Shown here: piece by piece, positions 1 to 64,000 of the stretch | Layout of the letters: the number at the start of each line of letters is the position of its first letter | Position numbering within the stretch: the stretch's first letter is position 1 | Assembly (NCBI RefSeq): GCF_036365525.1 | Contig: NC_090382.1 | Span: 101,986,595-102,050,594, forward strand | Direction of reading: 5' to 3' | Origin: Heterodontus francisci | Lineage: Eukaryota | DNA: 64,000 nt | Position numbers and translations under genes: made by a program | Notes under the pieces: model-generated | The model's database searches: none | The model's input: the letters and a program-made list of their open reading frames with translations, nothing else | What the model was told of the DNA's origin: nothing

Positions 1-1184
1 TACCTCTGCACTTTCTACATGTTATTTCTTTATCTCTATTTCTACTAAGGCTTCTGAATCTCCTCAGCCAGACTAACCCAGAGTCAGTTTAATTGCTGCT
101 GAAATACAACTTCACAGCTGACAAAATTGGAAGGTTGGAAATCTTTCCTTATTGTCCAGGGAACAATCATGATGCTTTCTGACAGAAACATGGGGTAATT
201 TGTCTTTGTGCGATAGTGTAAATGGGTAATAATAAATTGGCAGCACATTTCACAGAGATGACTCACTATTGCACATGGTTAAAGTTTCCTGTCTGCTATT
301 CTCCAGAAAGCCTGCTGTTGAAGGATGATGCTGGAGCCCATCTTTACTCAGTCTTGCATTAATTTTACAAAGAAAAATGATTACAAACATGCAGCTCCTC
401 ACTCAAACCTTCACCCAGTTTCAGTCAGTATCTCCTTATATATACACTCAGGTAAGGCCCTAATTAACACCCTCCACATGCATATGATTAAACACAATTA
501 ACACACATTCAGTCCCACACTAAATCCGACTCGCCCAACCTCAATGACATACACAGGCTCTCTGACCCTCACAATCAAATTTAAAATCCTCATCATCATT
601 GACAAATCACTCCACAGCCTCACGCCAATTTATCCCAGCAACTTCCTGCAAGATAATCTCCTTTCACATTCACTGTCTTCCTCTCACTGTCCCCTCTCTC
701 TATTCAACCATTGATGGCAAAAAACCTTCTGTTTCCTCAGCCTGAACCTCTGGTACTCCCTCCCTAAACCCCCTCCACTCAGTTTTTCCCCCTCTTCCTC
801 ATCCAAAGCCCCACTCCCAGCCTCTGTCATTTCCCACTGCCACCATCTCTCCTCTACATTCCCATTATTTTCATCCTCCCCTCTCCCATCCATGGACATT
901 GATTCCCTGCCCTTCCCTCTTCCCTTAGTCCTGCTCCCAGCTCTGTGCTAATTTGAAGGTGAGAGTGTGCAGCAGCTGGAATCACTTCAAATAACAGCAG
1001 AACTCGGTTGGATGTGGCATTGAGGGGAGAGAGGCAAGTTATTTGTTCAATGTTGATATGTGCACCAGATCATCACATGTTGACTCAAAGCATGAAGTGC
1101 TGATAATTGACTGTAACCCACTCTATACATAACAGTTTTATATTAGTAACACTTTAATATTCACTGTTAGGAAACTTAACTTAC

Positions 1185-1454
1185 ATTGAGTCACAGAAAA
1201 ATCTGCTTTTCCTGTGAAAATAATAGAACCATTTTCCTGCACTTCACAAACATACGACTTCTCATCCTTAACTGCAACATGTTTGATTATCAGATAGACT
1301 GTGTTATTTAGTTGGATCTGATCAGTTTTCCTCCTGTTCTGCTCAGATGTGTCTCTCTGTTTCCAATGAAGACTGACTGTATCTGAGAGTTTGGAGATGG
1401 TACAGCTGAGAGTAACATCACTGCCCACCTCAGGCTGCTGTGAACTTGACTCAA
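1185..1454 (-). CDS. Ig-superfamily receptor, copy A: C2/I-type Ig domain exon
   Basis: Acceptor ttttccacag|TT, donor CAA T|GTAAGT, 270 nt, phase 1-1. Motifs GSDVTLSC, LHW and DEKSYVC include the canonical Cys pair. The gene continues beyond the left edge. Confidence 0.9.
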
Positions 1455-2282
1455 CTGTGGAAAACAGATCAATGAGATTTAGCGTAAGTCGTGACATGTA
1501 CAATCTAATGATTAGGTTCAAACTGACCTGAGGATGTGCCCATCATCAACACTTGTACCTCGCTGCAGTAAAGACTCCCGTCAGATTATACACAACTGCA
1601 TCTTATCAGTAAAATAGCACAGTGGAGATAAAAAAAAATTCTCCATTCTCCTCCACCTGCTGGAGTGTCAAGGGTCAAGTCAAGCTTACATAGATTGGAT
1701 GGTATTTGTGGATGCCTGTACAACAATGGACAGGTGGTAGAAACTCACTGGAAGTGGGTGTGATGAAAATGAAAATGCAGTCCCCGTGTTATCTGACATG
1801 GGGAAGGCTCCAGTCCTACCCTGTACTCAATCGGAATAGAACATTTCTGTAGGACCACCCAAAACATGCACTGGGAGCCTGTGCAGAAAATCGAGAGCAA
1901 ACGTCTTCACAGCCTGAGGAGTTATTTAAATTAGTAGGTTTCTAAAATGCTCTTGAGCAGGTCTCCAACCATTGAGCTTCCATGAGGAATGGCACTTCAG
2001 GAGAGGCTTGTTCTAAAAATTCCCACCCTGACTTGTATTCCTACCTGCAACATGACAAGTAAAAATCAAATCTTCAGCAGGGACGTTATTTCTAATGCAG
2101 GCCAAATAAATGATGGCAAACAACCATCTGGTGCTTGAATCATGTGACCTTCCCCATGTACCGCACCATTTGTACCATGAGCAACACTAAAAATGTAAAT
2201 GACTTGACTTTCTATTTTGGTCAATGCTTTCTGGTGCAGTTTGGACCAACACCTCAGGAGCAATGGTCTGGAGCTGGTATAG

Positions 2283-2615
2283 TGGCAGCATAGTGGCGCA
2301 GTGGTTAGCACCGCAGCCTCACAGCTCCAGCGACCGGTTTCAATTCTGGGTACTGCCTGTGTGGAGTTTGCAAGTTCTCCCTGTGTCTGCGTGGGTTTCC
2401 TCCGGGTGCTCCAGTTTCCTCCCACATGCCAAAGACTTGCAGGTTGATAGGTAAATTGGCCATTATAAATTGCCCCTAGTATAGGTAGGGAAATATATAG
2501 GGACAGGTGGGAATATGGAATTAGTGTAGGATTAGTATAAAAATGGGTGGTTGATGGTTGGCACAGACTCGGTGGGCCGAAGGGCCTGTTTCAGTGCTGT
2601 ATCTCTACATACATA
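2283..2615 (+). mobile_element. tRNA-derived HE1-like SINE
   Basis: A box TGGCGCAGTGG, B-box-like GGTTTCAATTC, and a CR1-like tail gggccgaagggcctgtttcagtgctgtat. Confidence 0.85.
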
Positions 2616-3259
2616 GCCAGGATCAAATTTTGGTGACTAGGACACATCAGAATTGGACTGTATTTTGTATCAATTTAATTTGACAGTGAACTTAACCTCA
2701 TTTAGATGTTAAATACATCACCAACCAGCATGTGCAGCTGTTTATTAATATCGTTTGTTGTCAGAATCTAAGACTTTGGTTCATTTATACAGAAGGTTAC
2801 TAAAAAGTACAAGTTCCACAGATGCTTGACTTTCTTTGGGACCTTAAATAAGTGACACATCAAACAGATTCACTGCATTACAATCAGGAGCAGTGATACT
2901 GGCCAATCGTATACCTGTCCCATAGTGCTGAGGTTTATTACTACATGTGACCTATTGATTTGTTGACGGAATTCAGTACATCTTACAGAGAGTGCACCAG
3001 TATACAGACCATAATACTCTCTGTGGGGTAGATTCCTCAGTTTGCTATTTCTGGTGAAATTGTCAAAATGTTTTTACTCATATTGACCATTTCAGGAGAA
3101 ACAATAAACACAATTTTCCCCTGGTTGTTTTCATGAGAGATGCAATCTGCACTGGGTGATATAAATCTCATATGATTCTTGCAATCTCTCAGCATTACAC
3201 ATGAAATTATTTAGAGAGAATCATATTATTGAACATATTCTAGACTTTGTTCCACTCAC

Positions 3260-3601
3260 CTTTGATCCCAAATATTTCATACAGTTTCAGGATTTTTTTA
3301 CTGGGCTGTGTTTGAGTCAGGATGAACAATCCAGCAAGTTTAAATGAGGGTTTTCTAAATCTCAGGTTAAAGGTACCATAATCCTGGTCTATCTTCCAGT
3401 ACAAGTCACTGTTTATAAAGTATCCACTCAATTGTGCTGTCCACCAGCCTGAACTACTTTTGTGAAAAGTACCCAGCTGCTGGATTTCTTGCCCTGAGTG
3501 TGGTTTCCATTCCCAGACAACACGGAGAATTTCAGGATTGTCTGGTCCTTTTAATGAAATGTCATCGCCCTCACCCAAAAAATAAAGATTAATTGGGTTG
3601 C
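3260..3601 (-). CDS. Ig-superfamily receptor, copy A: V-type Ig domain exon lacking both canonical cysteines
   Basis: Acceptor ctctttctaacag|G, donor AAA G|GTGAGT, 342 nt, phase 1-1, open frame. V-set pattern: GDDISL (B), VVWEWKP (C), FNLRF (E), LAGLF (F). Confidence 0.85.
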
Positions 3602-5066
3602 CTGTTAGAAAGAGGAACAATGTAAGTATTTTCATATCTAATCTCACGTTCTTAATTCAGTGTTTGTAAAGATTAACATTCTTAATCTATTTCCAGTCAC
3701 ACTTTAATATCAGGGCACTCACTGGGCAGTCCTGCTTCTATTGCTGTCTTTCAGTGAGGCAGTGAACCTGGAGTGCTGTTGAGGCTCTTTCATGGTACTT
3801 TGAACAGCTGGACCCCCACCCTGTGCCCCTGCATCATCCAGCAAAGAATGCACGGTCTCATGACTCTCCTGCACCTTCCACCAGCGCAGATAATTTCACC
3901 TCAGTGGGTATGAGTTTGGTCTTGGAATCAAGGTCACAAGCTGGTGAAAGCACTCCACACTCACCTGAGCAACTGGCTGAGGCCGGGACAGCCGAGGCCA
4001 CTGACAGTCTGAGGACTCTGGGTGATCAGGCCCATGCTAAGCCCCAGGCTGATGACAAGCCTCTGGTGTTGACAGCACAGGGCATGCTGGAGTTGCAGAG
4101 AGAGGTAAGGCAACATCTAGTGGAGCTGCCAGAGGCAATGCACAGCCATGAGCAGATGATGGAGGATTCCATCCATGCCTTGAGTGCTCCATGTCTCAGG
4201 CCTGTGAGTTCACGGCTTCCTCCATTGAGAGGTTGGCAACCCTCATGGGGAGCCAGATTCCACCGATGTGCACAGGCCTGCACACTATCACTATGGCCAT
4301 GACCGCAATGCAGCATTGGCAAGGCAAGAGCAGGACAAGGTGCCTGGAGTCTTCTGCAGGTTCTCGTCCTTCTCTGGGCAGCAGGGTGGTTCAAGTGAGC
4401 CTTGAAAGGGAGGAAGAGAAGCTGACCTCCACATGTGGGGGCTTCCCTCAGGGCAGAGTGTGGACAGCTCTTCCTCAGTCCCTCAATCAGTAGGCCCAGC
4501 TCCAGTAGCCGTGATGCCTGAGGAGAGTCCTATACCTGTGCAGGAAACTTTCAGGCAGCAGGGGCCCTTCAGGCCTCAGGCAGCCAGAGGACAGCTGTCG
4601 AAGTCATCCCAGGCCAAGCGGCAGCCCGATCGGCAACACACTTCTAATGGCCTTACTAAATTCCACCCACTATTATAACAGAAAACAGAACAATTCTATT
4701 AGACATTGAGTTTCTCTGTTACTACCAAAAAATCAAAATAAAAAGAGAGGACATGGTTAAATCCATGTTGCAGAAAAGAATGACTTCAAATCTCATTGTG
4801 ATTCCTGGTCTACAGGGCACATTATCAGGTTGAACTGGAGTGAACGGGAGAGAAAGTGGTGCAGGATGCGGTTATGTTGTGTCTCCCCCCCCACCCGCCC
4901 ATTTGTCTCGAGATGGGGTTTCCTAAGGTGGGAGGGGATCAGACAGTTCCAGTGTCCTCTCTCCCCGAGTCTGAAATGAGGGAGAGAGAAACCAGCTCTT
5001 GGAATCTGACTTCTAATCTCTTTCTGGGCTTTGCCTTATCTGTGAAGGTGATAACTGTGGCTGTGA

Positions 5067-5338
5067 AGGAGTTTGCAAGTTCTCCCTGTGTCTGCGTGGG
5101 TTTCCTCCGGGTGCTCCGGTTTCCTCCCACATGCCAAAGACTTGCTGGTTGATAGGTAAATTGGCCATTAGCAATTGCCCCTAGTATAGGTAGGTGGTAG
5201 GAAAATATAGGGACAGGTGGGGTTGTGGTAGGAATATGGAATTAGTGTAGGATTAGTATAAATGGGTGGTTGGTGGTCGGCACAGACTCGGTGGGCCGAA
5301 GGGCCTGTTTCAGTGCTGTATCTCTAAACTAAACTAAT
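5067..5338 (+). mobile_element. 5'-truncated HE1-like SINE (copy A only)
   Basis: Matches 2365-2610; (taaac)n tail; empty site at ~40480 in copy B. Confidence 0.85.
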
Positions 5339-6527
5339 GCACTTCACGTTAATGCATTCGAATATTTCCAAGTGGCCTCTGGTGACATTGGTCATATTGT
5401 TCAGTCAATTGTTCGTCATTCACTGGACTGTATTTCCACTTTGAAATCATCATCTGCCTTTATTTTAAGGGTAAGACTAAATTAATAAAATCCTCATGAT
5501 AACCATTTTATCCATACTTTCACATGGGATTTTTCTAAAGCAGTAAATCCCATTGTCTGTGAGCTTTGATAAAATAACAACTCACATCACAATTACTAGA
5601 AACACAATGGCTCTGTACACATTGTATTCACAATGAAGTTTAAACACATTTGGACACAAAACCAAGATGTGACCCAATGTGAGGATCAGCAACAAACCTT
5701 CAAACCTTTTCAAATTAACATTTATCCAAACAGTAACTTTTACGACAAAAGCAAAAGACTGCAGATGCTGGAAATCTGAACTAAAAAGAGAAAATGCTGG
5801 AAACGCTCAGCAGATCAAGTAGCATCTGTGGAGAGCGAAACAGTTCAGGTCGATGACCTTTCATCAGTTTTGACAGACCCGCTGAGTCTTTCCAGCATTC
5901 TCTGCAGATATTATAAGGTGCACAGGCTCGAACAACAAAGGATTCTCAACTATCCCTAATTTTACAAAAACAATTATTCACGTTTAAAATAAAAACAAGA
6001 AATGCTGGAAATACTCAGCAAGTCTGGCAGCATCGGTGGAGAGAGAAGCAGAGTTAACGTTTCAGGTCAGTGACCCATCATCAGACTCATCATATTGACA
6101 TTTGACTACTGTTATACATTTGAAACCGTTCTGTACCACATACAATCTGTTGACTTTTGAATGATTCAATGTTAAATACAATGGAATACATAATGGCTCC
6201 ACAGAGTGAATGAGACACTTTGAAATATGACATCCAGCTGTGTGATGGCAGGTTGTTAGCAAGAGTAGATTCATAGACAGATAGAGGGATAGATAGATAG
6301 ATAGATAGAAGGAGATGAAGAACAATGAGAAATATGCTCACAGTTTTCATTTTATTCAGTTGTTCCATGATCGGAATATACAAAGTGAAAAACACATTGT
6401 CTTTAAAGGAGCAGGGACTTGAAAATAAAAGCCTTTGTTCCTTTTGCAATAGAAGCTGCATGAATTCATTAAACCCTGTGATATAGTAAAACAATATGAC
6501 TGTGATTGGTGGAAATAAGACACTTAC

Positions 6528-6588
6528 TTTGTGTGAAAACAGACGGAATTAGAAACACCAAGAAAATGAACATCAAATCAGTTGGCAT
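6528..6588 (-). CDS. Ig-superfamily receptor, copy A: signal-peptide exon (MPTDLMFIFLVFLIPSVFTQ + phase 1)
   Basis: ATG at 6588, hydrophobic leader, donor CAA A|GTAAGT at 6528/6527, upstream acceptor ttcttacag|G at 6613/6612. Phase 1 joins in frame to the 3601 exon (A+GC = Ser). Confidence 0.85.
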
Positions 6589-6834
6589 TTTGCTGCAGAT
6601 TCAGTCTTTTCCCTGTAAGAAATATACATATAGTTATAGATATATATCATGTATCTTTAAATCCAATATATACCACCAGAAAATCACCTGACATAAAACT
6701 GAGGCATATTTCTTCAATGTGTTTAACACGACATTCTTTTGAGGAAAAGAAATAAGCTAAAACAACTTGATAAATTATTTCCTTATTCAAACATAGAACT
6801 GTAAAATGGACAATAAACATCTTTTGTAAAGTGC

Positions 6835-6856
6835 TCCGCCTCTTCCTGTGATAAAT
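6835..6856 (-). promoter_or_regulatory. Candidate promoter: overlapping ETS (ACAGGAAG) and GATA (TGATAA) sites; identical in copy B at ~42051-42072
   Basis: ctccgcctcttcctgtgataa lies ~250 bp upstream of the leader ATG. A possible 5'UTR intron spans 6613-6687 (cag|gtgatt ... ttacag). Motif match only. Confidence 0.35.
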
Positions 6857-8197
6857 GTATTTAAAATTACTCATCCTAGATTATGATGGACCATGTATAA
6901 TGTACCCCTTATCCACCAGTCACATTGACTTTCCAACTGAAAATGAATGAATTGAATTAGGTAGAAAACGAGGAATTTAATTACCTGTTTTCGGAAGAGT
7001 GGACAAAATGTAAACTTACGAAAGATCTCTTCACTCAAATTTTCACTTACACCTAGGTAAATAAAACTAATCAGAAAACTTAGGAATTTAAATAACTGAG
7101 TATGAATTAACAGCAATCAATATTTTGTCCTCAACTGCTGCTACACATATTGAGAATATTGTTACAATAATATGCTTTCAAAGGCATTATCAATGCAGAA
7201 TCACCTATGATCAACATCATGGGGGAGACACTATTGACCAGAAACTCAACTGTACCAGGAATATAAATGTCGTGGCTGGTGAAGAAGGTCAGAGGCCGGG
7301 TGCACTGTGGCAAGTGCCTCCCCAATATCTTTCCACCGAAGTCAGGCATCTGATGGAATACTATCTGGGTGTAAGGATGGTTGCATTTGCAACAACACTC
7401 AAGAACAACATCTCCCATCAGTTCTTGTAGGTTTGCTGTATGCTCTGATATGTGAGACGTGAAAGAACACATGTACTGGATCAAGCCAAGAACATTTCTC
7501 AGCTCCTTCTTGTCATTGGAGCTTCCATCTCAGAAATAGCTGTGACTTTTTCAGGACTCGGCTATCAGATGTGTAAACCATTCCAAAGAACTGACATTCT
7601 GTCACTTTCACAGTGCATTTATTTGCGATTAGCTTGATCCCATCTTTCTTAGTTTCCTCCATGGTTTCATGTAGATGGCAGTTATGGTCTTTTTATCTCC
7701 ACCATAGATCTGGATATCATGAGCTTTGCTGATTGCTCCTTTGCATCCCTGTATATCTTGTCTATTTTCTGCTGGAACACATCCTGGCTCACTTCAAGGC
7801 CAAGAGGTAAACACAGGAATTTGTACGTCCAAAGGGTGTGTTGAATGTTGTCAACAGCGAATATTCCTCATCAAGCTTCACGTTCCACTAGCCATTTCCG
7901 GCGTCTAGCTTTCTTTTATTTCACATTTCCCCTGTTGCTCTGCCTCTAGTAATTCCTTTACCATCTACTTTCTTTGTTTTGCACATCTTTTCCTGGTGAT
8001 TGGGCTTGTCACAAGCTCTGCACTTTGATTTGTACGCAGGACATTTCTTTCTGTCTGTGAACTCATGTCGCCATCCATTTCTCATAGAGAGATACTGCAC
8101 CGAAACAGGCCCTTCAGCCCACTGAGTCTGCGTTGACTATCAACCACCCATTTGTACTAATCCTACATTAATCCCATTTTTCCCTGCTCACATCCCC

Positions 8198-11100
8198 ATA
8201 GAACATAGAACATAGAACACAGAGCAGTACAGCACAGTACAGGCCCTTCAGCACATGATGTTGTGCCGAACCTTTAACCTACTCTCGGAACAAACTACCT
8301 ACATACCCTTCATTCTACGATCATCCATGTACCTATCCAAGAGTCGCTTAAATGTCCCTAATGTACCTGATTCTACTACCACCGCTGGCAGTACATTCCA
8401 CGCACCCACCACTCTCTGGTAAAGAACCTACCTCTGACATCTTCCCGAAACCTTCCTCCAATCACCTTAAAATTATGCCCCCTGGTGATAGCCCTTTCCA
8501 CCCTGGGAAAAAGTCTCTGACTATCCACTCTATCTATGCCTCTCATCATCTTGTACCCCTCTATCAAGACACCTCTCATCCTTCTTCGCTCCAATGAGAA
8601 AAGCCCTAGCTCCCTCAACCTTTCTTCGTAAGACATGCCCTCCAGTCCAGGCAGCATCCTGGTAAATCTCCTCTGCACCCTCTCTAAAGCTTCCACATCC
8701 TTCCTATAATGAGGCGACCAGAACTGAACACAATATTCAAAGTGTGGTCGAACCAGGGCTTTATAGAGCTGCAGCATAACCTCACGGCTCTTAAACTCAA
8801 TCCTCCTGTTAATGAAAGCCAACACACCATACGCCTTCTTAACAACCCTGTCAACTTGGGTGGCAACTTTGAGCGATCTATGGACATGGACCCCAAGATC
8901 CCTCTGTTCCTCCACACTACCAAGAATCCTGTCTTTAAGCCTGTATTCTGCATTCAAATGCGACCTTCCAAAATGAATCACTTCACACTTTTCCAGGTTG
9001 AACTCCATCTGCCACTTCTCAGCCCAGCTCTGCATCCTATCAATGTCCCGTTGCAACCTACAACAGACTTCCACACTATCCACAACTCCAGCAACCTTTG
9101 TGTCATCAGCAAACTTGCTAACCCAGCCTTCCACTTCCTCATCCAAGTCATTTATAAAAATCACAAAGAGCAGAGGTCTCAGAACAGATCCCTGCGGAAC
9201 ACCACTGGTCACCGAGCTCCAGGCTGAATACTTTCCATCTACTACCACCCTCTGTCTTCTATGGGCCAGCCAATTCTGTATCCAGACAGCCAAATTTCCC
9301 TGTATCCCATGCCTCCTTACTTTCTGAATGAGCCTACCATGGGGAACCTTATCAAACGCCTTGCTAAAATCTATATACACCACATCCACTGCTCTTCCTT
9401 CATCAACGTGTTTTGTCACATCGTCAAAGAATTCAATAAGGCTTGTGAGGCATGAACTGCCCCTCACAAAGCCATGCTGACTGTCTCTAATCAAACTATG
9501 CTTTTCCAAATAATCATAAACCCTGATTCTCAGAATCCTCTCCAATAATTTGCCCACTACCGACGTATGACTGACTGGTCTATAATTCCCAGGGTTATCC
9601 CTATTCCCTTTCTTGAACAAGGGAATAACATTTGCCACCCTCCAATCATCCGGTACCACTCCAGTGGACAGTGAGGACGCAAAGATCATCGCCAAAGGCG
9701 CGGCAATCTCTTCCCTCGCTTCCCGTAATATCCTTGGGTATATCCCGTCTGACCCCGGGGACTTATCTGTCCTCATGTCTTTCAAAATTTCCAGCACATC
9801 CTCCCTCTTAACATCAACCTGTTCGAGCATATCAGCCTGTTTCACGCTGTCCTCACAAACAACCAGGTCCCTCTCACTAGTGAATACTGAAGCAAAGTAT
9901 TCATTTCGGACCTCCCCCACCTCCTCCGACTCCAGGCACAAGTTCCCTCCACTATCCCTGATTGGCCCTACCCTCATTCAGGCCATCCCCTTGTTCCTCA
10001 CATAAGTGTAGAACACCTTGGGATTTTCCTTAATCCTACCCGCCAAGACCTTCTAGCTCTCCTAAGTCCATTCTTCAGTTCCTTCCTGGCTACCTTGGAA
10101 CCCTCTAGCGCCCTGTCTGATCCTTGCTTCCTCAACCTTAAGTAAGCTTCCTTCTTCCTCTTGACTAGCTGTTCCACATCTCTTGTCATCCAAGGTTCCT
10201 TCACCCTACCATCCCTTCCTTGCCTCATCGGGACAAACCTATCCAGCAGTCGCAGCAAGTGCTCCCTAAACAACCTTCACATTTCTGTCGTGCATTTCCC
10301 TGAGAACGTCTGTTCCCAATTTATGCTCCCCATATCCTGCCTAATATCATTGTAATTTCCCCTCCCCCAATTAAATATTTTCCCATCCCGTCTGCTCCTG
10401 TCCCTCTCCATGACTATAGTAAAGGTCAGGTAGTTGTGATCACTATCACCGAAATGCACTCCCACCAAGAGATCTGCCACCTGGCCTGGTTTGTTGCCAA
10501 GCACCAAATCCAACATAGCCTCCCCTCTAGTCGGCCTATCTACATATTGAGTCAGGAAACCTTCCTGGACACACCTGACAAAAACTGCTCCATCCAAACT
10601 ATTTGCACTAAGGAGGTTCCAATCAATAGTAGGGAAGTTGAAGTCACCCATGACAACAACCCTGTTACTTCTGCACCTTTCCAAAATCTGCCTCCCAATC
10701 TGTTCCTCCATGTCTCTGTTGCTATTGGGGGGTCTATAGAAAACTCCCAATAAAGTGACTGCTCCTTTCCTGTTTCTGACTTCCACCCATAATGACTCAG
10801 ACAAACCCTCCTCGACGACCTCCCTTTCTTCAGCTGTGATACTATCCCTGATTAGCAATGCCACTCCACCACCTCTTTTACCTCCCTTCCTATTCCTTTT
10901 GAAACATCTAAACCCCGGAACATCCAACATCCATTCCTGCTCCTGTGATATCCAAGTCTCCGTAATGGCCACAACATCATAGCTCCAAGTACTGATCCAT
11001 GCTCTAAGTTCATCACCCTTATTCCTGACACTTCTTGCATTAAAATAGACACACTTCAACCCATCATACTGGCTGCAACTTTGCCCTGTCAACTGTCTAA

Positions 11101-12610
11101 CCTTCCTCGCAGACTCTCTGCACTCTGTATCTGCCTGTTCAACAGCTACCCCATCCACTGATCCGTTGCTCCGGTTCCCATCCCCCTGCCAAACTAGTCT
11201 AAACCCTCCCGAAGAGCGCTAGCAAACCTCCCGCCCAGGATATTGGTGCCCCTCCAGTTCAGATGCAACCCGTCCTGCTTGTACAGGTCCCACCTTCCCC
11301 AGAAGGTATCCCAATGATCCACATATCTGAAGCCCTCCCTCCTACACCAGCTCTGTAGCCACGTGTTCAGCTGCACTCGCTCTCTGTTTCTAGCCTCACT
11401 AGCACGTGGCACCGATATCAATCCTGAGATTACTATCCGGCTCATCCTGCCTTTTAGCTTCCAACCTAACTCCCTATATTCACTTTTCAGGTCCTCATCC
11501 CTTTTCCGAGCTATGTCATTGGTACCGATGTGTACCACAACTTCTGGCTGCTCCCCCTCCCCCTTAAGAATCCCGTAGACTCAATCCGAGACATCCCTGA
11601 CCCTGGCACCCGGGAGGCAACATACCATCCGGGAGTCTCGTTCGCGACCACAGAATCTCCTGTCTGTTCCTCTTACTATTGAATCTCCTATCACTATCGC
11701 TCTCCTATTCTCCCCCCTTCCCTTCTGAGCCACAGAGCCAGGCTCAGTGCCAGAGACCTGACCGCTGTGGCTTTCCCCTGGTAGGTCATCCCCCCCAACC
11801 GTATCCAAAACGGTATACTTATTATTGAGGGGAACGGCCACAGGGGATCCCTGCACTGTGCGCCTATTCCCTTTCCCTCCCCTGACGGTCACCCAGCTAC
11901 CTTTATCCTGTAATTTAGGTGTCACTACTTCCCTATAACTGCTCTCTATCACCCCCTCAGCCGCCTGAATGATCCGAAGTTCATTCAGCTCCAGCTCCCT
12001 AACGCGGTCTGTGAGGAGCTGGAGTTGGGTGCACTTCTCACAGGTGAAGTCAGCAGGGACACAAGTGGTGACCCTTACCTCCCACATCCTGCAAGAGGAA
12101 CATGCAACTGCCCTAGCTTCCATCCCTTCTGCTCTAAATTGACACAGAGATTAAGTAAAAATAAAGGAAAACCTTACCTTACCAAACCCTCCACACAAGA
12201 GTCCTTTTTTTTGGTTAGAGGAGGAGGATGGGTGGGAGACACTACAGGTGCAGTGTTTCGGGTTTAGCCACTGCCCGAATATATAAGTTCACTTACCCAG
12301 CAGTCCCCGTGTCCGCGTCCGCCGAATCACTAGGTAAGTACTTTATAGTGAAACTTACCTTCCCAGCTGCCCCCTGGCTCGCACTCTCACTGCTACCGCT
12401 GTTCAAAAAGAAGCTGCCGAATCGCTAGGTAAATACTTTATACTGAAACTTACCTTCCCAGCTGCCCCCTGGCTCGCACTCTCACTGCTACCGCTGTTCA
12501 AAACGAAGCTGCCGAATCGCTAGGTAAGTACTTTATACTGAAACTTACCTTCCCAGCTGCCCCCTGGCTCGCACTCTCACTGCTACCGCTGTTCAAAAAG
12601 AAGCTGCCAA
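8198..12610 (-). mobile_element. Full-length CR1 (HER1-like) LINE #1, disrupted
   Basis: ORF1 11194-12123 has a Zn finger (CSSC..CEKC), coiled coil and SGNH esterase motifs (GDS, GTND, DGLH), with one nonsense codon. ORF2 APE-RT (GVPQGSVL, FADD) spans 8376-11158 with a stop and frameshifts. The 3' end has a (TTCTATG)n tail. Inserted inside a SINE; absent from copy B. Confidence 0.95.
12325..12610 (-). repeat. Three tandem 95-bp monomers at the 5' end of CR1 #1
   Basis: taggtaa...gaagctgccgaatcgc repeats at 12331, 12426 and 12521. Confidence 0.9.
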
Positions 12611-13915
12611 TCTTCCCATCTTCCCTCAATTCTCCTAACACCTACCTACATTAGGGGCAATTTTTTACAATGGCCAATTTACCTATCAACCCGCAAGTCT
12701 TTGGCATGTGGGAGGAAACTGGAACACCCAGAGCAAACCCATGTGGTCACAGGGAGAACTTGCAAATGCCGCACAGGCAGTACCCAGAACAAACCCGGAT
12801 CGCTGGAGCTGTGAGGCTGCAGTGCTAACCACTGCACCACTCTGCCGCCCTTCTCTTACACATCTTTCTCTCTCTCTCTGGTCGGCACTCTTTTGTTGCT
12901 GTTTCACTGCAAAAACCCTGCTTCCTTTCCCTTGACTTAACTGAAGGTAATCAACCTCTTCATCTGTCTACTTGTGGCTTCATGTGTTCTGGACTGAGAT
13001 ATTGTAAGCTTGTCCCTTCAATCAGGATGTGCCGAGCCCTAAATGAGCTGAACTACCAGCCTTTCATCTTTGAATTTGCACTTGCTGGCTACATTTCTAA
13101 ATCTTGTTGGGAAATTGTCAACAGGCTCACTTGGTCCCAGTCTCACCGTCTGAAATTCATAACGGTGGATCTGATGTTTGTCTTTTGCTGAAGATATGTG
13201 CTGAATTTCTCACAAATTTCATCTGAGTTTTAATTGTTGATCTCACTCGTTTCCCAGCTATTGAGAAGATCTAATCCTTTCTCTCCTGTATGTCCACAAA
13301 ATGATGTAACTGACCTTTTCGTCTTCACTCATGCCTTTCAGAAAACTACTGAATGTCAATTTGCACTTTTGCTTAAACTTTTTGAATGCCTCCACAATGT
13401 TGTTGGAATTCCAAATCATCATGGGCAGAACTGCACAAGCATTGCTGTGGTGAGCATCTCATTTTTTTTGGGGGGGGGTGGGGGGGGGAATAATTCAGGT
13501 TGTTTTTCACAATCAAATTCAGTAGTACAATTGCTCATATGGATTGAGTTCTACTCACAAATACCTTGCTGCCACCACATTATGTCTTGCGGTTCCCAGA
13601 GCTCCAAAATAATCACACTTCTCAAGTACTGGAGCTTGCATCTCTTATATTTTACACAGCTCTGTATGTGTGGCAGAATGATACAATGTGTTTTGGTACT
13701 ATTAAGCTTACAAGAACTGCAACAATGTAAAAGTACAGTATAAAACTTCAGTTATAATAATGTGACTCTGATTTTTTTTAAAGTGAACAATATGTTCCAA
13801 AATTGCCATGAGAAGTAAAAGACAAGGTCTTTGTATATTCAAACTGTCTGACAGAGATAAAAGAATACATTTTGAGGTGGGAGGAGTCAACTACACCCAT
13901 CCTGAAACATTCCTG

Positions 13916-14459
13916 ATTTTTTTTTAATTCATTCATGGGATGTGGGCATCACTGGCTATGTCAGCATTTATTGCCCATCCATAATTGCCCTTGAGAGGTT
14001 GGTGGTGAGCTACCTTCTTGAACCGCTGCAGTCCATGTGAGGTAGGTACACTCTCAGTGCTGTTAGGAAGGGAGTTCCAGGATTTTGACCCAGCAACAGT
14101 GAAGGAACGGCGATATAATTCCAAGTCAGGATGGTGTGTGACTTGGATGGGAACTTGCAGGTGGTAGTGTTCCCATGCATCTGCTGTTCTTGTCCTTCGA
14201 GGTGGTAGAGGTCGTGGGTTTGGAAGGTGCTGTCTAAGGAGCCTTGGTACGTTGCTGCAGTGCATCTTGTGGATGGTACACACTGCTGCCACTGTGCATC
14301 GGTGGAGGAGGGAGTGAATGTTTGTGCATGTTGTGCAAATCAAGCAGGCTGCTTTGTTCTGGATGGTGTCGAGCTACTTGAGTATTGTTTGAGCTGCATC
14401 CATCCAGGCAAGTGGAGAGTATTCCATCACACTCCTGACTTGTGCCTTGTAGATGGTGG
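13916..14459 (-). mobile_element. 5'-truncated family-B LINE (copy A only)
   Basis: 3' end of RT (AAVCTIHKMH), 3' UTR and poly(A). Confidence 0.85.
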
Positions 14460-14489
14460 AATTGAATGGGTTCTTCTGAAACAAAGAAG

Positions 14490-17110
14490 TTGTAGAGAGG
14501 ACATAAGTAGGCTACAAAGGGATATATGTAGACTAAGGAGTATAATGTGGGAAAATGTGAATTTGTCCATTTTGACAGGAAGAATAAAAAAGCATATTAT
14601 CTAAATTGTGAGAGATTGCAGAGTTCTGAAATGCAGAGGGATCTGGGTGCCCTAGTGCATGAGTCACAAAAGGTTAACAAGTAGGTACAGCAAGCAATTA
14701 GGAAAGTTGATAGAATTTTTTCAAATTCATTCATGGGATGTGGGCATCGTTGGCTAGGCCATCATTTATTGCCCATCCCTAATTGCCCTTGAGAAGGTGG
14801 TGGTGAGCTGCCTTCTTGAACTGATGCAGTCCATGTGAGGTATGTACACCCAGAGTGCTGTTAGGAAAGGAGTTCCAGTGAAGGAACGGCGATATAGTTC
14901 CAAATCAGGATGGTGTGTGACTTGGAGGGGAACTAGCAGGTGGTGGTGTCCCCATGCATTTTCTGTCCTTGTCCTTCTGGTTGGTAGAGGTCGTGGGTTT
15001 GGAAGGTGCTGTCTAAGGAGCCTTGGTGCGTTGCTGCAGTGCATCTTGTAGATGGTACACACTGCTGCCACTGTGTGTCGGTGGTGGAGGGGGTGAATGT
15101 TTGTGCATGGTGTGCAAATCAAGCGGGCTGCTTTGTTCTGGATTGTGTCGAGCTTCTTGAGTGTTTTTGGAGCTGTACCCATCCAGACCAGTGGAGAGTT
15201 TTCCATCACACTCCTGACTCGTCCCTTGTAGATGGTGGACAGGCTTTGGGGAGTCAGGAGGTGAGTTATTCACCATAGGATTCCTAGCCTCTGACCTGCT
15301 CTTGTAGCCACAGTATTTATATGGCTACTCCAGTTCAGATTCTGGTGAATGGTCACCCCAGGATGTTGATAGTGTGGGATTCAGCAATTGTAATGCCATG
15401 AATGTCAAGGGGAGATGCTTCAGATAGTCATTTCCTGGCACCTGTGCGGCACAGGTTATTGTCGCATCTTCCCCCTATCAGCCCAAGCTTGGATATTGTC
15501 CAGCTCTTGTTGTATTTCTACATGGACTGCTTCAGTACCTGAGGAGTCGTGAATGGTGCTGAACATTGTGCAATCATCAGCAAACATCCCCACTTCTGAC
15601 CTTATGATTAAAGGAAGGTCATTGATGAAGCAGCTGAAGATGGTTGGGCCTAGGACACTACCCTGAGGAAATCCTGCAGTGATGTTCTGGAGCTGAGATG
15701 ATTGTCCTCCAACAACCACAGCCATCTTCCTTTGCGCTAGGTATGACTCCAACCAGCGGAGAGTTTTCCCCGATTCCCATTGACTTCAGTTTTGCTACGG
15801 CACCTTGATGCCATTCTCGGTCAAATGCTGCCTTGATGTCAAGGGCAGTCACTCTCACCTCACCTCTTGAGGTCGGCTCTTTTGTCCATATTTGAACCAA
15901 GGCTGTAATGAGGTCGGAGCTGAGTGGCCCTGGCGGAACCCAAACTGAGCGTCACTGAGCAGGTTATTGTTAAGCAAGTGCCGCTTGATCTGTTGCTTGA
16001 CTAATCTGTGACACAGCTCTCCCAACTTTGGCACAAGCCCCCAGATCTTAGTGAGGAGGACTTTGCAGGGTCGACAGAACTGGGTTTGCCCTTGTCGTTT
16101 CCGGTGCCTAGGTCGACGCTATGTGGTACGTCTGGTTTCATTCTTTTTTAGTGACTTTGTAGCGGTTAGATACAACTGAATGGCTTGCTAGGCCATTTCA
16201 GAGGGCATTTAAGAGTCAACCACATTGCTGTGGGTCTGGAGTCACATGTCGGCCAGACCAGCAGATTTCCTTCCCTAAAGGACATTAGTGAACCAGATGG
16301 GTTTTTACAACAATTGACAATGGATTCATGGCCATCATTAGACTATCTTTTAATTCCAGATTTATCAATTTAATTCAAATTCCACCCTCAGCTGTGGTGG
16401 GATTCAAACCCATGTCCCCAGAGAAATACCCTGGGTATCTGGGTTACTAGTCCAGTGGCAATACCACTACGCCCCCGTTTCCCACAATTATTGTAAGGGG
16501 AAATGAATATAAAGGTAGGGAGGTTATGCTTCAGCTATACAGGGCATTGGTGAGACCACATCTGGAGTACTGTGTAGAGTATTGGTCTCTTTATTTAAGG
16601 AAATGCATTGGAAGCAGTACAGAGAAGGTTTACTAGACTCATACCTGGAATGGGGGATTGTCTTATGAGTAAAGGTTGGACAGACTAGGCTTGTATCCAC
16701 TGGGGTTTAGAAGAGTAAGACGCAACTTGATTGAAACATATAAGATCCTGAGAGGTCTTGACAGGGTAGATGTGGAAAGGATGTTTCCTCTTGTGAGAGA
16801 ATCTAGAACTAGGGGTCACAGTTTAAAAATAAACCATTTAAGACAGAGATGAGGAGAATTCTTTTTCTCTCAGAGGGTCATGAGTCTTTGGAGCTCTTTT
16901 CCTCAAAAGGCTGTGGAAGCAGAGTTTTGAATATTTTTAAGGCAGATGTAGATGGATTGTTGATAAGCGAGAGGGTGAAACGTTATTGGGAGTAAGCAGG
17001 AATGTGGAGTTGAGGTTACAATCAGATCAGCCGTGATCTTATTGAATGGCGGAGCAGGCTTGAGGGGCCGAGTGACCTACTCCTGCTCCTAATTTATATG
17101 TTCATATGCT
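14490..17110 (+). mobile_element. Old CR1 3' fragment split by the family-B LINE; paralog at 49542-52195
   Basis: RT C-terminal remnants and 3' UTR ending ctcctgctcctaat. Confidence 0.75.
14716..16483 (-). mobile_element. Family-B LINE with tRNA head and a ~1.5-kb internal deletion
   Basis: Same head (16390-16483) and RT 3' half. The jump at ~15988 falls at a gcttga microhomology. Inserted in an older CR1 fragment. Confidence 0.9.
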
Positions 17111-17114
17111 CGCA

Positions 17115-17876
17115 TGCAAGATATAATGTGGAAACATCATAACTGGATTATTCTCACCCTGAATATATCAAGAGACACTTTTGAATTGAATGGTTTCTTC
17201 TGAAACAAAGACAATGTGAAGAAACCACATCTTAGGTCAGTGTTGGTCACCACAGGGAGGGAGATCCACATCTCCCAACAGAGACAAACCATTTTTTGCC
17301 TTAAAGGGAGCTTCCTGAAGAGAAAGAGAGAGGGAGACACCCAGAAAGAAGCATCACCAAGAAGCTTGTTTCCAGCTAAAGGACTGGGAGAAATCCAGCA
17401 AGCCAGAAGGGAAGTGACCTGCTGTAAACTTCTACCTCTTTACTGATGCAACAGTGAATGAGAAGTGATCCACTGTCTTCAACTGAGCTTTTCAACCAAT
17501 AGAGAATCCTACAAACACCTCAGGCCTACAACCAACAAGAAGTTGACTTCCGAGAGAGTTCAACAAGATTACCCTGATCCTGAAAACTACCCCACTTCAA
17601 ACCACCTACTCCTTTTCCTCTCTATCTGGCTCTCCTTGTGTGTGAGCGCGAGTGAATGCAGAGTGGATGTGGTTACGACAGTTTCAGGATAAGGCATATT
17701 GTTCAATAAATAATTAATCTACTGTTTTAAACCTACAAAAACACCTGTTGCTATCTATTTATTTGACAAACAAAACACAAAGGGATTAAACACTAATAAC
17801 AAAAAAACACTTGCTGCTTTCAGGTGGGAGTTGAACAGTGGGAACCACTCACACCCCTCACCATGTGACCGTAACA
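17115..17876 (+). mobile_element. Probable solo LTR; paralog at 52196-52963
   Basis: TG...CA ends (tgtaagg...cgtaaca in copy B), internal AATAAA, non-coding. No clear TSD. Confidence 0.5.
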
Positions 17877-17949
17877 GTACACAGACTGTAGTGCAGTAGT
17901 GGTTGATGCGGTATTGTGGTTATATATGTATACATACACATAAACAATA

Positions 17950-19150
17950 TCGATCCTAAATCATTTTGGGATAATTTAACAATATAACAGAAGGGTATTC
18001 CAGAGCTTGGGGACAAGGCAATGGAAGGCACAGCCACCAATGGTGGAATGATTAAAATCAGGGATGCTTGAGGCCAGAATTAACGGAGTGCAGATATCTT
18101 GGAGGGTTTTGGGGCTGGAGGAGATTACAGAGATAGTGAGGACAAGGCCATGGAGACATTTGAAAATAAGGAAGAGAATTTTAAAATCACAATGTTGCTT
18201 GATTGGGAGCCAATGTAGGTCAGTGAGCACAGGGGTGATAGGGGAATGGGACTTGGTACGAGTTGAGACATGGTGTTACAGAGGGACAAATAGGTGGTCT
18301 CAATGATGGCACAAATATGAGGTCAGAGGCTCATCCTAGGGTCAAATGTGACACCAAGGTTGTCAACAGACTGGTTTAATCACAAACTGTTGCCTGGGAG
18401 AGAGATGGAGTCAGTTGCTAGAGAACAGAGTATGGAGCAGGGACCAAAAACAATGGCTTCAGTGTTCCCAATATTTAATTGGAGGAAATTTCTGCTCATT
18501 CAGTACTGGATGTAGGATAAGCAACAGTGAAGGAGTCGAGAGATGTTAGGTACAGTGGTTAGGTGCAGCATACATATAAAATCTAACACTGTGCTTTCAA
18601 ATAATGTCACCGAGGAGCTGCATGCAGATCAGAATTAGGAGGGAGCCAAGGATAGATCCTTGGGGGACACCAGAGGTAATGACATTGCAGTAGGAAGAGA
18701 AGCCATTGCAAGTAATTCTCTGGCTATGATTAATTAAATAAGAATGGAACCAGTGAGACCAGTCCCACCCAGCTGTCGGAGAGTGGACAGGTCTTGGAGG
18801 AGGATGGTGTGGTCAACCATGTCAAAGGCTGCAGCCAGTCGAGAAGGATGAGGAGGGAAAGTTTACCTTTGTAAGAGTCAGTCACATAGGATGTCATTTG
18901 TGGCTTTGATAAGGGCTGTTTTGGTCCTGAGGCAGGGGCACAAACCTCATTGGAGGAATTCAAAAATGGAGGTCCTGGAAAGATGGCAATGGATTCGGGA
19001 GGCGACAACACAGTCAAAGACTTTGGAGAGGAAAAGGAGGATGGAAATGGGACAGCTTGAAAGGGCATTGGTGTTAAGTGTTAGTTTTGTGAGGAGAGGG
19101 GTGATGATGGCAGATATAAAGGAGAGAGGGACAACACCTGAAGAGAAAGA
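17950..19150 (-). mobile_element. Old L2-type LINE fragment; paralog at 53040-54240
   Basis: LTDLHWLPIKQ..DFKIL and KTALIKATNDIL..LSLLILLD remnants. Confidence 0.7.
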
Positions 19151-19316
19151 AACATTTATAGTATCGATGATTTTTAAATGTGAAATTACAAATCACACAT
19201 ATCATACCAACTCTGGAACACAAAATACATTTTTTGTTTTCAGATCTTAAGTTTTGCACAAAATCATCATGAATTTCTTTAACTGGTCCCGACTTTGGTC
19301 ACATGACTAACCGATT

Positions 19317-19438
19317 GCAGTAGATGTTTATCTTATGGTCACAGTTTTAGATGAACCACATCTACATCCTTCCACCATCCGCCCAAGGCCAAAATGTGGT
19401 TCACCTAAAACTGTGACCATAAGATAAACATCTACTGC
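19317..19438. repeat. 45-bp-arm inverted repeat (one mismatch, 32-nt spacer)
   Basis: Arms 19317-19361 and 19394-19438; outer degenerate arms gactttggtc/gaccaaagtc. Confidence 0.9.
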
Positions 19439-20689
19439 TTTGGGTTACTAACAAGACCAAAGTCAAAAGCAGTTAGGCAAACCTATGACAATGCTATTAT
19501 TTTCCAACACTTTTAGTCCTGATTTTTCTGCAAGAAAATTTTAATTAAATTAAGCATCACTTATTAGTGAAACAACTGAATTGCCAACAGAACTTTGAAG
19601 GACAATGAAAACCTCAAACAGAACCAGAGCATCACTTGGGAAACCAGAAAAACCAAATTGAGTTCAAGATGAATCATTTTATATTGACCAGGCAACCAGC
19701 AAGAAATCTTAAAATATGTAAAATAGCAGATGGCAGTCATTGAATTGTAAAAATCCTTCTTTTGGAGTTTTATGAAAAAGATGAAAACTTGTTTTGTCTA
19801 AAGAGGAACAGGGTGCAGCAGAAGAACTGATTTGAAAGAGTAAAAGATCAGAAAGTACAAGATCTTTCAGCAATGTGTTCAGTAACTCAAACCACATTTA
19901 AACAAATCCTTTAAAAAGAGTATGATTGCAGTAAGATTGCCCACCTTGTCGGAAGAGACTGGTGAAGAAGTCCAGAGACGAATCAGCAAAGCTCCCAACA
20001 CAGAGATACACAACAAACTGAGGTTCTCTGTCATTAAGTCGCACAAAGTCATTGACGTAGTCTCTTGTGAAACTAGAAGACAGGCGAGCTTCCTCTTCCT
20101 ATTCAGCTCAGGGTTCAGACATCATTAACGTTGTGCATGTTCAAGCTGAGATAGAAAATGGCTCAAAATAGAAACCATAGGGTAGCTCAAAATGGCAACT
20201 TAACAGGAACAAAAAAACTGTTGTCTTGGGCAAACGATTCAGTTTTGGGATAAGTTATTTGACATTTCCTGGAGCATCTCAAATGCCAGAGCCTGGAGTT
20301 AATCAGAGAATCTATTGTTTTATACTAAAAGGATTGTTAAACCATGAAGTACCAGGGTCAATATACTGGAGCTCCAGCTCCACTGCAGAATTGAGGCATC
20401 GTGGGACTCCTTGCTGCCTCTGATCATGAATGCTGGCACAATCCCAAATCCCAGGGATGGGTTGATGTTTGGGCGATTGCTTCACAGTCGTAAGATAATC
20501 AGTGATGCCCCTGATCCACTCCAGGAGCAACATTTGGGAGACGACCAATCCAGAGAACCAATGATGAGAGCAAACCAGGAATAATATAGCCACATTCTGA
20601 AGTACTTAAATCTTATAGCCACAAATTTATAAAACACAGGGTGGAATCCTTTCTGCGCTATTGAGCACAGATTCACAGAAGATTTTATT

Positions 20690-23600
20690 TAGAACATAGA
20701 ACATAGAACATTACAGCGCAGTACAGGCCCTTCAGCCCTCGATGTTGCGCCGACCTGTGAAACCATCTGACCTACACTATTCCATTTTCATCCATATGTC
20801 TATCCAATGACCACTTAAATGCCCTTAAAGTTGGCGAGTCTACTACTGTTGCAGGCAGGGCGTTCCACGCCCCTACTACTCTCTGTGTAAAGAAACTACC
20901 TCTGACATCTGTCCTATATCTATCACCCCTCAACTTAAAGCTATGTCCCCTCGTGTTTGCCATCACCATCCGAGGAAAAAGGCTCTCACTATCCACCCTG
21001 TCCAGCCCTCTGATTATCTTATCTGTCTCTATTAAGTCACCTCTTCTCCTCCTTCTCTCTAACGAAAACAACCTCAAGTCCCTCAGCCTTTCCTCGTAAG
21101 ACCTTCCCTCCATACCAGGCAACATCCTAGTAAATCTCCTCTGCACCTTTTCCAAAGCTTCCACATCCTTCCTATAATGCGGTGACCAGAACTGCACGCA
21201 ATACTCCAGGTGCGGCCGCACCAGAGTTTTGTACAGCTGCAGCATGACCTCGTGGCTCCTAAACTCGATCCCCCTACTAATAAAAGCTAACACACCATAT
21301 GCCTTCTTAACAGCTCTATTAACCTGGGTAGCAACTTTCAGGGATTTATGTACCTGGACACCAAGATCTCTCTGCTCATCTACACTACCAAGAATCTTCC
21401 CATTAGCCCAGTATTCTGCAATCCTGTTACTCCTTCCGAAGTGAATCACCTCACACTTTTCCGCATTAAACTCCATTTGCCATATCTCAGCCCAGCTCTG
21501 CAGCCTATCTATGTCCCTCTGTAACCTACAACATCCTTCGGCACTATCCACAACTCCACCGACCTTCGTGTCATCCGCAAATTTACTAACCCACCCTTCT
21601 ACACCCTCATCCAGGTCATTTATAAAAATGACAAACAGCAGTGGTCCCAAAACAGATCCTTGCGGTACACCACTAGAAACTATACTCCAGGATGAACATT
21701 TACCATCAACCAGCACCCTCTGTCTTCCTTCAGCTAGCCAATTTCTGATCCAAAGCACTAATTCACCTTCAATCCCATACTTCTGTATTTTCTGCAATAG
21801 CCTACTGTGGGGAACTTTATCAAACGCCTTACTGAAATCCATATAGACCACATCCACGGCTTTACCCTCATCCACCTGTTTGGTCACCTTGTCAAAAAAC
21901 TCAACAAGGTTTGTGAGGCACGACCTACCCTTCACAAAACCGTGCTGACTATCTCTAATGAACTTATTCTTTTCAAGATGATTATAAATCCTATCTCTTA
22001 TAACCTTTTCCAACATTTTACCCACAACCGAAGTAAGGCTCACAGGTCTATAATTACCAGGGCTGTCTCTACTCCCCTTCTTGAACAAGGGGACAACATT
22101 TGCTATCCTCCAGTCTTCCGGCACTATTCCTGTCGACAATGACGACATAAAAATCAAGGACAAAGGCTCTGCAATCTCCTCCCTGGCTTCCCAGAGAATC
22201 CTAGGATAAATCCCATCTGGCCCAGGGGACTTATCTATTTTCACACTTTCCAAAATTGCTAACACCTCCTCCTTGTGAACCTCAATCCCATCTAGCCTAG
22301 TAGTCTGTATCTCAGTATTCTCCTCGACAACATTTTCTTTCTCCACTGTAAATACTGACAAAAAATATTCATTTAACACTTCCCCTATCTCCTCCGATTC
22401 CACACACAACTTCCCACTACTATCCTTGATTGGCCCTAACCTATCTCTAGTCATTCTTTTATTCCTGATATACCTATAGAAAGCCTTAGGGTTTTCTTTG
22501 ATCCTATCCACCAATGACTTCTCGTGTCCTCTCCTTGCACTTCTTATCTCTCCCTTTAGATCCTTCCTGGCTAGCTTGTAACTCTCAAGCACCCTAACTG
22601 AGCCTTCACGTCTCATCCTAACATAAGCCTTCTTCTTCCTCTTGACAAACTCTTCAACTTCTTTAGTAAACTACGGCTCCCTCGCTCGACAACTTCCTCC
22701 CTGCCTGACAGGTACATACTTATCAAGGACACGCAGTAGCTGCTCCTTGAATAAGCTCCACATTTCGATTGTGCCCATCCCCTGCAGTTTCCTTCCCCAT
22801 CCTACGCATCCTAAATCTTGCCTAATCGCATCATAATTTCCTTTCCCCCAGCTATAATTCTTGCCCTGCTGTATATGCCTGTCCCTGCCCATCGCTAAGG
22901 TAAACCTAACCGAATTGTGATCACTATCACCAAAGTGCTCACCAACTTCTAAATCTAACACCTGGCCGGGTTCTTTACCCAGTACCAAATCCAATGTGGC
23001 ATCGCCCCTGGTTGGCCTGTCTACATACTGTGTCAGAAAACCCTCCTGCACACACTGGACAAAAACAGACCCATCTAAAGTACTCGAACTATAGTATTTC
23101 CAGTCAATATTTGGAAAGTTAAAGTCCCCCATAACCACTACCCTGTTACTCTCGCTCCTGTCAAGAATCATCTTTGCTATCCTTTCCTCTACATCTCTGG
23201 AACTATTTGGAGGTCTATAGAAAACTCCCAACAGGGTGACCTCTCCTCTCCTGTTTCTAACCTCGGCCCAGACTACCTCAGTAGACGAGTCCTCAAACGT
23301 CCTTTCTGCCGCTGTAATAGTTTCCTTGATTAACAATGCCACACCCCCCCCCTCTTTTACCATCTTCTCTGTTCTTAGTGAAACATCTAAATCCCGGAAC
23401 CCGCAGCATCCATTCCTGTCCCTGCTCTACCCATGTCTCTGAAATGGCCACAACATCGAGATCCCAGGTACCAACCCATGCTGCAAGCTGACCCACCTTA
23501 TTCCGGATGCTCCTGGCGTTGAAGTAGACACATTTTAAACCAAGCTCTTGCTTGCCAGCGCCCTCTTGTGTCCTTATAACCTTATCTCTGCCCTCACTAC

Positions 23601-25003
23601 TCTCAACATCCTGCACACTGGAACTACAATTTAGGTTCCCATCCCCCTGCTGAATTAGTTTAAACCCCCCCGAAGAGCACTAGCAAATCTCCCCCCCAGG
23701 ATATTGGTACCCCTCTGGTTCAGGTGAAGACCATCCTGTTTGTAGAGGTCCCACCTACCCCAGAAAGAGCCCCAATTATCCAGGAAACCAAAACCCTCCC
23801 TCCTACACCATCCCTGCAGCCACGTGTTCAACTCCTCTCTCTCCCTATTCCTCACTTCGCTAGCACGTGGCACGGGCAACAACCCAGAGATAACAACTCT
23901 GTTTGTTCTCGCTCTAAGCTTCCACCCTAGCTCCCTGAATTTCTGCCTTAAATCCCCATCTGTCTTCCTACCTATGTCGTTGGTGCCTATGTGTACCACG
24001 ACTTGGGGCTGCTCCCCCTCCCCCTTGAGGATCCCAAAAACACGATCCGAGACATCACGTACCCTGGCACCTGGGAGGCAACACACCAACCGTGAGTCTC
24101 TCTCATTCCCACAAAACCTCCTATCTGTTCCCCTAACTATGGAGTCCCCAATGACTAATGCTCTGCTCCTCTTCCCCCTTCCTTTCTGAGCAACAGGGAC
24201 AGACTCTGCGCCAGAGACCTGTATCCCATTGCCTTCCCCTGGTAAGTCGGCTCCCCCAACAGTATCCAAAACGGTATACCTGTTGTTGAGGGAAACGGCC
24301 ACAGGGGATCCCTGCACTGCCTGCTGGTTCCCTCTCCTTCCCCTGACGGTAACCCATCTACCTTCTTCTTTTACCTGAGGTGTGACTGCCTCCCGATAAC
24401 GCCTCTCAATAATCCCCTCCGCCTCCCGAATGATCCGAAGTTCCTCCAGCTCCAGCTCCAGTTCCCTAACGCGGTCCTCGAGGAGCTGGAGCTGGGTGCA
24501 CTTCCCGCAGATGCAGTCAGCAGGGACACCCTTGGCGACCCTTACCTCCCACATTCTGCAGGAGGAACATTCAACTGCCTTAACCTCCATTCCCACTATT
24601 CTAAATTCCCAAGTTTTTAACCAATCACACGATAAAACAAGAAGAGAAATAGAAAAAGCCTTACCTTACCTACACACAACCGAGTCCTTTTTTTTAGGTA
24701 AGAGGAGGAGGGCGGGTGGGAGACACTACAAGAGTAGTGTCTCGGGTTCGGAAACAGCCCAAATATATAGGTTTCTACTTACCCAGCAGTCCCTGCTCCA
24801 CCGAAACTCCCGATGAAATTGACTTCCCAGCTGTTCACTCCTCGCTCGCAATGCCTGTGCTCCTGGAAAAGCTGCACAACGAAAAGGTAAGAGAATTTAC
24901 ACAGCCCAAATATATAGGTTTCTACTTACCCAGCAGTCCCTGCTCCACTGAAACTCCCGATGAAATTGACTTCCTAGCTGTTCACTCCTCGCTCGCAATG
25001 CAG
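20690..25003 (-). mobile_element. Full-length CR1 LINE #2, nearly intact
   Basis: ORF1 23655-24596 is intact. ORF2 20772-23616 has one poly-G frameshift (~23345) and one TAG (~22671). 3' microsatellite tail present. Empty site in copy B at ~55780. Confidence 0.95.
23655..24596 (-). CDS. CR1 ORF1p (Zn finger, coiled coil, SGNH esterase)
   Basis: 313-aa open frame (ATG at 24590) with CSSC/CGKC, VIGDS, HIGTND and DGLHLN. Confidence 0.9.
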   Translation of the reverse strand: MGMEVKAVECSSCRMWEVRVAKGVPADCICGKCTQLQLLEDRVRELELELEELRIIREAEGIIERRYREAVTPQVKEEGRWVTVRGRRGNQQAVQGSPVAVSLNNRYTVLDTVGGADLPGEGNGIQVSGAESVPVAQKGRGKRSRALVIGDSIVRGTDRRFCGNERDSRLVCCLPGARVRDVSDRVFGILKGEGEQPQVVVHIGTNDIGRKTDGDLRQKFRELGWKLRARTNRVVISGLLPVPRASEVRNREREELNTWLQGWCRREGFGFLDNWGSFWGRWDLYKQDGLHLNQRGTNILGGRFASALRGGLN

Positions 25004-25449
25004 TGTAAGATTACAGAGATGAACAACAAAGATAATTCTGGAGATCCAGGGTGTGAATTTGGTTTTGTAGCGCTCCTGGAGATGGCACTGTGGATAGAGA
25101 GTGACCTTATTCTGGTGCACACTGCGCCACCAGCTATTTCAGGCATGGCCCACTTGGAACACCATCTTTTGAAGGGTGATTGCACAGGTGTCCCCTGCAT
25201 ACACTGGAAGCAACTGATTCAGCACTATCCTGATGTCACACAGATTAACTGAGTGATATGACGCACTCACTCAAAATTGGACCTCGCAGGTCCATTGAAT
25301 GAAATTGCGCAATACTCCACAAAGATCAAGTGTTTCGCTGAAAAGATGGGCCCTGCACCAATGCTATTTAAAAACAAGTTGCATGAGGTGCTTTTGATTT
25401 ACTTTTGCTCAGCCTGAGTTTGTGGAAGCACTGTGCTGTGTTTTTGTAG

Positions 25450-27015
25450 CTCACAGAATCACAGAATTGTTACAGCACAGAAGGAGGCCATTCGACCCAT
25501 CGTGTCAGCACTGGTTCTCCGAATGAGCAATTCATTAGTGTCATACCCTGACCTCCTCCATGTAACCCTGCACATTCCTCCTTTTCATAGAACTGTCTAA
25601 TTCCCTTTTGAATGCTTCAATTGAACCTGCCTCCATCACATTCTCCGGCAGCACATTCCAGACCTTAAACACTTGTTGCATGAAAAACATTTTCCTCATG
25701 TCGCTTTTGCTTCTTTTACCTATTACTTTAAATCTGTGCCCTCTCGTTCTCAATCATTCCACAAGTGGGAATACTTTCTCCATATCTATTCTGTCCAGAC
25801 CCCTCATGATCTTGAATACCTCTATCTCAGCCTTCATTAGTCGAAGAGAAACAGTCCTAATTTCTCTAATGTACATAATTGAAGTTCCTCATCACTGGAA
25901 CCATTCTCGTGAATCTTTTCTGTACTCTATCCATGCTTTCACATCTTTCCGAAAGTGTGGCACACATAACTGGATGCAATACTGCAGCTGAGGCCACATT
26001 CATGTCTTATACAAGTTCAACATAACTTCCTTGCTCTTGAACTCTTTGCCCCATTAATAAATCCCAGGATACTGTATGCTTTATTAACTGAGCTCTCAAC
26101 CTTCAATAACTTATGTACATATACACCCAGGTCCCTCTGCTCCTGCACCCCTTTTAGAATCACACCCTTTATTTTATATTGTCTATCTTTTTCCTACCAA
26201 AATGAATCACTTCACATTTCTCTGCATTGAACTTCATCTGCCACCTGGCCGCCCATTCCACAAACTTGTCTATATCCTTTTGAAGTTCTACACTATCCTC
26301 CTCACAGTTCACAATGCTTCCAAGTTTTGTATCAACCGCAAACTTTGAAATTGTGCCCTGTATATCAAGGTCTAGATTATTAATATATAACAGGAAAAGC
26401 AAGAGTCCCAACACTGACCCCTGGAGAACTCCACTGCAAGCCTTCCTCCAGCCTGAAAAATATACGTTAATCACTACCCTTCTTAAACAAAGGAACAACA
26501 TTGGCTATTCTCCAGTCCTCTGGGACCTCACCTGTAGCCAATGAGGATGCAATGATTTCTGTCAAGGCCCCAGCAATTTCTTCCCTTGCCTCCCTCAGTA
26601 TTCTGGGGTAGATCCCATCAGGCCCTGGGAACTTATCTAACTTAATGCTTTGCAAGACACCCAACACCTCCTCCTTTTTGATCATGAGATGACTGAGACT
26701 ATCTACACTCCCTTCCCTCTGCTCATCATCCACCAAGTCCTTCTCTTTGGAGAATACTGATGCAAAGTACTCATTTAGTACCTCACCCATTTCCTCTGGC
26801 TCCCCACATAGATTCCCTTCTCTGTCCTTGAGTGGGCCAACCCTTTCGCTGGTTACCCTCTTGCTCTTTATATACGTATAAAAAGCCTTGGGATTTTCCT
26901 TAATCCTGTTTGCCAATGACTTCTCATAACCCCTTTTAGCCCTCCTGACTCCTTGCTTAAGTTCCTTCCTACTGTCTTTATATTCCTCAAGGGATTCGTC
27001 TGTTACCTAGCCTTC
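25450..27015 (-). mobile_element. CR1 fragments (two pieces joined at ~26480)
   Basis: ORFs 26467-26916, 26169-26501 and 25541-25753; (cacagaat)n tail. Confidence 0.8.
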
Positions 27016-29638
27016 CAGCCCTTAGTACACAAGATTTAGTTTATGAATAAATAGTTAATTTGTTGTTGTTGAAAGATACCTGGTTTGGTGTATTTGATTC
27101 TGAGGGTTAATAAAGTGTTTAATTTGGCTGTTTTCTGGTCGGTGAGAAAACTTTAATAATATGCTGTGACCTGTGGAGTGATGGGACTGAATTGACAGTG
27201 CATTGCTCCTGCCTTGGTCATAACAAAACGATGACAATCTAATATTGAAGGAACAATCCCAATCTCAGTCTAGCTCATTACTCACTATTAAATCCAGTAT
27301 AGCCTGGCATCTTGTTGGTTCTAGAACATATTGCTGCAAAAAACGATACAAATGCATATAAGAAATTCACTCCCTTTCTAACTTGAACTACTCTGCTCTT
27401 AACAACTTATATGAAAATTAAAGTCTCCAATTAAAGCAGCTCTGCTTTGGCTACAAACCCCTCTGATTTAATATAATCTGCTACTAAATGACCGCGATCA
27501 GGAGATGTGTGGACAGTGCTCATTACAGTTTTAACTCATCTTTTATTGCTCAATTCAAAACAGAGAATAACCGCTGATTGTTTTCGCTTAACTATAACCT
27601 ATCCTACTAATATTGCAATAGTATCTTTCATCAGTAAGCCTCCCCCACCTCCTCTTCCAGTTTCCCTGTCTTTTCTAGAGATGGATATTGCACAATGAAG
27701 TTATAAGAAATGATTTACAATGTAATCGGACGTTGCAGGTTTTATTTTCAAACAGTCTGTGTGATAATGAAAGTGCAACTGGTTAAAAACAATAACTTCT
27801 GCACAGAAACAGGAAGGATCAAAAACACATTGAATGTTCCCTTGTGGTTATGTCAAAGTCTAGTAAGTGACAGATGGAGGTATTTTCACTGGAGAAGATT
27901 GAGGGGGACACGTGGCATAACCCAAGTCTTTAAAATGATGGGAGTGACGGACAATTTAGGTGTGAGCAGATAGTTTAACTTGAATTATGAATATAAAACT
28001 AGAGGATCTGGGTAAAAATATGAAACCTGAGATGAAAAAGAACTTTATTTCCCTGCAGAATGCAGGTGGTGTGGAGGAAATTCCCAGAAAATACATAATT
28101 AAAAAGGATCCTTTTTAACGTTCTTCTCAGGATGGGGGCAACACTGACCCCTGAGGTGGTGATGGTCCGTCCCCCTCCCAATTACCTTCCCTTCTCACAG
28201 AGACTGATATTTAGCCACTCATCTCCCACAGACTCTCCTCAGTTTGGAACAGACAATGGATGAGAAGGGACTCTCAGAACTTGGATTAAGAGATGTCAAC
28301 TCAGCAACTAGATTGTAATGAGTTCTGTTCATGTTATCTTATGCAACATAAATGAGATGAGTGGAATCCAGTTGGTTGAATATCTCAAAAAGGTTAATTA
28401 CAGCTAAACTATTACACAGTACAGAACTTTTTACAAAACCTTACTGTGGGTGTTACAGTTGCAGAGTGAATCTGGCTTGTAGTTACATGACTACATCCTG
28501 CTACTTGGCTCATTAGCATACTAATATCTTAAAGGGACATCACTCTTAAAGGCAATCATGCAACACAGATCACATGTCACTTCGGCTGAGGGAATCTCTC
28601 TTGATCTCATTTCCATTCACTGTTATACCTCTCTAAATATTGATGAACTATTTGTGATCCCGAAAGTAGGGAGTGGATCCAGGTTTATAATAAAGAGGAG
28701 CAGATCACAGGTCTGAAAGTTTCACACAGAACAATATCAGGATTTTGCTCGGCCATCTTGTCATGTAGAAGGTTCTGAAGAAGAGTCATTTTCAACTCGA
28801 AACGTCAACTCTGTTTCTCTCTCCACAGATGCTGCCAGACCTGCTGAGTATTTCCAACACTTACTGTTTTAATGTCAGATTTCCAGTATTTGCTTTTCTT
28901 GTCATGTACAGAACTGGAGCTGTGCTGGATTCAAAGGGGTTTATCATCTACACAGATCCATTACCTTGGATGCATTCCAATGAATGTTTAACAGAGTGGA
29001 TTCAAAAGGAATGGGAAATGTACTCACCCCATTATTGCAACATGGTTAAAGAGAAATAAAAATAGAAAATGCTAGAAAACACTCAGCAGATCAGGCAGCA
29101 TCTGTGGAGAGGGAAATATATTTAATGTTTCAGGTTGATGACCTTTAATCAGAACTGGAAGATGTTCAAGATTTAACAGATTTTAAGCAAGTATAGAGCC
29201 AGGGAAAAGGGGGCAGGAAAGAACAAAGGGGAAGGTCTGTGATCGGGCGGAGGGCAGGAGTGATTCAATGAGAAAAGGAAATACTTTCCCATTCCATTCT
29301 GAATCAATCTCTTTATCACAATCGATCAGTACAATCAGCAAACACTTGATTATCAGCGTTTTTAAATGATTGTTAAGGATAAATTAATAAAACATTCCCA
29401 AAGCTGTGATCATTCCCATTGAATTTGCATATTGTCTTTTCTACAACTTTTATTATGATGAGTATTTTGCTGTTAATCTTGTAGTCGTGTTCTGCTGCAA
29501 ACCATTCCCTGTATGAGAGCATGGAGACAACCTTCTCCTGAGATTCCACTATCTCGTTGTGTGAACAGGTGCTGGGAGGTGAATGGGTGATACCCATATT
29601 TACTGAGCCGAGTTTCATTCCTGCTCATTTATCGCAGC

Positions 29639-29657
29639 TCAGCTCCATTCAGCTCCT
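29639..29657 (-). CDS. Candidate terminal coding exon (RGAEWS*)
   Basis: Acceptor ctctctctgcag|A, in-frame TGA at 29641-29639, and a minus-strand AATAAA near 29450. Confidence 0.35.
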
Positions 29658-30308
29658 CTGCAGAGAGAGTCCAGCTGACTGGGACCACACAGTTACAAAT
29701 CCACATCCCAACATTACAAACAACACACAGGCTGCCTCACTATGTCACCGCCAACCCCTACAGTTATAAAACTGTGAGCCCAGAGTGCAGCCTCACCAAC
29801 CACGAGTGGAGATCAGGAATTCAGCCCAACGTCTGCATGCATTTCCATCCATTGCAATTTCATAGTGACCTGGAAAGTTAGCACTTGTAAAGTAAAATAA
29901 CAGATACTGAAACTGGGAATTATTGAAACACACTTTGGGAGATAAACTAATCCAGCTCAATAAAAATATTACCAGAAAATAAATGCAGAATAAAACCACC
30001 TAAAGTTTCTAAGTTGGATTGATCTAGTTTCCAGAGACTGCAGATCTCCATGGTCACAGACATGATGGGCTGAATGGCCTCTTTCTGTGCTGTAAATGCT
30101 GTGTAATTCTATATAAATATCCTGAACAATATAGATTACCTCACATCCTTCATGTAAATTCAATCTTTCCACTAGTTACCACATTTCTGTGCCTCTTACC
30201 CTGTTAGTTCCCATTCTATATCTCCTCATTTCACCCAAAAGCACACAATCTTGAAACACTCCTTCCTCGAACACAATCTGGACAGGGTTCCCCGAAAGAG
30301 AAACTTAC

Positions 30309-30358
30309 CTTTTGAATTGACCGAGATTTGACCATGAGTAAATTAGGTAAACACAAAC
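30309..30358 (-). CDS. Candidate cytoplasmic exon (VCVYLIYSWSNLGQFK+)
   Basis: Acceptor cttcctctgtaacag|G, donor AAAAG|GTAAGT, 50 nt, open in phase 0 after the TM exon. Confidence 0.5.
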
Positions 30359-30971
30359 CTGTTACAGAGGAAGTAGTTTCCAAAGGGACACATTAATTTC
30401 TGAGCCCAACTCTATTCTAGCTCTCTACTGCCACCAGGTGACCTCAATAAGAATAACAGCATCAAAAAATATACTCAAATTGTCACAAATTATAGTGCGA
30501 TTTTCAGTTCATCGTAATTCTTAAAGGTCATGCGTTCACTGTTAAAATATTATGTGATCTCAAACTGTAGTTTAAACTTTCATTTAAATATTGAACATTG
30601 CACTTAATTTAAATGAATCATCAATTGGTGCATTTAAATAAATCTGTTGCTCCTCAGTGGATGAAATCTTAGAGCTTTGAATGTTTTTCCTGCTTTCAAT
30701 ATCAGAAACTCCCACTTCCCATCAGGCTCAAGGAAGAAACCAGGGAAAACTTTGAGCATCATATGTCTTTATCAATGAATGGAAAATGCTCAAACGAGGA
30801 ACTCAACCTTTTTATACTTTTTATTCACTATCACAAATATTCCTCTTGGAAATTATTGTCTTGAAAATTGTCAGAAAGCAATATCTGTTCAAGGAACATC
30901 AGTTTTCTCAGTGTCAAGTGACAGTTCAGCACTAATTGCTGATTTGCTGAAAAGTTTAAAGAAATTCTTAC

Positions 30972-31081
30972 TCTGTTCATCCTCTTCAAGCAGCAAATTA
31001 GTCCAATAGCAAGGCCCAGTTTAACAAACAAGTAACCAGAAACTGTGATGATCCAAATGTCTGGAAGTGGTCTCACTCTCA
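30972..31081 (-). CDS. Transmembrane exon with an intramembrane Lys (RVRPLPDIWIITVSGYLFVKLGLAIGLICCLKRMNR), probably of copy B
   Basis: Acceptor tttatcctgcacag|TG (phase 1), donor AGA|GTAAGA (phase 0). A ~23-aa hydrophobic stretch is followed by CC and a basic stop-transfer segment. Confidence 0.75.
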
Positions 31082-31199
31082 CTGTGCAGGATAAAGTTCA
31101 GATTTACAGTTTCACTCACCATCTTGTTTGATATTGAAAATCTCCTGCCAGTAATTCATGAAAAGATGTGGAAAGTGAAAATATTCTGCTTTAGACTCG

Positions 31200-31937
31200 A
31201 GGACCGGAATTTTACGCCACCCCAGCGAGCCGGAGGGGTGGCATAAAATGGAGCGGGAGGCTCCGGGAGGCATTCCGGACCCACTTCCGCCTCCGGCAAT
31301 TTACATAGAGAATGAGGGGGAGGGATGAAAACAGGCCGCCTGCCCCAGGCCAATCAAGGCCCTTAAGTTGCCAATTAATGGCCACTTAAGGTCCTTCGTC
31401 CGCCTCCATGGGGATTTCAGCCATGGCAACCGGGCATCTTGCAGCCGGGAAAGGCTGCTTGGTGAGAGCTGTCGACCTCCCGGTGTCCTGGGCGGGGTCC
31501 CTGACAATCAGGCACAGAGTACCCGATTGAGGGGCCGCCCCTACTTCCCCAACCACTGCCAGGGCCCAAGACGCACCTCCCCCTTCCCCCCAAACGACCA
31601 TCTTTGCCTCTCCAGGGCCCGACCGATCACCCCCAGCGAGGCAACCCAAACTTAACTGCAGTCCTGGCTCCATGTACTCAGCCGGGCTGCAGTCCCAGCA
31701 GTGGCCACCACTCCCAGTAGTGCTGCTGGGACTAGGAGCTACCAGCCCGACGATTGGCCGGCAGCTCAATGAGGTGGGACTTCCTCCCGCAAGTAGGTGG
31801 AAGTCCCGCCTAGGAACAATTAATGCCCGGAGGCCTGTAAAATGCGGGACGGATTCCCGGGCTTGGCGGAAGCGGGTTTTCCACCAACTTTTACGTCGGT
31901 GGCCAGCTCCCATCCGCCTGACATAAAATCCAGCCCC
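31200..31937. mobile_element. GC-rich non-autonomous DNA transposon (MITE, Harbinger-like TIRs)
   Basis: Imperfect terminal inverted repeats ggaccggaattttacgcc and gacataaaatccagccc; CpG-rich island in AT-rich intronic DNA. Confidence 0.6.
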
Positions 31938-32443
31938 GGGAGTCAGATTGTCAAATATTTGTGTCAGCACTAAGTTCACGCACTGTTTTTGTGTCACAGT
32001 TCATAAGTCTGCATTTGACTATTTGTATCTGATTCTACTGGGTTCTAATGGTTCAGAATTAAAGTGAGCTGCTCTGAGTGAATGGCAAAAGAAGAAAGAT
32101 TTGCATTTATATCGCACTTTTCACAATCACCTGACACCTCAACTGTTTTACAGCCAATCAAGTATAGTCACTGTTGTCATGTAAGAAATGCTGCAGCCAA
32201 TTTGCACACAGCAAACTCCCCCAAACAGCAATGTGATAATGAGCAGATGATCTGTTTTTGTGCTGTTGATTGAGGGATAAATATTGGCCAGGCCACCAGA
32301 GATAACTCCCCTGCTCTTCTTTGAAATAGTGTCATGCAATCTTTTTCATCCACCTAAACAGACAGTTGGGGCTCTCAGTTTAATGTCTCATCCGACACTG
32401 ACACTGAAAATCAAGTGAATAAACATAAAGTAAGGTCACTCAC

Positions 32444-32619
32444 TCTCGACACTGAATGTAAATGTGTTGTTTTGTCCAGAATGACAGAATAAAGTTTCAC
32501 ACCTGAGATTCCCAGGTGCTGAGTTCCCAATCTGGGCTGTGCTGTCCGGGGAGACATTAACCATCAAGGTGTGAGACAGCCACAGGTCTGTAACTGGCAT
32601 TCTCTGTAACTGGCATTCA
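32444..32619 (-). pseudogene. Possible degenerate membrane-proximal exon (...GNLRCETLFCHSGQNNTFTFSVE)
   Basis: Strong phase-1 donor GAG A|GTGAGT and acceptor gtattttttag. The 176-nt length does not fit phase 1-1, and the exon carries a 16-bp tandem duplication (GAATGCCAGTTACAGA x2). Confidence 0.4.
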
Positions 32620-32892
32620 CTAAAAAATACACCCGTTTTGAGAAGATGCAATGAGAAGCCAGGGTACCAAGAGAGGAAAAATGAAAGGAGGCATGATGAT
32701 AGAAGAAAGGGGTCAAGGAGGGATAAAGAGAAAAGAAATGTAATTAAAAAAGGAGGAGAAAATATATTCAGCAATATATTCTATCTTTTTCAACCACATA
32801 TATTTTTTGCTTTCCACCGGTATCTATTCTGTTTATGTAACCAGAGTAGAGACAAGTTCCAAAACTTTAGGTGGACTTTTACCCTCTATTGA

Positions 32893-33235
32893 GGGCGGCA
32901 CAGTGGTGCAGTGGTTAGCACCGCAGCCTCACAGCTCCAGCGACCTGCGTTCAATTCTGGGCACTGCCTGTGCAGAGTTTGCAAGTTCTCCCTGTGACCG
33001 TGTGGGTTTTCGCCGGGTGCTCCGGTTTCTTCCCACAGCCAAAGACTTGCAGGTTGATATATAAATTGGCCATTATAAATTGCCCTAGTGTAGGTAGGTG
33101 GTAGGAGAATGGTGGGGATGTAGCAGGGAATATGGGATTACTGTAGGATTAGTATAAATGGGTGGTTGTTGGTCAGCACAGACTCGGTGGGCCGAAGGGC
33201 CTGTTTCAGTGCTGTATCAATAAATAAATAAAAAA
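32893..33235 (+). mobile_element. HE1-like SINE
   Basis: Full-length match to 2283-2615 with an (aata)n tail. Confidence 0.85.
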
Positions 33236-34084
33236 TGTTGTGGAGCACATTCTGGACAATTTCAACCTATCGCCCTGTGACCAACTACCCTGAACACTCC
33301 CGAGTCAGGATGGAACACTGCAACCTCCCCTCCTCCACCTCATACCACATCTTCATACCTGCTTTCCCAAAGCCTCCAGTGTGATCTTTGATAACAATTG
33401 CAAAGTGGGCATGGATGATTTTGTCCAAAATCACGGCAGCCTCTGCCTCTTTGGCTCCCTCCTCTCCCCCATGTTACAAACTGCTTTGTGAGCTTATGGG
33501 TAGATGAGGAAGACATTTGTTGATCTCCAAAGGATTACTAAGGTAAGTGTGTTCACACTTTGCCTTCATTTACAATCTTAACCTTCGAATGTGGATGATC
33601 AGCCTTCACTGCAAACTTGATGGAGCATCAAGGTGGGAAAATCAGACAACTTTTCACACACTTTCCAAATGCATATTAACATTGTAAAATCTAGCAGACT
33701 GTCAGCACAAGATATTCTGTAGACTGCTTGTTCACACATTCATGGAAGCAGGATGCTTGGCTTGGCTCTAGAGTAATATTGTCTCTGCTTCTCCCAATTC
33801 TAACTGATGTGGCTTTTATAACTGCTTACAGGAGGCTGCACGTGCGAACAGATTTGTATCTGAAGGGGACCTCCCAACCACTGCTCACTGACTCTGAGTA
33901 AATTCAGCAATTCCGTGCTTCCAGTAACAACATAATGGGAAGAAGGAAAATCATTTGATCTGAAGCCCCGTGAACATTTTTATCCTTCCCATGATCTGCC
34001 TGTGGATTTCCCAAGTGAGCTAATTTACAGATATTATAATGAGTGCTCATGGCTGTGCAGCCTCGCGTTCCCTGCTTTTGTAAA

Positions 34085-34475
34085 ACAAGAAAGATTTGCA
34101 TTTATACAGCGCCTTTCATGACCATTGGATGTCTCAATGCACTTTACAGTCAACAAAGCACAAATGAAGTTTAGTCCCTGTTGTATTGTGGGAAACATGG
34201 CAGCCAATTTGCGCACAGCAAGCTCCCACAGATGACAATGTGATAATGACCAGATGATCTGTTTTTGTGATGTTGATTGTTTGATAAATACTGGCCGGAA
34301 TACTGTGGATAGCCCACTTGCTCTTCTTGGAAATAGTGCTATGGGATCTTTTACGTCCACCTGAGAGGGCAGACTGGGCCTTGGTTTGACATCTCATCTG
34401 AAAGACAGCGCCTCTGACAGTGCAGCTCTCCCTCAGTATTGGACTGGGGTGTCAGCCTTGATTTTTGTGCTCAAG
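34085..34475 (-). mobile_element. Deu-domain SINE (SacSINE1/AmnSINE1-like); second copy at 32095-32400
   Basis: Recognisable Deu core gatgagatgtcaaaccaaggcccagtctgccctctcaggtggacgtaaaagatcccatagcactattt. Confidence 0.7.
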
Positions 34476-34944
34476 TTGTCGTGTGTGTTACACTCACAAC
34501 GCACGAGCCTTCAGTTAGAATGAGAGTTATGAGGTACAGATGTTTCTGTTGGGTTGTTGGGTTTGTATTAGTCATGATGTAGAGCATTCTAGAGAAAGTC
34601 TTAGACTCAGGTAAAGGTTTGCTGACAATTCTTTTGTTATTTACAGTTACTATATATATTCACCATAAGCCACATAAAACAACATCTTTGGTGCTGCTAA
34701 ACCTTCTTCTTCTCAAGCTTATCTCCTGTGACTGTTACATCATCACTCGTACAGTGGGAGGGATCTCTCTCACTGTCTTTGGTATTAATCCTTTACATCC
34801 TTACACTACAGTTTCCAGGATCAGCTGAGGCAGACAGAGAGGATTCTCTGAGCCTGAAGAAAGAAGACTTTCAAATCCAATGCTTGCAGCTGGCACTTAT
34901 TTTTGGTGTGTTTATTTTGGGCATTTTGTCTTGGAATTCTGATT

Positions 34945-37900
34945 TTCTTTTTATTTCTTCATGTGATGTGTGCATCGCTGGCTAGACCAGCATTCATTGA
35001 CCATCCCTAATTGCCCTTGAGAAGGTGGTGCTGATCTGCCTTTTTGAACTGCTGCAGTCCTTGTAGTTACACCAACAGTGCTGTTAAGAAGGGAGTTCAG
35101 GATTTTGACCCAGCGATAGTGAAGAATGGAGATATAGTTCCAAGTCAGAATGGTGTGTGACTTGGAGGGGAACTTGCAGGTGGTGGTGCTCCCATGCATT
35201 TGCTGCCCTTGTCCTTCTAGTTGGTCCAGGTCGCGGGTTTGGAAGGTGCTGTCCAAGGAGCCTTAGTGCATTGCTGCAGTGCATCTTGTAGATGGTGCAC
35301 ACTGATGCCAATGTGTGTCGGTGGTGGAGGGAGTGAATGTTTGTATATGGGGTGCCAATCAAGCGGGCTGCTTTGTCCTGGATGGTGTCGAGCTTCTTGA
35401 GTATTGTTGGAGCTGCACCCATCTAGGCAAGTGGAGAGTATTCCATCACACTGTTGACTTGTGCCTTGTAGATGGTGGACAGGCTTTGGGGAGTCAGGAG
35501 GTGAGTTACTCGCCTCAGGATTCCTAGCCTCTGACCTGCTCTTGTAGCCACGGTATTTAAATGGCTACTCCAGTTCAGTTTCGGGTCAATGGTAGCCCCT
35601 AGGATGTTGATAGTGGGGGATTCAGCGATGGTAATGCTGTTGAATGTCAAGGGGAGATGGTTAGATTCTCTCTTGTTGGAGATGGTCATTGCCTGGCACT
35701 TGTGTGGCGTGAATGTTACTTGCCAATTATCAGCCCAAGCCTGGATATTATCCAGGTCTTGCCGCATTTCTACACGGACTGCTTCAGTATCTGAGGAGTC
35801 ACGAATGGTGCTGAACATTGTGCCATCATCAGCGAACATCCCCACTTCTGACTTTATGATTGAAGGTCGGTCATTGATGAAGCAGCTGAAGATAGTTGGG
35901 CCCAGGACACTACCCTGAGGAACTCCTGCAGTGATGTCCTGGAGCTCAGATGATTGACCTCCAACAACCACAACCATCTTCCTTTGCGCTAGGTATGACT
36001 CCGGTCAGCAGAGGGTTTTCCCCCTGATTCCCATTGATCTCAGTTTTGCTAGGGCTCCTTGATGCCATACTCGGTCAAATGCTGCCTTAATGTCAAGGGC
36101 AGTCACTCTCACCTCATCTCTTGAGTTCAGCTTTTTTGTCCATGTTTGAACCAAGGCTGTAATGAGGTCAGGAGCTGAGTGGCCCTGGTGGAACCCAAAC
36201 TGAGCGTCACTGAGCAGGTTATTGCTAAGCACTGCTGGCACTGTTGGTGACACCTTCCATCACTTTACTGATGATTGAGAGTAGGCTGATAGGGCGGTAA
36301 TTGACCGGGTTGGACTTGTCCTGCTTTTTGTGTACAGGGCATACCTGGGCAATTTTCCACATTGCAGGGTAGATGCCAGTGTTGTAGCTGTACTAGAACA
36401 GCTTGGCTAGGGGCGCGGCAAGTTCTGGAGCGCAGGTCTTCAGGACTATTGCCAGAATATTGTCAGGGCCCATAGATTTTGCAGTATCCAGTGCCTTTAG
36501 TCGTTCCTTGATAGCACGCGGGGTGAATAGAATTGGCTGAAGTCTGGCATCTGTGATGCTGGGGACTTCAGGAGGAGGCCGAGATGGATCATCAATTCGG
36601 CACTTCTGGCTGAAGATTGTTGCAAATGCTTCAGCCTAATCTTTTGCACTGATGTGCGGGGCTCCCCCATCATCGAGGATGGGGTTATTTGTGGAGCCAC
36701 CTCCTCCAGTTAGTTGTTTAATTGTGCACCACCATTCACGACTGGATGTGGCAGGACTGCAGAGCTTAGATCTGATCCGTTGGTTATGGGATCGCTTAGC
36801 TCTGTCTATCGCATGCTGCTTACGCAGTTTGTCACGCAGATTGTCCTGTGTTGTAGCTTCACCAGGTTGACACCTCATTTTGAGGTATGCCTGGTGCTGC
36901 TTCTGGCATGCCCTCCTGCACTCTTCATTGAACCAGGGTGGGTCTCCTGGCTTGATGGTAATGGTAGAGTGGGGGATATGCCGGGCCATGAGGTTACAGA
37001 TTGTGGTTGAGTACAATTCTGCTGCTGCTGATGGCCCACTGCGCCTCATGGATGCCCAGTTTTGCATTGATAGATCTGTTCGAAATCTATCCCATTTAGC
37101 ACGGTGATAGTGCCACACAACACGATGGACGGTATCCTCAATCTGAAGGCGGGACTTCTTCTCCACAACGACTGTGCGGTGGTTACTCCTACCAATACAG
37201 TCATGGACAGAAACATCTGCGGCAGGCAGATTGGTGAGGACGAGGTCAGGTATGTTCTTCCCTCGTGTTGGTTCCCTCACCACCTGCTGCAGACCCAGTC
37301 TAGCAGCTATGTCCTTTAGGACTCTGCCAGCTCGGTCAGTAGCGGTGCTACCGAGCCATTCTTTGTGATGGACATTGAAGTCCCCCACCCAGAGTACATT
37401 TTGTGCCCTTGCCACCCTCTATGCTTCCTCCAAGTGGTGTTCAACATGGAGGAGTACTGAGACATCTGCTGAGGGAGGGCGGTAGGTGGTAATCAGTCGG
37501 AGGTTACCTTGCCCATGTTTGACCTGATGCCATGAGACTTCATGGGGTCCGGAGTCGATGTTGAGGACTCCCAGGGCAACTCCCTCCCTTCTGTATACCA
37601 CCGTGCTACCACCTCTGGTGGGTCTGTCCTGCTGGTGGGGCAGGACATACCCGGGGATGGTGATGGCAGCGTCTGGGACATTGTCAGGTATGATTCTGTG
37701 AGTATGACTATGTCAGGCTGTTGCTTGACTAGTCTGTGGAACAGCTCTCCCAACTTTGGCACAAGCCCCCAGATGTTATTAAGGAGGACTTTGCAGGGTC
37801 GACAGGGCTGGGTTTGCCATTGTCGTTTCTGGTGCCTAGGTCGATGCCGGGTGGCCTGTCCGGTTTCATTGTTTTTTATTGACTTAGTAGCGGTTAGGTG

Positions 37901-38203
37901 CAACTGAGTGGCTTGCTAGGCCATTTCAGAGGGCATGTAAGAGTCAACCACATTGCTGTGGGTCTGGAGTCACATGTAGGCCAGACCAGGTAAGGACAGC
38001 AGATTTCCTTCCCTAAAGGACATTAGCGAACCAGATGGGTTTTTACAACAATTGACAATGGTTTCATGGCCATCATTAGACTAGATTTAATTCCAGATTT
38101 ATTAATTAAATTCAAATTCCACCTTCTGCTGTGGTGGGATTCGAACCCATGTCCCCAGAGAAATACCCTGGGTCCAGTGATAATACCACTACGCCACTCC
38201 CTA
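34945..38203 (-). mobile_element. Near-full-length ORF1-less LINE (CR1/L2 super-group, here 'family B') with a tRNA-like Pol III head
   Basis: Box A TGGCGTAGTGG at 38196-38186 and box B GGTTCGAATCC at 38147-38137. APE motifs: NIWGL, ILTES, YRPP, VGDFN, DLVLTN. RT motifs: QFGF, LDIKAAFD, GVPQGSVLGP, FADD. The ORF is broken by several stops and frameshifts; the 3' end is A-rich. Confidence 0.9.
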
Positions 38204-38826
38204 CCCATGTAAAATGGATAGATGCCTGCTCTATGGGCCAGAACCACTTTCACACAATCCATAAAGCAAGGTCACTGCTGTTTGAGTTGAGGGCAACTTG
38301 TAGGTTTTTTCACACTTGACACTGTCTCCTCTTACATTTAATATTTTGCACAGTGTTAATACCGGTGCACTTTCTACACCTTATTTCTTTTTCTCGATTT
38401 CTACTGAAGCTTCTAAATCTCCTCAGCCAGACTAACCCAGAGTCGGTTTAATTGCTGCTGAAATACAACTTCACAGCTGACAAAATTGGAAGGGTGGAAA
38501 TCCTTTCCTTATTGTCCAGGGAGCAATCATGATGCTTTCTGACAGAAACATGGGGTAATTTGTCTTTGTGCGATAATGTAAATTGGCAGCACATTTCACA
38601 GAGATGACTCACTATTGCACATGGTTAAAGTTTCCTGTCCACTGTTCTCCAGAAAGCCTGCTGTTGAAGGATGATGCTGGAGCCCATCTTTACTCAGTCT
38701 TGCATTAATTTTATGAAGTAAAAAGATTATAAATATGCAGCTCCTCACTCAAACCTTCACCCAGTTTCAGTAAGTATCCCCTTACATACACACTCAAGTA
38801 AGACCCTAATTAACACCCTCCACATG

Positions 38827-40065
38827 GAAGAGGTCATAAAACATGGGGTCACTCCCAGGGACTGGGTCCAGTGCAGAAAGAGAGTCAACGACCTCTTTGA
38901 TTCTGTCAAGGTGAGTGCTCTGTACCTCTGTCCACTTTGGGGCTTGCATGTGGCTAAGCGGGAGGCAGTGTGGTGTGAGGAGGGAATGACCACAAAGATG
39001 CTGGCAAAGGGGCCAGGCATCACCACATCCTAGCAAATACATGGCTGCATCTCGGCGACCGGCCACTTTCTTTCACAGCTCACCCCCATTACATCCCCTG
39101 AGAGTGGACGTGGGGAGAAGCCACATGGGAAACCTCATCAGGAGACAAGGGGTTGCCACTAGCATAACTGTTCACTTTCTCTTCCAGCAAAAGCTTACTT
39201 TCTGCCTCTTTCCACTTGCAGGACAAAAACAGCCGTCAAACTTCTGGAGAGGAGCAGCAGACAGAGGATGCACTGTCTCATGACTCCCCTGCACCTTCCA
39301 CCAGTGCAGATAATTTCAGCATGGTGAGTATGAGTTTGGTCTTAGAATCAGGGTCACAAACTGGTGAGAGCACTGCACACTCACCTGAGCAACTGGATGA
39401 GGCTGGGACAGCTGAGGCCACTGACAGTCTGAGGACTCTAGGTGACCAGGCCCGTGCTAAGCCCCAGGCTGATGACAAGCCTCTGGTGTAGCCAGCACAG
39501 GGCATGCTGGACTTGCAGAGAGAGGTAAGGGAACATCTGGCAGAGCTGCCAGAGACAAAGACATCTGCCATGAGCAGATGATGGAGGATTCCATCCATGC
39601 CTTGAGTGCTCCATGTCTCAGGCCTGTGAGTTCACGGCTTTCTCCATCGAGAGGTTGGCAACCCTCATGGAGAGCCAGATTCCACCGATGTGCACAGGCC
39701 TGCACACTATCACCATGGCCATGACCGCAATGCAGCATTGGCAAGGCAAGAGAAGGACAAGGTGCCTGGAGTCTTCTCCAGGTTCTCGTCCTTCTCTGGG
39801 CAGCAGGGAGGTTCAAGTGAGCCTTAAAAGGGTGGAAAATAGGCTGACCTCCACATGTGGGGGCTTCCCTCAGGGTACTCTGAATTTGGACAGCAGCTCC
39901 TCAGCCCCTCAACCAGTGAGCCCTGCTCCAATAGCCATGATGCCTGGTGAGAATCCTATACCTGTGCAGGAAACTCTAATGCAGCTGGAGCCCTCCAGGC
40001 CTCAGGCAGCCAGAGGAGGGCCGTCAAAGTCATCCCAGGCCAAGGGGCAGCCTGATCGGCAACAC
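38827..40065 (+). mobile_element. Harbinger-type Myb/SANT gene remnant; its 3' part is also at 3845-4645
   Basis: EEV..GVTPRDWVQCRKRVNDL (trihelix/MSANTD-like) followed by donor AAG|GTGAGT, acceptor ccacttgcag|GAC and a low-complexity coiled-coil region. Confidence 0.65.
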
Positions 40066-41443
40066 ACTTCTAATGGCCTCACTAAATTCCAACCACTATT
40101 ATACGATAAAACAGAACAATTCTATTCGACATTGAGTTTATTTGTTACTAAAAACAATCAATAATAAGAGAGGACATGGTTAAATCCATGTTGCAGAAAA
40201 GAATGGCTCCAAATTTCATTGTGATTCCTGGTCTACAGGGCACATTATCAGGTTGAACTGGAGTGAACAGGAGAGAAATTGGTGCAGGATGCGGTTATGT
40301 TGTGCCTCCACCCCGTTTGTCTTGAGATGGGGTTTCCTGAGATCAGAGGGGATCAGACGGTTCCAGTGTCCACTCTTCCTGAATCTGAGATGAGAGAGAG
40401 AGAAACCAGCTCTTGGAATCTGACTTCCAATCTCATTCTGGGCTTTGCCTTATCTGTGAAGGTGGTAACTGTGGCTGTGATGGTTACAAATGCACTTAAC
40501 GTTAATGCATTAGAATATTTCCAAGTGGCCTCTGGTGACATTGGTCATATCATTTAGTCAATAATTCATCATTCACTGGACTGTATTTACACTTTGAAAT
40601 CATCATCTTCCTTTACTTGAAGAGTAACACTAAAGTAATAAAGTCCTCATTATAACCATTATTTTATTCATATTTTCACATGGCAAGTTTTCTAAAGCAG
40701 TAAATCCCATTGTCTGTGAACTTTGATAAAGTAGCAACTCACATCACAATTACTAGCAACACAATGGCTCTGTACACATTGTATTCACAATGAAGTTTAA
40801 ACACATTTGGACCAAAACCAAGATGTGATCCAATGTGAGGATCAGGAACAAACCTTCAAACCTTTTCAAATTAACATCTGCCATAACCGTAACTTTTACA
40901 ACAAAAGCACAAGACTGCAGATGCTGGAAATCTGAACTAAAAAGAGAAAATGCTGGAAATGCTCAGCAGATCAAGTAGCATCTGTGGAGAGCGAAACAGT
41001 TCAGGTCGATGACCTTTCATCAGTTTTGACAGACCCGCTGAGCCTTTCCAGCATTCTCTGCAGACATTATAAGGTGCACAGGCTCGAACAACAAAGGATT
41101 CTCAACTATCCCTAATTTTACAAAAACAATTATTCACGTTTGAAATAAAAACAAGAAATGCTGGAAATACTCAGCAGGTCTGGCAGCATCGGTGGAGAGA
41201 GAAGCAGAGTTAACGTTTCAGGTCAGTGACCCTTCATCAGACTCATCATATTGACATTTGACTACTGTTATACATTTGAAACCGTTCTGTACCACATACA
41301 ATCTGTTGACTTTTGAATGATTCAATGTTAAATGCAATGGAATACAAAATGGCTCCACAGAGTGAATGAGACACTTTGAAATATGACATCCAGCTGTGTG
41401 ATGGCAGGTTGTTAGCAAGAGTAGATTCATAGACAGATAGAGG

Positions 41444-41444
<1 letters not shown>

Positions 41445-41523
<79 letters not shown>
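41445..41523 (+). repeat. (GATA)n microsatellite, much longer than its paralog at 6288-6308
   Basis: Direct reading. Confidence 0.95.
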
Positions 41524-41524
<1 letters not shown>

Positions 41525-41743
41525 AAGGAGTTGCAGAGCAATGAGAAATATGCTCACAGTTTTCATTTTTTTAAGTTGTACCATTATCGGAATATACAAA
41601 GTGAAAAACACATTGTCTTTAACGGAGCAGGGACTTGAAAATAAAAGCCTTTGTTCCTTTTGGAATTGAAGCTGCATGAATTCATTAAACCCTGTGATAT
41701 AGTAAAACAATATGACTGTGATTGGTGGAAATAAGACACTTAC

Positions 41744-41804
41744 TTTGTGTGAAAACAGACGGAATTAGAAACACCAAGAAAATGAACATCAAATCAGTTG
41801 GCAT
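41744..41804 (-). CDS. Ig-superfamily receptor, copy B: signal-peptide exon, identical to copy A
   Basis: Same sequence and splice sites as 6528-6588, offset 35216. Confidence 0.75.
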
Positions 41805-43294
41805 TTTGCTGCAGATTCAGTCTTTTCCCTGTAAGAAATATACATATAGTTATAGATATATATCATGTATCTTTATATCTAATATTTACCACCAGAAAAT
41901 CACCTGACATAAAACTGAGGCATATTTCTTCAATGTGTTTAACACTACAGACTGTGAAGGAAAAGAAATAAGCTAAAACAACTTGATAAATTATTTCCTT
42001 ATTCAAACATAGAACTGTAAAATGTACAATAAACATCTTTTGTAAAGTGCTCCGCCTCTTCCTGTGATAAATGTATTTAAAATTACTCATCCTAGATTAT
42101 GATGGACCATGTATAATGTACCCCTTATCCACCAGTCACATTGACTTTCCAACTGAAAATGAATGAATTGAATTAGGTAGAAAACGAGGAATTTAATTAC
42201 CTGTTATAGGAAGAGTGGACAAAATGTAAACTTACGAAAGATCTCTTCACTCAAATTTTCACTTACACCTAGGTAAATAAAACTAATCAGAAAACTTAGG
42301 AATTTAAATAACTGAGTATGAATTAACAGCAATCAATATTTTGTCCTCAACTGCTGCTACACATATTGAGAATATTGTTACAATAATATGCTTTCAAAGG
42401 CATTATCAATGCAGAATCACCTATGATCAACATCATGGGGGAGACACTATTGACCAGAAACTCAACTGTACCAGGAATATAAATGTCGTTGCTGGTGAAG
42501 AACCTCAGAGGCCGGGTGCACTGTGGCAAGTGCCTCCCCAATATCTCTCCACCAATGTCAGACGTCTGATGGAATAATATCTTGGTGTAAGGATGGTTGC
42601 ATTTGCAACAACACTCAAGAACAACATCTCTCATCAGTTCTTGTAGGTTTGCTGTATGCTCTGATATGTGAGATGTGAAAGAACACATGTACTGGCCAAG
42701 AACATTTCTCAGCTCCTTCTTGTCGTCGGAAGCTCCATTGCAGAAATAGCTATGACTTTTTCAGGACTCGGCTTGACTCTATCAGGTGTGTAAACCATTC
42801 CAAAGAACTGACATTCTGTCATCTTTACAGTGCATTTATTTGCGATTAGCTTGATCCCAGCTTTCTTAGTTTCCGCCATGGTTTCATGTAGATGGTAGTT
42901 ATGGTCTTTTTTATCGACATCATAGATCTGGATATCATCAGCTATGCTGATTGCTCCTTTGCAGCCCTATATATCTTGTCTATTTTCTGCTGGAACACCT
43001 CCTGGCTCACTTCAAGGCCAAGAAGTAGACACAGGAATTTGTACGTCCAAAGGGTGTGTTGAATGTTGTCAACAGTGAATATTCCTCATCAAGCTTCACG
43101 TTCCACTAGCTATTTCTGGCGTCTACCTTTCTTTTCTTTCACATTTCCCCTGTTGCTCTGCCTCTGGTAATTCCCTTACCATCTTCATTGTTCTGCACAT
43201 CTTTTCTGGTGATTGGGCTTGCCACAAGCTCTGCACTTTGATTTGTATGCAGTACATTTCTTTCTGTCTGTGAGCTCATGTAGTCATCCACTTC

Positions 43295-43632
43295 TCATAG
43301 AGAGATACTGCACCGAAACAGGCCCTTCAGCCCACCGATTCAACGCTGACCATCAACCACCCATTTATACTAATCCTACATTAATCCCATTTTTCCCTCT
43401 CACATCCCCACCTTCCTCAATTCTCCTAACACAGGGGCAATTTTTTACAATGGCCAATTTACCTATCAACCCGCAAGTCTTTGGCATGTGGGAGGAAACC
43501 AGAGCACACGGAGGAAACCCACGCGGTCACAGGGAGAACTTGCAAATGCCACACAGGCAGTACCCAGAACCAAACCCGGGTTTGTTGGAGCTGTGAGGCT
43601 GCGGTGCTAACCAGTGCACCACTGTGCCGCCC
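43295..43632 (-). mobile_element. HE1-like SINE; its copy-A paralog is split by CR1 #1 into 8085-8197 and 12612-12850
   Basis: Reverse-complement match to the 2283 SINE. Confidence 0.85.
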
Positions 43633-43679
43633 TTCTCTTACACATCTTTCTCTCTCTCTGGTCTGCATTCTTTTTTTTT

Positions 43680-46600
43680 AGAACATTACAGTGTCTCTAT
43701 TAAGTCACCTCTCCTCCTCCTTCTCTCCAACGAAAACAACCTCAAGTCCCTCAGCCTTTCCTCGTAAGACCTTCCCTCCATACCAGGCAACATCCTAGTA
43801 AATCTCCTCTGCACCCTTTCCAAAGCTTCCACATCCTTCCTATAATGCGGTGACCAGAACTGCACGCAATACTCCAGGTGCGGCCTCACCAGAGTTTTGT
43901 ACAGCTGCAGCATGACCTCGTGGCTCCGAAACTCGATCCCCCTATAATAAAAGCTAACACACCATATGCCTTCTTAACAGCCCTATTAACCTGGGTAGCA
44001 ACTTTCAGGGATTTATGTACCTGGACACCAAGATCTCTCTGTTAATCTACACTACCAAGAATCTTCCCATTAGCCCAGTACTCTGCATTCCTGTTACTCC
44101 TTCCGAAGTGAATCACCTCACACTTTTCCGCATTAAACTCCATTTGCCATCTCTCAGCCCAGCCATGCAGCCTATCTATGTCCCTCTGTACCCTACAACA
44201 TCCTTCGGCACTATCCACAACTCCACCGACCTTCGTGTCATCCGCAAATTTACTAACCCACCCTTCTACACCCTCATCCAGGTCATTTATAAAAATGACA
44301 AACAGCAGTGGCCCCAAAACAGATCCTTGCGGTACACCACTAGTAACTAAACTCCAGGATGAACATTTGCCATCAACCACCACCCTCTGTCTTCTTTCAG
44401 CTAGCCAATTTCTGATCCAAAGCTCTAAATCACCTTCAACCCCATACTTCCATATTTTCTGCAATAGCCTACCATGGGGAACCTTATCAAACGCCTTACT
44501 GAAATCCATATACACCACATTCACTGCTTTACCCTCATCCACCTGTTTGGTCACCTTCTCGAAAAACTCAATAAGGTTTGTGAGGCACGACCTACCCTTC
44601 ACAAAACCGTGCTGACTATCTCTAATGAACTTACTCTTCTCAAGATGATTATAAATCCTGTCTCTTATAACCTTTTCCAACATTTTACCCACAACCGAAG
44701 TAAGGCTCACAGGTCTATAATTACCAGGGCTGTCTCTACTCCCCTTCTTGAACAAGGGGACAACATTTGCTATCCTCCAGTCTTCCGGCACTATTCCTGT
44801 CGACAATGACGACATAAAGATCAAGGACAAAGGCTCTGCAATCTCCTCCCTGGCTTCCCAGAGAATCCTAGGATAAATCCCATCTGGCCCAGGGGACTTA
44901 TCTATTTTCACACTTTCCAAAATTGCTAACACCTCCTCCTTGTGAACCTCAATCCCATCTAGCCTAGTAGTCTGAATCTCAGTATTCTTCTCGACAACAT
45001 TTTCTTTCTCTACTGTAAATACTGACGAAAAATATTCATTTAACGCTTCCCCTATCTCCTCTGATTCCACACACAACTTCCCACTACTATCCTTGATTGG
45101 CCCTAATCTAACTCTAGTCATTCTTTTTTTCCTGATATACCTATAGAAAGCCTTAGGGTTTTCCTCGATCCTATCCGCCAATGACTTCTCGTGTCCTCTC
45201 CTTGCTCTTCTTAGCTCCCCCTTTAGATCCTTCCTGGCTAGCTTGTAACTCTCAAGCGCCCTAACTGAGCCTTCACGTCTCATCCTAACATAAGCCTTCT
45301 TCTTCCTTTTGACAAGTGCTTCAACTTCTTTAGTAAACCACGGCTCCCTCGCTCGACAACTTCCTCCCTGCCTGACAGGTACATACTTATCAAGGACACG
45401 CAGTAGCTGCTCCTTGAATAAGCTCCACATTTCGATTGTGCCCATCCCCTGCAGTTTCCTTCCCCATCCTACGCATCCTAAATCTTGCCTAATCGCATCA
45501 TAATTTCCTTTCCCCCAGCTATAATTCTTGCCCTGCAGTATATACCTGTCCCTGCCCATCGCTAAGGTAAACCTAACCGAATTGTGATCACTATCACCAA
45601 AGTGCTCACCTACATCTAAATCTAACACCTGACCGGGTTCATTACCCAGTACCAAATCCAATGTGGCATCGCCCCTGGTTGGCCTGTCTACATATTGTGT
45701 CAGAAAACCTCCTGCACACACTGGACAAAAACTGACCCATCTAAAGTACTCGAACTATAGTATTTCCAGTCAATATTTGGAAAGTTAAAGTCCCCCATAA
45801 CCACTACCCTGTTACTCTCGCTCCTGTCGAGAATCATCTTCGCTATCCTTTCCTCTACATCTCTGGCACTACTCGGAGGTCTATAGAAAACTCCCAACAG
45901 GGTGACCTCTCCTCTCCTGTTTCGAACCTCGGCCCATACTACCTCAGTAGACGAGTCCTCAAACATCCTTTCTGCCGCTGTAATACTCTCCTTGATTAAC
46001 AATGCCACACCCCCCCCTCTTTTACCATCTTCTCTGTTCTTACTGAAACATCTAAATCCCGGAACCTGCAACATCCATTCCTGCCCCTGCTCTACCCATG
46101 TCTCTGAAATGGCCACAACATCGAGATCCCAGGTACCAACCCATGCTGCAAGCTCACCCACCTTATTCCGGATGCTCCTGGCGTTGAAGTAGACACTCTT
46201 TAAACCAAGTTCTTGCTTGCCAGTGCCCTCTTGCGTCCTCGTAACCTTATCCCTGACCTCACTACTCTCAACATCCTGTACACTGGAACTACAATTTAGG
46301 TTCCCATTCCCCTGCTGAATTAGTTTAAACCCCCCCGAAGAGCACTAGCAAATCTCCCCCCCAGGATATTGGTACCCCTCTGGTTCAGGTGAAGACCATC
46401 CTGTTTGTAGAGGTCCCACCTACCCCAGAAAGAGCCCCAATTATCCAGGAAACCAAAACCCTCCCTGCTACACCATCCCTGCAGCCACGTGTTCAACTCC
46501 TCTCTCTCCCTATTCCTCGCTTCGCTAGCACGTGGCACGGGCAACAACCCAGAGATAACAACTCTGTTTGTTCTCGCTCTAAGCTTCCACCCTAGCTCCC

Positions 46601-47590
46601 TGAATTTCTGCCTTAAATCCCCATCTCTCTTCCTACCTATGTCGTTGGTGCCTATGTGGACCACGACTTGGGGCTGCTCCCCCTCCCCCTTAAGGATCCC
46701 AAAAACACGATTCGAGACATCACGAACCCTGGCACCTGGGAGGCAACACACCAACCGTGAGTCTCTCTCGTTCCCACAGAACCTCCTATCTGTTCCCCTA
46801 ACTATGGAGTCCCCAATGACTAATGCTCTGCTCCTCTTCCCCCTTCCTTTCTGAGCAACAGGGACAGACTTTGTGCCAGAGACCTGTACCCCATTGCTTA
46901 CCCCTGGTAAGTCGTCCCCCGCAACTGTATCCAAAACGGTATACCTGTTGTTGAGGGAAACGGCCACAGGGGACCCCTGCACTGCCTGCTGGTTCCCTCT
47001 CCTTCCCCTGACGGTAACCCATCTCCCTACTTCTTTTACCTGAGGTGTGACTACCTCCCCATAACTCCTCTCAATAACCCCCTCCGCCTCCCGAATGATC
47101 CGAAGTTCATCCAGCTCCAGCTCCAGTTCCCTAATGCGGTTCTCGAGAAGCTGGAGTTGGGTGCACGTCCCGCAGATGCAGTTAGCAGGGACACTCTTGG
47201 CGACCCTTACCTCCCACATTCTGCAGGAGGAACATACAACTGCCTTAACCTCCATTCCCACTGTTCTAAATTCCCAACAAATCTACTGAAAAACCAAAAA
47301 AAAAGTCAAAACTTGTTAGCTTAGCAATCCGACGGACAGAACTTTTTAAATAAAAAACTTACCTTATCAACACACCAGAGTCCTTTTTTTTTCGTTGGAG
47401 GAGGAGGGTGGGTGGGAGACACTACACGTGTAGTGTCTCGAGTACAGCCACCGCCCAAATATATAGTTTTTACTTCCCCAGCGGTCCCCTGGTCCTCCGA
47501 AAACAAAAGGGAATTAACTTTAACTTACACTGAAACTGACCTCCCAGCTGCAAGTTCGCTCCGCACCTCCGCTTCTGTCAAAGCTGCTGC
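43680..47590 (-). mobile_element. CR1 LINE #3, same subfamily as #2, with a ~310-bp deletion near the 3' end
   Basis: ORF1 46320-47261 is intact. ORF2 is in pieces 45700-46161, 44042-45721 and 43686-43913. The tail joins directly to the RT C-terminal region. Present only in copy B. Confidence 0.95.
46320..47261 (-). CDS. CR1 ORF1p (Zn finger, coiled coil, SGNH esterase)
   Basis: 313-aa open frame, highly similar to 23655-24596. Confidence 0.9.
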   Translation of the reverse strand: MGMEVKAVVCSSCRMWEVRVAKSVPANCICGTCTQLQLLENRIRELELELDELRIIREAEGVIERSYGEVVTPQVKEVGRWVTVRGRRGNQQAVQGSPVAVSLNNRYTVLDTVAGDDLPGVSNGVQVSGTKSVPVAQKGRGKRSRALVIGDSIVRGTDRRFCGNERDSRLVCCLPGARVRDVSNRVFGILKGEGEQPQVVVHIGTNDIGRKRDGDLRQKFRELGWKLRARTNRVVISGLLPVPRASEARNREREELNTWLQGWCSREGFGFLDNWGSFWGRWDLYKQDGLHLNQRGTNILGGRFASALRGGLN

Positions 47591-48674
47591 ACTGCACTGC
47601 AAAAAACCCTGCTTCCTTTCCCTTGACTTAACTGAAGGCTTGGTGTTTGGGTCATCAACCTTTTCATCTGTCTATTTGTGGCTTCATGTGTTCTGGCCTG
47701 AGATATTGTAAGCTTGTCCCTTCCGATTAGATCTCTTTGCACATCGGGATGTGCCGAGCCCCAAATGAGCTGAACTACCAGCCTTTCATCTTTGAATTTG
47801 CACTTGCTGACTACATTTCTAAATCTTCTTGGGAAATTGTCAACAGGCTCACTCGATCCCAGTCTCACCGTCTGAAATTCATAACGGTGGATCTGATGTT
47901 TGTCTTTTGCTGAAGATGTGTGCTGAATTTCTCACAAATTTCATCTGAGTTTTTACTGTTGATCTCACTCATTTGCCTGCTATTGAGAAGATCTAATCCT
48001 TTCTCTCCTGTATGTCCACAAAATGATGTAACTGACCTTTTCATCTTCACAATTTCATTTCATTTCAGAAAACGACTGAATGTCAATTTGCACTTTTACT
48101 TAAACTTTTCGAATGCCTCCACAATGTTGTTGGAATTCCAAATCATCATGGGCAGAACTGCACAAGCATTGCTGTGGTGAGCATCTCATTTATTTTGGGG
48201 GGGGAGGGAATAATTCAGGTTGTTTTTCACAATCAAATTCAGTAGTACCATTGCTCATATGGATTGAGTTCTGCTCACAAATACCTTGCTGCCACCACAT
48301 TATGTCTTGCGGTTCCCAGAGCTCCAAAATAATCACACTTCTCAACACATGTACTGGAGCTTGCACCTCTTACACTTTACACAGCTCTGTATGTGTGGCA
48401 GAATGATACAATGTGTTTTGGTACTGTCAAGCTTACAAGAACTGCAACAACGAAAAAATACAGTATCAAACTTGAGGTCTAATAATGTGACTCTACCTTT
48501 TTAAAAAGTGAACAATATGTTCCAAAATGGCCATGAGAAGTTAAAGACAAGGCCTTTGTATATTCAAACTGTCTGACAGAGATAAAGGAATACCTTTTGA
48601 GCTGGGAGGAGTCAATTACACCCATCCTGAAGCATTCCTGAATTGAATGGGTTCTTCGGAAACAAAGAAGTTGT

Positions 48675-49541
48675 GAAGACTCCTCAGATACTGAAGCAGT
48701 CCATGTAGAAATGCAGCAAGACCTGGACAATATCCAGGCTTGGGCTGATAAGTGGCGAGTAACATTCACGCCATTCAAATGCCAGGCAATGACCATCTCC
48801 AACAAGAGAGAATCTAACCATCTCCCCTTGACATTCAATGGCATTACCATCGCTGAATCCCCCACTATCAACATCCTAGGAGCTACCATTGACCAGAAAC
48901 TGAACTGGAGTAGCCATATAAATACCGTGGCTACAAGAGCAGGTCAGAGGCTAGGAATCCTGCGGCAAGTAACTCACCTCCTGACTCCCCAAAGCCTGTC
49001 CACCATCTACAAGGCACAAGTCAGGAATGTGATGGAATACTCTCCACTTGCCTGGATGGGTGCAGCTCCAACAACACTCAAGAAGCTCGACACCATCCAG
49101 GACAAAGCAGCCCGCTTGATTGGCACCCCATCTACAAACATTCACTCCCTTCACCACCAACACACAATGGCAGCAGTGTGTACCATCTACAAGATGCACT
49201 GCAGCAATGCACCAAGGCTCCTCAGACAGCACCTTCCAAACCCACGACCTCTACCAACTGGAAGGACAAGTGCAGCAAATACATGGGAACACCACCACCT
49301 GCAAGTTCCCCTCCAAGACACACACCATCCTGACCTGGAACTATAGCGCCGTTCCTTCACTGTCGCTGGGTCAAAATCCTGAAACTCCCTTCCTAACAGC
49401 ACTGTGGGTATACCTACCTCAAATGGACTGCAGCGGTTCAAGAAGGCAGCTCACCACCACCTTCTCAAGGGCAATTAGGGATGGGCAATAAATGCTGGTG
49501 TGGCCAGTGACGCCCACATCCCATGAAGGAATTTTTAAAAA
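48675..49541 (+). mobile_element. 5'-truncated family-B LINE (copy B only, opposite orientation)
   Basis: ORF 48711-49346 (QQDLDNIQAWAD...) and 3' UTR. Confidence 0.85.
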
Positions 49542-49764
49542 AGAGGACATGAGTAGGCTACAAAGGGATATAGGTAGACTAAGGAGTATAATGTGGGAAA
49601 ATGTGAATTTGTCCATTTTAGCAGGAAGAATAAAAAAGAAGCATATTATCTAAATTGTGAGAGATTGCAGAGTTCTGAAATGCAGAGGGATCTGGGTGCC
49701 CTAGCGCACGAGTCACAAAAGGTTAGCATGTAGGTACAGCAAGTAATTAGGAAAGTTGATAGAA

Positions 49765-51560
49765 TTTTTTTTTAATTCATTCATGGGATGTGGGCATTAT
49801 TGGCTAGGCCAGCATTTATTGCCCATCCCTAATTACCCTTGAGAAGGTGGTGGTGAGCTGCCTTCTTGAACCGCTGCAGTCCATGTGAGGTAGGTACACC
49901 CAGAGTGCTATTAGGAAATGAGTTCCAGGATCTTGACCCAGCGACAGTGAAGGAACGGCGACATAGTTCCAAGTCAGGATGGTGTGTGACTTGGAGGGGA
50001 ACTTGCTGGTGGTGGTGTTCCCATGCATTTGCTGTCCTTGTCCTTCTAGTTGCAAGAGGTGGCGGGTTTGGAAGGTGATGTCAAAGGAGCCTTGGTGCAT
50101 TGCATCTTGTACGTGGTACACAGTGCTTCCACTGTGCGTCGGTGGTGGAGGGAGTGAATGTTTGTAGATGGGTTGCCAATCAAGCGGGCTGCTTGCTCCT
50201 GGATGGTCGAGCTTCTTGAGTGTTGTTGGAGCTGCACCCATCCAGGCAAGTGGAGATTTTTCCATCACACTCCTGACATGGGCCTTGAAGATGGTGGACA
50301 GGCTTTGGGGAGTCAGGAGGTGAGTTATTCGCCGCAGGATTCCAAGCCTCTGACATGCTCTTGTAACCACAGTATTTGTATTGCTACTCTAGTTCAGATT
50401 CTGGTCAATGGTAACCCCCCAGGATGTTGATAGTGGGGGAGCCAGCTATCACAATGCCATTGAATGTCAGGGGAGATGGTTCGATTCTCTCTTGCTGGAA
50501 ATGGTCATTGCCTGGCACCTGTGCAGCATGAATGTTACTTGCCACCTATCAGCCCAAGCTTCGATATTGTCTCGGTCTTGTTAACTTTCTACACAGACTC
50601 CTTCAGTATCTGAGGAGTCGCAAATGGTGCTGAACATTGTATAATCATCAGCAAACATCCCTACTTCTGACCTTATGTTTAAGACAGGTCATTGATGAAG
50701 CAGCTGAAGATGATTGGGCCTAGGACACTACTCTGAGAAACTCCTGAAGTGATGTTCTGGAGCTGTGAACAACCGCAACCAACCACCAACAACCACCACT
50801 ATCTTCCTTTGAGCTAGTAATGACTCCAATCAGTGGAGAGTTTTCTTCCCGATTCCCATTGACTTCAGTTTTGCTACGGCTTGATGCCATACTCGGTCAA
50901 ATACTGCATTGTTGTCAAGGGCAGTCACTCTCACTCTCACCTCACCTCTTGAGTTCGGCTCTTTTGTCCATGTTTGAACCAAGGCTGGAATGAGGTCAGT
51001 GCTGAGTGGCCCTGGCGGAACCCAAATTGAGCGTCAGCATTACTGTTAAGCAAGTGCCGCTTGACCTGTTGCTTGACTAATCTGTGGGATAGCTGTCACA
51101 ACTTTGGCACAAGCCCCCAGATGTTAGTAAGGAGGACTTCACAGGGTGACAGGGCTGGGTTTGCCCTTGTCGTTTCCGGTGCCTTGGTCGATGCTGTGAG
51201 GTTCGTCTGGTTTCATTTTGTTTTATTGACTTTGTAGCAGTTAGGTACATCTGAGTGGCTTGCTAGGCATTTTCAGAGGGCATTTAAGAGTCAACCACAT
51301 TGCTGTGGGTCTGGAGTCACATGTAGGCCAGACCAGCAGATTTCCTTCCCTGAAGAACATTAGTGAACCAGATGGGTTTTTACAACAATCAACAATGGAT
51401 TCATGGCCATCATTAGACTATTTTTTAATTCCAGATTTATTAATTGAATTCAAATTCCACCTTCTGCTGTGGTGAGATAAGAACCCATGTCCCCAGAGAA
51501 ATACCCTGTGTCTCTGGGTTTCTAGTCCAGTAGCAATACCACTACGCCCCTGTTTCCCCT
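49765..51560 (-). mobile_element. Family-B LINE, paralog of 14716-16483
   Basis: Same insertion site and same internal deletion in copy B. Confidence 0.9.
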
Positions 51561-54500
51561 GATTATTGTAAGGGGAAATGAATATAAAAGTAGGAAGGTT
51601 ATGCTTCAAGTATACAGGGCATTGGTGAGACCACATCTGGAGTACTGTAAACAGTATTGGTCTCTTTATTTAAGCAAGGATGTAAATGTATTGGAAGCAG
51701 TTGAGAGAAGGTTTACTGGACTCATACCTGGAATGGGGGATTGTCTTATAAGGAAAGGTTGGACAGACTAGGCTTGTATCCACTGGAGTTTAGAAGAGTA
51801 AGAGGCAACTTGATTGAAACATGTAAGATCCTGAGAGGCCTTGACAGGATGGATGTGGAAAGGATGTTTCCTCTTGTGAGAGAATCTAGAACTAGGGGTC
51901 ACAGTTGAAAATGAACCATTTAAGACAGAGATGAGGAGAATTTATTTCTCTCAGAGGGTCATGAGTCTTTGGAGCTCTCTTCCCCAAAAGGCCGTGGAAG
52001 CAAAGTTTTGAATATTTTTAAAGCAGAGGTAGATAGATTCTTGATAATCGAGAGGGTGAAACGTTATTGGGAGTAAGCAGGAATGTGGAGTTGAGGTTAC
52101 AATCAGATCAGCCATGATCTTATTGAATGGCGGAGCAGGCTTAAGGGGCCGAGTGACCTACTCCTGCTCCCAATTTGTCTGTTCATATGCTCGTATGTAA
52201 GGTATAATGTGGAAACATCATAACTGGATTATTCTCATCCTGAATTTATCAAGAGACACTTTTGAATTGAATGGTTTCTTCTGAAACAAAGACAATGTGA
52301 AGAAACCACATCTTAGGTCAGTGTTGGTCACCACAGGGAGGGAGATCCACATCTCCCAGCAGAGACAAACCATTTGTGGTCTTAAAGGTAGCATCCTGAA
52401 GAGAAAGAGAGAGAGAGAGACACCCAGAAAGAAGCATCACCAATAAGCTTGTTTCCAGCTAAGGGACTGGGAGAAATCCAGCAAGTCAGAAGGGAAGTGA
52501 CCTGCTGTAAAATTCTATCTCTTTACTGATGCAACAGTGAATGAGAAGTGATCCACTATCTTCAACTGAGCTTTTCAACCAATAGAGAAACCTACAAACA
52601 CCTCAGGCCTGCAACCAATGAGATTTTGACTTCTGAGAGAATTCAACAGGATTACTATGATATCGAAAACTATCCCACTTGAAACCACTTACCCCTTTTC
52701 CTCCCTATCATTCTCTCCTTGTGTGTGTGTGTGCGCGAGTGAATGCATGAGTGGATGTGGTTGTGACAATTTCAGGATAAGGCATATTTTTCAATAAATA
52801 ATTAATCTTCTGTTTTAAACCTACAAAAACACCTGTTGCTGCCTATTTATTTGACAAAGAAAACACAAAGGGATTAAACACTAATAACAAAAAAACACTT
52901 GCTGCTTTCAGGTGGGAGTTGAACAGTGGGAACCACTCACACCCCTCACCATGTGACCGTAACAGTACACAGACTGTAGTGCAGTAGTGGTTGATGTGGT
53001 ATTGTGGTTATATATGTATACATACACATAAACAATATCGATCCTAAATCATTTTGGGATAATTTAACAATGTAACAGAAGGGTATTCCAGAGCTTGGGG
53101 ACAAGGCAATGGAAGGCACAGCCACCAATGGTGGAATGATTAAAATCAGGGATGCTTGAGGCCAGAATTAGCGGAGTGCAGATATCTTGGAGGGTTTTGG
53201 GGCTGGAGGAGATTACAGAGATAGTGAGGACAGGGCCATGGAGGCATTTGAAAATAAGGAAGAGAATTTTAAAATCACAATGTTGGTTGATTAGGAGCCA
53301 ATGTAGGTCAGTGAGCACAGGGGTGATAGGGGAATGGGACTTGGTACGAGTTGAGACATGGTGTTACAGAGGGACAAATAGGTGGTCTCAATGATGGCAC
53401 AAATATGAGGTCAGAGGCTCATCCTAGGGTCAAATGTGACACCAAGGTTGTCAAAAGACTGGTTTAATCACAAATAGTTGCCTGGGAGAGAGATGGAGTC
53501 AGTTGCTAGAGAACAGAGTATGGAGCAGGGACCAAAAACAATGGCTTCAGTGTTCCCAATATTTAATTGGAGGAAATTTCTGCTCATTCAGTACTGGATG
53601 TCAGATAAGCAACAGTGAAGGAGTCGAGAGATGTTAGGTACAGTGGTTAGGTACAGCATACATATAAAATCTGACAATGTGCTTTCAAATAATGTCACCG
53701 AGCAGCTGCATGCAGATCAGAATTAGGAGGGAGCCAAGGATAGATCCTTGGGGGACACCAGAGGTAATGACATTGGAGTAGGAAGAGAAGCCATTGCAAG
53801 TAATTCTCTGGCTATGATTAATTAGATAAGAATGGAACCAGTGAGACCAGTCCCACCCAGCTGTCGGAGAGTGGACAGGTCTTGGAGGAGGATGGTGTGG
53901 TCAACCATGTCAAAGGCTGCAGCCAGTCGAGAAGGATGAGGAGGGAAAGTTTACCTTTGTAAGAGTCACATAGGATGTCATTTGTGGCTTTGATAAGGGC
54001 TGTTTTGGTCCTGAGGCAGGGGCACAAACCTCATTTGAGGAATTCAAAGATGGAGGTCCTGGAAAGATGGCAATGGATTCGGGAGGCGACAACACAGTCA
54101 AAGACTTTGGAGAGGAAAAGGAGGTTGGAAATGGGACAGCTTGAAAGGGCATTGGTGTTAAGTGTTAGTTTTGTGAGGAGAGGGGTGATGATGGCAGATT
54201 TAAAGGAGAGAGGGACAACACCTGAAGAGAAAGAAACATTTATAGTATCGATGATTTTTAAATGTGAAATTACAAATCACACATATCATACCAACTCTGG
54301 AACACAAAATACATTTTTTTTTCAGATCTTTAAAGTTTTGCACAAAATCATCATGAATTTCTTTAACTGGTCCTGACTTTGGTCACATGACTAACCGATT
54401 GCAGTAAATGGTTATCTTTGTGTCACAGTTTTAGATGAACCACATCTACATCCTTCCACCATCCGCCCAATGCCAAAATGTGGTTCACCTCAAACTGTGA

Positions 54501-55875
54501 CCGTAGATAAACATCTACTGCTTTGGGTTACTAACAAGACCAAAGTCAAAAGCAGTTAGGCAAACCCATGAAAATGCCATTATTTTCCAACACTTTCACT
54601 ACTGATTTTTCTGCAAGAAATTTTTAACTAAATTAAGCATCACTTATTAGTGAAACAACTGAATTGCCAACAGAATTTTGAAGGACAATGAAAACCTCAA
54701 ACAGAACCAAAGCATCACTTGGGAAACCAGAAAAACCAAATTGAGTTCAAGATGAATCATTTTATTTTGACCAGGCAACCAGCAAGAAATCTTAAAATAT
54801 GTAAAACAGCAGATGGCAGTCATTGAATTGTAAAAATCCTCCTTTTGGAGTTTTATGAAAAAGATGAAAACTTGTTTTGTCTAAAGAGGAACAGGGTGCA
54901 ACAGAAAAACTGATTTGAAAGAGTAAAAGATCAGAAAGTACATCTTTCAGCAATGTGTTCAGTGACTCAAACCACATTTAAACAAATCCTTTAAAAAGAT
55001 TATGATTGCAGTAAGATTGCCCACCTTGTTGGAAGAGACTGGTGAAGAAGTCCAGAGACAAATCAGCAAAGCTCCCAGCACAGAGAAACACAACAAACTG
55101 AAGTTCTCAGTCATTAAGTCGCACAAAGTAATTGACGTCGTCTCTTGTGAAAGTAACACAGGTGAGCTTCCTCTTCCTATTCAGCTCAGGGTTCAGACAT
55201 CATTAACGTTGTGCACGTTCGACCTGAGACAGAAAATGGCTCAAAATAGAAACCACAGGGTAGCTCAAAATGGCAACTTAACAGGAACAAAAAAACATGT
55301 TGTGTTGGGCAAAAGGATCAGTTTTGGGATCTGTTAATTGACATTTCCTGGAGCACCTCAAATGCCAGAGCCTGGAGTTAATCAGAGAATCTATTGTTTT
55401 ATCCTAAAAGGATTGTTAAACCATGAAGTACCAGGGTCAATATACTGGAGTTCCAGCTCCACTGCAGAATTGAGACAGAGTGGGACTCCTTGCTGCCTCT
55501 GACCATGAACACTGACACAATCCCAAATCCCAGGGATGGGTTCATTAGCATGTTTCGGTGATTGTATCACAGCCGTAAGGTTAATCAGTGATGCCCCTGA
55601 TCCACTCCAGGACAAAGGATCGGGAGACGACCACTCCAGATAACAGAAGATGAGAGAGAGCAAACCAGGAACAATATAACCGGATTCTGAAGTACTTATA
55701 TCTTACAGCTAAAAATTTATGAAACACTGAGTGGAATCCTTTCTACACCACTGAGCACAGCTTTGCAAAAGATTTTATTGCCTTTGTAAGATTCCAAAGA
55801 TGAGCAACAAAAATAATTCTGCAGATTCAGGGTGTGAATTTGGTTTTCCCCGCGCTGCTGGAGATGGCGCTGTCA

Positions 55876-58800
55876 GAACATAGGAGCAGGAGTAGGCCAT
55901 TCAGCCCATCGAACCGGCTCTGCCATTCAATACGATCATGGCTGATCATCCACTTCAATGCCTTTTTCCCACACTATACCCATACCCCTTTATGTCATTG
56001 GTATTTAGAAATTGATCAATCTCTGTTTTAAACATACTCAATGACTGAGCTTCCACAGCCCTCTGGGGTAGAGAATTCCAAAGATTCACAACCCTCTGTG
56101 TAAAAAATTTCTCCTCATCTCTGTCCTCAGTGGCTTCCCCCTTATTTTGAAATTGTGCCCCCGGTTCTAAAATCCCCAACCAGAGGAAGCATCTTACCTG
56201 CATCTACCCTGTCTGATCCTTTAAGTATTTTGTAGGTTTCAATGAGATCACCTCTCATTCCTCGAAACTCTAGAGAATACAGGCTCAGTTTCCCCAATCT
56301 CTCTTCATAGGACAGTCCCGACATGTCGGGAACAAGTCTGATGAACCTTTGTTGCACTCCCTCTTCGGCAATAATATCCTTGCTAAGGTATGGAGACCAA
56401 AACTGCAAATAGTTCTCCAGGTGCAGTCTAACCAAGGATCTATACAATTGAAGCAAGATTTCACTACACCTGTACTCAAATCCTCTTGCGACAAAGGCTA
56501 ACATACCATTAGCCTTCCTAATTTCTTGCTGCACCTGCATGTTAGCTTTCAGTGACTTATTGACAAGGGCATCCAGGTCCCTCTGTACATCTATACTTTC
56601 TAATCTCTTACTATTTAAGAAATACGCTGCACAACTATTCCTCCTACCATAGTGGATAACCTCACATTTTTCCACATAATATTCCATCTGCCATGTTCTT
56701 GCCCACTGTTCAAATCCCCTTGAAGCCACTTTGCATCTTTCTCACAACACACATTCCCACTTAGTTTTGTGTCATCTGCAAACTTGGAAATATTACATTT
56801 GGTCCCCACATCCAAATCATTTGTATATATTGTGAACAGCTAGGGCCAAGTACTGACCCTTGCAGTACCCAACTAGTCACAGCTTGCCAATGCTAGAATG
56901 ACCCATTTATTCCTACTCTCTGTTTTCTGCCTGTTAACCAATCCTCAATCCATGCCAGTATATTACCTCCTATCCCATGTGCTTTAATTTTGCTAACTAA
57001 CCTCCTGTGGGGGACTTTATCAAAAGCCTTCAGAAAATCCAAGGATACTATGCCACTGACTCCCCTTATTCTATTAGTAGCATCCTCAAAAATCTCCAAC
57101 AGGTTCGTCAAACATGATTCATAAATCCATGTTGATGATGCCAATCAGATCATTATTATCCAAGTGTCCATTTATCACATCCTTTTGTCATAAGAGTTTT
57201 GCTGCTATAAAAACTGGGAGGTCTATGTGCCTTTAAGACCTATTTTTATTTTCTGAATGTTGTCATTTGGTATTTGGAGTGCAAGCTGTAAACTTGTATC
57301 CAAACAACTAGAAACGTTTATGACTATCGTGTGACTTCTGTTAAAAAATACCTGTTAGTTTCAGTTCTGCAGTGAAACAGAACAGAGAGAGAGCTGTGAT
57401 AAACAAAAACAAGAAATGCTGGAAATACCCAGCAGGTCTGGCAGCATCTGTGGAGAGAGAAGTAGAGCTAATGTTTCAGGTCAATGACCCTTCTTCAGAA
57501 CTGTTCTGAGAGGAAGAGACCCATAGAAAAGAGGAATTGCTACACTCTGTCGAGAACACTGCTTTGGAGAAAGGGAGTCTGTATTTATACCAACATAAGA
57601 ATTAGGAGCAGGAGTGTTTCGGGTGTGGCAAGTTGCAGTTGCCTCCAGTCAAGAGTCCCTGCCTGAAGAATAAGTTCTGTGGAGAAGGCTTCTTTACTGA
57701 GAGTAAGACCTGTTGATTTTGTGTTGTTGGAAGTTTCTGAACTCTCAAAAATGTTTCTACTGTTTGAATGCTACTTTAAAATTTAAATAGACCTGTTGCT
57801 ACAACCTGTTTCTGAAAAAGATCTGTGTGTACTTGCTGCAGACGAATTGCCTTGACCACCCACCCATCACAGACTTTTTATGAAATTTGCCTGGAGAGAC
57901 TTCAAGTAGCATCTGACTATTCGACTCTGGGACACCGCACTAAACCAGAAATAACCCACCAGAAGTTACAACCCAGTTATTTTATTATCCTAAAGAAAAT
58001 GTTATAAAGTCAAATTCTTTTCCCTGGTTAACCGTTGGTAATTGAACGTATGTGTATGCATGAGAGTTAGGAAGATTAGGAGTTATGAAATCTTTTCAAA
58101 CATATAGATTCATCTCATTATCATTTAAAACTTGGTTTATTAATAAATAGTTAATGTTATTGTTGTTTAAAGAAACCTGCTTCAGCGTGCTTTATTCTGG
58201 GAATAAATAAAGTGTTCAATTTGGCTATTTTTCCAGTAGGAGGGAAACTTTACTGATATGCTGTGACCTGTGCAATAGAAGCAGTAAATTAACAGTGCAT
58301 TACTCCTGCCTAGAAGAGTGTCTGCAGAGACTCATCGACAGGTTTGCGGCTGCCTGCAATGAATTTGGCCTAACCATCAGCCTCAAGAAAACGAACATCA
58401 TGGGACAGGACATCAGAAATGCCCCATCTATCAATATCGGCGACCACACTCTGGATGTGGTTCAAGTGTTCACCTACCTAGGCTCATCTATCACCAGTAA
58501 CCTGTCTCCGATGCAGAATTAAACAAGCGCATGGTAAAGGCTTCCTCTGCTATGTCCAGACTGGCCAATAAAGTGTGGGAAAATGGCGCACTGACACAGA
58601 ACACAAAAGTCCAAGTGTATCAAGCCTGTGTCCTCAGTACTTTGCTCTACGGCAGCGAGGCCTGGACAACGTATGTCAGCCAAGAGCGACGTCTCAATTC
58701 ATTCCATCTTCGCTGCCTCCGGAGAATACTTGGCATCAGGTGGCAGGACCGTATCTCCAACACAGAAGTCCTCGAGGCGGCCAACATCCCCAGCATATAC

Positions 58801-61800
58801 ACCTTACTAAACCAGCGGCGCCTGAGATGGCTTGGCCATGTGAGCCGCATGGAAGATGGCAGGATCCCCAAGTACACATTGTAGAGCGAGCTCGTCACTG
58901 GTACCAGACCCACCGGCCGTCCATGGCTCTACTTTAAAGACGTCTGCAAATGCGACATGACGTCCTGTGACATTGACCACAAGTCGTGGGAGTCGGTTGC
59001 CAGCGATCGCCAGAGCTGGCGGGCAACCATAATGGTGGGGCTAAAGTGTGGCGAGTCGAAGAGACTTAGCAGTTGGCAGGAAAAAAGACAGAAGCGCCAG
59101 GAGAGAGCCAACTGTGTAACAGCCCCGACAACCAATTTTATCTGCAGCACCTGTGGACGAGTCTGTCACTCTAGAATTGGCCTTTATAGCCACTCCAGGC
59201 GCTGCTGCACAAACCACTGACTACCTCCAGGCGCTTACCCATTGTCTCTCGAGACAAGGAGGCCAAAGAAGAAGAAGAAGAAGACTCCTGCCTAGATTCC
59301 AACATTTTCCCTAGTACTAATGTAGGGCTACCAGGTCTGTAATTCCCTGCTTTCTCTCTCCCTCCCTTCTTAAACAGTGGGGTGACATTTGCTACCTTCC
59401 AATCTGCAGGTATCATTCCAGAATCTATAGAATTTTGGAAGATGATCACCAATGCATCCATCAGCTCCATAGCTACCTCTTTCAACAATCTGGGATGTAG
59501 AATATCAGGTCCTGAGGACTTATCAACCTTCAGCCACATTAATTTATCCAACACAACCTTCTTACTAATACTAATTTCCTTCAATTCCTCATTCTCCCTA
59601 ATGCCTTGAATCTCCAATTCTGGGAGATTTCATGTATCTTCCTCAGACATAAAGTAATCATTTAGTTTCTCAGCCATTTCCCTATCCTCCATTATAAATA
59701 CGGACTCTGCCTGTAATAGACCCACATTTGTCTTAGCTAAACATTTCCTTTTAACGTACTTATAGAAGATTTTACAGTCCATTTTTATGTTTTTTGCTAG
59801 TTTACATTCATATTCTATTATCCCTTTCTTTATCAGTTTCTTGCTTCTCCTTCGCTGTATTCGAAAAACCTCTTAATCCTCAGGTTTACTACTATTTCTG
59901 GCAACTTTATAGGCCTTTTCTTTTAATATTATACAATCCTTAACTTCCTTTGTTAGTTACAGTTGACTGCCTTTTCTTTTGGGGTTTTTATGCCTTGAAG
60001 GAATGTATAGTTGCTGTAAACTATGTAATATTTCTTTAAAGACTATCTATTGCCTATGGACTCACAGAATCACAGAATAATACAGTGCAGAAGAGGCCCT
60101 TCGGCCCATCGAGTCTGCACCGATGCATTAAAGACACCTGACCTGTCTACCTAATCCCATTTACCAGCGTTTGGCCCATAGCCTTGAATGTTATGACATG
60201 CCAAGTGCTCATCCAGGTACTTTTTAAAGGAAGTGAGGCAACCCGCCTCTACCACCCTCCCAGGAAGTGCATTCCACCCTCTGGGTAAAAAAATTCTTCC
60301 TCAAATCCCCCTTAAACCTCCTGCCCCTCACCTTAAACTTGTGTCCCCTCGTAACTGACCCTTCAACTAAGGGGAACAGCTGCTCCCTATCCACCCTGTC
60401 CATTCCCCTCATAATCTTGTACACCTCGATCAGGTCACCCCTCAGTCTTCTCTGCTCCAGCAAAAACAACCCAAGCCTATCCAACGTCACTTCATAGCTT
60501 AAATGTTCCATCCCAGACAACATCCTGGTGAATCGCCTCTGCACCCCCTCCAGTGCAATCACATCCTTCCTATAATGTGGCGACCAGAATTGCACAAAGT
60601 ATTCCAGCTGTGGCCTTACCAAAGTTCTATACAACTCCAACATGACCTCCCTGCTTTTGTAATCTATGCCTCGATTGATAAAGGCAATTGTCCCATATGC
60701 CTTTTTCACCACCCTATTAACCTGCCCTTCTGCCTTCAGAGATCGATGGATGAACACGCCAAGGTCCCTTTGTTCCTCAGAACTTCCCAGTGTCAGGCCA
60801 TTCATTGAATACTTCCATGTCACATTACTCCTTCCAAAGTGTATCACCTCACACTTTTCAGGGTTAAATTCCATCTGCCACATTTCTGCCCATTTGACCA
60901 TCCCGTTTATATTTTTCTGTAACCCAAGACACTCAACCTCACTGTTAACCACTTGGCCAATCTTTGTGTCATCCGCAAACTTACTGATCCTACCCCCCAC
61001 ATAGTCATCTATGTCGTTTACATAAATGACAAAAATAGGGGACCCAGCACAGATCCCTGTGGTACTGGACACTGGCTTCAAGTCACTAAAACAGCCATCT
61101 GTCATCACTCTCTACCTCCTACAGCTAAGCCAATTTTGAATCCACCTTATCAAGTTTCCCTGTATCCCATGTGCATTTGCTTTCCTGATAAGTCTCCCAT
61201 GTGGGACCTTGTCAAAGGCTTTGCTGAAATCCATGTAAACTACATTAACTGCACTACACTCATCTACACACCTGGTCACATGCTCAAAAAATTCAATCAA
61301 ATTTGTTCGGCATGACCTCCCTCTGACAAAGCCATGCTGACTATTCCTAATCAAATTCTGCCTCTCCAAGTGGAGATAGATTTTCTCCTTCAGAATTTTC
61401 TCCAATAGTTTCCCTACCACTGACGTAAGATTCACTGGTCTGTCGTTCCATGGCTTATCTCGACAACCTTTCTTAAATAGTGGGACCACATTCGCTGTTC
61501 TCCAGTCCTCTGGCACCTCCCCCGTGGCCAGAGAGAAATTAAAAATTTGGGTCAGAGCCCCTGCAATCTCCACCCTCACCTCCCACGGCATCCTGGCATA
61601 CAAATCGTCCGGACCTGGAGATTTGTCCACTTTTAAGCCTGCCAAAACCTCCAATACCTTGTCGCTCCCTATGGCAATTTGCTCAAGAACCTCAAAGTCA
61701 CTCTCTCTGGGTTCCATATCTACATCCTCATTCTCTTGGGTGAAGACAGATGTGAAGTATTCGTTCAAGACCCTACCAATGTCCTCTGGCTCCCCCCACA

Positions 61801-62690
61801 GATTTCCCCCTTGGTCCCTAATGGATCCTACTCTTTCCCTGGTTATCCTCTTCCCATTGATATACTTATAGAATATCTTGGGATTTTCCCTACTTTTACC
61901 AGCCAGAACTTTCTCATATGCCCTCTTTGCTCTCCTAATTGCTTTCTTAAGCTCCATCCTACACTTTCTGTACTCCACTAATGCTTCCCTTGATTTGCTC
62001 TCCTTGTATTTGCTAAAAGCCTCTCTTTTCCTTCTGTTATACCTTTTAATGTATTTTCCCAATCCACCTCAGCCAATTTGCCCGTCATACCTTCAGAATT
62101 TCCTTTGTTCAAATTTAACACCCTGGCTTCAGATTGAACTACTTCACTTTGTATAGTTCTGTCACCGCACTATGGGAAGGATGTGATTGCACAGGAGAAG
62201 GTGCAGAGGAGATTCACCAGGATGTTGCCTGGGCTGGAGCATTTCAGCTACGTAGAGAGACTGGATAGACTAGGGTTGTTTTCCTTAGAGCAGAGAAAGC
62301 TGAGGGGGGGCCTGATTGAGGTGTACAAAATTATGAGGGGCATAGATAGGATACTTAGGAAGAAACATTTTCTCTTAGCGGAGGGGTCAATAACCAGGGG
62401 GCATGGATTTAAGGTCAGGGGCAGGAGGTTTAGAGGGGATTTGAGGAAACATTTTTTCACCCAGAGGGTGATTGGAATCTGGAACACACTGCCTGAAGAG
62501 GTGGTAGAGGTAGGAACCCTCACAACATTTAAGAAGTATTTAGATGAGCACTTGAAATGCCATAGCATACAGGGCTATGGGTCAAGTGCTGAAAGATGGG
62601 ATTAGAATAGATAGGTGCTTGATGGCCGACACAGACACGATGGGCCGAAGGACCTGTTTCTGTGCTGTATAACTCTATAACTCTATGACT
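55876..62690. mobile_element. Copy-B-specific nested TE cluster: CR1 (55876-57185 and 59286-60060, -), LTR (57186-58310), RTE (58311-59285, +), CR1 (60062-62070, -), CR1 3' piece (62150-62690, +)
   Basis: RT ORF fragments in the track; flanks match copy A at ~25095 and ~25250. Confidence 0.85.
58311..59285 (+). mobile_element. 5'-truncated RTE-clade LINE
   Basis: VLSTLLYGSEAW, FHLRCLRRILGIRWQD and RLRWLGHV motifs, C-terminal C2H2-like CSTCGRVCHSRIGLYSH, and a (GAA)n tail. Confidence 0.85.
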
Positions 62691-63860
62691 GAGTGAAATG
62701 ACGACCATCTACCAAATTTGGACCAGGCAGGTGCATTGGATGAATTTGCGCATTACTCCATAAATATCAAGTGTTTAGCTGCAAGATAGGCCTTGCACCA
62801 TGGCAATTGAAAGAACCATTCAACAAGCTGCAGTGAGGTGCTTTTAATTTACTTTTGCTTAACCTGAGTTTGTGGAAGCACTGTGCTGTGTTGTTGTAGT
62901 TCACAGAATTTTTACAGCGCAGAAGGCGGCATTTGGCCCATTGCATCTACACTGGATTTCTGAATGAGCAATTCACTTAGTGCCATTCTCCGAGTAACCC
63001 TGAACATTCTTTCTTTCATATAACAGTCAAATTCCCTTTTGAATGCTTTAATTGAACCTACCTCCACCACAATCTCAGGCAGTGTATTCCAGACCTTAAC
63101 CTGTCATTGCTTTAAAACGTTTTTCCTCATGTCACTTTTGCTTCTTTTACCAATTACTTTAAATCTGTGCCTTCTCGTTCACAATCCTTTCATAAGTGGG
63201 AACAGCTTTTCCCTCGCTAACCTGTCCAGACCCCTCATAATTTTCAATACCTCTATCAAATCACATCTCAGCCTTCTTTTCTCCAAGGAAAAAAGTCCTA
63301 ACTTCTACAATCTATCTTCATAACTGAAGGTCCTCATCCCTGGAAACATTCTTGTGAATCTTTTCAGCACTCTCTCCAATGTCCTCACAACTTTCCTAAA
63401 GTGTGGCACCCAGAAATGGATGTAGTACTTCAGCTGAGGCAGAACTATTGCCTCATACAAGTTCAATGTAACTTCCTTTCTCTTGTACTCTCTGCCCCTA
63501 ATAATAAAGTCCAGGATACTATAAGCTTTATTAACTGCTTTCTCAATCTGCCCTTCCATATTCAATGATTTATGCACATATACACCCAGGTCCCTCAACT
63601 CCTGAGTTGGACCTTTTATTTTATATTGTCTCTCCATGTTCTTCCTATCAAAATGAATCACTTCACCTTTCTCTGCATTGAACTTCATCTGCCACCTGCC
63701 CAGCCTTCCATCCACCATCTTGTCTATACCCTTTTGATTGTTTTGTTTAATTTAAATTCCATCAAGTGTTCTAGTAGGATTTGAATCTGTGTCCCAAGGG
63801 CATTAGTGTGGGCCTCTGCATTGCTAGTTCAGTGATGTTACCACTATGCCACCATCTCCC

Positions 63861-63937
63861 TTTAGTGCGATCAGAGATAGAGCAGGTCAGGGTAACCGTG
63901 TCTCCCTCAGTCACTGCATCAGATGGTTCAGCTGTGA
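63861..63937 (-). pseudogene. Truncated C2-type Ig exon (VTAEPSDAVTEGDTVTLTCSISDRTK), cut off by a tRNA-head repeat
   Basis: Acceptor ttttcttgcttccacag|TC (phase 1) and a clear A-B strand motif EGDTVTLTC. The sequence then switches to a SINE/LINE head (63740-63860) with an in-frame stop. Confidence 0.8.
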
Positions 63938-64000
63938 CTGTGGAAGCAAGAAAATCATTTACATTTTAAACAATGACTTGACCATTGAAAACAATGGCAA

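Follow-up and report, generated by a model that had tools for sequence, protein, structure and literature searches.

Gene A of Heterodontus francisci, the first three exons of which lie in the 64,000-nucleotide stretch of DNA analyzed here (the window), encodes a predicted membrane surface receptor with eight Ig domains, and is part of a tandem cluster. We propose, with modest confidence, that its first domain (D1), hypervariable and free of a disulfide, binds a changing ligand, that the family to which it belongs acts as both brake and accelerator, and that gene A itself is a non-braking decoy. The variable C'-C''-D face would bind a surface ligand of a pathogen or a polymorphic one of the host, presented on a rod of V-C2 pairs; members with ITIMs would recruit SHP-1/2-type phosphatases, and members with a lysine in the transmembrane segment (TM Lys) would pair with an ITAM adaptor. 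Such use of phosphatases by ITIM members and of adaptors by charged-TM members is general paired-receptor behavior. Gene A may have arisen from an inhibitory neighbor, gene B, by recent duplication or conversion while keeping a different D1, may then have lost signaling when 10.8 kb was deleted and a Tyr was replaced by Ser, and would compete for ligand without braking the cell.

Gene structure and the receptor family

All exons of gene A were found on the minus strand. Exon 1 (6528..6612), which matches the start of the database model P0048, consists of 24 nt followed by the ATG (6588) and the signal peptide, and ends in a phase-1 donor. Exon 2 (3260..3601) encodes D1, a V-set domain without cysteine, and exon 3 (1185..1454) encodes D2, a C2-type Ig domain with the canonical Cys pair and YxC in the F-strand. 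Positions 1..1184 belong to intron 3, and the remaining exons lie beyond the window (G000:C12:101986043 down to 101955354): D3 (V), D4 (C2, with WxC), D5 (V without cysteine), D6, D7, D8, TM, and two tail exons. As the earlier note had described, the leader, V, and C2 exons are all phase 1; they have AG/GT ends, and their joined frame is open, with 224 residues matching P0048. Splice signals and the database model are the basis for the junctions 6528-3601 and 3260-1454. An open frame and canonical splice sites were present in each of the 12 exons, the shortened tail remains in frame, and the reconstruction equals P0048 letter for letter (912 aa). The protein was therefore not the V-C2 receptor originally supposed: its eight Ig domains are arranged as (V*-C2-V-C2)x2-TM-tail, V* being the D1/D5 type, the two units are 62% identical, and the rest of the gene lies to the left of the window. 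Among family members, this unit is repeated up to four times.

Sequence searches supported the view of an uncharacterized receptor without a named orthologue that is expanded in cartilaginous fishes, the database labels for members being "uncharacterized" or chance names only. The family was not confined to that group, as had been assumed: members were found in sharks, rays, a chimaera, bichir, sturgeons, bowfin, eels, and a mormyrid, so that early-branching bony fishes are included, and none were found in tetrapods or most teleosts by profile searches. The weakest profile matches (Triplophysa, Betta, Syngnathus, and three unnamed ENA multi-repeat proteins, among which P0172 alone was read) were treated as non-members, and CD22-like matches (E 7e-11 and 2e-5) were set aside because less than 40% of the query was covered. 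The searchable literature, including the supplement of PMC3964593, contained no description of the family; subscription journals were outside this search.

The 126 database representatives fell into 64 with ITIM and without the charged-TM pattern, 19 with TM Lys and without ITIM, 5 with TM Arg and without ITIM, 6 with neither, and 32 with no TM detected; the charged-TM pattern missed an Arg at another TM position in two ITIM-bearing ray models (P0073 and P0081). Both classes of tail were also present in sturgeon, bowfin, and mormyrid members. In the H. francisci genome, gene B, gene C, and P0127 are of the ITIM type, and P0086 is of the TM-Lys type. ITIM tails of paralogues extend over up to five exons and carry IHYGSV and VIYAQI. 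Similar ectodomains, ITIM tails versus a charged TM with a short tail, and location in one cluster follow the paired-receptor pattern, suggesting from the sequences that the family consists of paired inhibitory/activating receptors rather than co-receptors, with predicted signaling. One TM exon of the zeta/FcR-gamma family was found in the genome; a DAP10 profile search returned nothing, which does not show absence.

This conserved, clustered, and fast-evolving family, its D1 being missed by Pfam, is a candidate for the germline receptors behind NK-like or myeloid brake/accelerator control in sharks. Genes A and B, differing almost only in D1 and tail, are a natural pair for studying ligand specificity, and also the loss or reversal of signaling in a braking receptor.

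Gene A and its inhibitory neighbor

Genes A and B are 99.3% identical in nucleotide sequence over 21 kb, with amino acid identities of 64% in D1 (dS 0.29), 91% in D2, and 97-100% in D3-D8 (dS at most 0.036), with 99% overall from D3 onward. Gene A carries a 10.8-kb deletion with a 6-nt microhomology, by which the c1 donor and exons c2 and c3 are gone. The Tyr of its last ITIM is replaced by Ser, leaving a tail without any Tyr and both ITIMs lost, and, in the genome sequence, Gly of the TM is replaced by Arg relative to gene B. Gene A is likely to be a decoy because both brake motifs have been lost. Splicing of gene A to a downstream TM-Lys exon was considered and ruled out, since that exon is frameshifted.

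Four runs from one sample, not recorded as RNA and containing spliced contigs, served as RNA data. The TM-to-c4 splice was seen in spliced contigs of two of the four runs, its junction being identical in A and B. The RNA was mostly of the gene B type, and at the last ITIM the letters of gene A made up roughly one third of the depth in one of the four runs. The Arg allele was found in none of the four, all TM depth being Gly, also in the run whose tail had the letters of gene A; contigs can drop variants, and the Arg may reflect a private allele or a difference in the assembly.

It is possible, although we doubt it, that the family is a previously unrecognized branch of paired receptors within the lineage of CD4, LAG-3, and G6F, that it goes back to the origin of jawed vertebrates and disappeared from tetrapods and most teleosts, that it senses a polymorphic ligand (perhaps MHC or a pathogen mimic) through its disulfide-free hypervariable V domain, and that gene A is caught switching from inhibitory to activating by a TM Gly-to-Arg route independently taken by rays. 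Also unlikely is the reading of gene A as a newborn activating receptor, in which ITIM loss and the Gly-to-Arg change would lead, by the outer-TM Arg rule, to pairing with an FcR-gamma-type adaptor. Compared with the 99% identical neighbor, the genome shows three changes that all point the same way, and the zeta/FcR-gamma-family exon is consistent with such pairing. Arg without ITIM also occurs at the same TM site in five ray models, three of which stand apart from gene A in a tree of 22 rows (P0072 and P0134 not included); the starred branches force two changes, and 0% of bootstrap trees have one change. On the other hand, the failure of the Arg allele to appear in the RNA argues against this reading.

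Likewise unlikely is decay, with gene A as one more duplicate of a birth-and-death cluster and its tail losses without function. Several broken pieces of the same family do lie in the cluster, all on the minus strand where placed: a copy of the gene A leader exon encoding the same peptide (41744..41828), in a broken duplicate of window positions 3842-8198 from which D1 and D2 are absent; an orphan activating-type TM exon with TM Lys (30972..31081), to which no Ig exons are joined and in whose copy no tail exon was found; and a truncated D4-type fragment (63861..63938). There are two such orphan TM-Lys exons, including the frameshifted one, and a paralogue at 86.7 Mb of C12 carries stops. The rarity of gene A letters in RNA is also consistent with decay. 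However, the 12 open exons with canonical splice sites, the in-frame shortening of the tail, dN lower than dS in D1 residues 78-113 and in D2, and transcription of gene A tail letters in one run argue against it.

The first domain

D1 contains no cysteine: Gly18 (3548-3546) occupies the B-strand Cys site and Leu94 (3320-3318) the F-strand site, while W29-x-W31 of the C-strand is kept, as the earlier note had read them. A B-strand Cys was present in none of 175 distinct V* domains of the family and an F-strand Cys in 14, and the loss of the disulfide is family-wide. The core would instead be filled by bulky residues (Leu/Trp/Phe at the F site, W31, and W53). D1 matched no Pfam family; its predicted structure is a V-set Ig fold (pLDDT 87.9), with a best structural match of Z 13.7, rmsd 2.0, and 101 aligned. 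A four-domain prediction was poor (pLDDT 47.8) and was left out of the analysis.

NTB-A, 2B4, CD48, and CD84 were among the best fold matches, and first domains of the CD2/SLAM family are also V-set and lack the canonical disulfide. D1 may accordingly be read as a module of homophilic or intra-family adhesion without an outside ligand, but we consider this improbable: Z scores were bunched across many other V domains (13.7, 13.3, 12.8, and so on) at identities of 8-18%, CD2/SLAM receptors differ in domain order and tails, ITIM-type motifs are present in the tails of this family, and the variability of D1 probably fits an arms race better than self-binding. Loss of the disulfide in D1 and in CD2/SLAM was likely convergent.

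Residues 46-75 of D1 (3375..3464, minus strand), in the C'-C''-D region according to the model, are aromatic-rich and hypervariable. Their mean entropy was 2.81 bits versus 1.58 elsewhere in D1 among 83 non-redundant domains (p 3e-10, nominal since the sequences are related); in inner V* domains it was 1.13 bits, versus 2.66 in N-terminal ones subsampled to the same n. No other part of D1 varies as much, and this one is likely the binding face. Of the earlier proposal of an aromatic patch that binds ligand, this much stands: the aromatic region coincides with the hypervariable portion of D1, a pattern that a binding face would show. Richness in aromatics here is a trait of the family and not peculiar to gene A, which has 7 W/Y/F in these residues versus a family median of 5, with at least 7 in 30% of the 83 domains. 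W53, near-invariant in family D1, is more likely to be structural than ligand-contacting. Between paralogues, dN was about equal to dS in residues 44-77, the loop dN/dS of approximately 0.8-1.8 on 33-34 codons fitting relaxed constraint as much as diversifying selection.

Relation to named receptors

By its sequence features, the gene A family appears to be none of CD4, LAG-3, G6F-like, DICP, or MDIR. The earlier note had related it to the first four; what remains of this is that G6f-like and CD4 were the nearest named clusters by language-model features, a lead only, apart from one automatically named "Contactin-2" (0.96). The CD4-like unit bears on the origins of CD4, LAG-3, and G6F.

Likeness to CD4/LAG-3 lies in the V-C2-V-C2 unit, in an F-strand WxC carried by domain four, in V domains that tolerate the loss of Cys, and in opposing tail signals within one family. 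However, CD4 and LAG-3 have WxC in both D2 and D4, whereas in this family it occurred in 76/76 D4/D8-type and 0/122 D2/D6-type domains, and here it is the first V domain rather than the third that lacks the disulfide. They signal by an LCK clasp or FxxL, in contrast to the predicted ITIM pair or TM Lys here: the LCK-binding cytoplasmic motif of CD4, Cx(C/H) (PMC10768021), was absent from the tails of P0048, P0050, and relatives, as was the single-exon (F/Y)xxL(D/E) tail of LAG-3. A CD4/LAG-3-type co-receptor for MHC class II is thus very improbable, in spite of weak LAG-3 profile matches (E 6e-4) and of rat CD4 D3-D4 being, at 20%, the most identical of 50 fold matches (Z 11.2, rmsd 2.3, 105 aligned), given also that the family is multigene and hypervariable and that true CD4 and LAG-3 already exist in sharks (PMC10768021).

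Teleost G6fL shares four extracellular Ig domains with the unit, but it is a collagen-binding receptor whose own tail includes an ITAM and YxN (PMC3528668), in contrast to the Tyr-free tail of gene A and the ITIM or charged TM of its paralogues; no G6f-like protein was among the sequence search results. DICPs are likewise multigene Ig receptors of fish with paired-domain units; they have D1-D2 or D1-D2-D1-D2 units, are linked to the MHC, and retain C23 and C104, to which further cysteines are often added (bioRxiv 10.1101/2021.06.11.448072), whereas 0/175 V* domains of this family have both cysteines. MDIRs of skate and zebrafish are also multigene activating/inhibitory Ig receptors, with CD300/pIgR-like V domains (PMC3031540); no MDIR-named protein was among the matches listed, and D1 lacks cysteine.

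The cluster seems to lie at a locus other than those of CD4/LAG-3. TPI1, a neighbor of CD4, is on the unplaced scaffold C111 and not on C12. The cluster is not MHC-linked: all 64 MHC class I matches were on C29 or small scaffolds and none on C12.

In the flanks, an ab initio search for exons returned a single GPCR-like exon and retroelement frames, and nothing else. MED7 (104.5 Mb) and tails of clustered protocadherins (110-112 Mb) are also on C12.

Structure of gene A and its first domain

The three exons proposed in an earlier note were confirmed on the minus strand of the window (6612-6528, 3601-3260, and 1454-1185), with AG/GT ends and all in phase 1. They open a receptor gene (gene A), the remainder of which lies left of the window edge. 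Reconstruction with neighboring DNA replaced the V-C2 architecture claimed in that note with a leader, two V*-C2-V-C2 units (V*, a V-type domain without a disulfide; domains D1-D8 in order), a transmembrane (TM) segment, and two tail exons; this 12-exon gene was identical to database model P0048 (912 aa). As previously noticed, the B- and F-strand Cys sites of D1 were occupied by Gly18 and Leu94, and the C-strand WxW motif (W29-x-W31) was present; D1 contained no Cys. A Pfam search with D1 gave no matches. Its AlphaFold2 model (22 input sequences; pLDDT of 87.9) resembled V-set domains: 2B4 was the top Foldseek match, NTB-A matched with a Z of 13.7 (rmsd of 2.0, 101 aligned), and rat CD4 D3-D4 matched with a Z of 11.2 and 20% identity, the highest among the 50 fold matches listed. 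In the second unit, the C2 domain D6 (G000:C12:101969845-101969573) is also without a disulfide because Trp replaces the F-strand Cys; YxW or FxW was found at the F strand in 35 of 122 D2/D6-type domains.

Members of the family and variability of the outermost domain

The protein search with D1 retrieved 42 proteins, and a four-domain profile search 138; the 120 listed among the latter were all chondrichthyan, chimaera included, and were nearly all annotated as "uncharacterized", with generic names for the remainder. An unindexed profile search gave 46 matches, and the 20 looked up, together with a bony-fish profile search, added sturgeons, paddlefish, bichir, bowfin, eels, Albula, and a mormyrid. 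Representative bony-fish members were 25-31% identical to gene A in alignments spanning the whole unit. The chondrichthyan expansion proposed earlier is supported, but the family extends to several bony fishes. No tetrapod and no other convincing teleost member was found, which speaks only to the reach of these searches. No description was found in the searchable literature, including the supplement of PMC3964593; gene A is genuine and belongs to an unnamed family.

Among 126 representatives, 64 had an ITIM tail; a TM Lys accompanied a short tail in 19, a TM Arg occurred in the absence of ITIM in 5, neither ITIM nor a charged TM was present in 6, and TM was undetected in 32. ITIM-tail members beside members with a TM charge and short tail constitute a paired-receptor layout. 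In its mode of action, the family most likely resembles other paired Ig receptors, its scaffold being CD4-like and its variable tip free of a disulfide. The rod length varies widely, since P0001-P0005 and P0147 contained three or four units in tandem, reaching 1720 aa (2139 aa in an eel model); some of these may be fused gene models.

The V-C2-V-C2 unit and WxC in D4/D8 (76/76 domains of this type), which are likenesses to CD4/LAG-3 (PMC10768021), together with weak LAG-3 profile matches and G6f-like and CD4 as Atlas neighbors, suggest distant kinship with CD4/LAG-3/G6F. However, membership in these families was ruled out because the tail motifs defining CD4/LAG-3 and G6F, and the D2 WxC of CD4/LAG-3 (PMC10768021 and PMC3528668), were absent from the present family. 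DICP identity was also rejected, since the cysteines required in D1 according to bioRxiv 10.1101/2021.06.11.448072 were missing.

Profile matches to V* (245 in 201 proteins) yielded 220 full-length and 175 distinct domains. Since the B-strand Cys was present in 0 and the F-strand Cys in 14 of these 175, the loss of the disulfide appears to date back at least to the shark/bony-fish split; the F-strand site was mostly Leu, Trp, or Phe. In 83 non-redundant N-terminal domains, the mean entropy of residues 46-75 was 2.81 bits versus 1.58 elsewhere, and the equivalent region of inner V* domains had 1.13 bits. Among gene A and its neighboring inhibitory paralogues, genes B and C, dN and dS were 0.39-0.44 and 0.21-0.55, respectively, for residues 44-77, and 0.11-0.14 and 0.45-0.64 for residues 78-113. 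W53 was near-invariant and is likely structural; W57 was common, but Leu in gene A, and the remaining aromatics were variable. This restriction of variability to the outermost domain points to residues 46-75 as a candidate, possibly exposed, binding face, and the dN and dS values there could reflect either diversifying selection or relaxed constraint.

Loss of inhibitory motifs in gene A

Genes A and B were 99.3% identical across 21 kb from D3 onward, and their protein identities were 64% in D1 and 91% in D2. In gene A, a 10.8-kb deletion with 6-nt microhomology eliminated the donor of tail exon c1 as well as the exons that encode the first ITIM, and substitutions were found in the last ITIM (Tyr to Ser) and TM (Gly to Arg); the tail kept its frame and had no tyrosines. 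An alternative database isoform, P0051, reads through c1 and retains one non-ITIM Tyr. In spliced RNA contigs (four runs, one sample), the TM-to-c1, c4-to-c5, and TM-to-c4 junctions were found in 4/4, 3/4, and 2/4 runs, respectively, and the majority of the differences read agreed with gene B. The RNA lends some support to the ITIM-less tail, because the letters of gene A at the last ITIM appeared in one of the four runs (depth ~426/1283), and none to the TM Arg (0/4). Gene A is likely a recently duplicated copy that lost its brake. An activating switch through the TM Arg and ITIM loss is a less likely rival that gains from the separate origin of ray genes with a TM Arg at the same site and without ITIM.

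Genomic cluster and its surroundings

All nine matches of a genome search with D1 were on the contig containing the window (C12), at 101.67-102.10 Mb. This cluster included the inhibitory genes B (P0009/P0050) and C (P0008), a TM-Lys gene (P0086), and an inverted, divergent ITIM gene (P0127). Three fragments of the same family lay in the window: a leader copy without D1 and D2 was at 41804, and an orphan TM-Lys exon and a D4 fragment were near 31000 and 63900, respectively. Window 39262-43410 and 38203-38826 were a 90-95% identical duplicate of the upstream region, leader, and introns of gene A with D1/D2 deleted, its leader peptide being unchanged. Gene A was flanked by two broken activating-type TM-Lys modules (window 27608-31192 and G000:C12:101938930-101946070), one without a detected tail exon and the other frameshifted. 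Loss of activating members seems to be frequent in this cluster. A broken divergent paralogue with stop codons was located 15 Mb away (G000:C12:86670027-86703428) and was, by similarity, orthologous to the intact P0159/P0184.

The synteny check against the MHC suggested in the earlier note revealed no linkage: MHC class I matches were on another contig (C29) and small scaffolds. An MHC class I expansion was observed at G000:C29:32-67 Mb; the 64 exon matches in the genome were mostly on C29, and several had equal scores. TPI1, a neighbor of CD4, was on an unplaced scaffold (C111), and the cluster is probably outside the CD4 locus. On C12, MED7 was at 104.5 Mb and clustered-protocadherin tails were at 110-112 Mb, markers that in humans lie on 5q31-33, near the TIM genes.

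A class A GPCR-like exon was found immediately outside the cluster (G000:C12:102155425-102155694). The window also contained several LINE-type retroelement copies (8206-12370, 20690-24806, 43692-47551, and 34939-37712), whose long open frames included a reverse-transcriptase-like one of 632 aa (22670-20775).

What the first reader, a model, noticed from the sequence alone, without database searches (positions are those of the whole stretch)
37770..37924. Family-B LINE ORF has no normal start: in-frame ATG-GCC-TAG-CAA, then an AUG-free leader
Seen: the only in-frame ATG before the first APE motif (KVLLNNIWGL) is at 37924, followed by GCC TAG CAA and then ~45 open codons with no ATG. The independent copy at ~16050-16197 keeps the same ATG-GCC-TAG and the same frame, though it has one extra TAG, probably from CpG decay. 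The leader has complementary tracts (tcgac/gtcga, cctagg). Established: UAG-CAA is a leaky readthrough context, and uncapped R2 RNAs use non-canonical initiation. Inference: translation may use readthrough, reinitiation or an IRES-like structure, which would suit an uncapped Pol III RNA. An out-of-frame ATG at ~37869 offers a frameshift alternative.
Basis: partly seen in the sequence, partly recalled or inferred. Interest (0 to 1): 0.7.

Follow-up and report, generated by a model that had tools for sequence, protein, structure and literature searches.

The report
AUG-less start of a shark LINE

Summary
The element is a 3.3-kb elasmobranch Zenon LINE (one APE+RT ORF, tRNA-Thr-like head, almost no sense-strand TTTT). 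ATG-GCC-TAG-CAA sits 132 nt before K-V-L-L and is the majority state in all five lineages I resolved in this genome; sense-codon copies are scattered hotspot mutations. Readthrough is unlikely: the context is not CARYYA; published consensuses put the ATG out of frame (whale shark) or add a TAA at codon 9 (dogfish), and raw contigs of one other organism show that TAA in 25% of depth. The out-of-frame ATG (37869) is ATA in three lineages. Instead the motif is predicted to form a hairpin with an anticodon-like 7-nt loop, within a 160-nt block three- to four-fold more conserved than silent ORF sites. The block ends exactly at an invariant in-frame GCT (37891); lineage indels after it keep frame (-3, +3, +6), the frame-breaking changes lie before it. 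Best reading: IRES-like, AUG-independent start at GCT or the next codon (0.55); dicistrovirus-type factorless mechanism 0.3. Folding z-scores are not significant, covariation is thin, one consensus disagrees by 1 nt, and no RNA or ribosome data exist.

The parts
34950..38206 (-). Whole Zenon LINE copy (decayed; stops and frameshifts), about 3.26 kb, A-rich 3' end
38137..38196 (-). tRNA-type head: A box 38196-38186, B box 38147-38137 (this copy lacks 15 nt between them)
   Evidence: sequence; ARAGORN calls tRNA-Thr(AGT) at the head of 3 of 4 full-length copies
37887..38046 (-). 160-nt nearly invariant block, candidate IRES-like element; its first ~142 nt are shared with the derived SINE
   Evidence: 12 of 160 columns vary among five lineages; Fisher p 0.002-0.007 against 4-fold ORF sites; SINE junction
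37946..37951 (-). GUGGUU, predicted 5' arm of a 6-7 bp helix closing on 37895-37890
37904..37929 (-). Predicted hairpin containing ATG-GCC-TAG-CAA-GCC; 7-nt loop CUAGCAA (37919-37913) with AGC in the anticodon position
   Evidence: 7-nt-loop hairpin in the MFE of 6 of 6 folds, z -1.5 to +1.0; alignment fold
37916..37924 (-).
37886..37891 (-). Invariant in-frame GCT (37891-37889) and next codon (37888-37886): inferred first translated codon
   Evidence: published consensuses read by eye
37867..37869 (-). Out-of-frame (+1) ATG; ATA in lineages M, O and O2
   Evidence: G 84/86 in Y, A 24/26 in M, A 36/39 in O
37817..37858 (-). Arg-x repeat (R-T-T-R-H-R-P-R-H-R-K-R-Q-R in the family majority), possible nuclear import or RNA-binding tail
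   Evidence: function inferred
35007..37792 (-). APE endonuclease + reverse transcriptase ORF from the K-V-L-L motif to the stop
   Evidence: Pfam PF03372, PF14529, PF00078 on the open copy L033
14730..16436 (-). Internally deleted derivative with the same leader (ATG at 16196)
49771..51512 (-). Second internally deleted derivative with the same breakpoint; ATG phase and 1 nt lost

Best explanation
The ATG-GCC-TAG lies inside a conserved 160-nt leader block that likely folds into an IRES-like RNA and is predicted to place ribosomes, without an AUG, at the invariant in-frame GCT (37891) or the codon after it, so the ATG and TAG would be structural letters rather than start and stop signals. Shown: no in-frame ATG after the TAG, block conservation ending at GCT-AC, frame-keeping indels downstream, purifying selection on the endonuclease. 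Inferred: Pol III makes an uncapped RNA; the block recruits ribosomes; the terminal domain (hairpin loop AGC pairing with GCU, and/or GUGGUU pairing with AACCGC) fixes the frame; the protein begins A/T-K-S-I-K-R-N-E-T-G-R... with a basic Arg-x tail before the endonuclease.
For: The endonuclease must be translated: 21 synonymous vs 11 replacement differences over 226 codons between lineages Y and O, and the first in-frame Met after the TAG lies near codon 287-292, beyond the domain. Scanning is implausible: 7-9 ATGs up to and including the flagged one in three lineages and a Pol III-type RNA (tRNA-Thr head; 5 T4 runs vs 278 A4 runs in 62,270 nt of 20 copies, control CR1 ORFs 4.2-5.3 per kb). 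The block differs at 7, 8 and 3 of 160 sites between lineage pairs vs 30/222, 33/220 and 19/227 four-fold sites (p 0.0027, 0.0022, 0.0066); 13 of the next 20 columns vary. GCT-to-K distance is 99, 99, 99, 96 and 105 nt in five lineages, while only 10 of 45 private length changes keep frame. Published consensuses (first 400 nt, read by eye): all five species keep the GCT; whale shark lacks 1 nt before it and 3 nt after it; all three dogfish consensuses have TAA at codon 9, also before it. Raw contigs of organism C show that TAA in 38,037 of 154,725 depth units (115 contigs), 2% or less in three other runs. The loop UAGC is complementary to GCUA (chance about 0.06 for 4 bp; about 0.015 for AGC in anticodon position; post hoc). 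The helix GUGGUU/AACCGC is in the MFE; its next pair goes G.A (60) to G.U (38) to A-U (65) among 177 copies, A.A only 8, and is G-C in three published consensuses. A C-to-U change in lineage M repairs an A.C mismatch in the hairpin stem. The commonest SINE junction keeps the hairpin and drops the GCUA.
Against: No fold is significantly stable (z -1.5 to +1.0). No two-sided change in the loop:GCU pairing; the G.A to A-U path is two events on one lineage, not independent counts. Rfam finds no IRES at E up to 10. Type 6 features are only partly met: 3-4 bp against five, linker 11-12 nt against 6-10, no L1.1 motifs. The dogfish Zenon-1 consensus is 1 nt short after the GCT, in an A run; taken literally it breaks the predicted frame, and I could not see its ORF. 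Leader codons show no clear amino-acid constraint (codons 4-44: 4 synonymous vs 5 replacement changes for Y vs O); plain majorities of O and O2 show TGA at CGA codons, which I read as CpG decay; two published consensuses have TGG at one Arg codon each. The block is largely shared with a non-coding SINE, so its conservation may serve transcription, stability or mobilisation. T4 depletion is not significant against a codon shuffle of one ORF (P 0.20; P 0.003 against uniform codon use). No RNA end, ribosome or protein data.
Confidence: 0.55

Rival explanations
1. Ribosomes start at the ATG at 37924 (good Kozak context) and read through the TAG.
For: ATG and TAG are fixed and in frame with the ORF in all five lineages of this genome (129, 132 or 138 nt to K) and in three published consensuses (55 nt to the second ATG); CAA follows the stop; low output would suffice for a LINE.
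Against: CAA-GCC matches neither CARYYA nor CARNBA, and all six positions mattered in the cited test (PMC4132726). Whale shark consensus is out of frame; dogfish consensuses and 25% of organism C depth add TAA at codon 9. Six to eight ATGs lie upstream. The motif is kept in the non-coding SINE. No lineage replaced TAG by a sense codon although that T is hypermutable, which readthrough alone would not forbid.
Confidence: 0.12
2. Translation starts at the second ATG (37869; AUA in older lineages) in the +1 frame and slips -1 into the ORF within a few codons.
For: ATG present in lineages Y and I and in the full-length consensuses of all five other species, purine at -3; fixed distance to the ORF; the short dogfish Zenon-2 consensus has it in frame with K-V-L-L.
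Against: ATA in M (24/26), O (36/39) and O2, whose ORFs evolved under selection (M vs O 24 synonymous, 12 replacement over 436 codons). No X XXY YYZ heptamer by inspection. Arg codon swaps (CGG/AGG, CGA/AGA) are silent in frame 0 and mostly replacement in +1. Zenon-2 and -3 consensuses carry many deletions and are unreliable for frame. It does not explain why conservation stops at GCT or why A-zone indels keep frame.
Confidence: 0.12
3. After the two-codon mini-ORF (or by loose internal entry) ribosomes reinitiate with Met-tRNA at a near-cognate codon: TTG at codon 8, or ACG/AAG/ATA in the A-rich zone.
For: TTG is fixed in all lineages; each lineage has some near-cognate codon in frame at codons 13-18. 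Reinitiation after short uORFs and unconventional reinitiation in SART1 and LINE-1 are known (PMC5972666).
Against: TTG is followed directly by TAA in the dogfish-type lineage and is out of frame in whale shark; its context is poor; no single near-cognate codon other than weak AAG/AGG is shared; it still needs a way onto an uncapped RNA.
Confidence: 0.13
4. The protein comes from rare Pol II read-through or spliced host transcripts, or from an unseen source element with a normal AUG; the sampled full-length copies are passengers.
For: Trans-mobilisation happens in this family (SINEs and deleted derivatives). No fully intact element from head to tail was seen; searches score only the best 40-150 candidates.
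Against: Five lineages with ORFs under selection all carry the same AUG-less head; youngest copies too; T-run avoidance covers the whole ORF.
Confidence: 0.08

Closest known systems
Elasmobranch Zenon LINEs (CR1 group; Stuart et al. 2026, PMC13343379; passages and first 400 nt of supplementary consensuses seen)
   Same: Same family: head, conserved block and leader match the consensuses; about 3.3 kb, no ORF1, A-rich tail, APE+RT.
   Different: The paper has no occurrence of 'tRNA', 'start codon' or 'polymerase III' in its main text; the start problem is not treated.
Dicistrovirus IGR (type 6) IRESs (PMC10516663, PMC10275262, PMC3517527, PMC12221177; passages seen)
   Same: Works like (inferred): 126-205 nt element ending directly before a non-AUG first codon, commonly GCU or ACN; anticodon-like hairpin, variable linker, codon mimic.
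   Different: Shorter pairing, longer linker, no L1.1 motifs, no Rfam match, PKII/PKIII not identified; host is a vertebrate retrotransposon 5' leader, not a viral intergenic region.
Non-canonical ORF2 starts in LINE-1 and SART1 (PMC5972666 passages; PMC3894237 part 1 and passages); AUG-less R2 (recalled, no call)
   Same: LINE proteins made at low level by unconventional initiation; PMC3894237 raises IGR-type IRESs in non-LTR elements as a possibility.
   Different: Those need an upstream ORF1 (L1, SART1) or a ribozyme-cut Pol I co-transcript (R2, recalled); here there is a tRNA promoter head and no ORF1.
UAG-CARYYA readthrough (tobamovirus type; PMC4132726 passages)
   Same: UAG followed by CAA.
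   Different: Positions +4 to +6 are GCC; the upstream ORF is two codons; frame not kept in all species.
tRNA-Thr-headed MetaSINEs (PMC4824008, parts 2-3 of 6 read)
   Same: tRNA-Thr-like head followed by a conserved body; a SINE with this head and the LINE tail is abundant here.
   Different: Here the same head leads a coding LINE. That the block is the Meta-domain is recalled only; its sequence was not in the text held.

Membership tests
Elasmobranch Zenon LINE | Single APE+RT ORF, no ORF1 | tested here: met
   Pfam; about 430 nt from 5' end to K-V-L-L, no long upstream ORF
Elasmobranch Zenon LINE | Poly-A tail | tested here: met
   A-rich ends on 19 of 20 long copies; one is truncated
Elasmobranch Zenon LINE | Sequence identity with published consensuses | tested here: met
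   12-nt leader motif found in six Zenon rows; 5' 400 nt compared by eye
Elasmobranch Zenon LINE | RT phylogeny inside the Zenon clade | not tested
   Reference RT sequences not available to the tools
Type 6 (IGR) IRES | Length 126-205 nt ending at the first codon | tested here: met
   160-nt block ends at GCT-AC (ranges)
Type 6 (IGR) IRES | PKI: anticodon-stem-loop mimic paired (five bp in CrPV) to the triplet before the first codon | tested here: inconclusive
   7-nt loop hairpin predicted; 3-4 bp with GCU(A); no two-sided change
Type 6 (IGR) IRES | Variable loop of 6-10 nt | tested here: not met
   11-12 nt; CrPV tolerates +4
Type 6 (IGR) IRES | L1.1 motifs U[G/A]A[U/C]C and UGCUA, or the type 6d motifs | tested here: not met
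   Not in the block by inspection; motifs; no Rfam hit
Type 6 (IGR) IRES | Nested PKII/PKIII | tested here: inconclusive
   Several competing helices conserved; none assignable
Type 6 (IGR) IRES | Factor-independent 80S binding and Met-tRNAi-independent start | not testable with these tools
   Needs toeprinting or reconstitution
CARYYA readthrough site | UAG-CAR-YYA (or CARNBA) | tested here: not met
   UAG-CAA-GCC in all lineages
-1 programmed frameshift | Conserved AUG, X XXY YYZ heptamer and downstream stimulator | tested here: not met
   AUG absent in 3 of 5 lineages; no canonical heptamer by inspection; folds not significant
Pol III type 2 transcription unit | A and B boxes; no internal T4 runs | tested here: met
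Pol III type 2 transcription unit | Pol III occupancy, 5' triphosphate RNA | not testable with these tools
   Only contigs were available

The most novel reading that the evidence does not exclude
A vertebrate retrotransposon is a Pol III-made mRNA that carries a tRNA-mimicking, dicistrovirus-like factorless IRES: the loop CU-AGC-AA pairs with the GCU 22 nt downstream, the ribosome starts without Met-tRNAi at the next codon, and the derived SINE keeps the ribosome-binding part but drops the codon mimic to capture the LINE's reverse transcriptase.
Probability: 0.3. Interest if true: 0.92.

Novelty: new variant of a known kind. Interest (0 to 1): 0.68.

Why it matters
Factorless IRESs are described from RNA viruses and their origin is stated to be unknown (PMC12221177); LINEs are described as Pol II-transcribed (PMC10886601). 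A chromosomal element that needs neither cap nor AUG would give a natural Pol III mRNA, a cellular example of IRES-type initiation with a codon-precise prediction, and a testable function for a highly conserved SINE body. It would also matter for compact, cap-free expression cassettes. Even if the type 6 analogy fails, the start can be mapped with a handful of point mutants.

Tried and rejected
Sense-codon subfamily at the TAG: rejected; 10 CAG and 10 GAG copies need 10 changes each (shuffled mean 9.7) on a poorly resolved tree of 99 copies, and the same T is hypermutable at other CCTA(G) sites on both strands. RNA modification as the cause of that hotspot: rejected for the same strand symmetry. 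A compensated +1 upstream ORF (open from 37953 in O, new ATG in Y): rejected because M has a stop and no ATG in that frame. Structure around tcgac/gtcga: no significant fold. Downstream in-frame Met giving an endonuclease-less protein: rejected by selection on the domain. Protein homologue search gave only 38%-identical full-length relatives and gene-model fragments, uninformative on the start. Pattern scans of metagenome and viral contigs: 0 matches each. Rfam: nothing above chance. Meta-domain identity could not be checked in two supplements (one file in each not searched). Runs guessed or recorded as RNA were contigs only and show neither start nor strand. No indel reached 4% share in four runs, so the whale-shark-type -1 was not seen independently. 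Four primary papers (L1 ORF2, HDV-like ribozymes, Pol III mRNA) were not held. Not-in-print claim rests on searches of the held library only; Repbase and Dfam notes, subscription papers, bioRxiv supplements and the consensus sequences beyond 400 nt were not seen.

Full report
What the element is. The finding lies in the 5' part of a minus-strand element at about 34950-38206. Two internally deleted relatives lie at 14.7-16.4 kb and 49.8-51.5 kb and share one breakpoint. A long open copy elsewhere in the genome carries Pfam endonuclease and RVT_1 domains. The first look of a 260-aa query found 212,148 candidates, of which 147 were scored; in 1.0 Mb of unselected sequence 24 hits to the conserved block were found, 8 of them leading into the ORF (nine were labelled so, one is a SINE by eye). 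The 5' 400 nt match the elasmobranch Zenon consensuses in the supplement of PMC13343379. The head is tRNA-Thr-like in 3 of 4 copies scanned. Twenty long copies hold 5 sense-strand T4 runs against 278 A4 runs in 62,270 nt, whereas four CR1 ORFs of the window have 4.2-5.3 per kb; against a codon shuffle of one ORF the deficit is not significant (P 0.20), against uniform codon use it is (P 0.003). Pol III transcription is inferred, not shown; earlier notes of this scan say the same and are not independent.

The observation. ATG GCC TAG CAA at 37924 is in frame with K-V-L-L, 132 nt on. Three further in-frame ATGs lie upstream (37936, 37975, 38023), all before the TAG. In 29 of 30 copies picked by leader similarity the TAG is present; in 26 copies picked by the endonuclease and covering the site, 19 have TAG, 1 TAA and 6 a sense codon; in the random megabase 3 of 8 have TAG. 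Among 99 young copies: TAG 75, CAG 10, GAG 10, other 4; the variants are scattered on the tree and the 15 least diverged copies have TAG 12, CAG 3 (some were chosen for long open frames, which favours sense codons). The same T mutates at 16-25% at other (G)CCTA(G) sites on either strand against a median of 1.5%. So the source elements had TAG. The endonuclease was translated: Y vs O differ by 21 synonymous and 11 replacement changes in 226 codons, and the next in-frame Met is beyond the domain.

Lineages in this genome. From 221 leaders I resolved Y, M and O (132 nt), I (129 nt) and O2 (138 nt modal, 4 of 10 copies; the rest 135-142). Frame 0 is the only frame open in Y, M and O once CpG decay is allowed for; the plain majorities of O and O2 show TGA at CGA codons. 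The out-of-frame ATG at 37869 is ATG in Y (84/86) and I but ATA in M (24/26), O (36/39) and O2. Three lineage-level indels (-3, +3 in the A-rich zone, +6 in the Arg-x repeat) keep frame, while 10 of 45 private length changes do. Within this genome alone, readthrough and a start at codons 4-13 cannot be told apart.

Other species decide between them, with caveats. Read by eye from the first 400 nt of published consensuses: the distance between the two ATGs is 55 nt in white shark, ray and catshark rows, 51 in whale shark and 54 in dogfish Zenon-1. Whale shark lacks one base before the invariant GCT (codon 12) and three after it, so GCT stays in phase with the Arg-x frame while the first ATG does not. 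All three dogfish rows have TAA at codon 9. That TAA is seen independently in contigs of organism C at 25% of depth, 115 contigs, and at 2% or less in three other runs. These consensuses can be gappy (Zenon-2 and -3 clearly are), the rest of each sequence was cut, and dogfish Zenon-1 is one base short after the GCT, which contradicts my model if real. The readthrough context is also incomplete (CAA-GCC vs CARYYA/CARNBA, PMC4132726).

The conserved block. From 38046 to 37887, 12 of 160 columns vary among five lineages, then 13 of the next 20 do. The block is three- to four-fold more conserved than four-fold degenerate ORF sites (p 0.002-0.007) and more than the tRNA head (17-28 of 161). It ends at AACCGCTAC. 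Folding puts the flagged motif in a hairpin whose 7-nt loop CUAGCAA has the layout of an anticodon loop with AGC in the anticodon position, complementary to the in-frame GCU 12 nt beyond the stem. A second conserved helix, GUGGUU with AACCGC, closes on the same spot; its flanking pair changes G.A to G.U to A-U across 177 copies and is G-C in three other species. Either arrangement ends at codon 12. Type 6 IRESs end in such a mimic directly before a first codon that is commonly GCU or ACN, but they have five pairs, a 6-10 nt loop and L1.1 motifs that are not met here, and Rfam gives no match. None of the folds is significantly stable and the structural reading was found post hoc. I therefore do not file it as a type 6 IRES; I say it probably works like one. 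The commonest SINE junction falls between hairpin and GCUA, which fits a coding-specific role for the last nine bases, while the sharing of the rest with a SINE is also the main alternative reason for its conservation.

Verdict. The AUG-less start is real and ancient. Most likely (0.55) a structured leader starts translation at 37891 or 37888 without AUG; second ATG with frameshift 0.12, readthrough 0.12, near-cognate reinitiation 0.13, hidden Pol II source 0.08. The family is catalogued; its initiation is not treated in the paper that catalogues it and I found no report in nine searches of the held library. Papers seen: PMC13343379 passages and cut supplement cells; its bioRxiv version passages; PMC4824008 parts 2-3; PMC5786205 part 1; PMC5499810 part 2; PMC3894237 part 1 and passages; passages of PMC10886601, PMC5972666, PMC10516663, PMC10275262, PMC12221177, PMC3517527, PMC4132726; supplement search only for PMC4758252. 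R2 initiation, the Meta-domain identity, Kozak rules and slippery-site rules are recalled.

Noticed in passing
family-wide; element positions 242, 302, 382, 2181 and antisense 2329 (reference L036): T in a (G)CCTA(G) context mutates to G or C in 16-25% of young copies, as often as or more often than CpG sites (13-16%), on both strands; an unexplained mutation hotspot.
   Followed up: partly
window 14730-16436 and 49771-51512: Two copies share one internal deletion (position 493 to about 1980-2000): a propagated non-autonomous 1.75-kb derivative.
   Followed up: partly
L070:5686-6155, L131-L160, L313, L336, L362: Many SINE forms join the head to the LINE 3' tail at different points; one form in other species joins before the ATG and lacks the hairpin.
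   Followed up: partly
window 37817-37858: Arg at every second codon; the 6-nt insertion in lineage O2 adds one more unit; possible NLS or RNA-binding tail replacing ORF1.
   Followed up: partly
window 8376-12150, 20772-24665, 44042-47282: Three near-complete canonical CR1 elements with an upstream ORF1, T-run rich on the sense strand; used as control.
   Followed up: partly
window about 34360-34480 (+): Fragment resembling another SINE family (Deu/SacSINE1 type, recalled, not tested).
   Followed up: no
window 6090-6548 and 41246-41764: Two similar stretches 35 kb apart (same 150-aa open frame on the minus strand), with more similarity near 3766-4529 and 39574-40164: possible local duplication or another repeat.
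   Followed up: no
proteins P0005, P0085, P0095, P0109, P0112, P0116: Several shark and ray gene models contain pieces of this LINE's ORF as exons; probably annotation artefacts, possibly exonisation.
   Followed up: no
L079, L080, L090: Three young copies in this genome also have TAA at codon 9; not checked for common descent.
   Followed up: no

Follow-up and report, generated by a model that had tools for sequence, protein, structure and literature searches.

On the minus strand of the window, by which we mean the whole 64-kb stretch of DNA analysed here, positions 34945-38203 hold a 3,259-nt decayed full-length LINE (copy A), delimited by self-BLAST and a frame map. Its first ~300 nt consist of a tRNA-like head followed by the body of a SINE, and four further copies of the family lie elsewhere in the window. 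The features are listed below with the evidence in brackets.

34945..38203, minus strand, copy A, headed LINE (sequence, self-BLAST and frames; family contigs stop at both ends)
38128..38203, minus strand, tRNA-like head, element positions 1-76 (box motifs)
37902..38127, minus strand, body common to the SINE, element positions 77-302 (contig joints)
37916..37924, minus strand, ATG-GCC-TAG mini-ORF in the APE frame, within the SINE-shared body (frame reading)
37793..37901, minus strand, LINE-specific leader, element positions 303-411 (alignment, frame reading)
37170..37792, minus strand, APE endonuclease domain (Pfam PF14529; tblastn to relatives)
35588..36232, minus strand, RT core, the RVT_1-matched part (PF00078 on two pieces)
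35084..35086, minus strand, stop codon closing the APE-RT frame (frame map)
34945..35083, minus strand, 3′ UTR and tail (alignment of five 3′ ends, contig joints)
14730..16476, minus strand, copy B, head, body, leader and first ~75 nt of APE (to element position 486) fused to the C-terminal part of RT and the tail (self-BLAST, alignment)
49766..51552, minus strand, copy C, paralogue of B (self-BLAST, alignment)
13918..14460, minus strand, copy D, 5′-truncated 3′ fragment (self-BLAST, 3′-end alignment)
48678..49532, plus strand, copy E, 5′-truncated 3′ fragment (self-BLAST, 3′-end alignment)

The coding part of copy A is that of an APE-type non-LTR LINE. Pfam places an endonuclease (Exo_endo_phos_2, PF14529) and then a reverse transcriptase (RVT_1, PF00078) in a single frame, tblastn aligns copy A collinearly with relatives of 960-980 aa, and the family has a common 3′ end together with 5′-truncated copies. 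The APE begins at ~37792 with the N-terminal motif KVLLNNIWGL. Because the stop at element positions 286-288 sits only 41 codons before the APE start, copy A has no space for an ORF1, and the first-pass annotation was right to describe an APE and RT frame without one. Copy A itself is dead, with five in-frame stops, two frameshifts and no intact ORF with a start codon. The stops and the 4-nt frameshift are private to this copy where they can be checked: almost every contig has TGG at 35424, and the frame of relatives stays open across element position 522, the site of the private 4-nt deletion at ~37681, with the sequence TESYLTDNVPD.

The nearest full-length proteins are ~34-40% identical, and protein searches recovered the family itself only as fragments. 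An exact 20-mer from the APE start had no match among viral contigs and three among metagenome contigs, all of them chance hits to unrelated contigs; the one examined (L001) looks prokaryotic. In sharks the family is old and very abundant; it has a single APE-RT frame and is probably L2-like, a label that comes only from the published class of its partner SINE. The 3′ tail of copy A contains a stem-loop (z-score -2.3). All five 3′ ends align, and the consensus finishes in ...CCCATGAATGAATTAAAAAAAAA. An ATTAAA/AATAAA-like hexamer and an A-run lie at the 3′ end, and the alignment reveals no terminator of the element's own. No target-site duplication was seen by eye around copies A or B.

The element starts, as had been claimed from the letters, with a tRNA-type box A (TGGCGTAGTGG, 38186-38196) and box B (GGTTCGAATCC, 38137-38147), both on the minus strand; the latter is the single exact match within the 64-kb window. 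A type-2 Pol III promoter was taken to need TRGCNNAGTGG as box A and GGTTCGANNCC as box B, both at the 5′ end and separated by 30-60 nt. Both boxes are exact in copy A with a gap of 38 nt; copy B has one mismatch per box and a 53-nt gap. Relative to B and C, copy A carries a 15-nt deletion between the boxes. The head is called tRNA-like by motif only. ARAGORN reported no tRNA gene in the head and Rfam nothing at gathering thresholds; the head of copy A matched no tRNA model even at a relaxed threshold, and the longer head of copy B gave a weak match to the tRNA-Sec model (15.6 bits, E 2.4). The question raised at first pass, whether the repeat begins at the tRNA head, is answered by the family contigs, which end there with nothing repeated upstream and thereby rule out an element reaching beyond the head.

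Copies A, B and C share the head, the body and ~75 nt at the start of the APE, at 89-90% identity. Copies B and C are internal-deletion derivatives from which element positions ~487 to ~1950-1970 are missing, and they lie within one ~6-kb segmental duplication of 91% identity, in keeping with their earlier pairing as paralogues. Copies D and E occupy paralogous sites in inverted orientation (90% identity) and for that reason probably represent one event. With one duplication behind B and C and probably one event behind D and E, the five copies therefore amount to three independent insertions. The five family copies counted at first pass are all present, but only three insertions are independent and two of the copies are internally deleted.

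The head-body-leader-APE junction is identical in the independent copies A and B/C, which substantiates the earlier observation that a second insertion has the same head fused to the same body. Three whale-shark gene models (P0155, P0156 and P0159) also begin in body-derived sequence and run into APE, and a 312-nt contig spans the junction at 37757-37978; it comes from X16, a separate run with another study code on a sample of the source organism. Head and body are a family trait of the LINE, as had been proposed, because independent copies share the junction. A SINE landing by chance upstream of a 5′-truncated LINE might come to mind where SINEs and LINE fragments are both very abundant in the genome, as might an assembly artefact. 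We give these explanations hardly any credence: the junction shared by A and B/C rules them out, the X16 contig and the whale-shark models bridge it, and the SINE's own tail is missing between body and leader.

The relation of the LINE to its SINE partner emerges from assembled public contigs of several sharks. In these an abundant SINE consists of element positions 1-302 and the last ~76 nt of the LINE, the latter being 34945-35020 of copy A. The joint from position 302 to 3184 was found in all four sequencing runs and links 37897-37912 to 35018-35042; loose contig ends at 37901/37902 continue into tail sequence. The abundant tRNA-headed shark SINE is the LINE minus element positions ~303-3183, and the 1.7-kb copies B and C are intermediate between the two. 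The canonical full-length LINE has a SINE-type module at its 5′ end, namely a tRNA-derived head with A and B boxes and a ~230-nt body. This architecture is real; a literature search by names and sequence strings returned no prior description of a tRNA-headed LINE.

How the APE-RT frame would be opened is less simple. The body, which may be termed Deu-like from the literature class of the SINE, holds the ATG-GCC-TAG mini-ORF, and in copy A no in-frame ATG lies between it and the APE; the leader has no AUG in the APE frame. The leader does contain an out-of-frame ATG at about element position 341. The mini-ORF of copy B also reads ATGGCCTAG, and copy C has kept the TAG and lost the ATG (AATGCCTAG). 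In B and C the leader is of identical length and contains no indel that would restore the frame. The whale-shark models P0155 and P0159 have CAG or GAG where the TAG stands. In run X16 the leader's first ~70 nt are thinly covered, with 16 contigs at 37872 against 57 at 37779, figures that are per contig and are used loosely.

The sense strand of copies A-E is free of T-runs of four or more. The reading by eye at first pass had found the same, with a sole exception at the 3′ terminus of copy E, where a TTTTT indeed starts at 49532, at the 3′ end of the element and just past the 48678-49532 match. Copy A lies within the longest TTTT-free stretch of the 64-kb window, and copies A, B and C account for the three longest such stretches of their strand, against a median of 17-19 runs per 3,259-nt interval. 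For copy A a mononucleotide shuffle predicts 4.8 runs (P = 0.01), against the 5-6 first estimated, but expectation falls to 2.0 in a dinucleotide shuffle (P = 0.11), 2.4 in a synonymous-codon shuffle (P = 0.05) and 2.1 in a codon permutation (P = 0.09), and about one TTTT is expected from the TTT and TT counts. Taken alone, the absence of TTTT is marginal once dinucleotide or codon composition is controlled.

Other features of the composition point more clearly to avoidance. TTT occurs 6 times in copy A where 15 are expected, a depletion beyond codon usage (P = 0.0002-0.0006), and the ratio of observed to expected is 0.70 for TT, 0.26 for TTT and 0 for TTTT. Phe makes up 1.9% of residues, half the level of the full-length relatives and below every one of the 21 compared (2.3-6.2%). 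The abundance of AAAA on the sense strand, also remarked upon at first pass, is borne out by 15 runs of A≥4, though this number equals the composition expectation. The CR1-like LINEs of the window have many T-runs, as had been stated (2.6-5.1 per kb), and display no avoidance (15 vs 16.6 expected). TTT is not itself a Pol III terminator. Avoidance of T-runs is nonetheless credible because TTT depletion and halved Phe coincide with the fact that the three longest T4-free stretches are the headed elements. The terminator purge suggested at first pass thus finds backing in these three observations, and only marginally in the lack of TTTT by itself (P 0.05-0.11 under codon or dinucleotide control).

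That Pol III transcribes the headed LINE, with the head as promoter and a sense strand free of T-runs, is plausible on this sequence evidence, although we stop short of calling it probable. The head would act as an internal promoter recruiting TFIIIC and Pol III, as is required on the SINE. Pol III could then traverse the full 3.2 kb because the sense strand is kept free of T≥4 terminators, and the resulting RNA would be the template for retrotransposition. The protein may arise by inefficient cap-independent translation of the Pol III RNA, or from a minor share of transcripts that Pol II starts at the same module. Perfect boxes, tRNA-like spacing and location at the very start of the repeat support transcription by Pol III. 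Against it stand a transcript that would be uncapped and roughly tenfold the length of typical Pol III products, the lack of an in-frame AUG after ATG-GCC-TAG in copy A, and an element without its own 3′ terminator. More tentatively, the LINE may be an autonomous element that makes its full-length RNA by Pol III, has been purged of T-runs down to its amino-acid composition and is the internal-deletion parent of the tRNA-Deu-L2 SINEs, the Deu body then being the 5′ region of the LINE; we offer this as a possibility and would not call it probable.

With the same architecture, the productive and capped LINE RNA might come from Pol II, the head and body serving as an internal Pol II promoter or a dual-polymerase platform and the scarcity of T-runs being a by-product of an A/C-rich, T-poor coding strand. 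We take this possibility seriously while remaining doubtful of it. LINEs are normally Pol II units, as is stated for LINEs and bipartite LINE derivatives (Kojima 2018, PMC5786205), efficient translation of a protein-coding RNA needs a cap, and most of the T-run deficit follows from low T (20.7%, and 13% at codon position 1) and codon usage. TTT is, however, scarcer than codon usage predicts, Phe is at half the level seen in relatives, and nothing else is known that would keep both boxes perfect where a LINE begins. The hexamer and A-run at the 3′ end would suit Pol II, but the hexamer does not discriminate, because the SINE shares the tail, and dual-polymerase activity is on record for type-3 promoters outside the gene, not for tRNA-type ones. 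An unlikely alternative makes the headed 3.2-kb copies non-autonomous 'long SINEs', Pol III chimeras copied in trans by a headless, Pol II-driven relative with a different 5′ end and a different start codon. It would account for the missing in-frame AUG of copy A and the absence of a frame-restoring indel in B and C, for whale-shark models that open the frame by differing private changes (TAG to CAG, TAG to GAG, indels) and for the few contigs over leader positions 303-370, and the SINE partner of the LINE does spread by trans-mobilisation. Yet no headless full-length copy was seen in the 64-kb window, the stops and the 4-nt frameshift of copy A are private where checkable, and avoidance of T-runs and Phe over 2.8 kb of coding sequence implies long selection on a coding element constrained in its T-runs.

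In the standard view LINEs are transcribed by Pol II (R2 by Pol I) and SINEs by Pol III, and only the 3′ tail is common to the two. If transcription by Pol III holds true, a coding LINE with the complete Pol III head and body of a SINE and a strand-specific purge of T-runs would blur this division. It would also give a concrete origin for a conserved SINE body and make the birth of a SINE a simple internal deletion, and it would leave to be explained how a 3-kb RNA with neither cap nor AUG is translated.

R2 and Cassandra TRIMs are also retrotransposons that use or carry a promoter not belonging to Pol II. R2 lacks its own promoter and relies on co-transcription by Pol I, and Cassandra TRIMs are non-coding LTR elements in which the Pol III promoter is that of 5S; neither of them combines the APE LINE type with a tRNA-type promoter. 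UnaL2 and ZfL2-2 likewise have a single APE-RT ORF and no ORF1, which is not unusual for L2-type LINEs. Their RT recognises a 3′ stem-loop tail, and SINEs such as UnaSINE1 are mobilised in trans. To our knowledge no tRNA-type 5′ module has been reported for UnaL2 or ZfL2-2. The type-3 Pol III promoters U6, H1 and 7SK have dual Pol II and Pol III activity in human cells, with one promoter and start site used by two polymerases (PMC6023835). Analogous use would solve the translation problem of the headed LINE, but these promoters are gene-external whereas the head of the shark LINE is tRNA-type.

Closest in layout are SacSINE1 and LmeSINE1, the tRNA-Deu-L2 SINEs of sharks, chimaera and coelacanth, whose partner is L2-2_CM (PMC5499810; PMC2746220). 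Each consists of a tRNA head that contains A and B boxes, a conserved body and a tail of L2 type; the SINE recovered from the contig joints matches this layout and is of similar size. SacSINE1, of 463 bp and present in Squalus, Rhincodon, Leucoraja and Callorhinchus (PMC5499810; PMC2746220), fits in layout, size and host range, a likeness by description only. In the published pairing of SacSINE1/LmeSINE1 with L2-2_CM only the 3′ tail is common, whereas the shark LINE described here also has the SINE head and body. Kojima (2018, PMC5786205) described SINE bodies that stem from the 5′ parts of LINEs, along with bipartite LINEs that are non-autonomous. As in that work, the middle of the SINE is the 5′ region of its partner LINE, and deletion derivatives keep both ends, like copies B and C. 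In Kojima's model the tRNA head is joined afterwards to a deleted LINE; here the full-length coding LINE is already headed.

The coding LINE with a tRNA-like head (copy A) was characterized together with four further pieces of its family detected in the window by self-BLAST, namely two headed, internally deleted copies (B and C) and two 5'-truncated 3' fragments (D and E). Positions are counted from the 5' end of the element.

Headed copies and the SINE body
34945-38203, reverse strand: copy A, a 3,259-nt element, sequence read
Positions 77-302 of copy A: SINE body, 3' of the head
14730-16476, reverse strand: copy B, with head, body, LINE-specific leader (positions 303-411) and first ~75 nt of APE; 89-90% identity (B and C)
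49766-51552, reverse strand: copy C, with the same parts as copy B; 89-90% identity (B and C)

The first-pass annotation had placed tRNA-type boxes at the start of copy A, and both were recovered as exact matches within positions 1-76: box A at 38186-38196 and box B at 38137-38147 (both reverse strand), the latter being the sole exact match in 64 kb. No tRNA was called in the head by ARAGORN or Rfam, and the head of copy B, 15 nt longer than that of copy A, reached 15.6 bits on the tRNA-Sec model, which is below any threshold, so that the head is classed as tRNA-derived from its motifs, in the usual manner of SINEs. The weak tRNA-Sec match of the copy B head (16396-16476, reverse strand) is due to a long variable arm; unusually many tRNA-Sec loci have been reported in sharks (preprint 10.1101/2025.06.08.657570).

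Copy A was translated in pieces, in which Pfam searches identified PF14529 (APE endonuclease) and PF00078 (reverse transcriptase), the pieces being collinear with single-ORF proteins of 960-980 aa. The coding part follows frame 1 to ~506, frame 3 to ~1974 and again frame 1 to the stop at 3118-3120. Copy A is dead: its frame is broken by five stops and shifted twice, and at least two of these defects are private to it. Window 35424 reads TAG in copy A versus TGG in nearly all public contigs, and a 4-nt deletion lies at position 522, where relatives read TESYLTDNVPD. The proposed lack of an ORF1 in copy A was borne out, as only 41 codons separate the stop at 286-288 from the APE motif KVLLNNIWGL.

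In copies B and C the region from ~487 to ~1950-1970 is gone, and the APE start abuts the C-terminal portion of the RT, followed by the tail. Both lie inside one segmental duplication of ~6 kb (12905-18916 and 47595-54000, ~91% identity) and were therefore counted as one event. Fragments D (reverse strand) and E (forward strand) occupy paralogous sites of the duplication in inverted orientation with 90% identity, and are probably a single event. Thus, the five family copies previously listed are present as pieces, but they represent only three independent insertions. The junction of head, body, leader and APE is identical in both independent insertions that reach the 5' end, which upholds the view of the head-body fusion as a family trait and not a chance SINE landing. 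At 7174-7361 and 42390-42553 (forward strand), the C-terminal RT region of the headed family has short, diverged matches (72% DNA identity over 7177-7296), which are probably older relatives.

Sequences beyond the window were also compared. In the whale shark (Rhincodon typus), two gene models, P0155 and P0159, start at the ATG of position 280, within the shared body, while a third, P0156, starts with MSFREGNLPSSPG, corresponding to body positions 181-219; all three run on into APE. Fragments with 76-81% identity are present in Heptranchias perlo. Contigs of four coded public runs (the source organism, two other organisms and one metatranscriptome; 5,000-540,000 contigs per run) were aligned to the element at a likeness of at least 85%. 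Family contigs end at the head and the adjacent upstream bin is nearly empty. A 312-nt contig (run X16, record 16) spans the body-leader junction (37757-37978). The initial ~70 nt of the leader, where an A-run meets CpG-rich sequence, are represented in few contigs, which calls for caution on the share of full-length copies carrying it. Joints from 37897-37912 to 35018-35042 were present in 4/4 runs, and loose contig ends at 37901/37902 continue into tail sequence; the joints are those of a SINE that combines positions 1-302 with the terminal ~76 nt of the LINE. These joints and the internal deletions of B and C place the SINE, the 1.7-kb copies and the LINE in one deletion series. Template switching to SINE RNA would carry the SINE tail along, and we therefore infer that the SINE is more simply derived from the LINE by deletion.

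No run of T≥4 was found on the sense strand of any of the five copies, and the sole run at the 3' end, as had been noticed by eye, is the TTTTT starting at 49532 in copy E.

T≥4 runs expected in copy A, with P for zero observed
Mononucleotide shuffle: 4.8, P = 0.01
Dinucleotide shuffle: 2.0, P = 0.11
From TTT and TT counts: ~1
Synonymous-codon shuffle: 2.4, P = 0.05
Codon permutation: 2.1, P = 0.09

The absent TTTT is by itself poor evidence for the suggested terminator purge (P = 0.05-0.11 in the dinucleotide and codon-aware shuffles), but the surrounding pattern is stronger. Observed/expected ratios on the sense strand fall from 0.70 for TT to 0.26 for TTT and 0 for TTTT, with normal A-runs; both codon-aware shuffles give 15 TTT against the 6 observed (P = 0.0002-0.0006), a deficit beyond codon usage. 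Phe makes up 1.9% of the protein, below 21/21 full-length relatives (2.3-6.2%, mean 4.1%). Across both strands of the window, T4 is absent for longest at 34680-38214, which is copy A, and copies B and C take the next two places on its strand, while the median copy-A-sized window contains 17-19 T-runs. Over 3,966 coding nt, the CR1-like control LINEs show 15 T-runs versus 16.6 expected. These decayed LINEs of another family (8733-10672, 21201-23156, 44111-45703 and 60599-61138, all reverse strand) share only 22-41% identity with the RT and APE of copy A, and have a G-rich, C-poor sense strand with normal T-run frequency. Taken together, the purge is real, with moderate statistical weight within a single window. 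A ~1.9-kb unit is present twice (3629-5462 and 38709-40661, forward strand), its two copies having similar ORFs (MSQACEFTA...) and likewise no T≥4 on the forward strand; they may be part of duplicated Ig-receptor cassettes rather than a LINE.

Transcription of the headed LINE by Pol III may reasonably be proposed from these sequence features, at slightly less than even chances. Several points weigh against a Pol III unit that codes for protein. It would imply an uncapped RNA of ~3.2 kb. The 3' end of the element, ...GAATTAAAAAAAAA, holds no built-in terminator, the first downstream T-run being 265 nt beyond copy A and ~45-60 nt beyond B and C. Inside the SINE-shared body of copy A, ATG-GCC-TAG (37916-37924, reverse strand) lies in the APE frame, with no in-frame AUG in the ~120 nt that follow, the leader included. 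It is present in copy B, while copy C keeps the TAG and has lost the ATG, with no frame-restoring indel in either. The TAG looks ancestral, since the private changes that open the frame differ among the whale-shark models (TAG replaced by CAG or GAG in two models, or indels). The arrangement may point to readthrough or reinitiation. Gunnery and Mathews reportedly found in 1995 that Pol III transcripts are translated, inefficiently. The efficiency of Pol III transcripts as templates for translation has been doubted (PMC6023835, citing Gunnery & Mathews 1995). A promoter serving both Pol II and Pol III, as described in that paper for type-3 promoters, may offer a solution.

The SINE-headed LINE architecture is real and of old date, and no description of a coding LINE bearing the tRNA-type head itself emerged from the literature searched. 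SacSINE1 and LmeSINE1, found in sharks, chimaera and coelacanth, belong to the tRNA-Deu SINEs and carry an L2 tail, reported to be all that they have in common with L2-2_CM (PMC5499810; PMC2746220); for the family described here, Deu identity and L2 clade are putative. According to Kojima 2018 (PMC5786205), LINE 5' parts can give rise to SINE bodies, LINEs and their deleted derivatives being Pol II units to which the tRNA head is a later addition.
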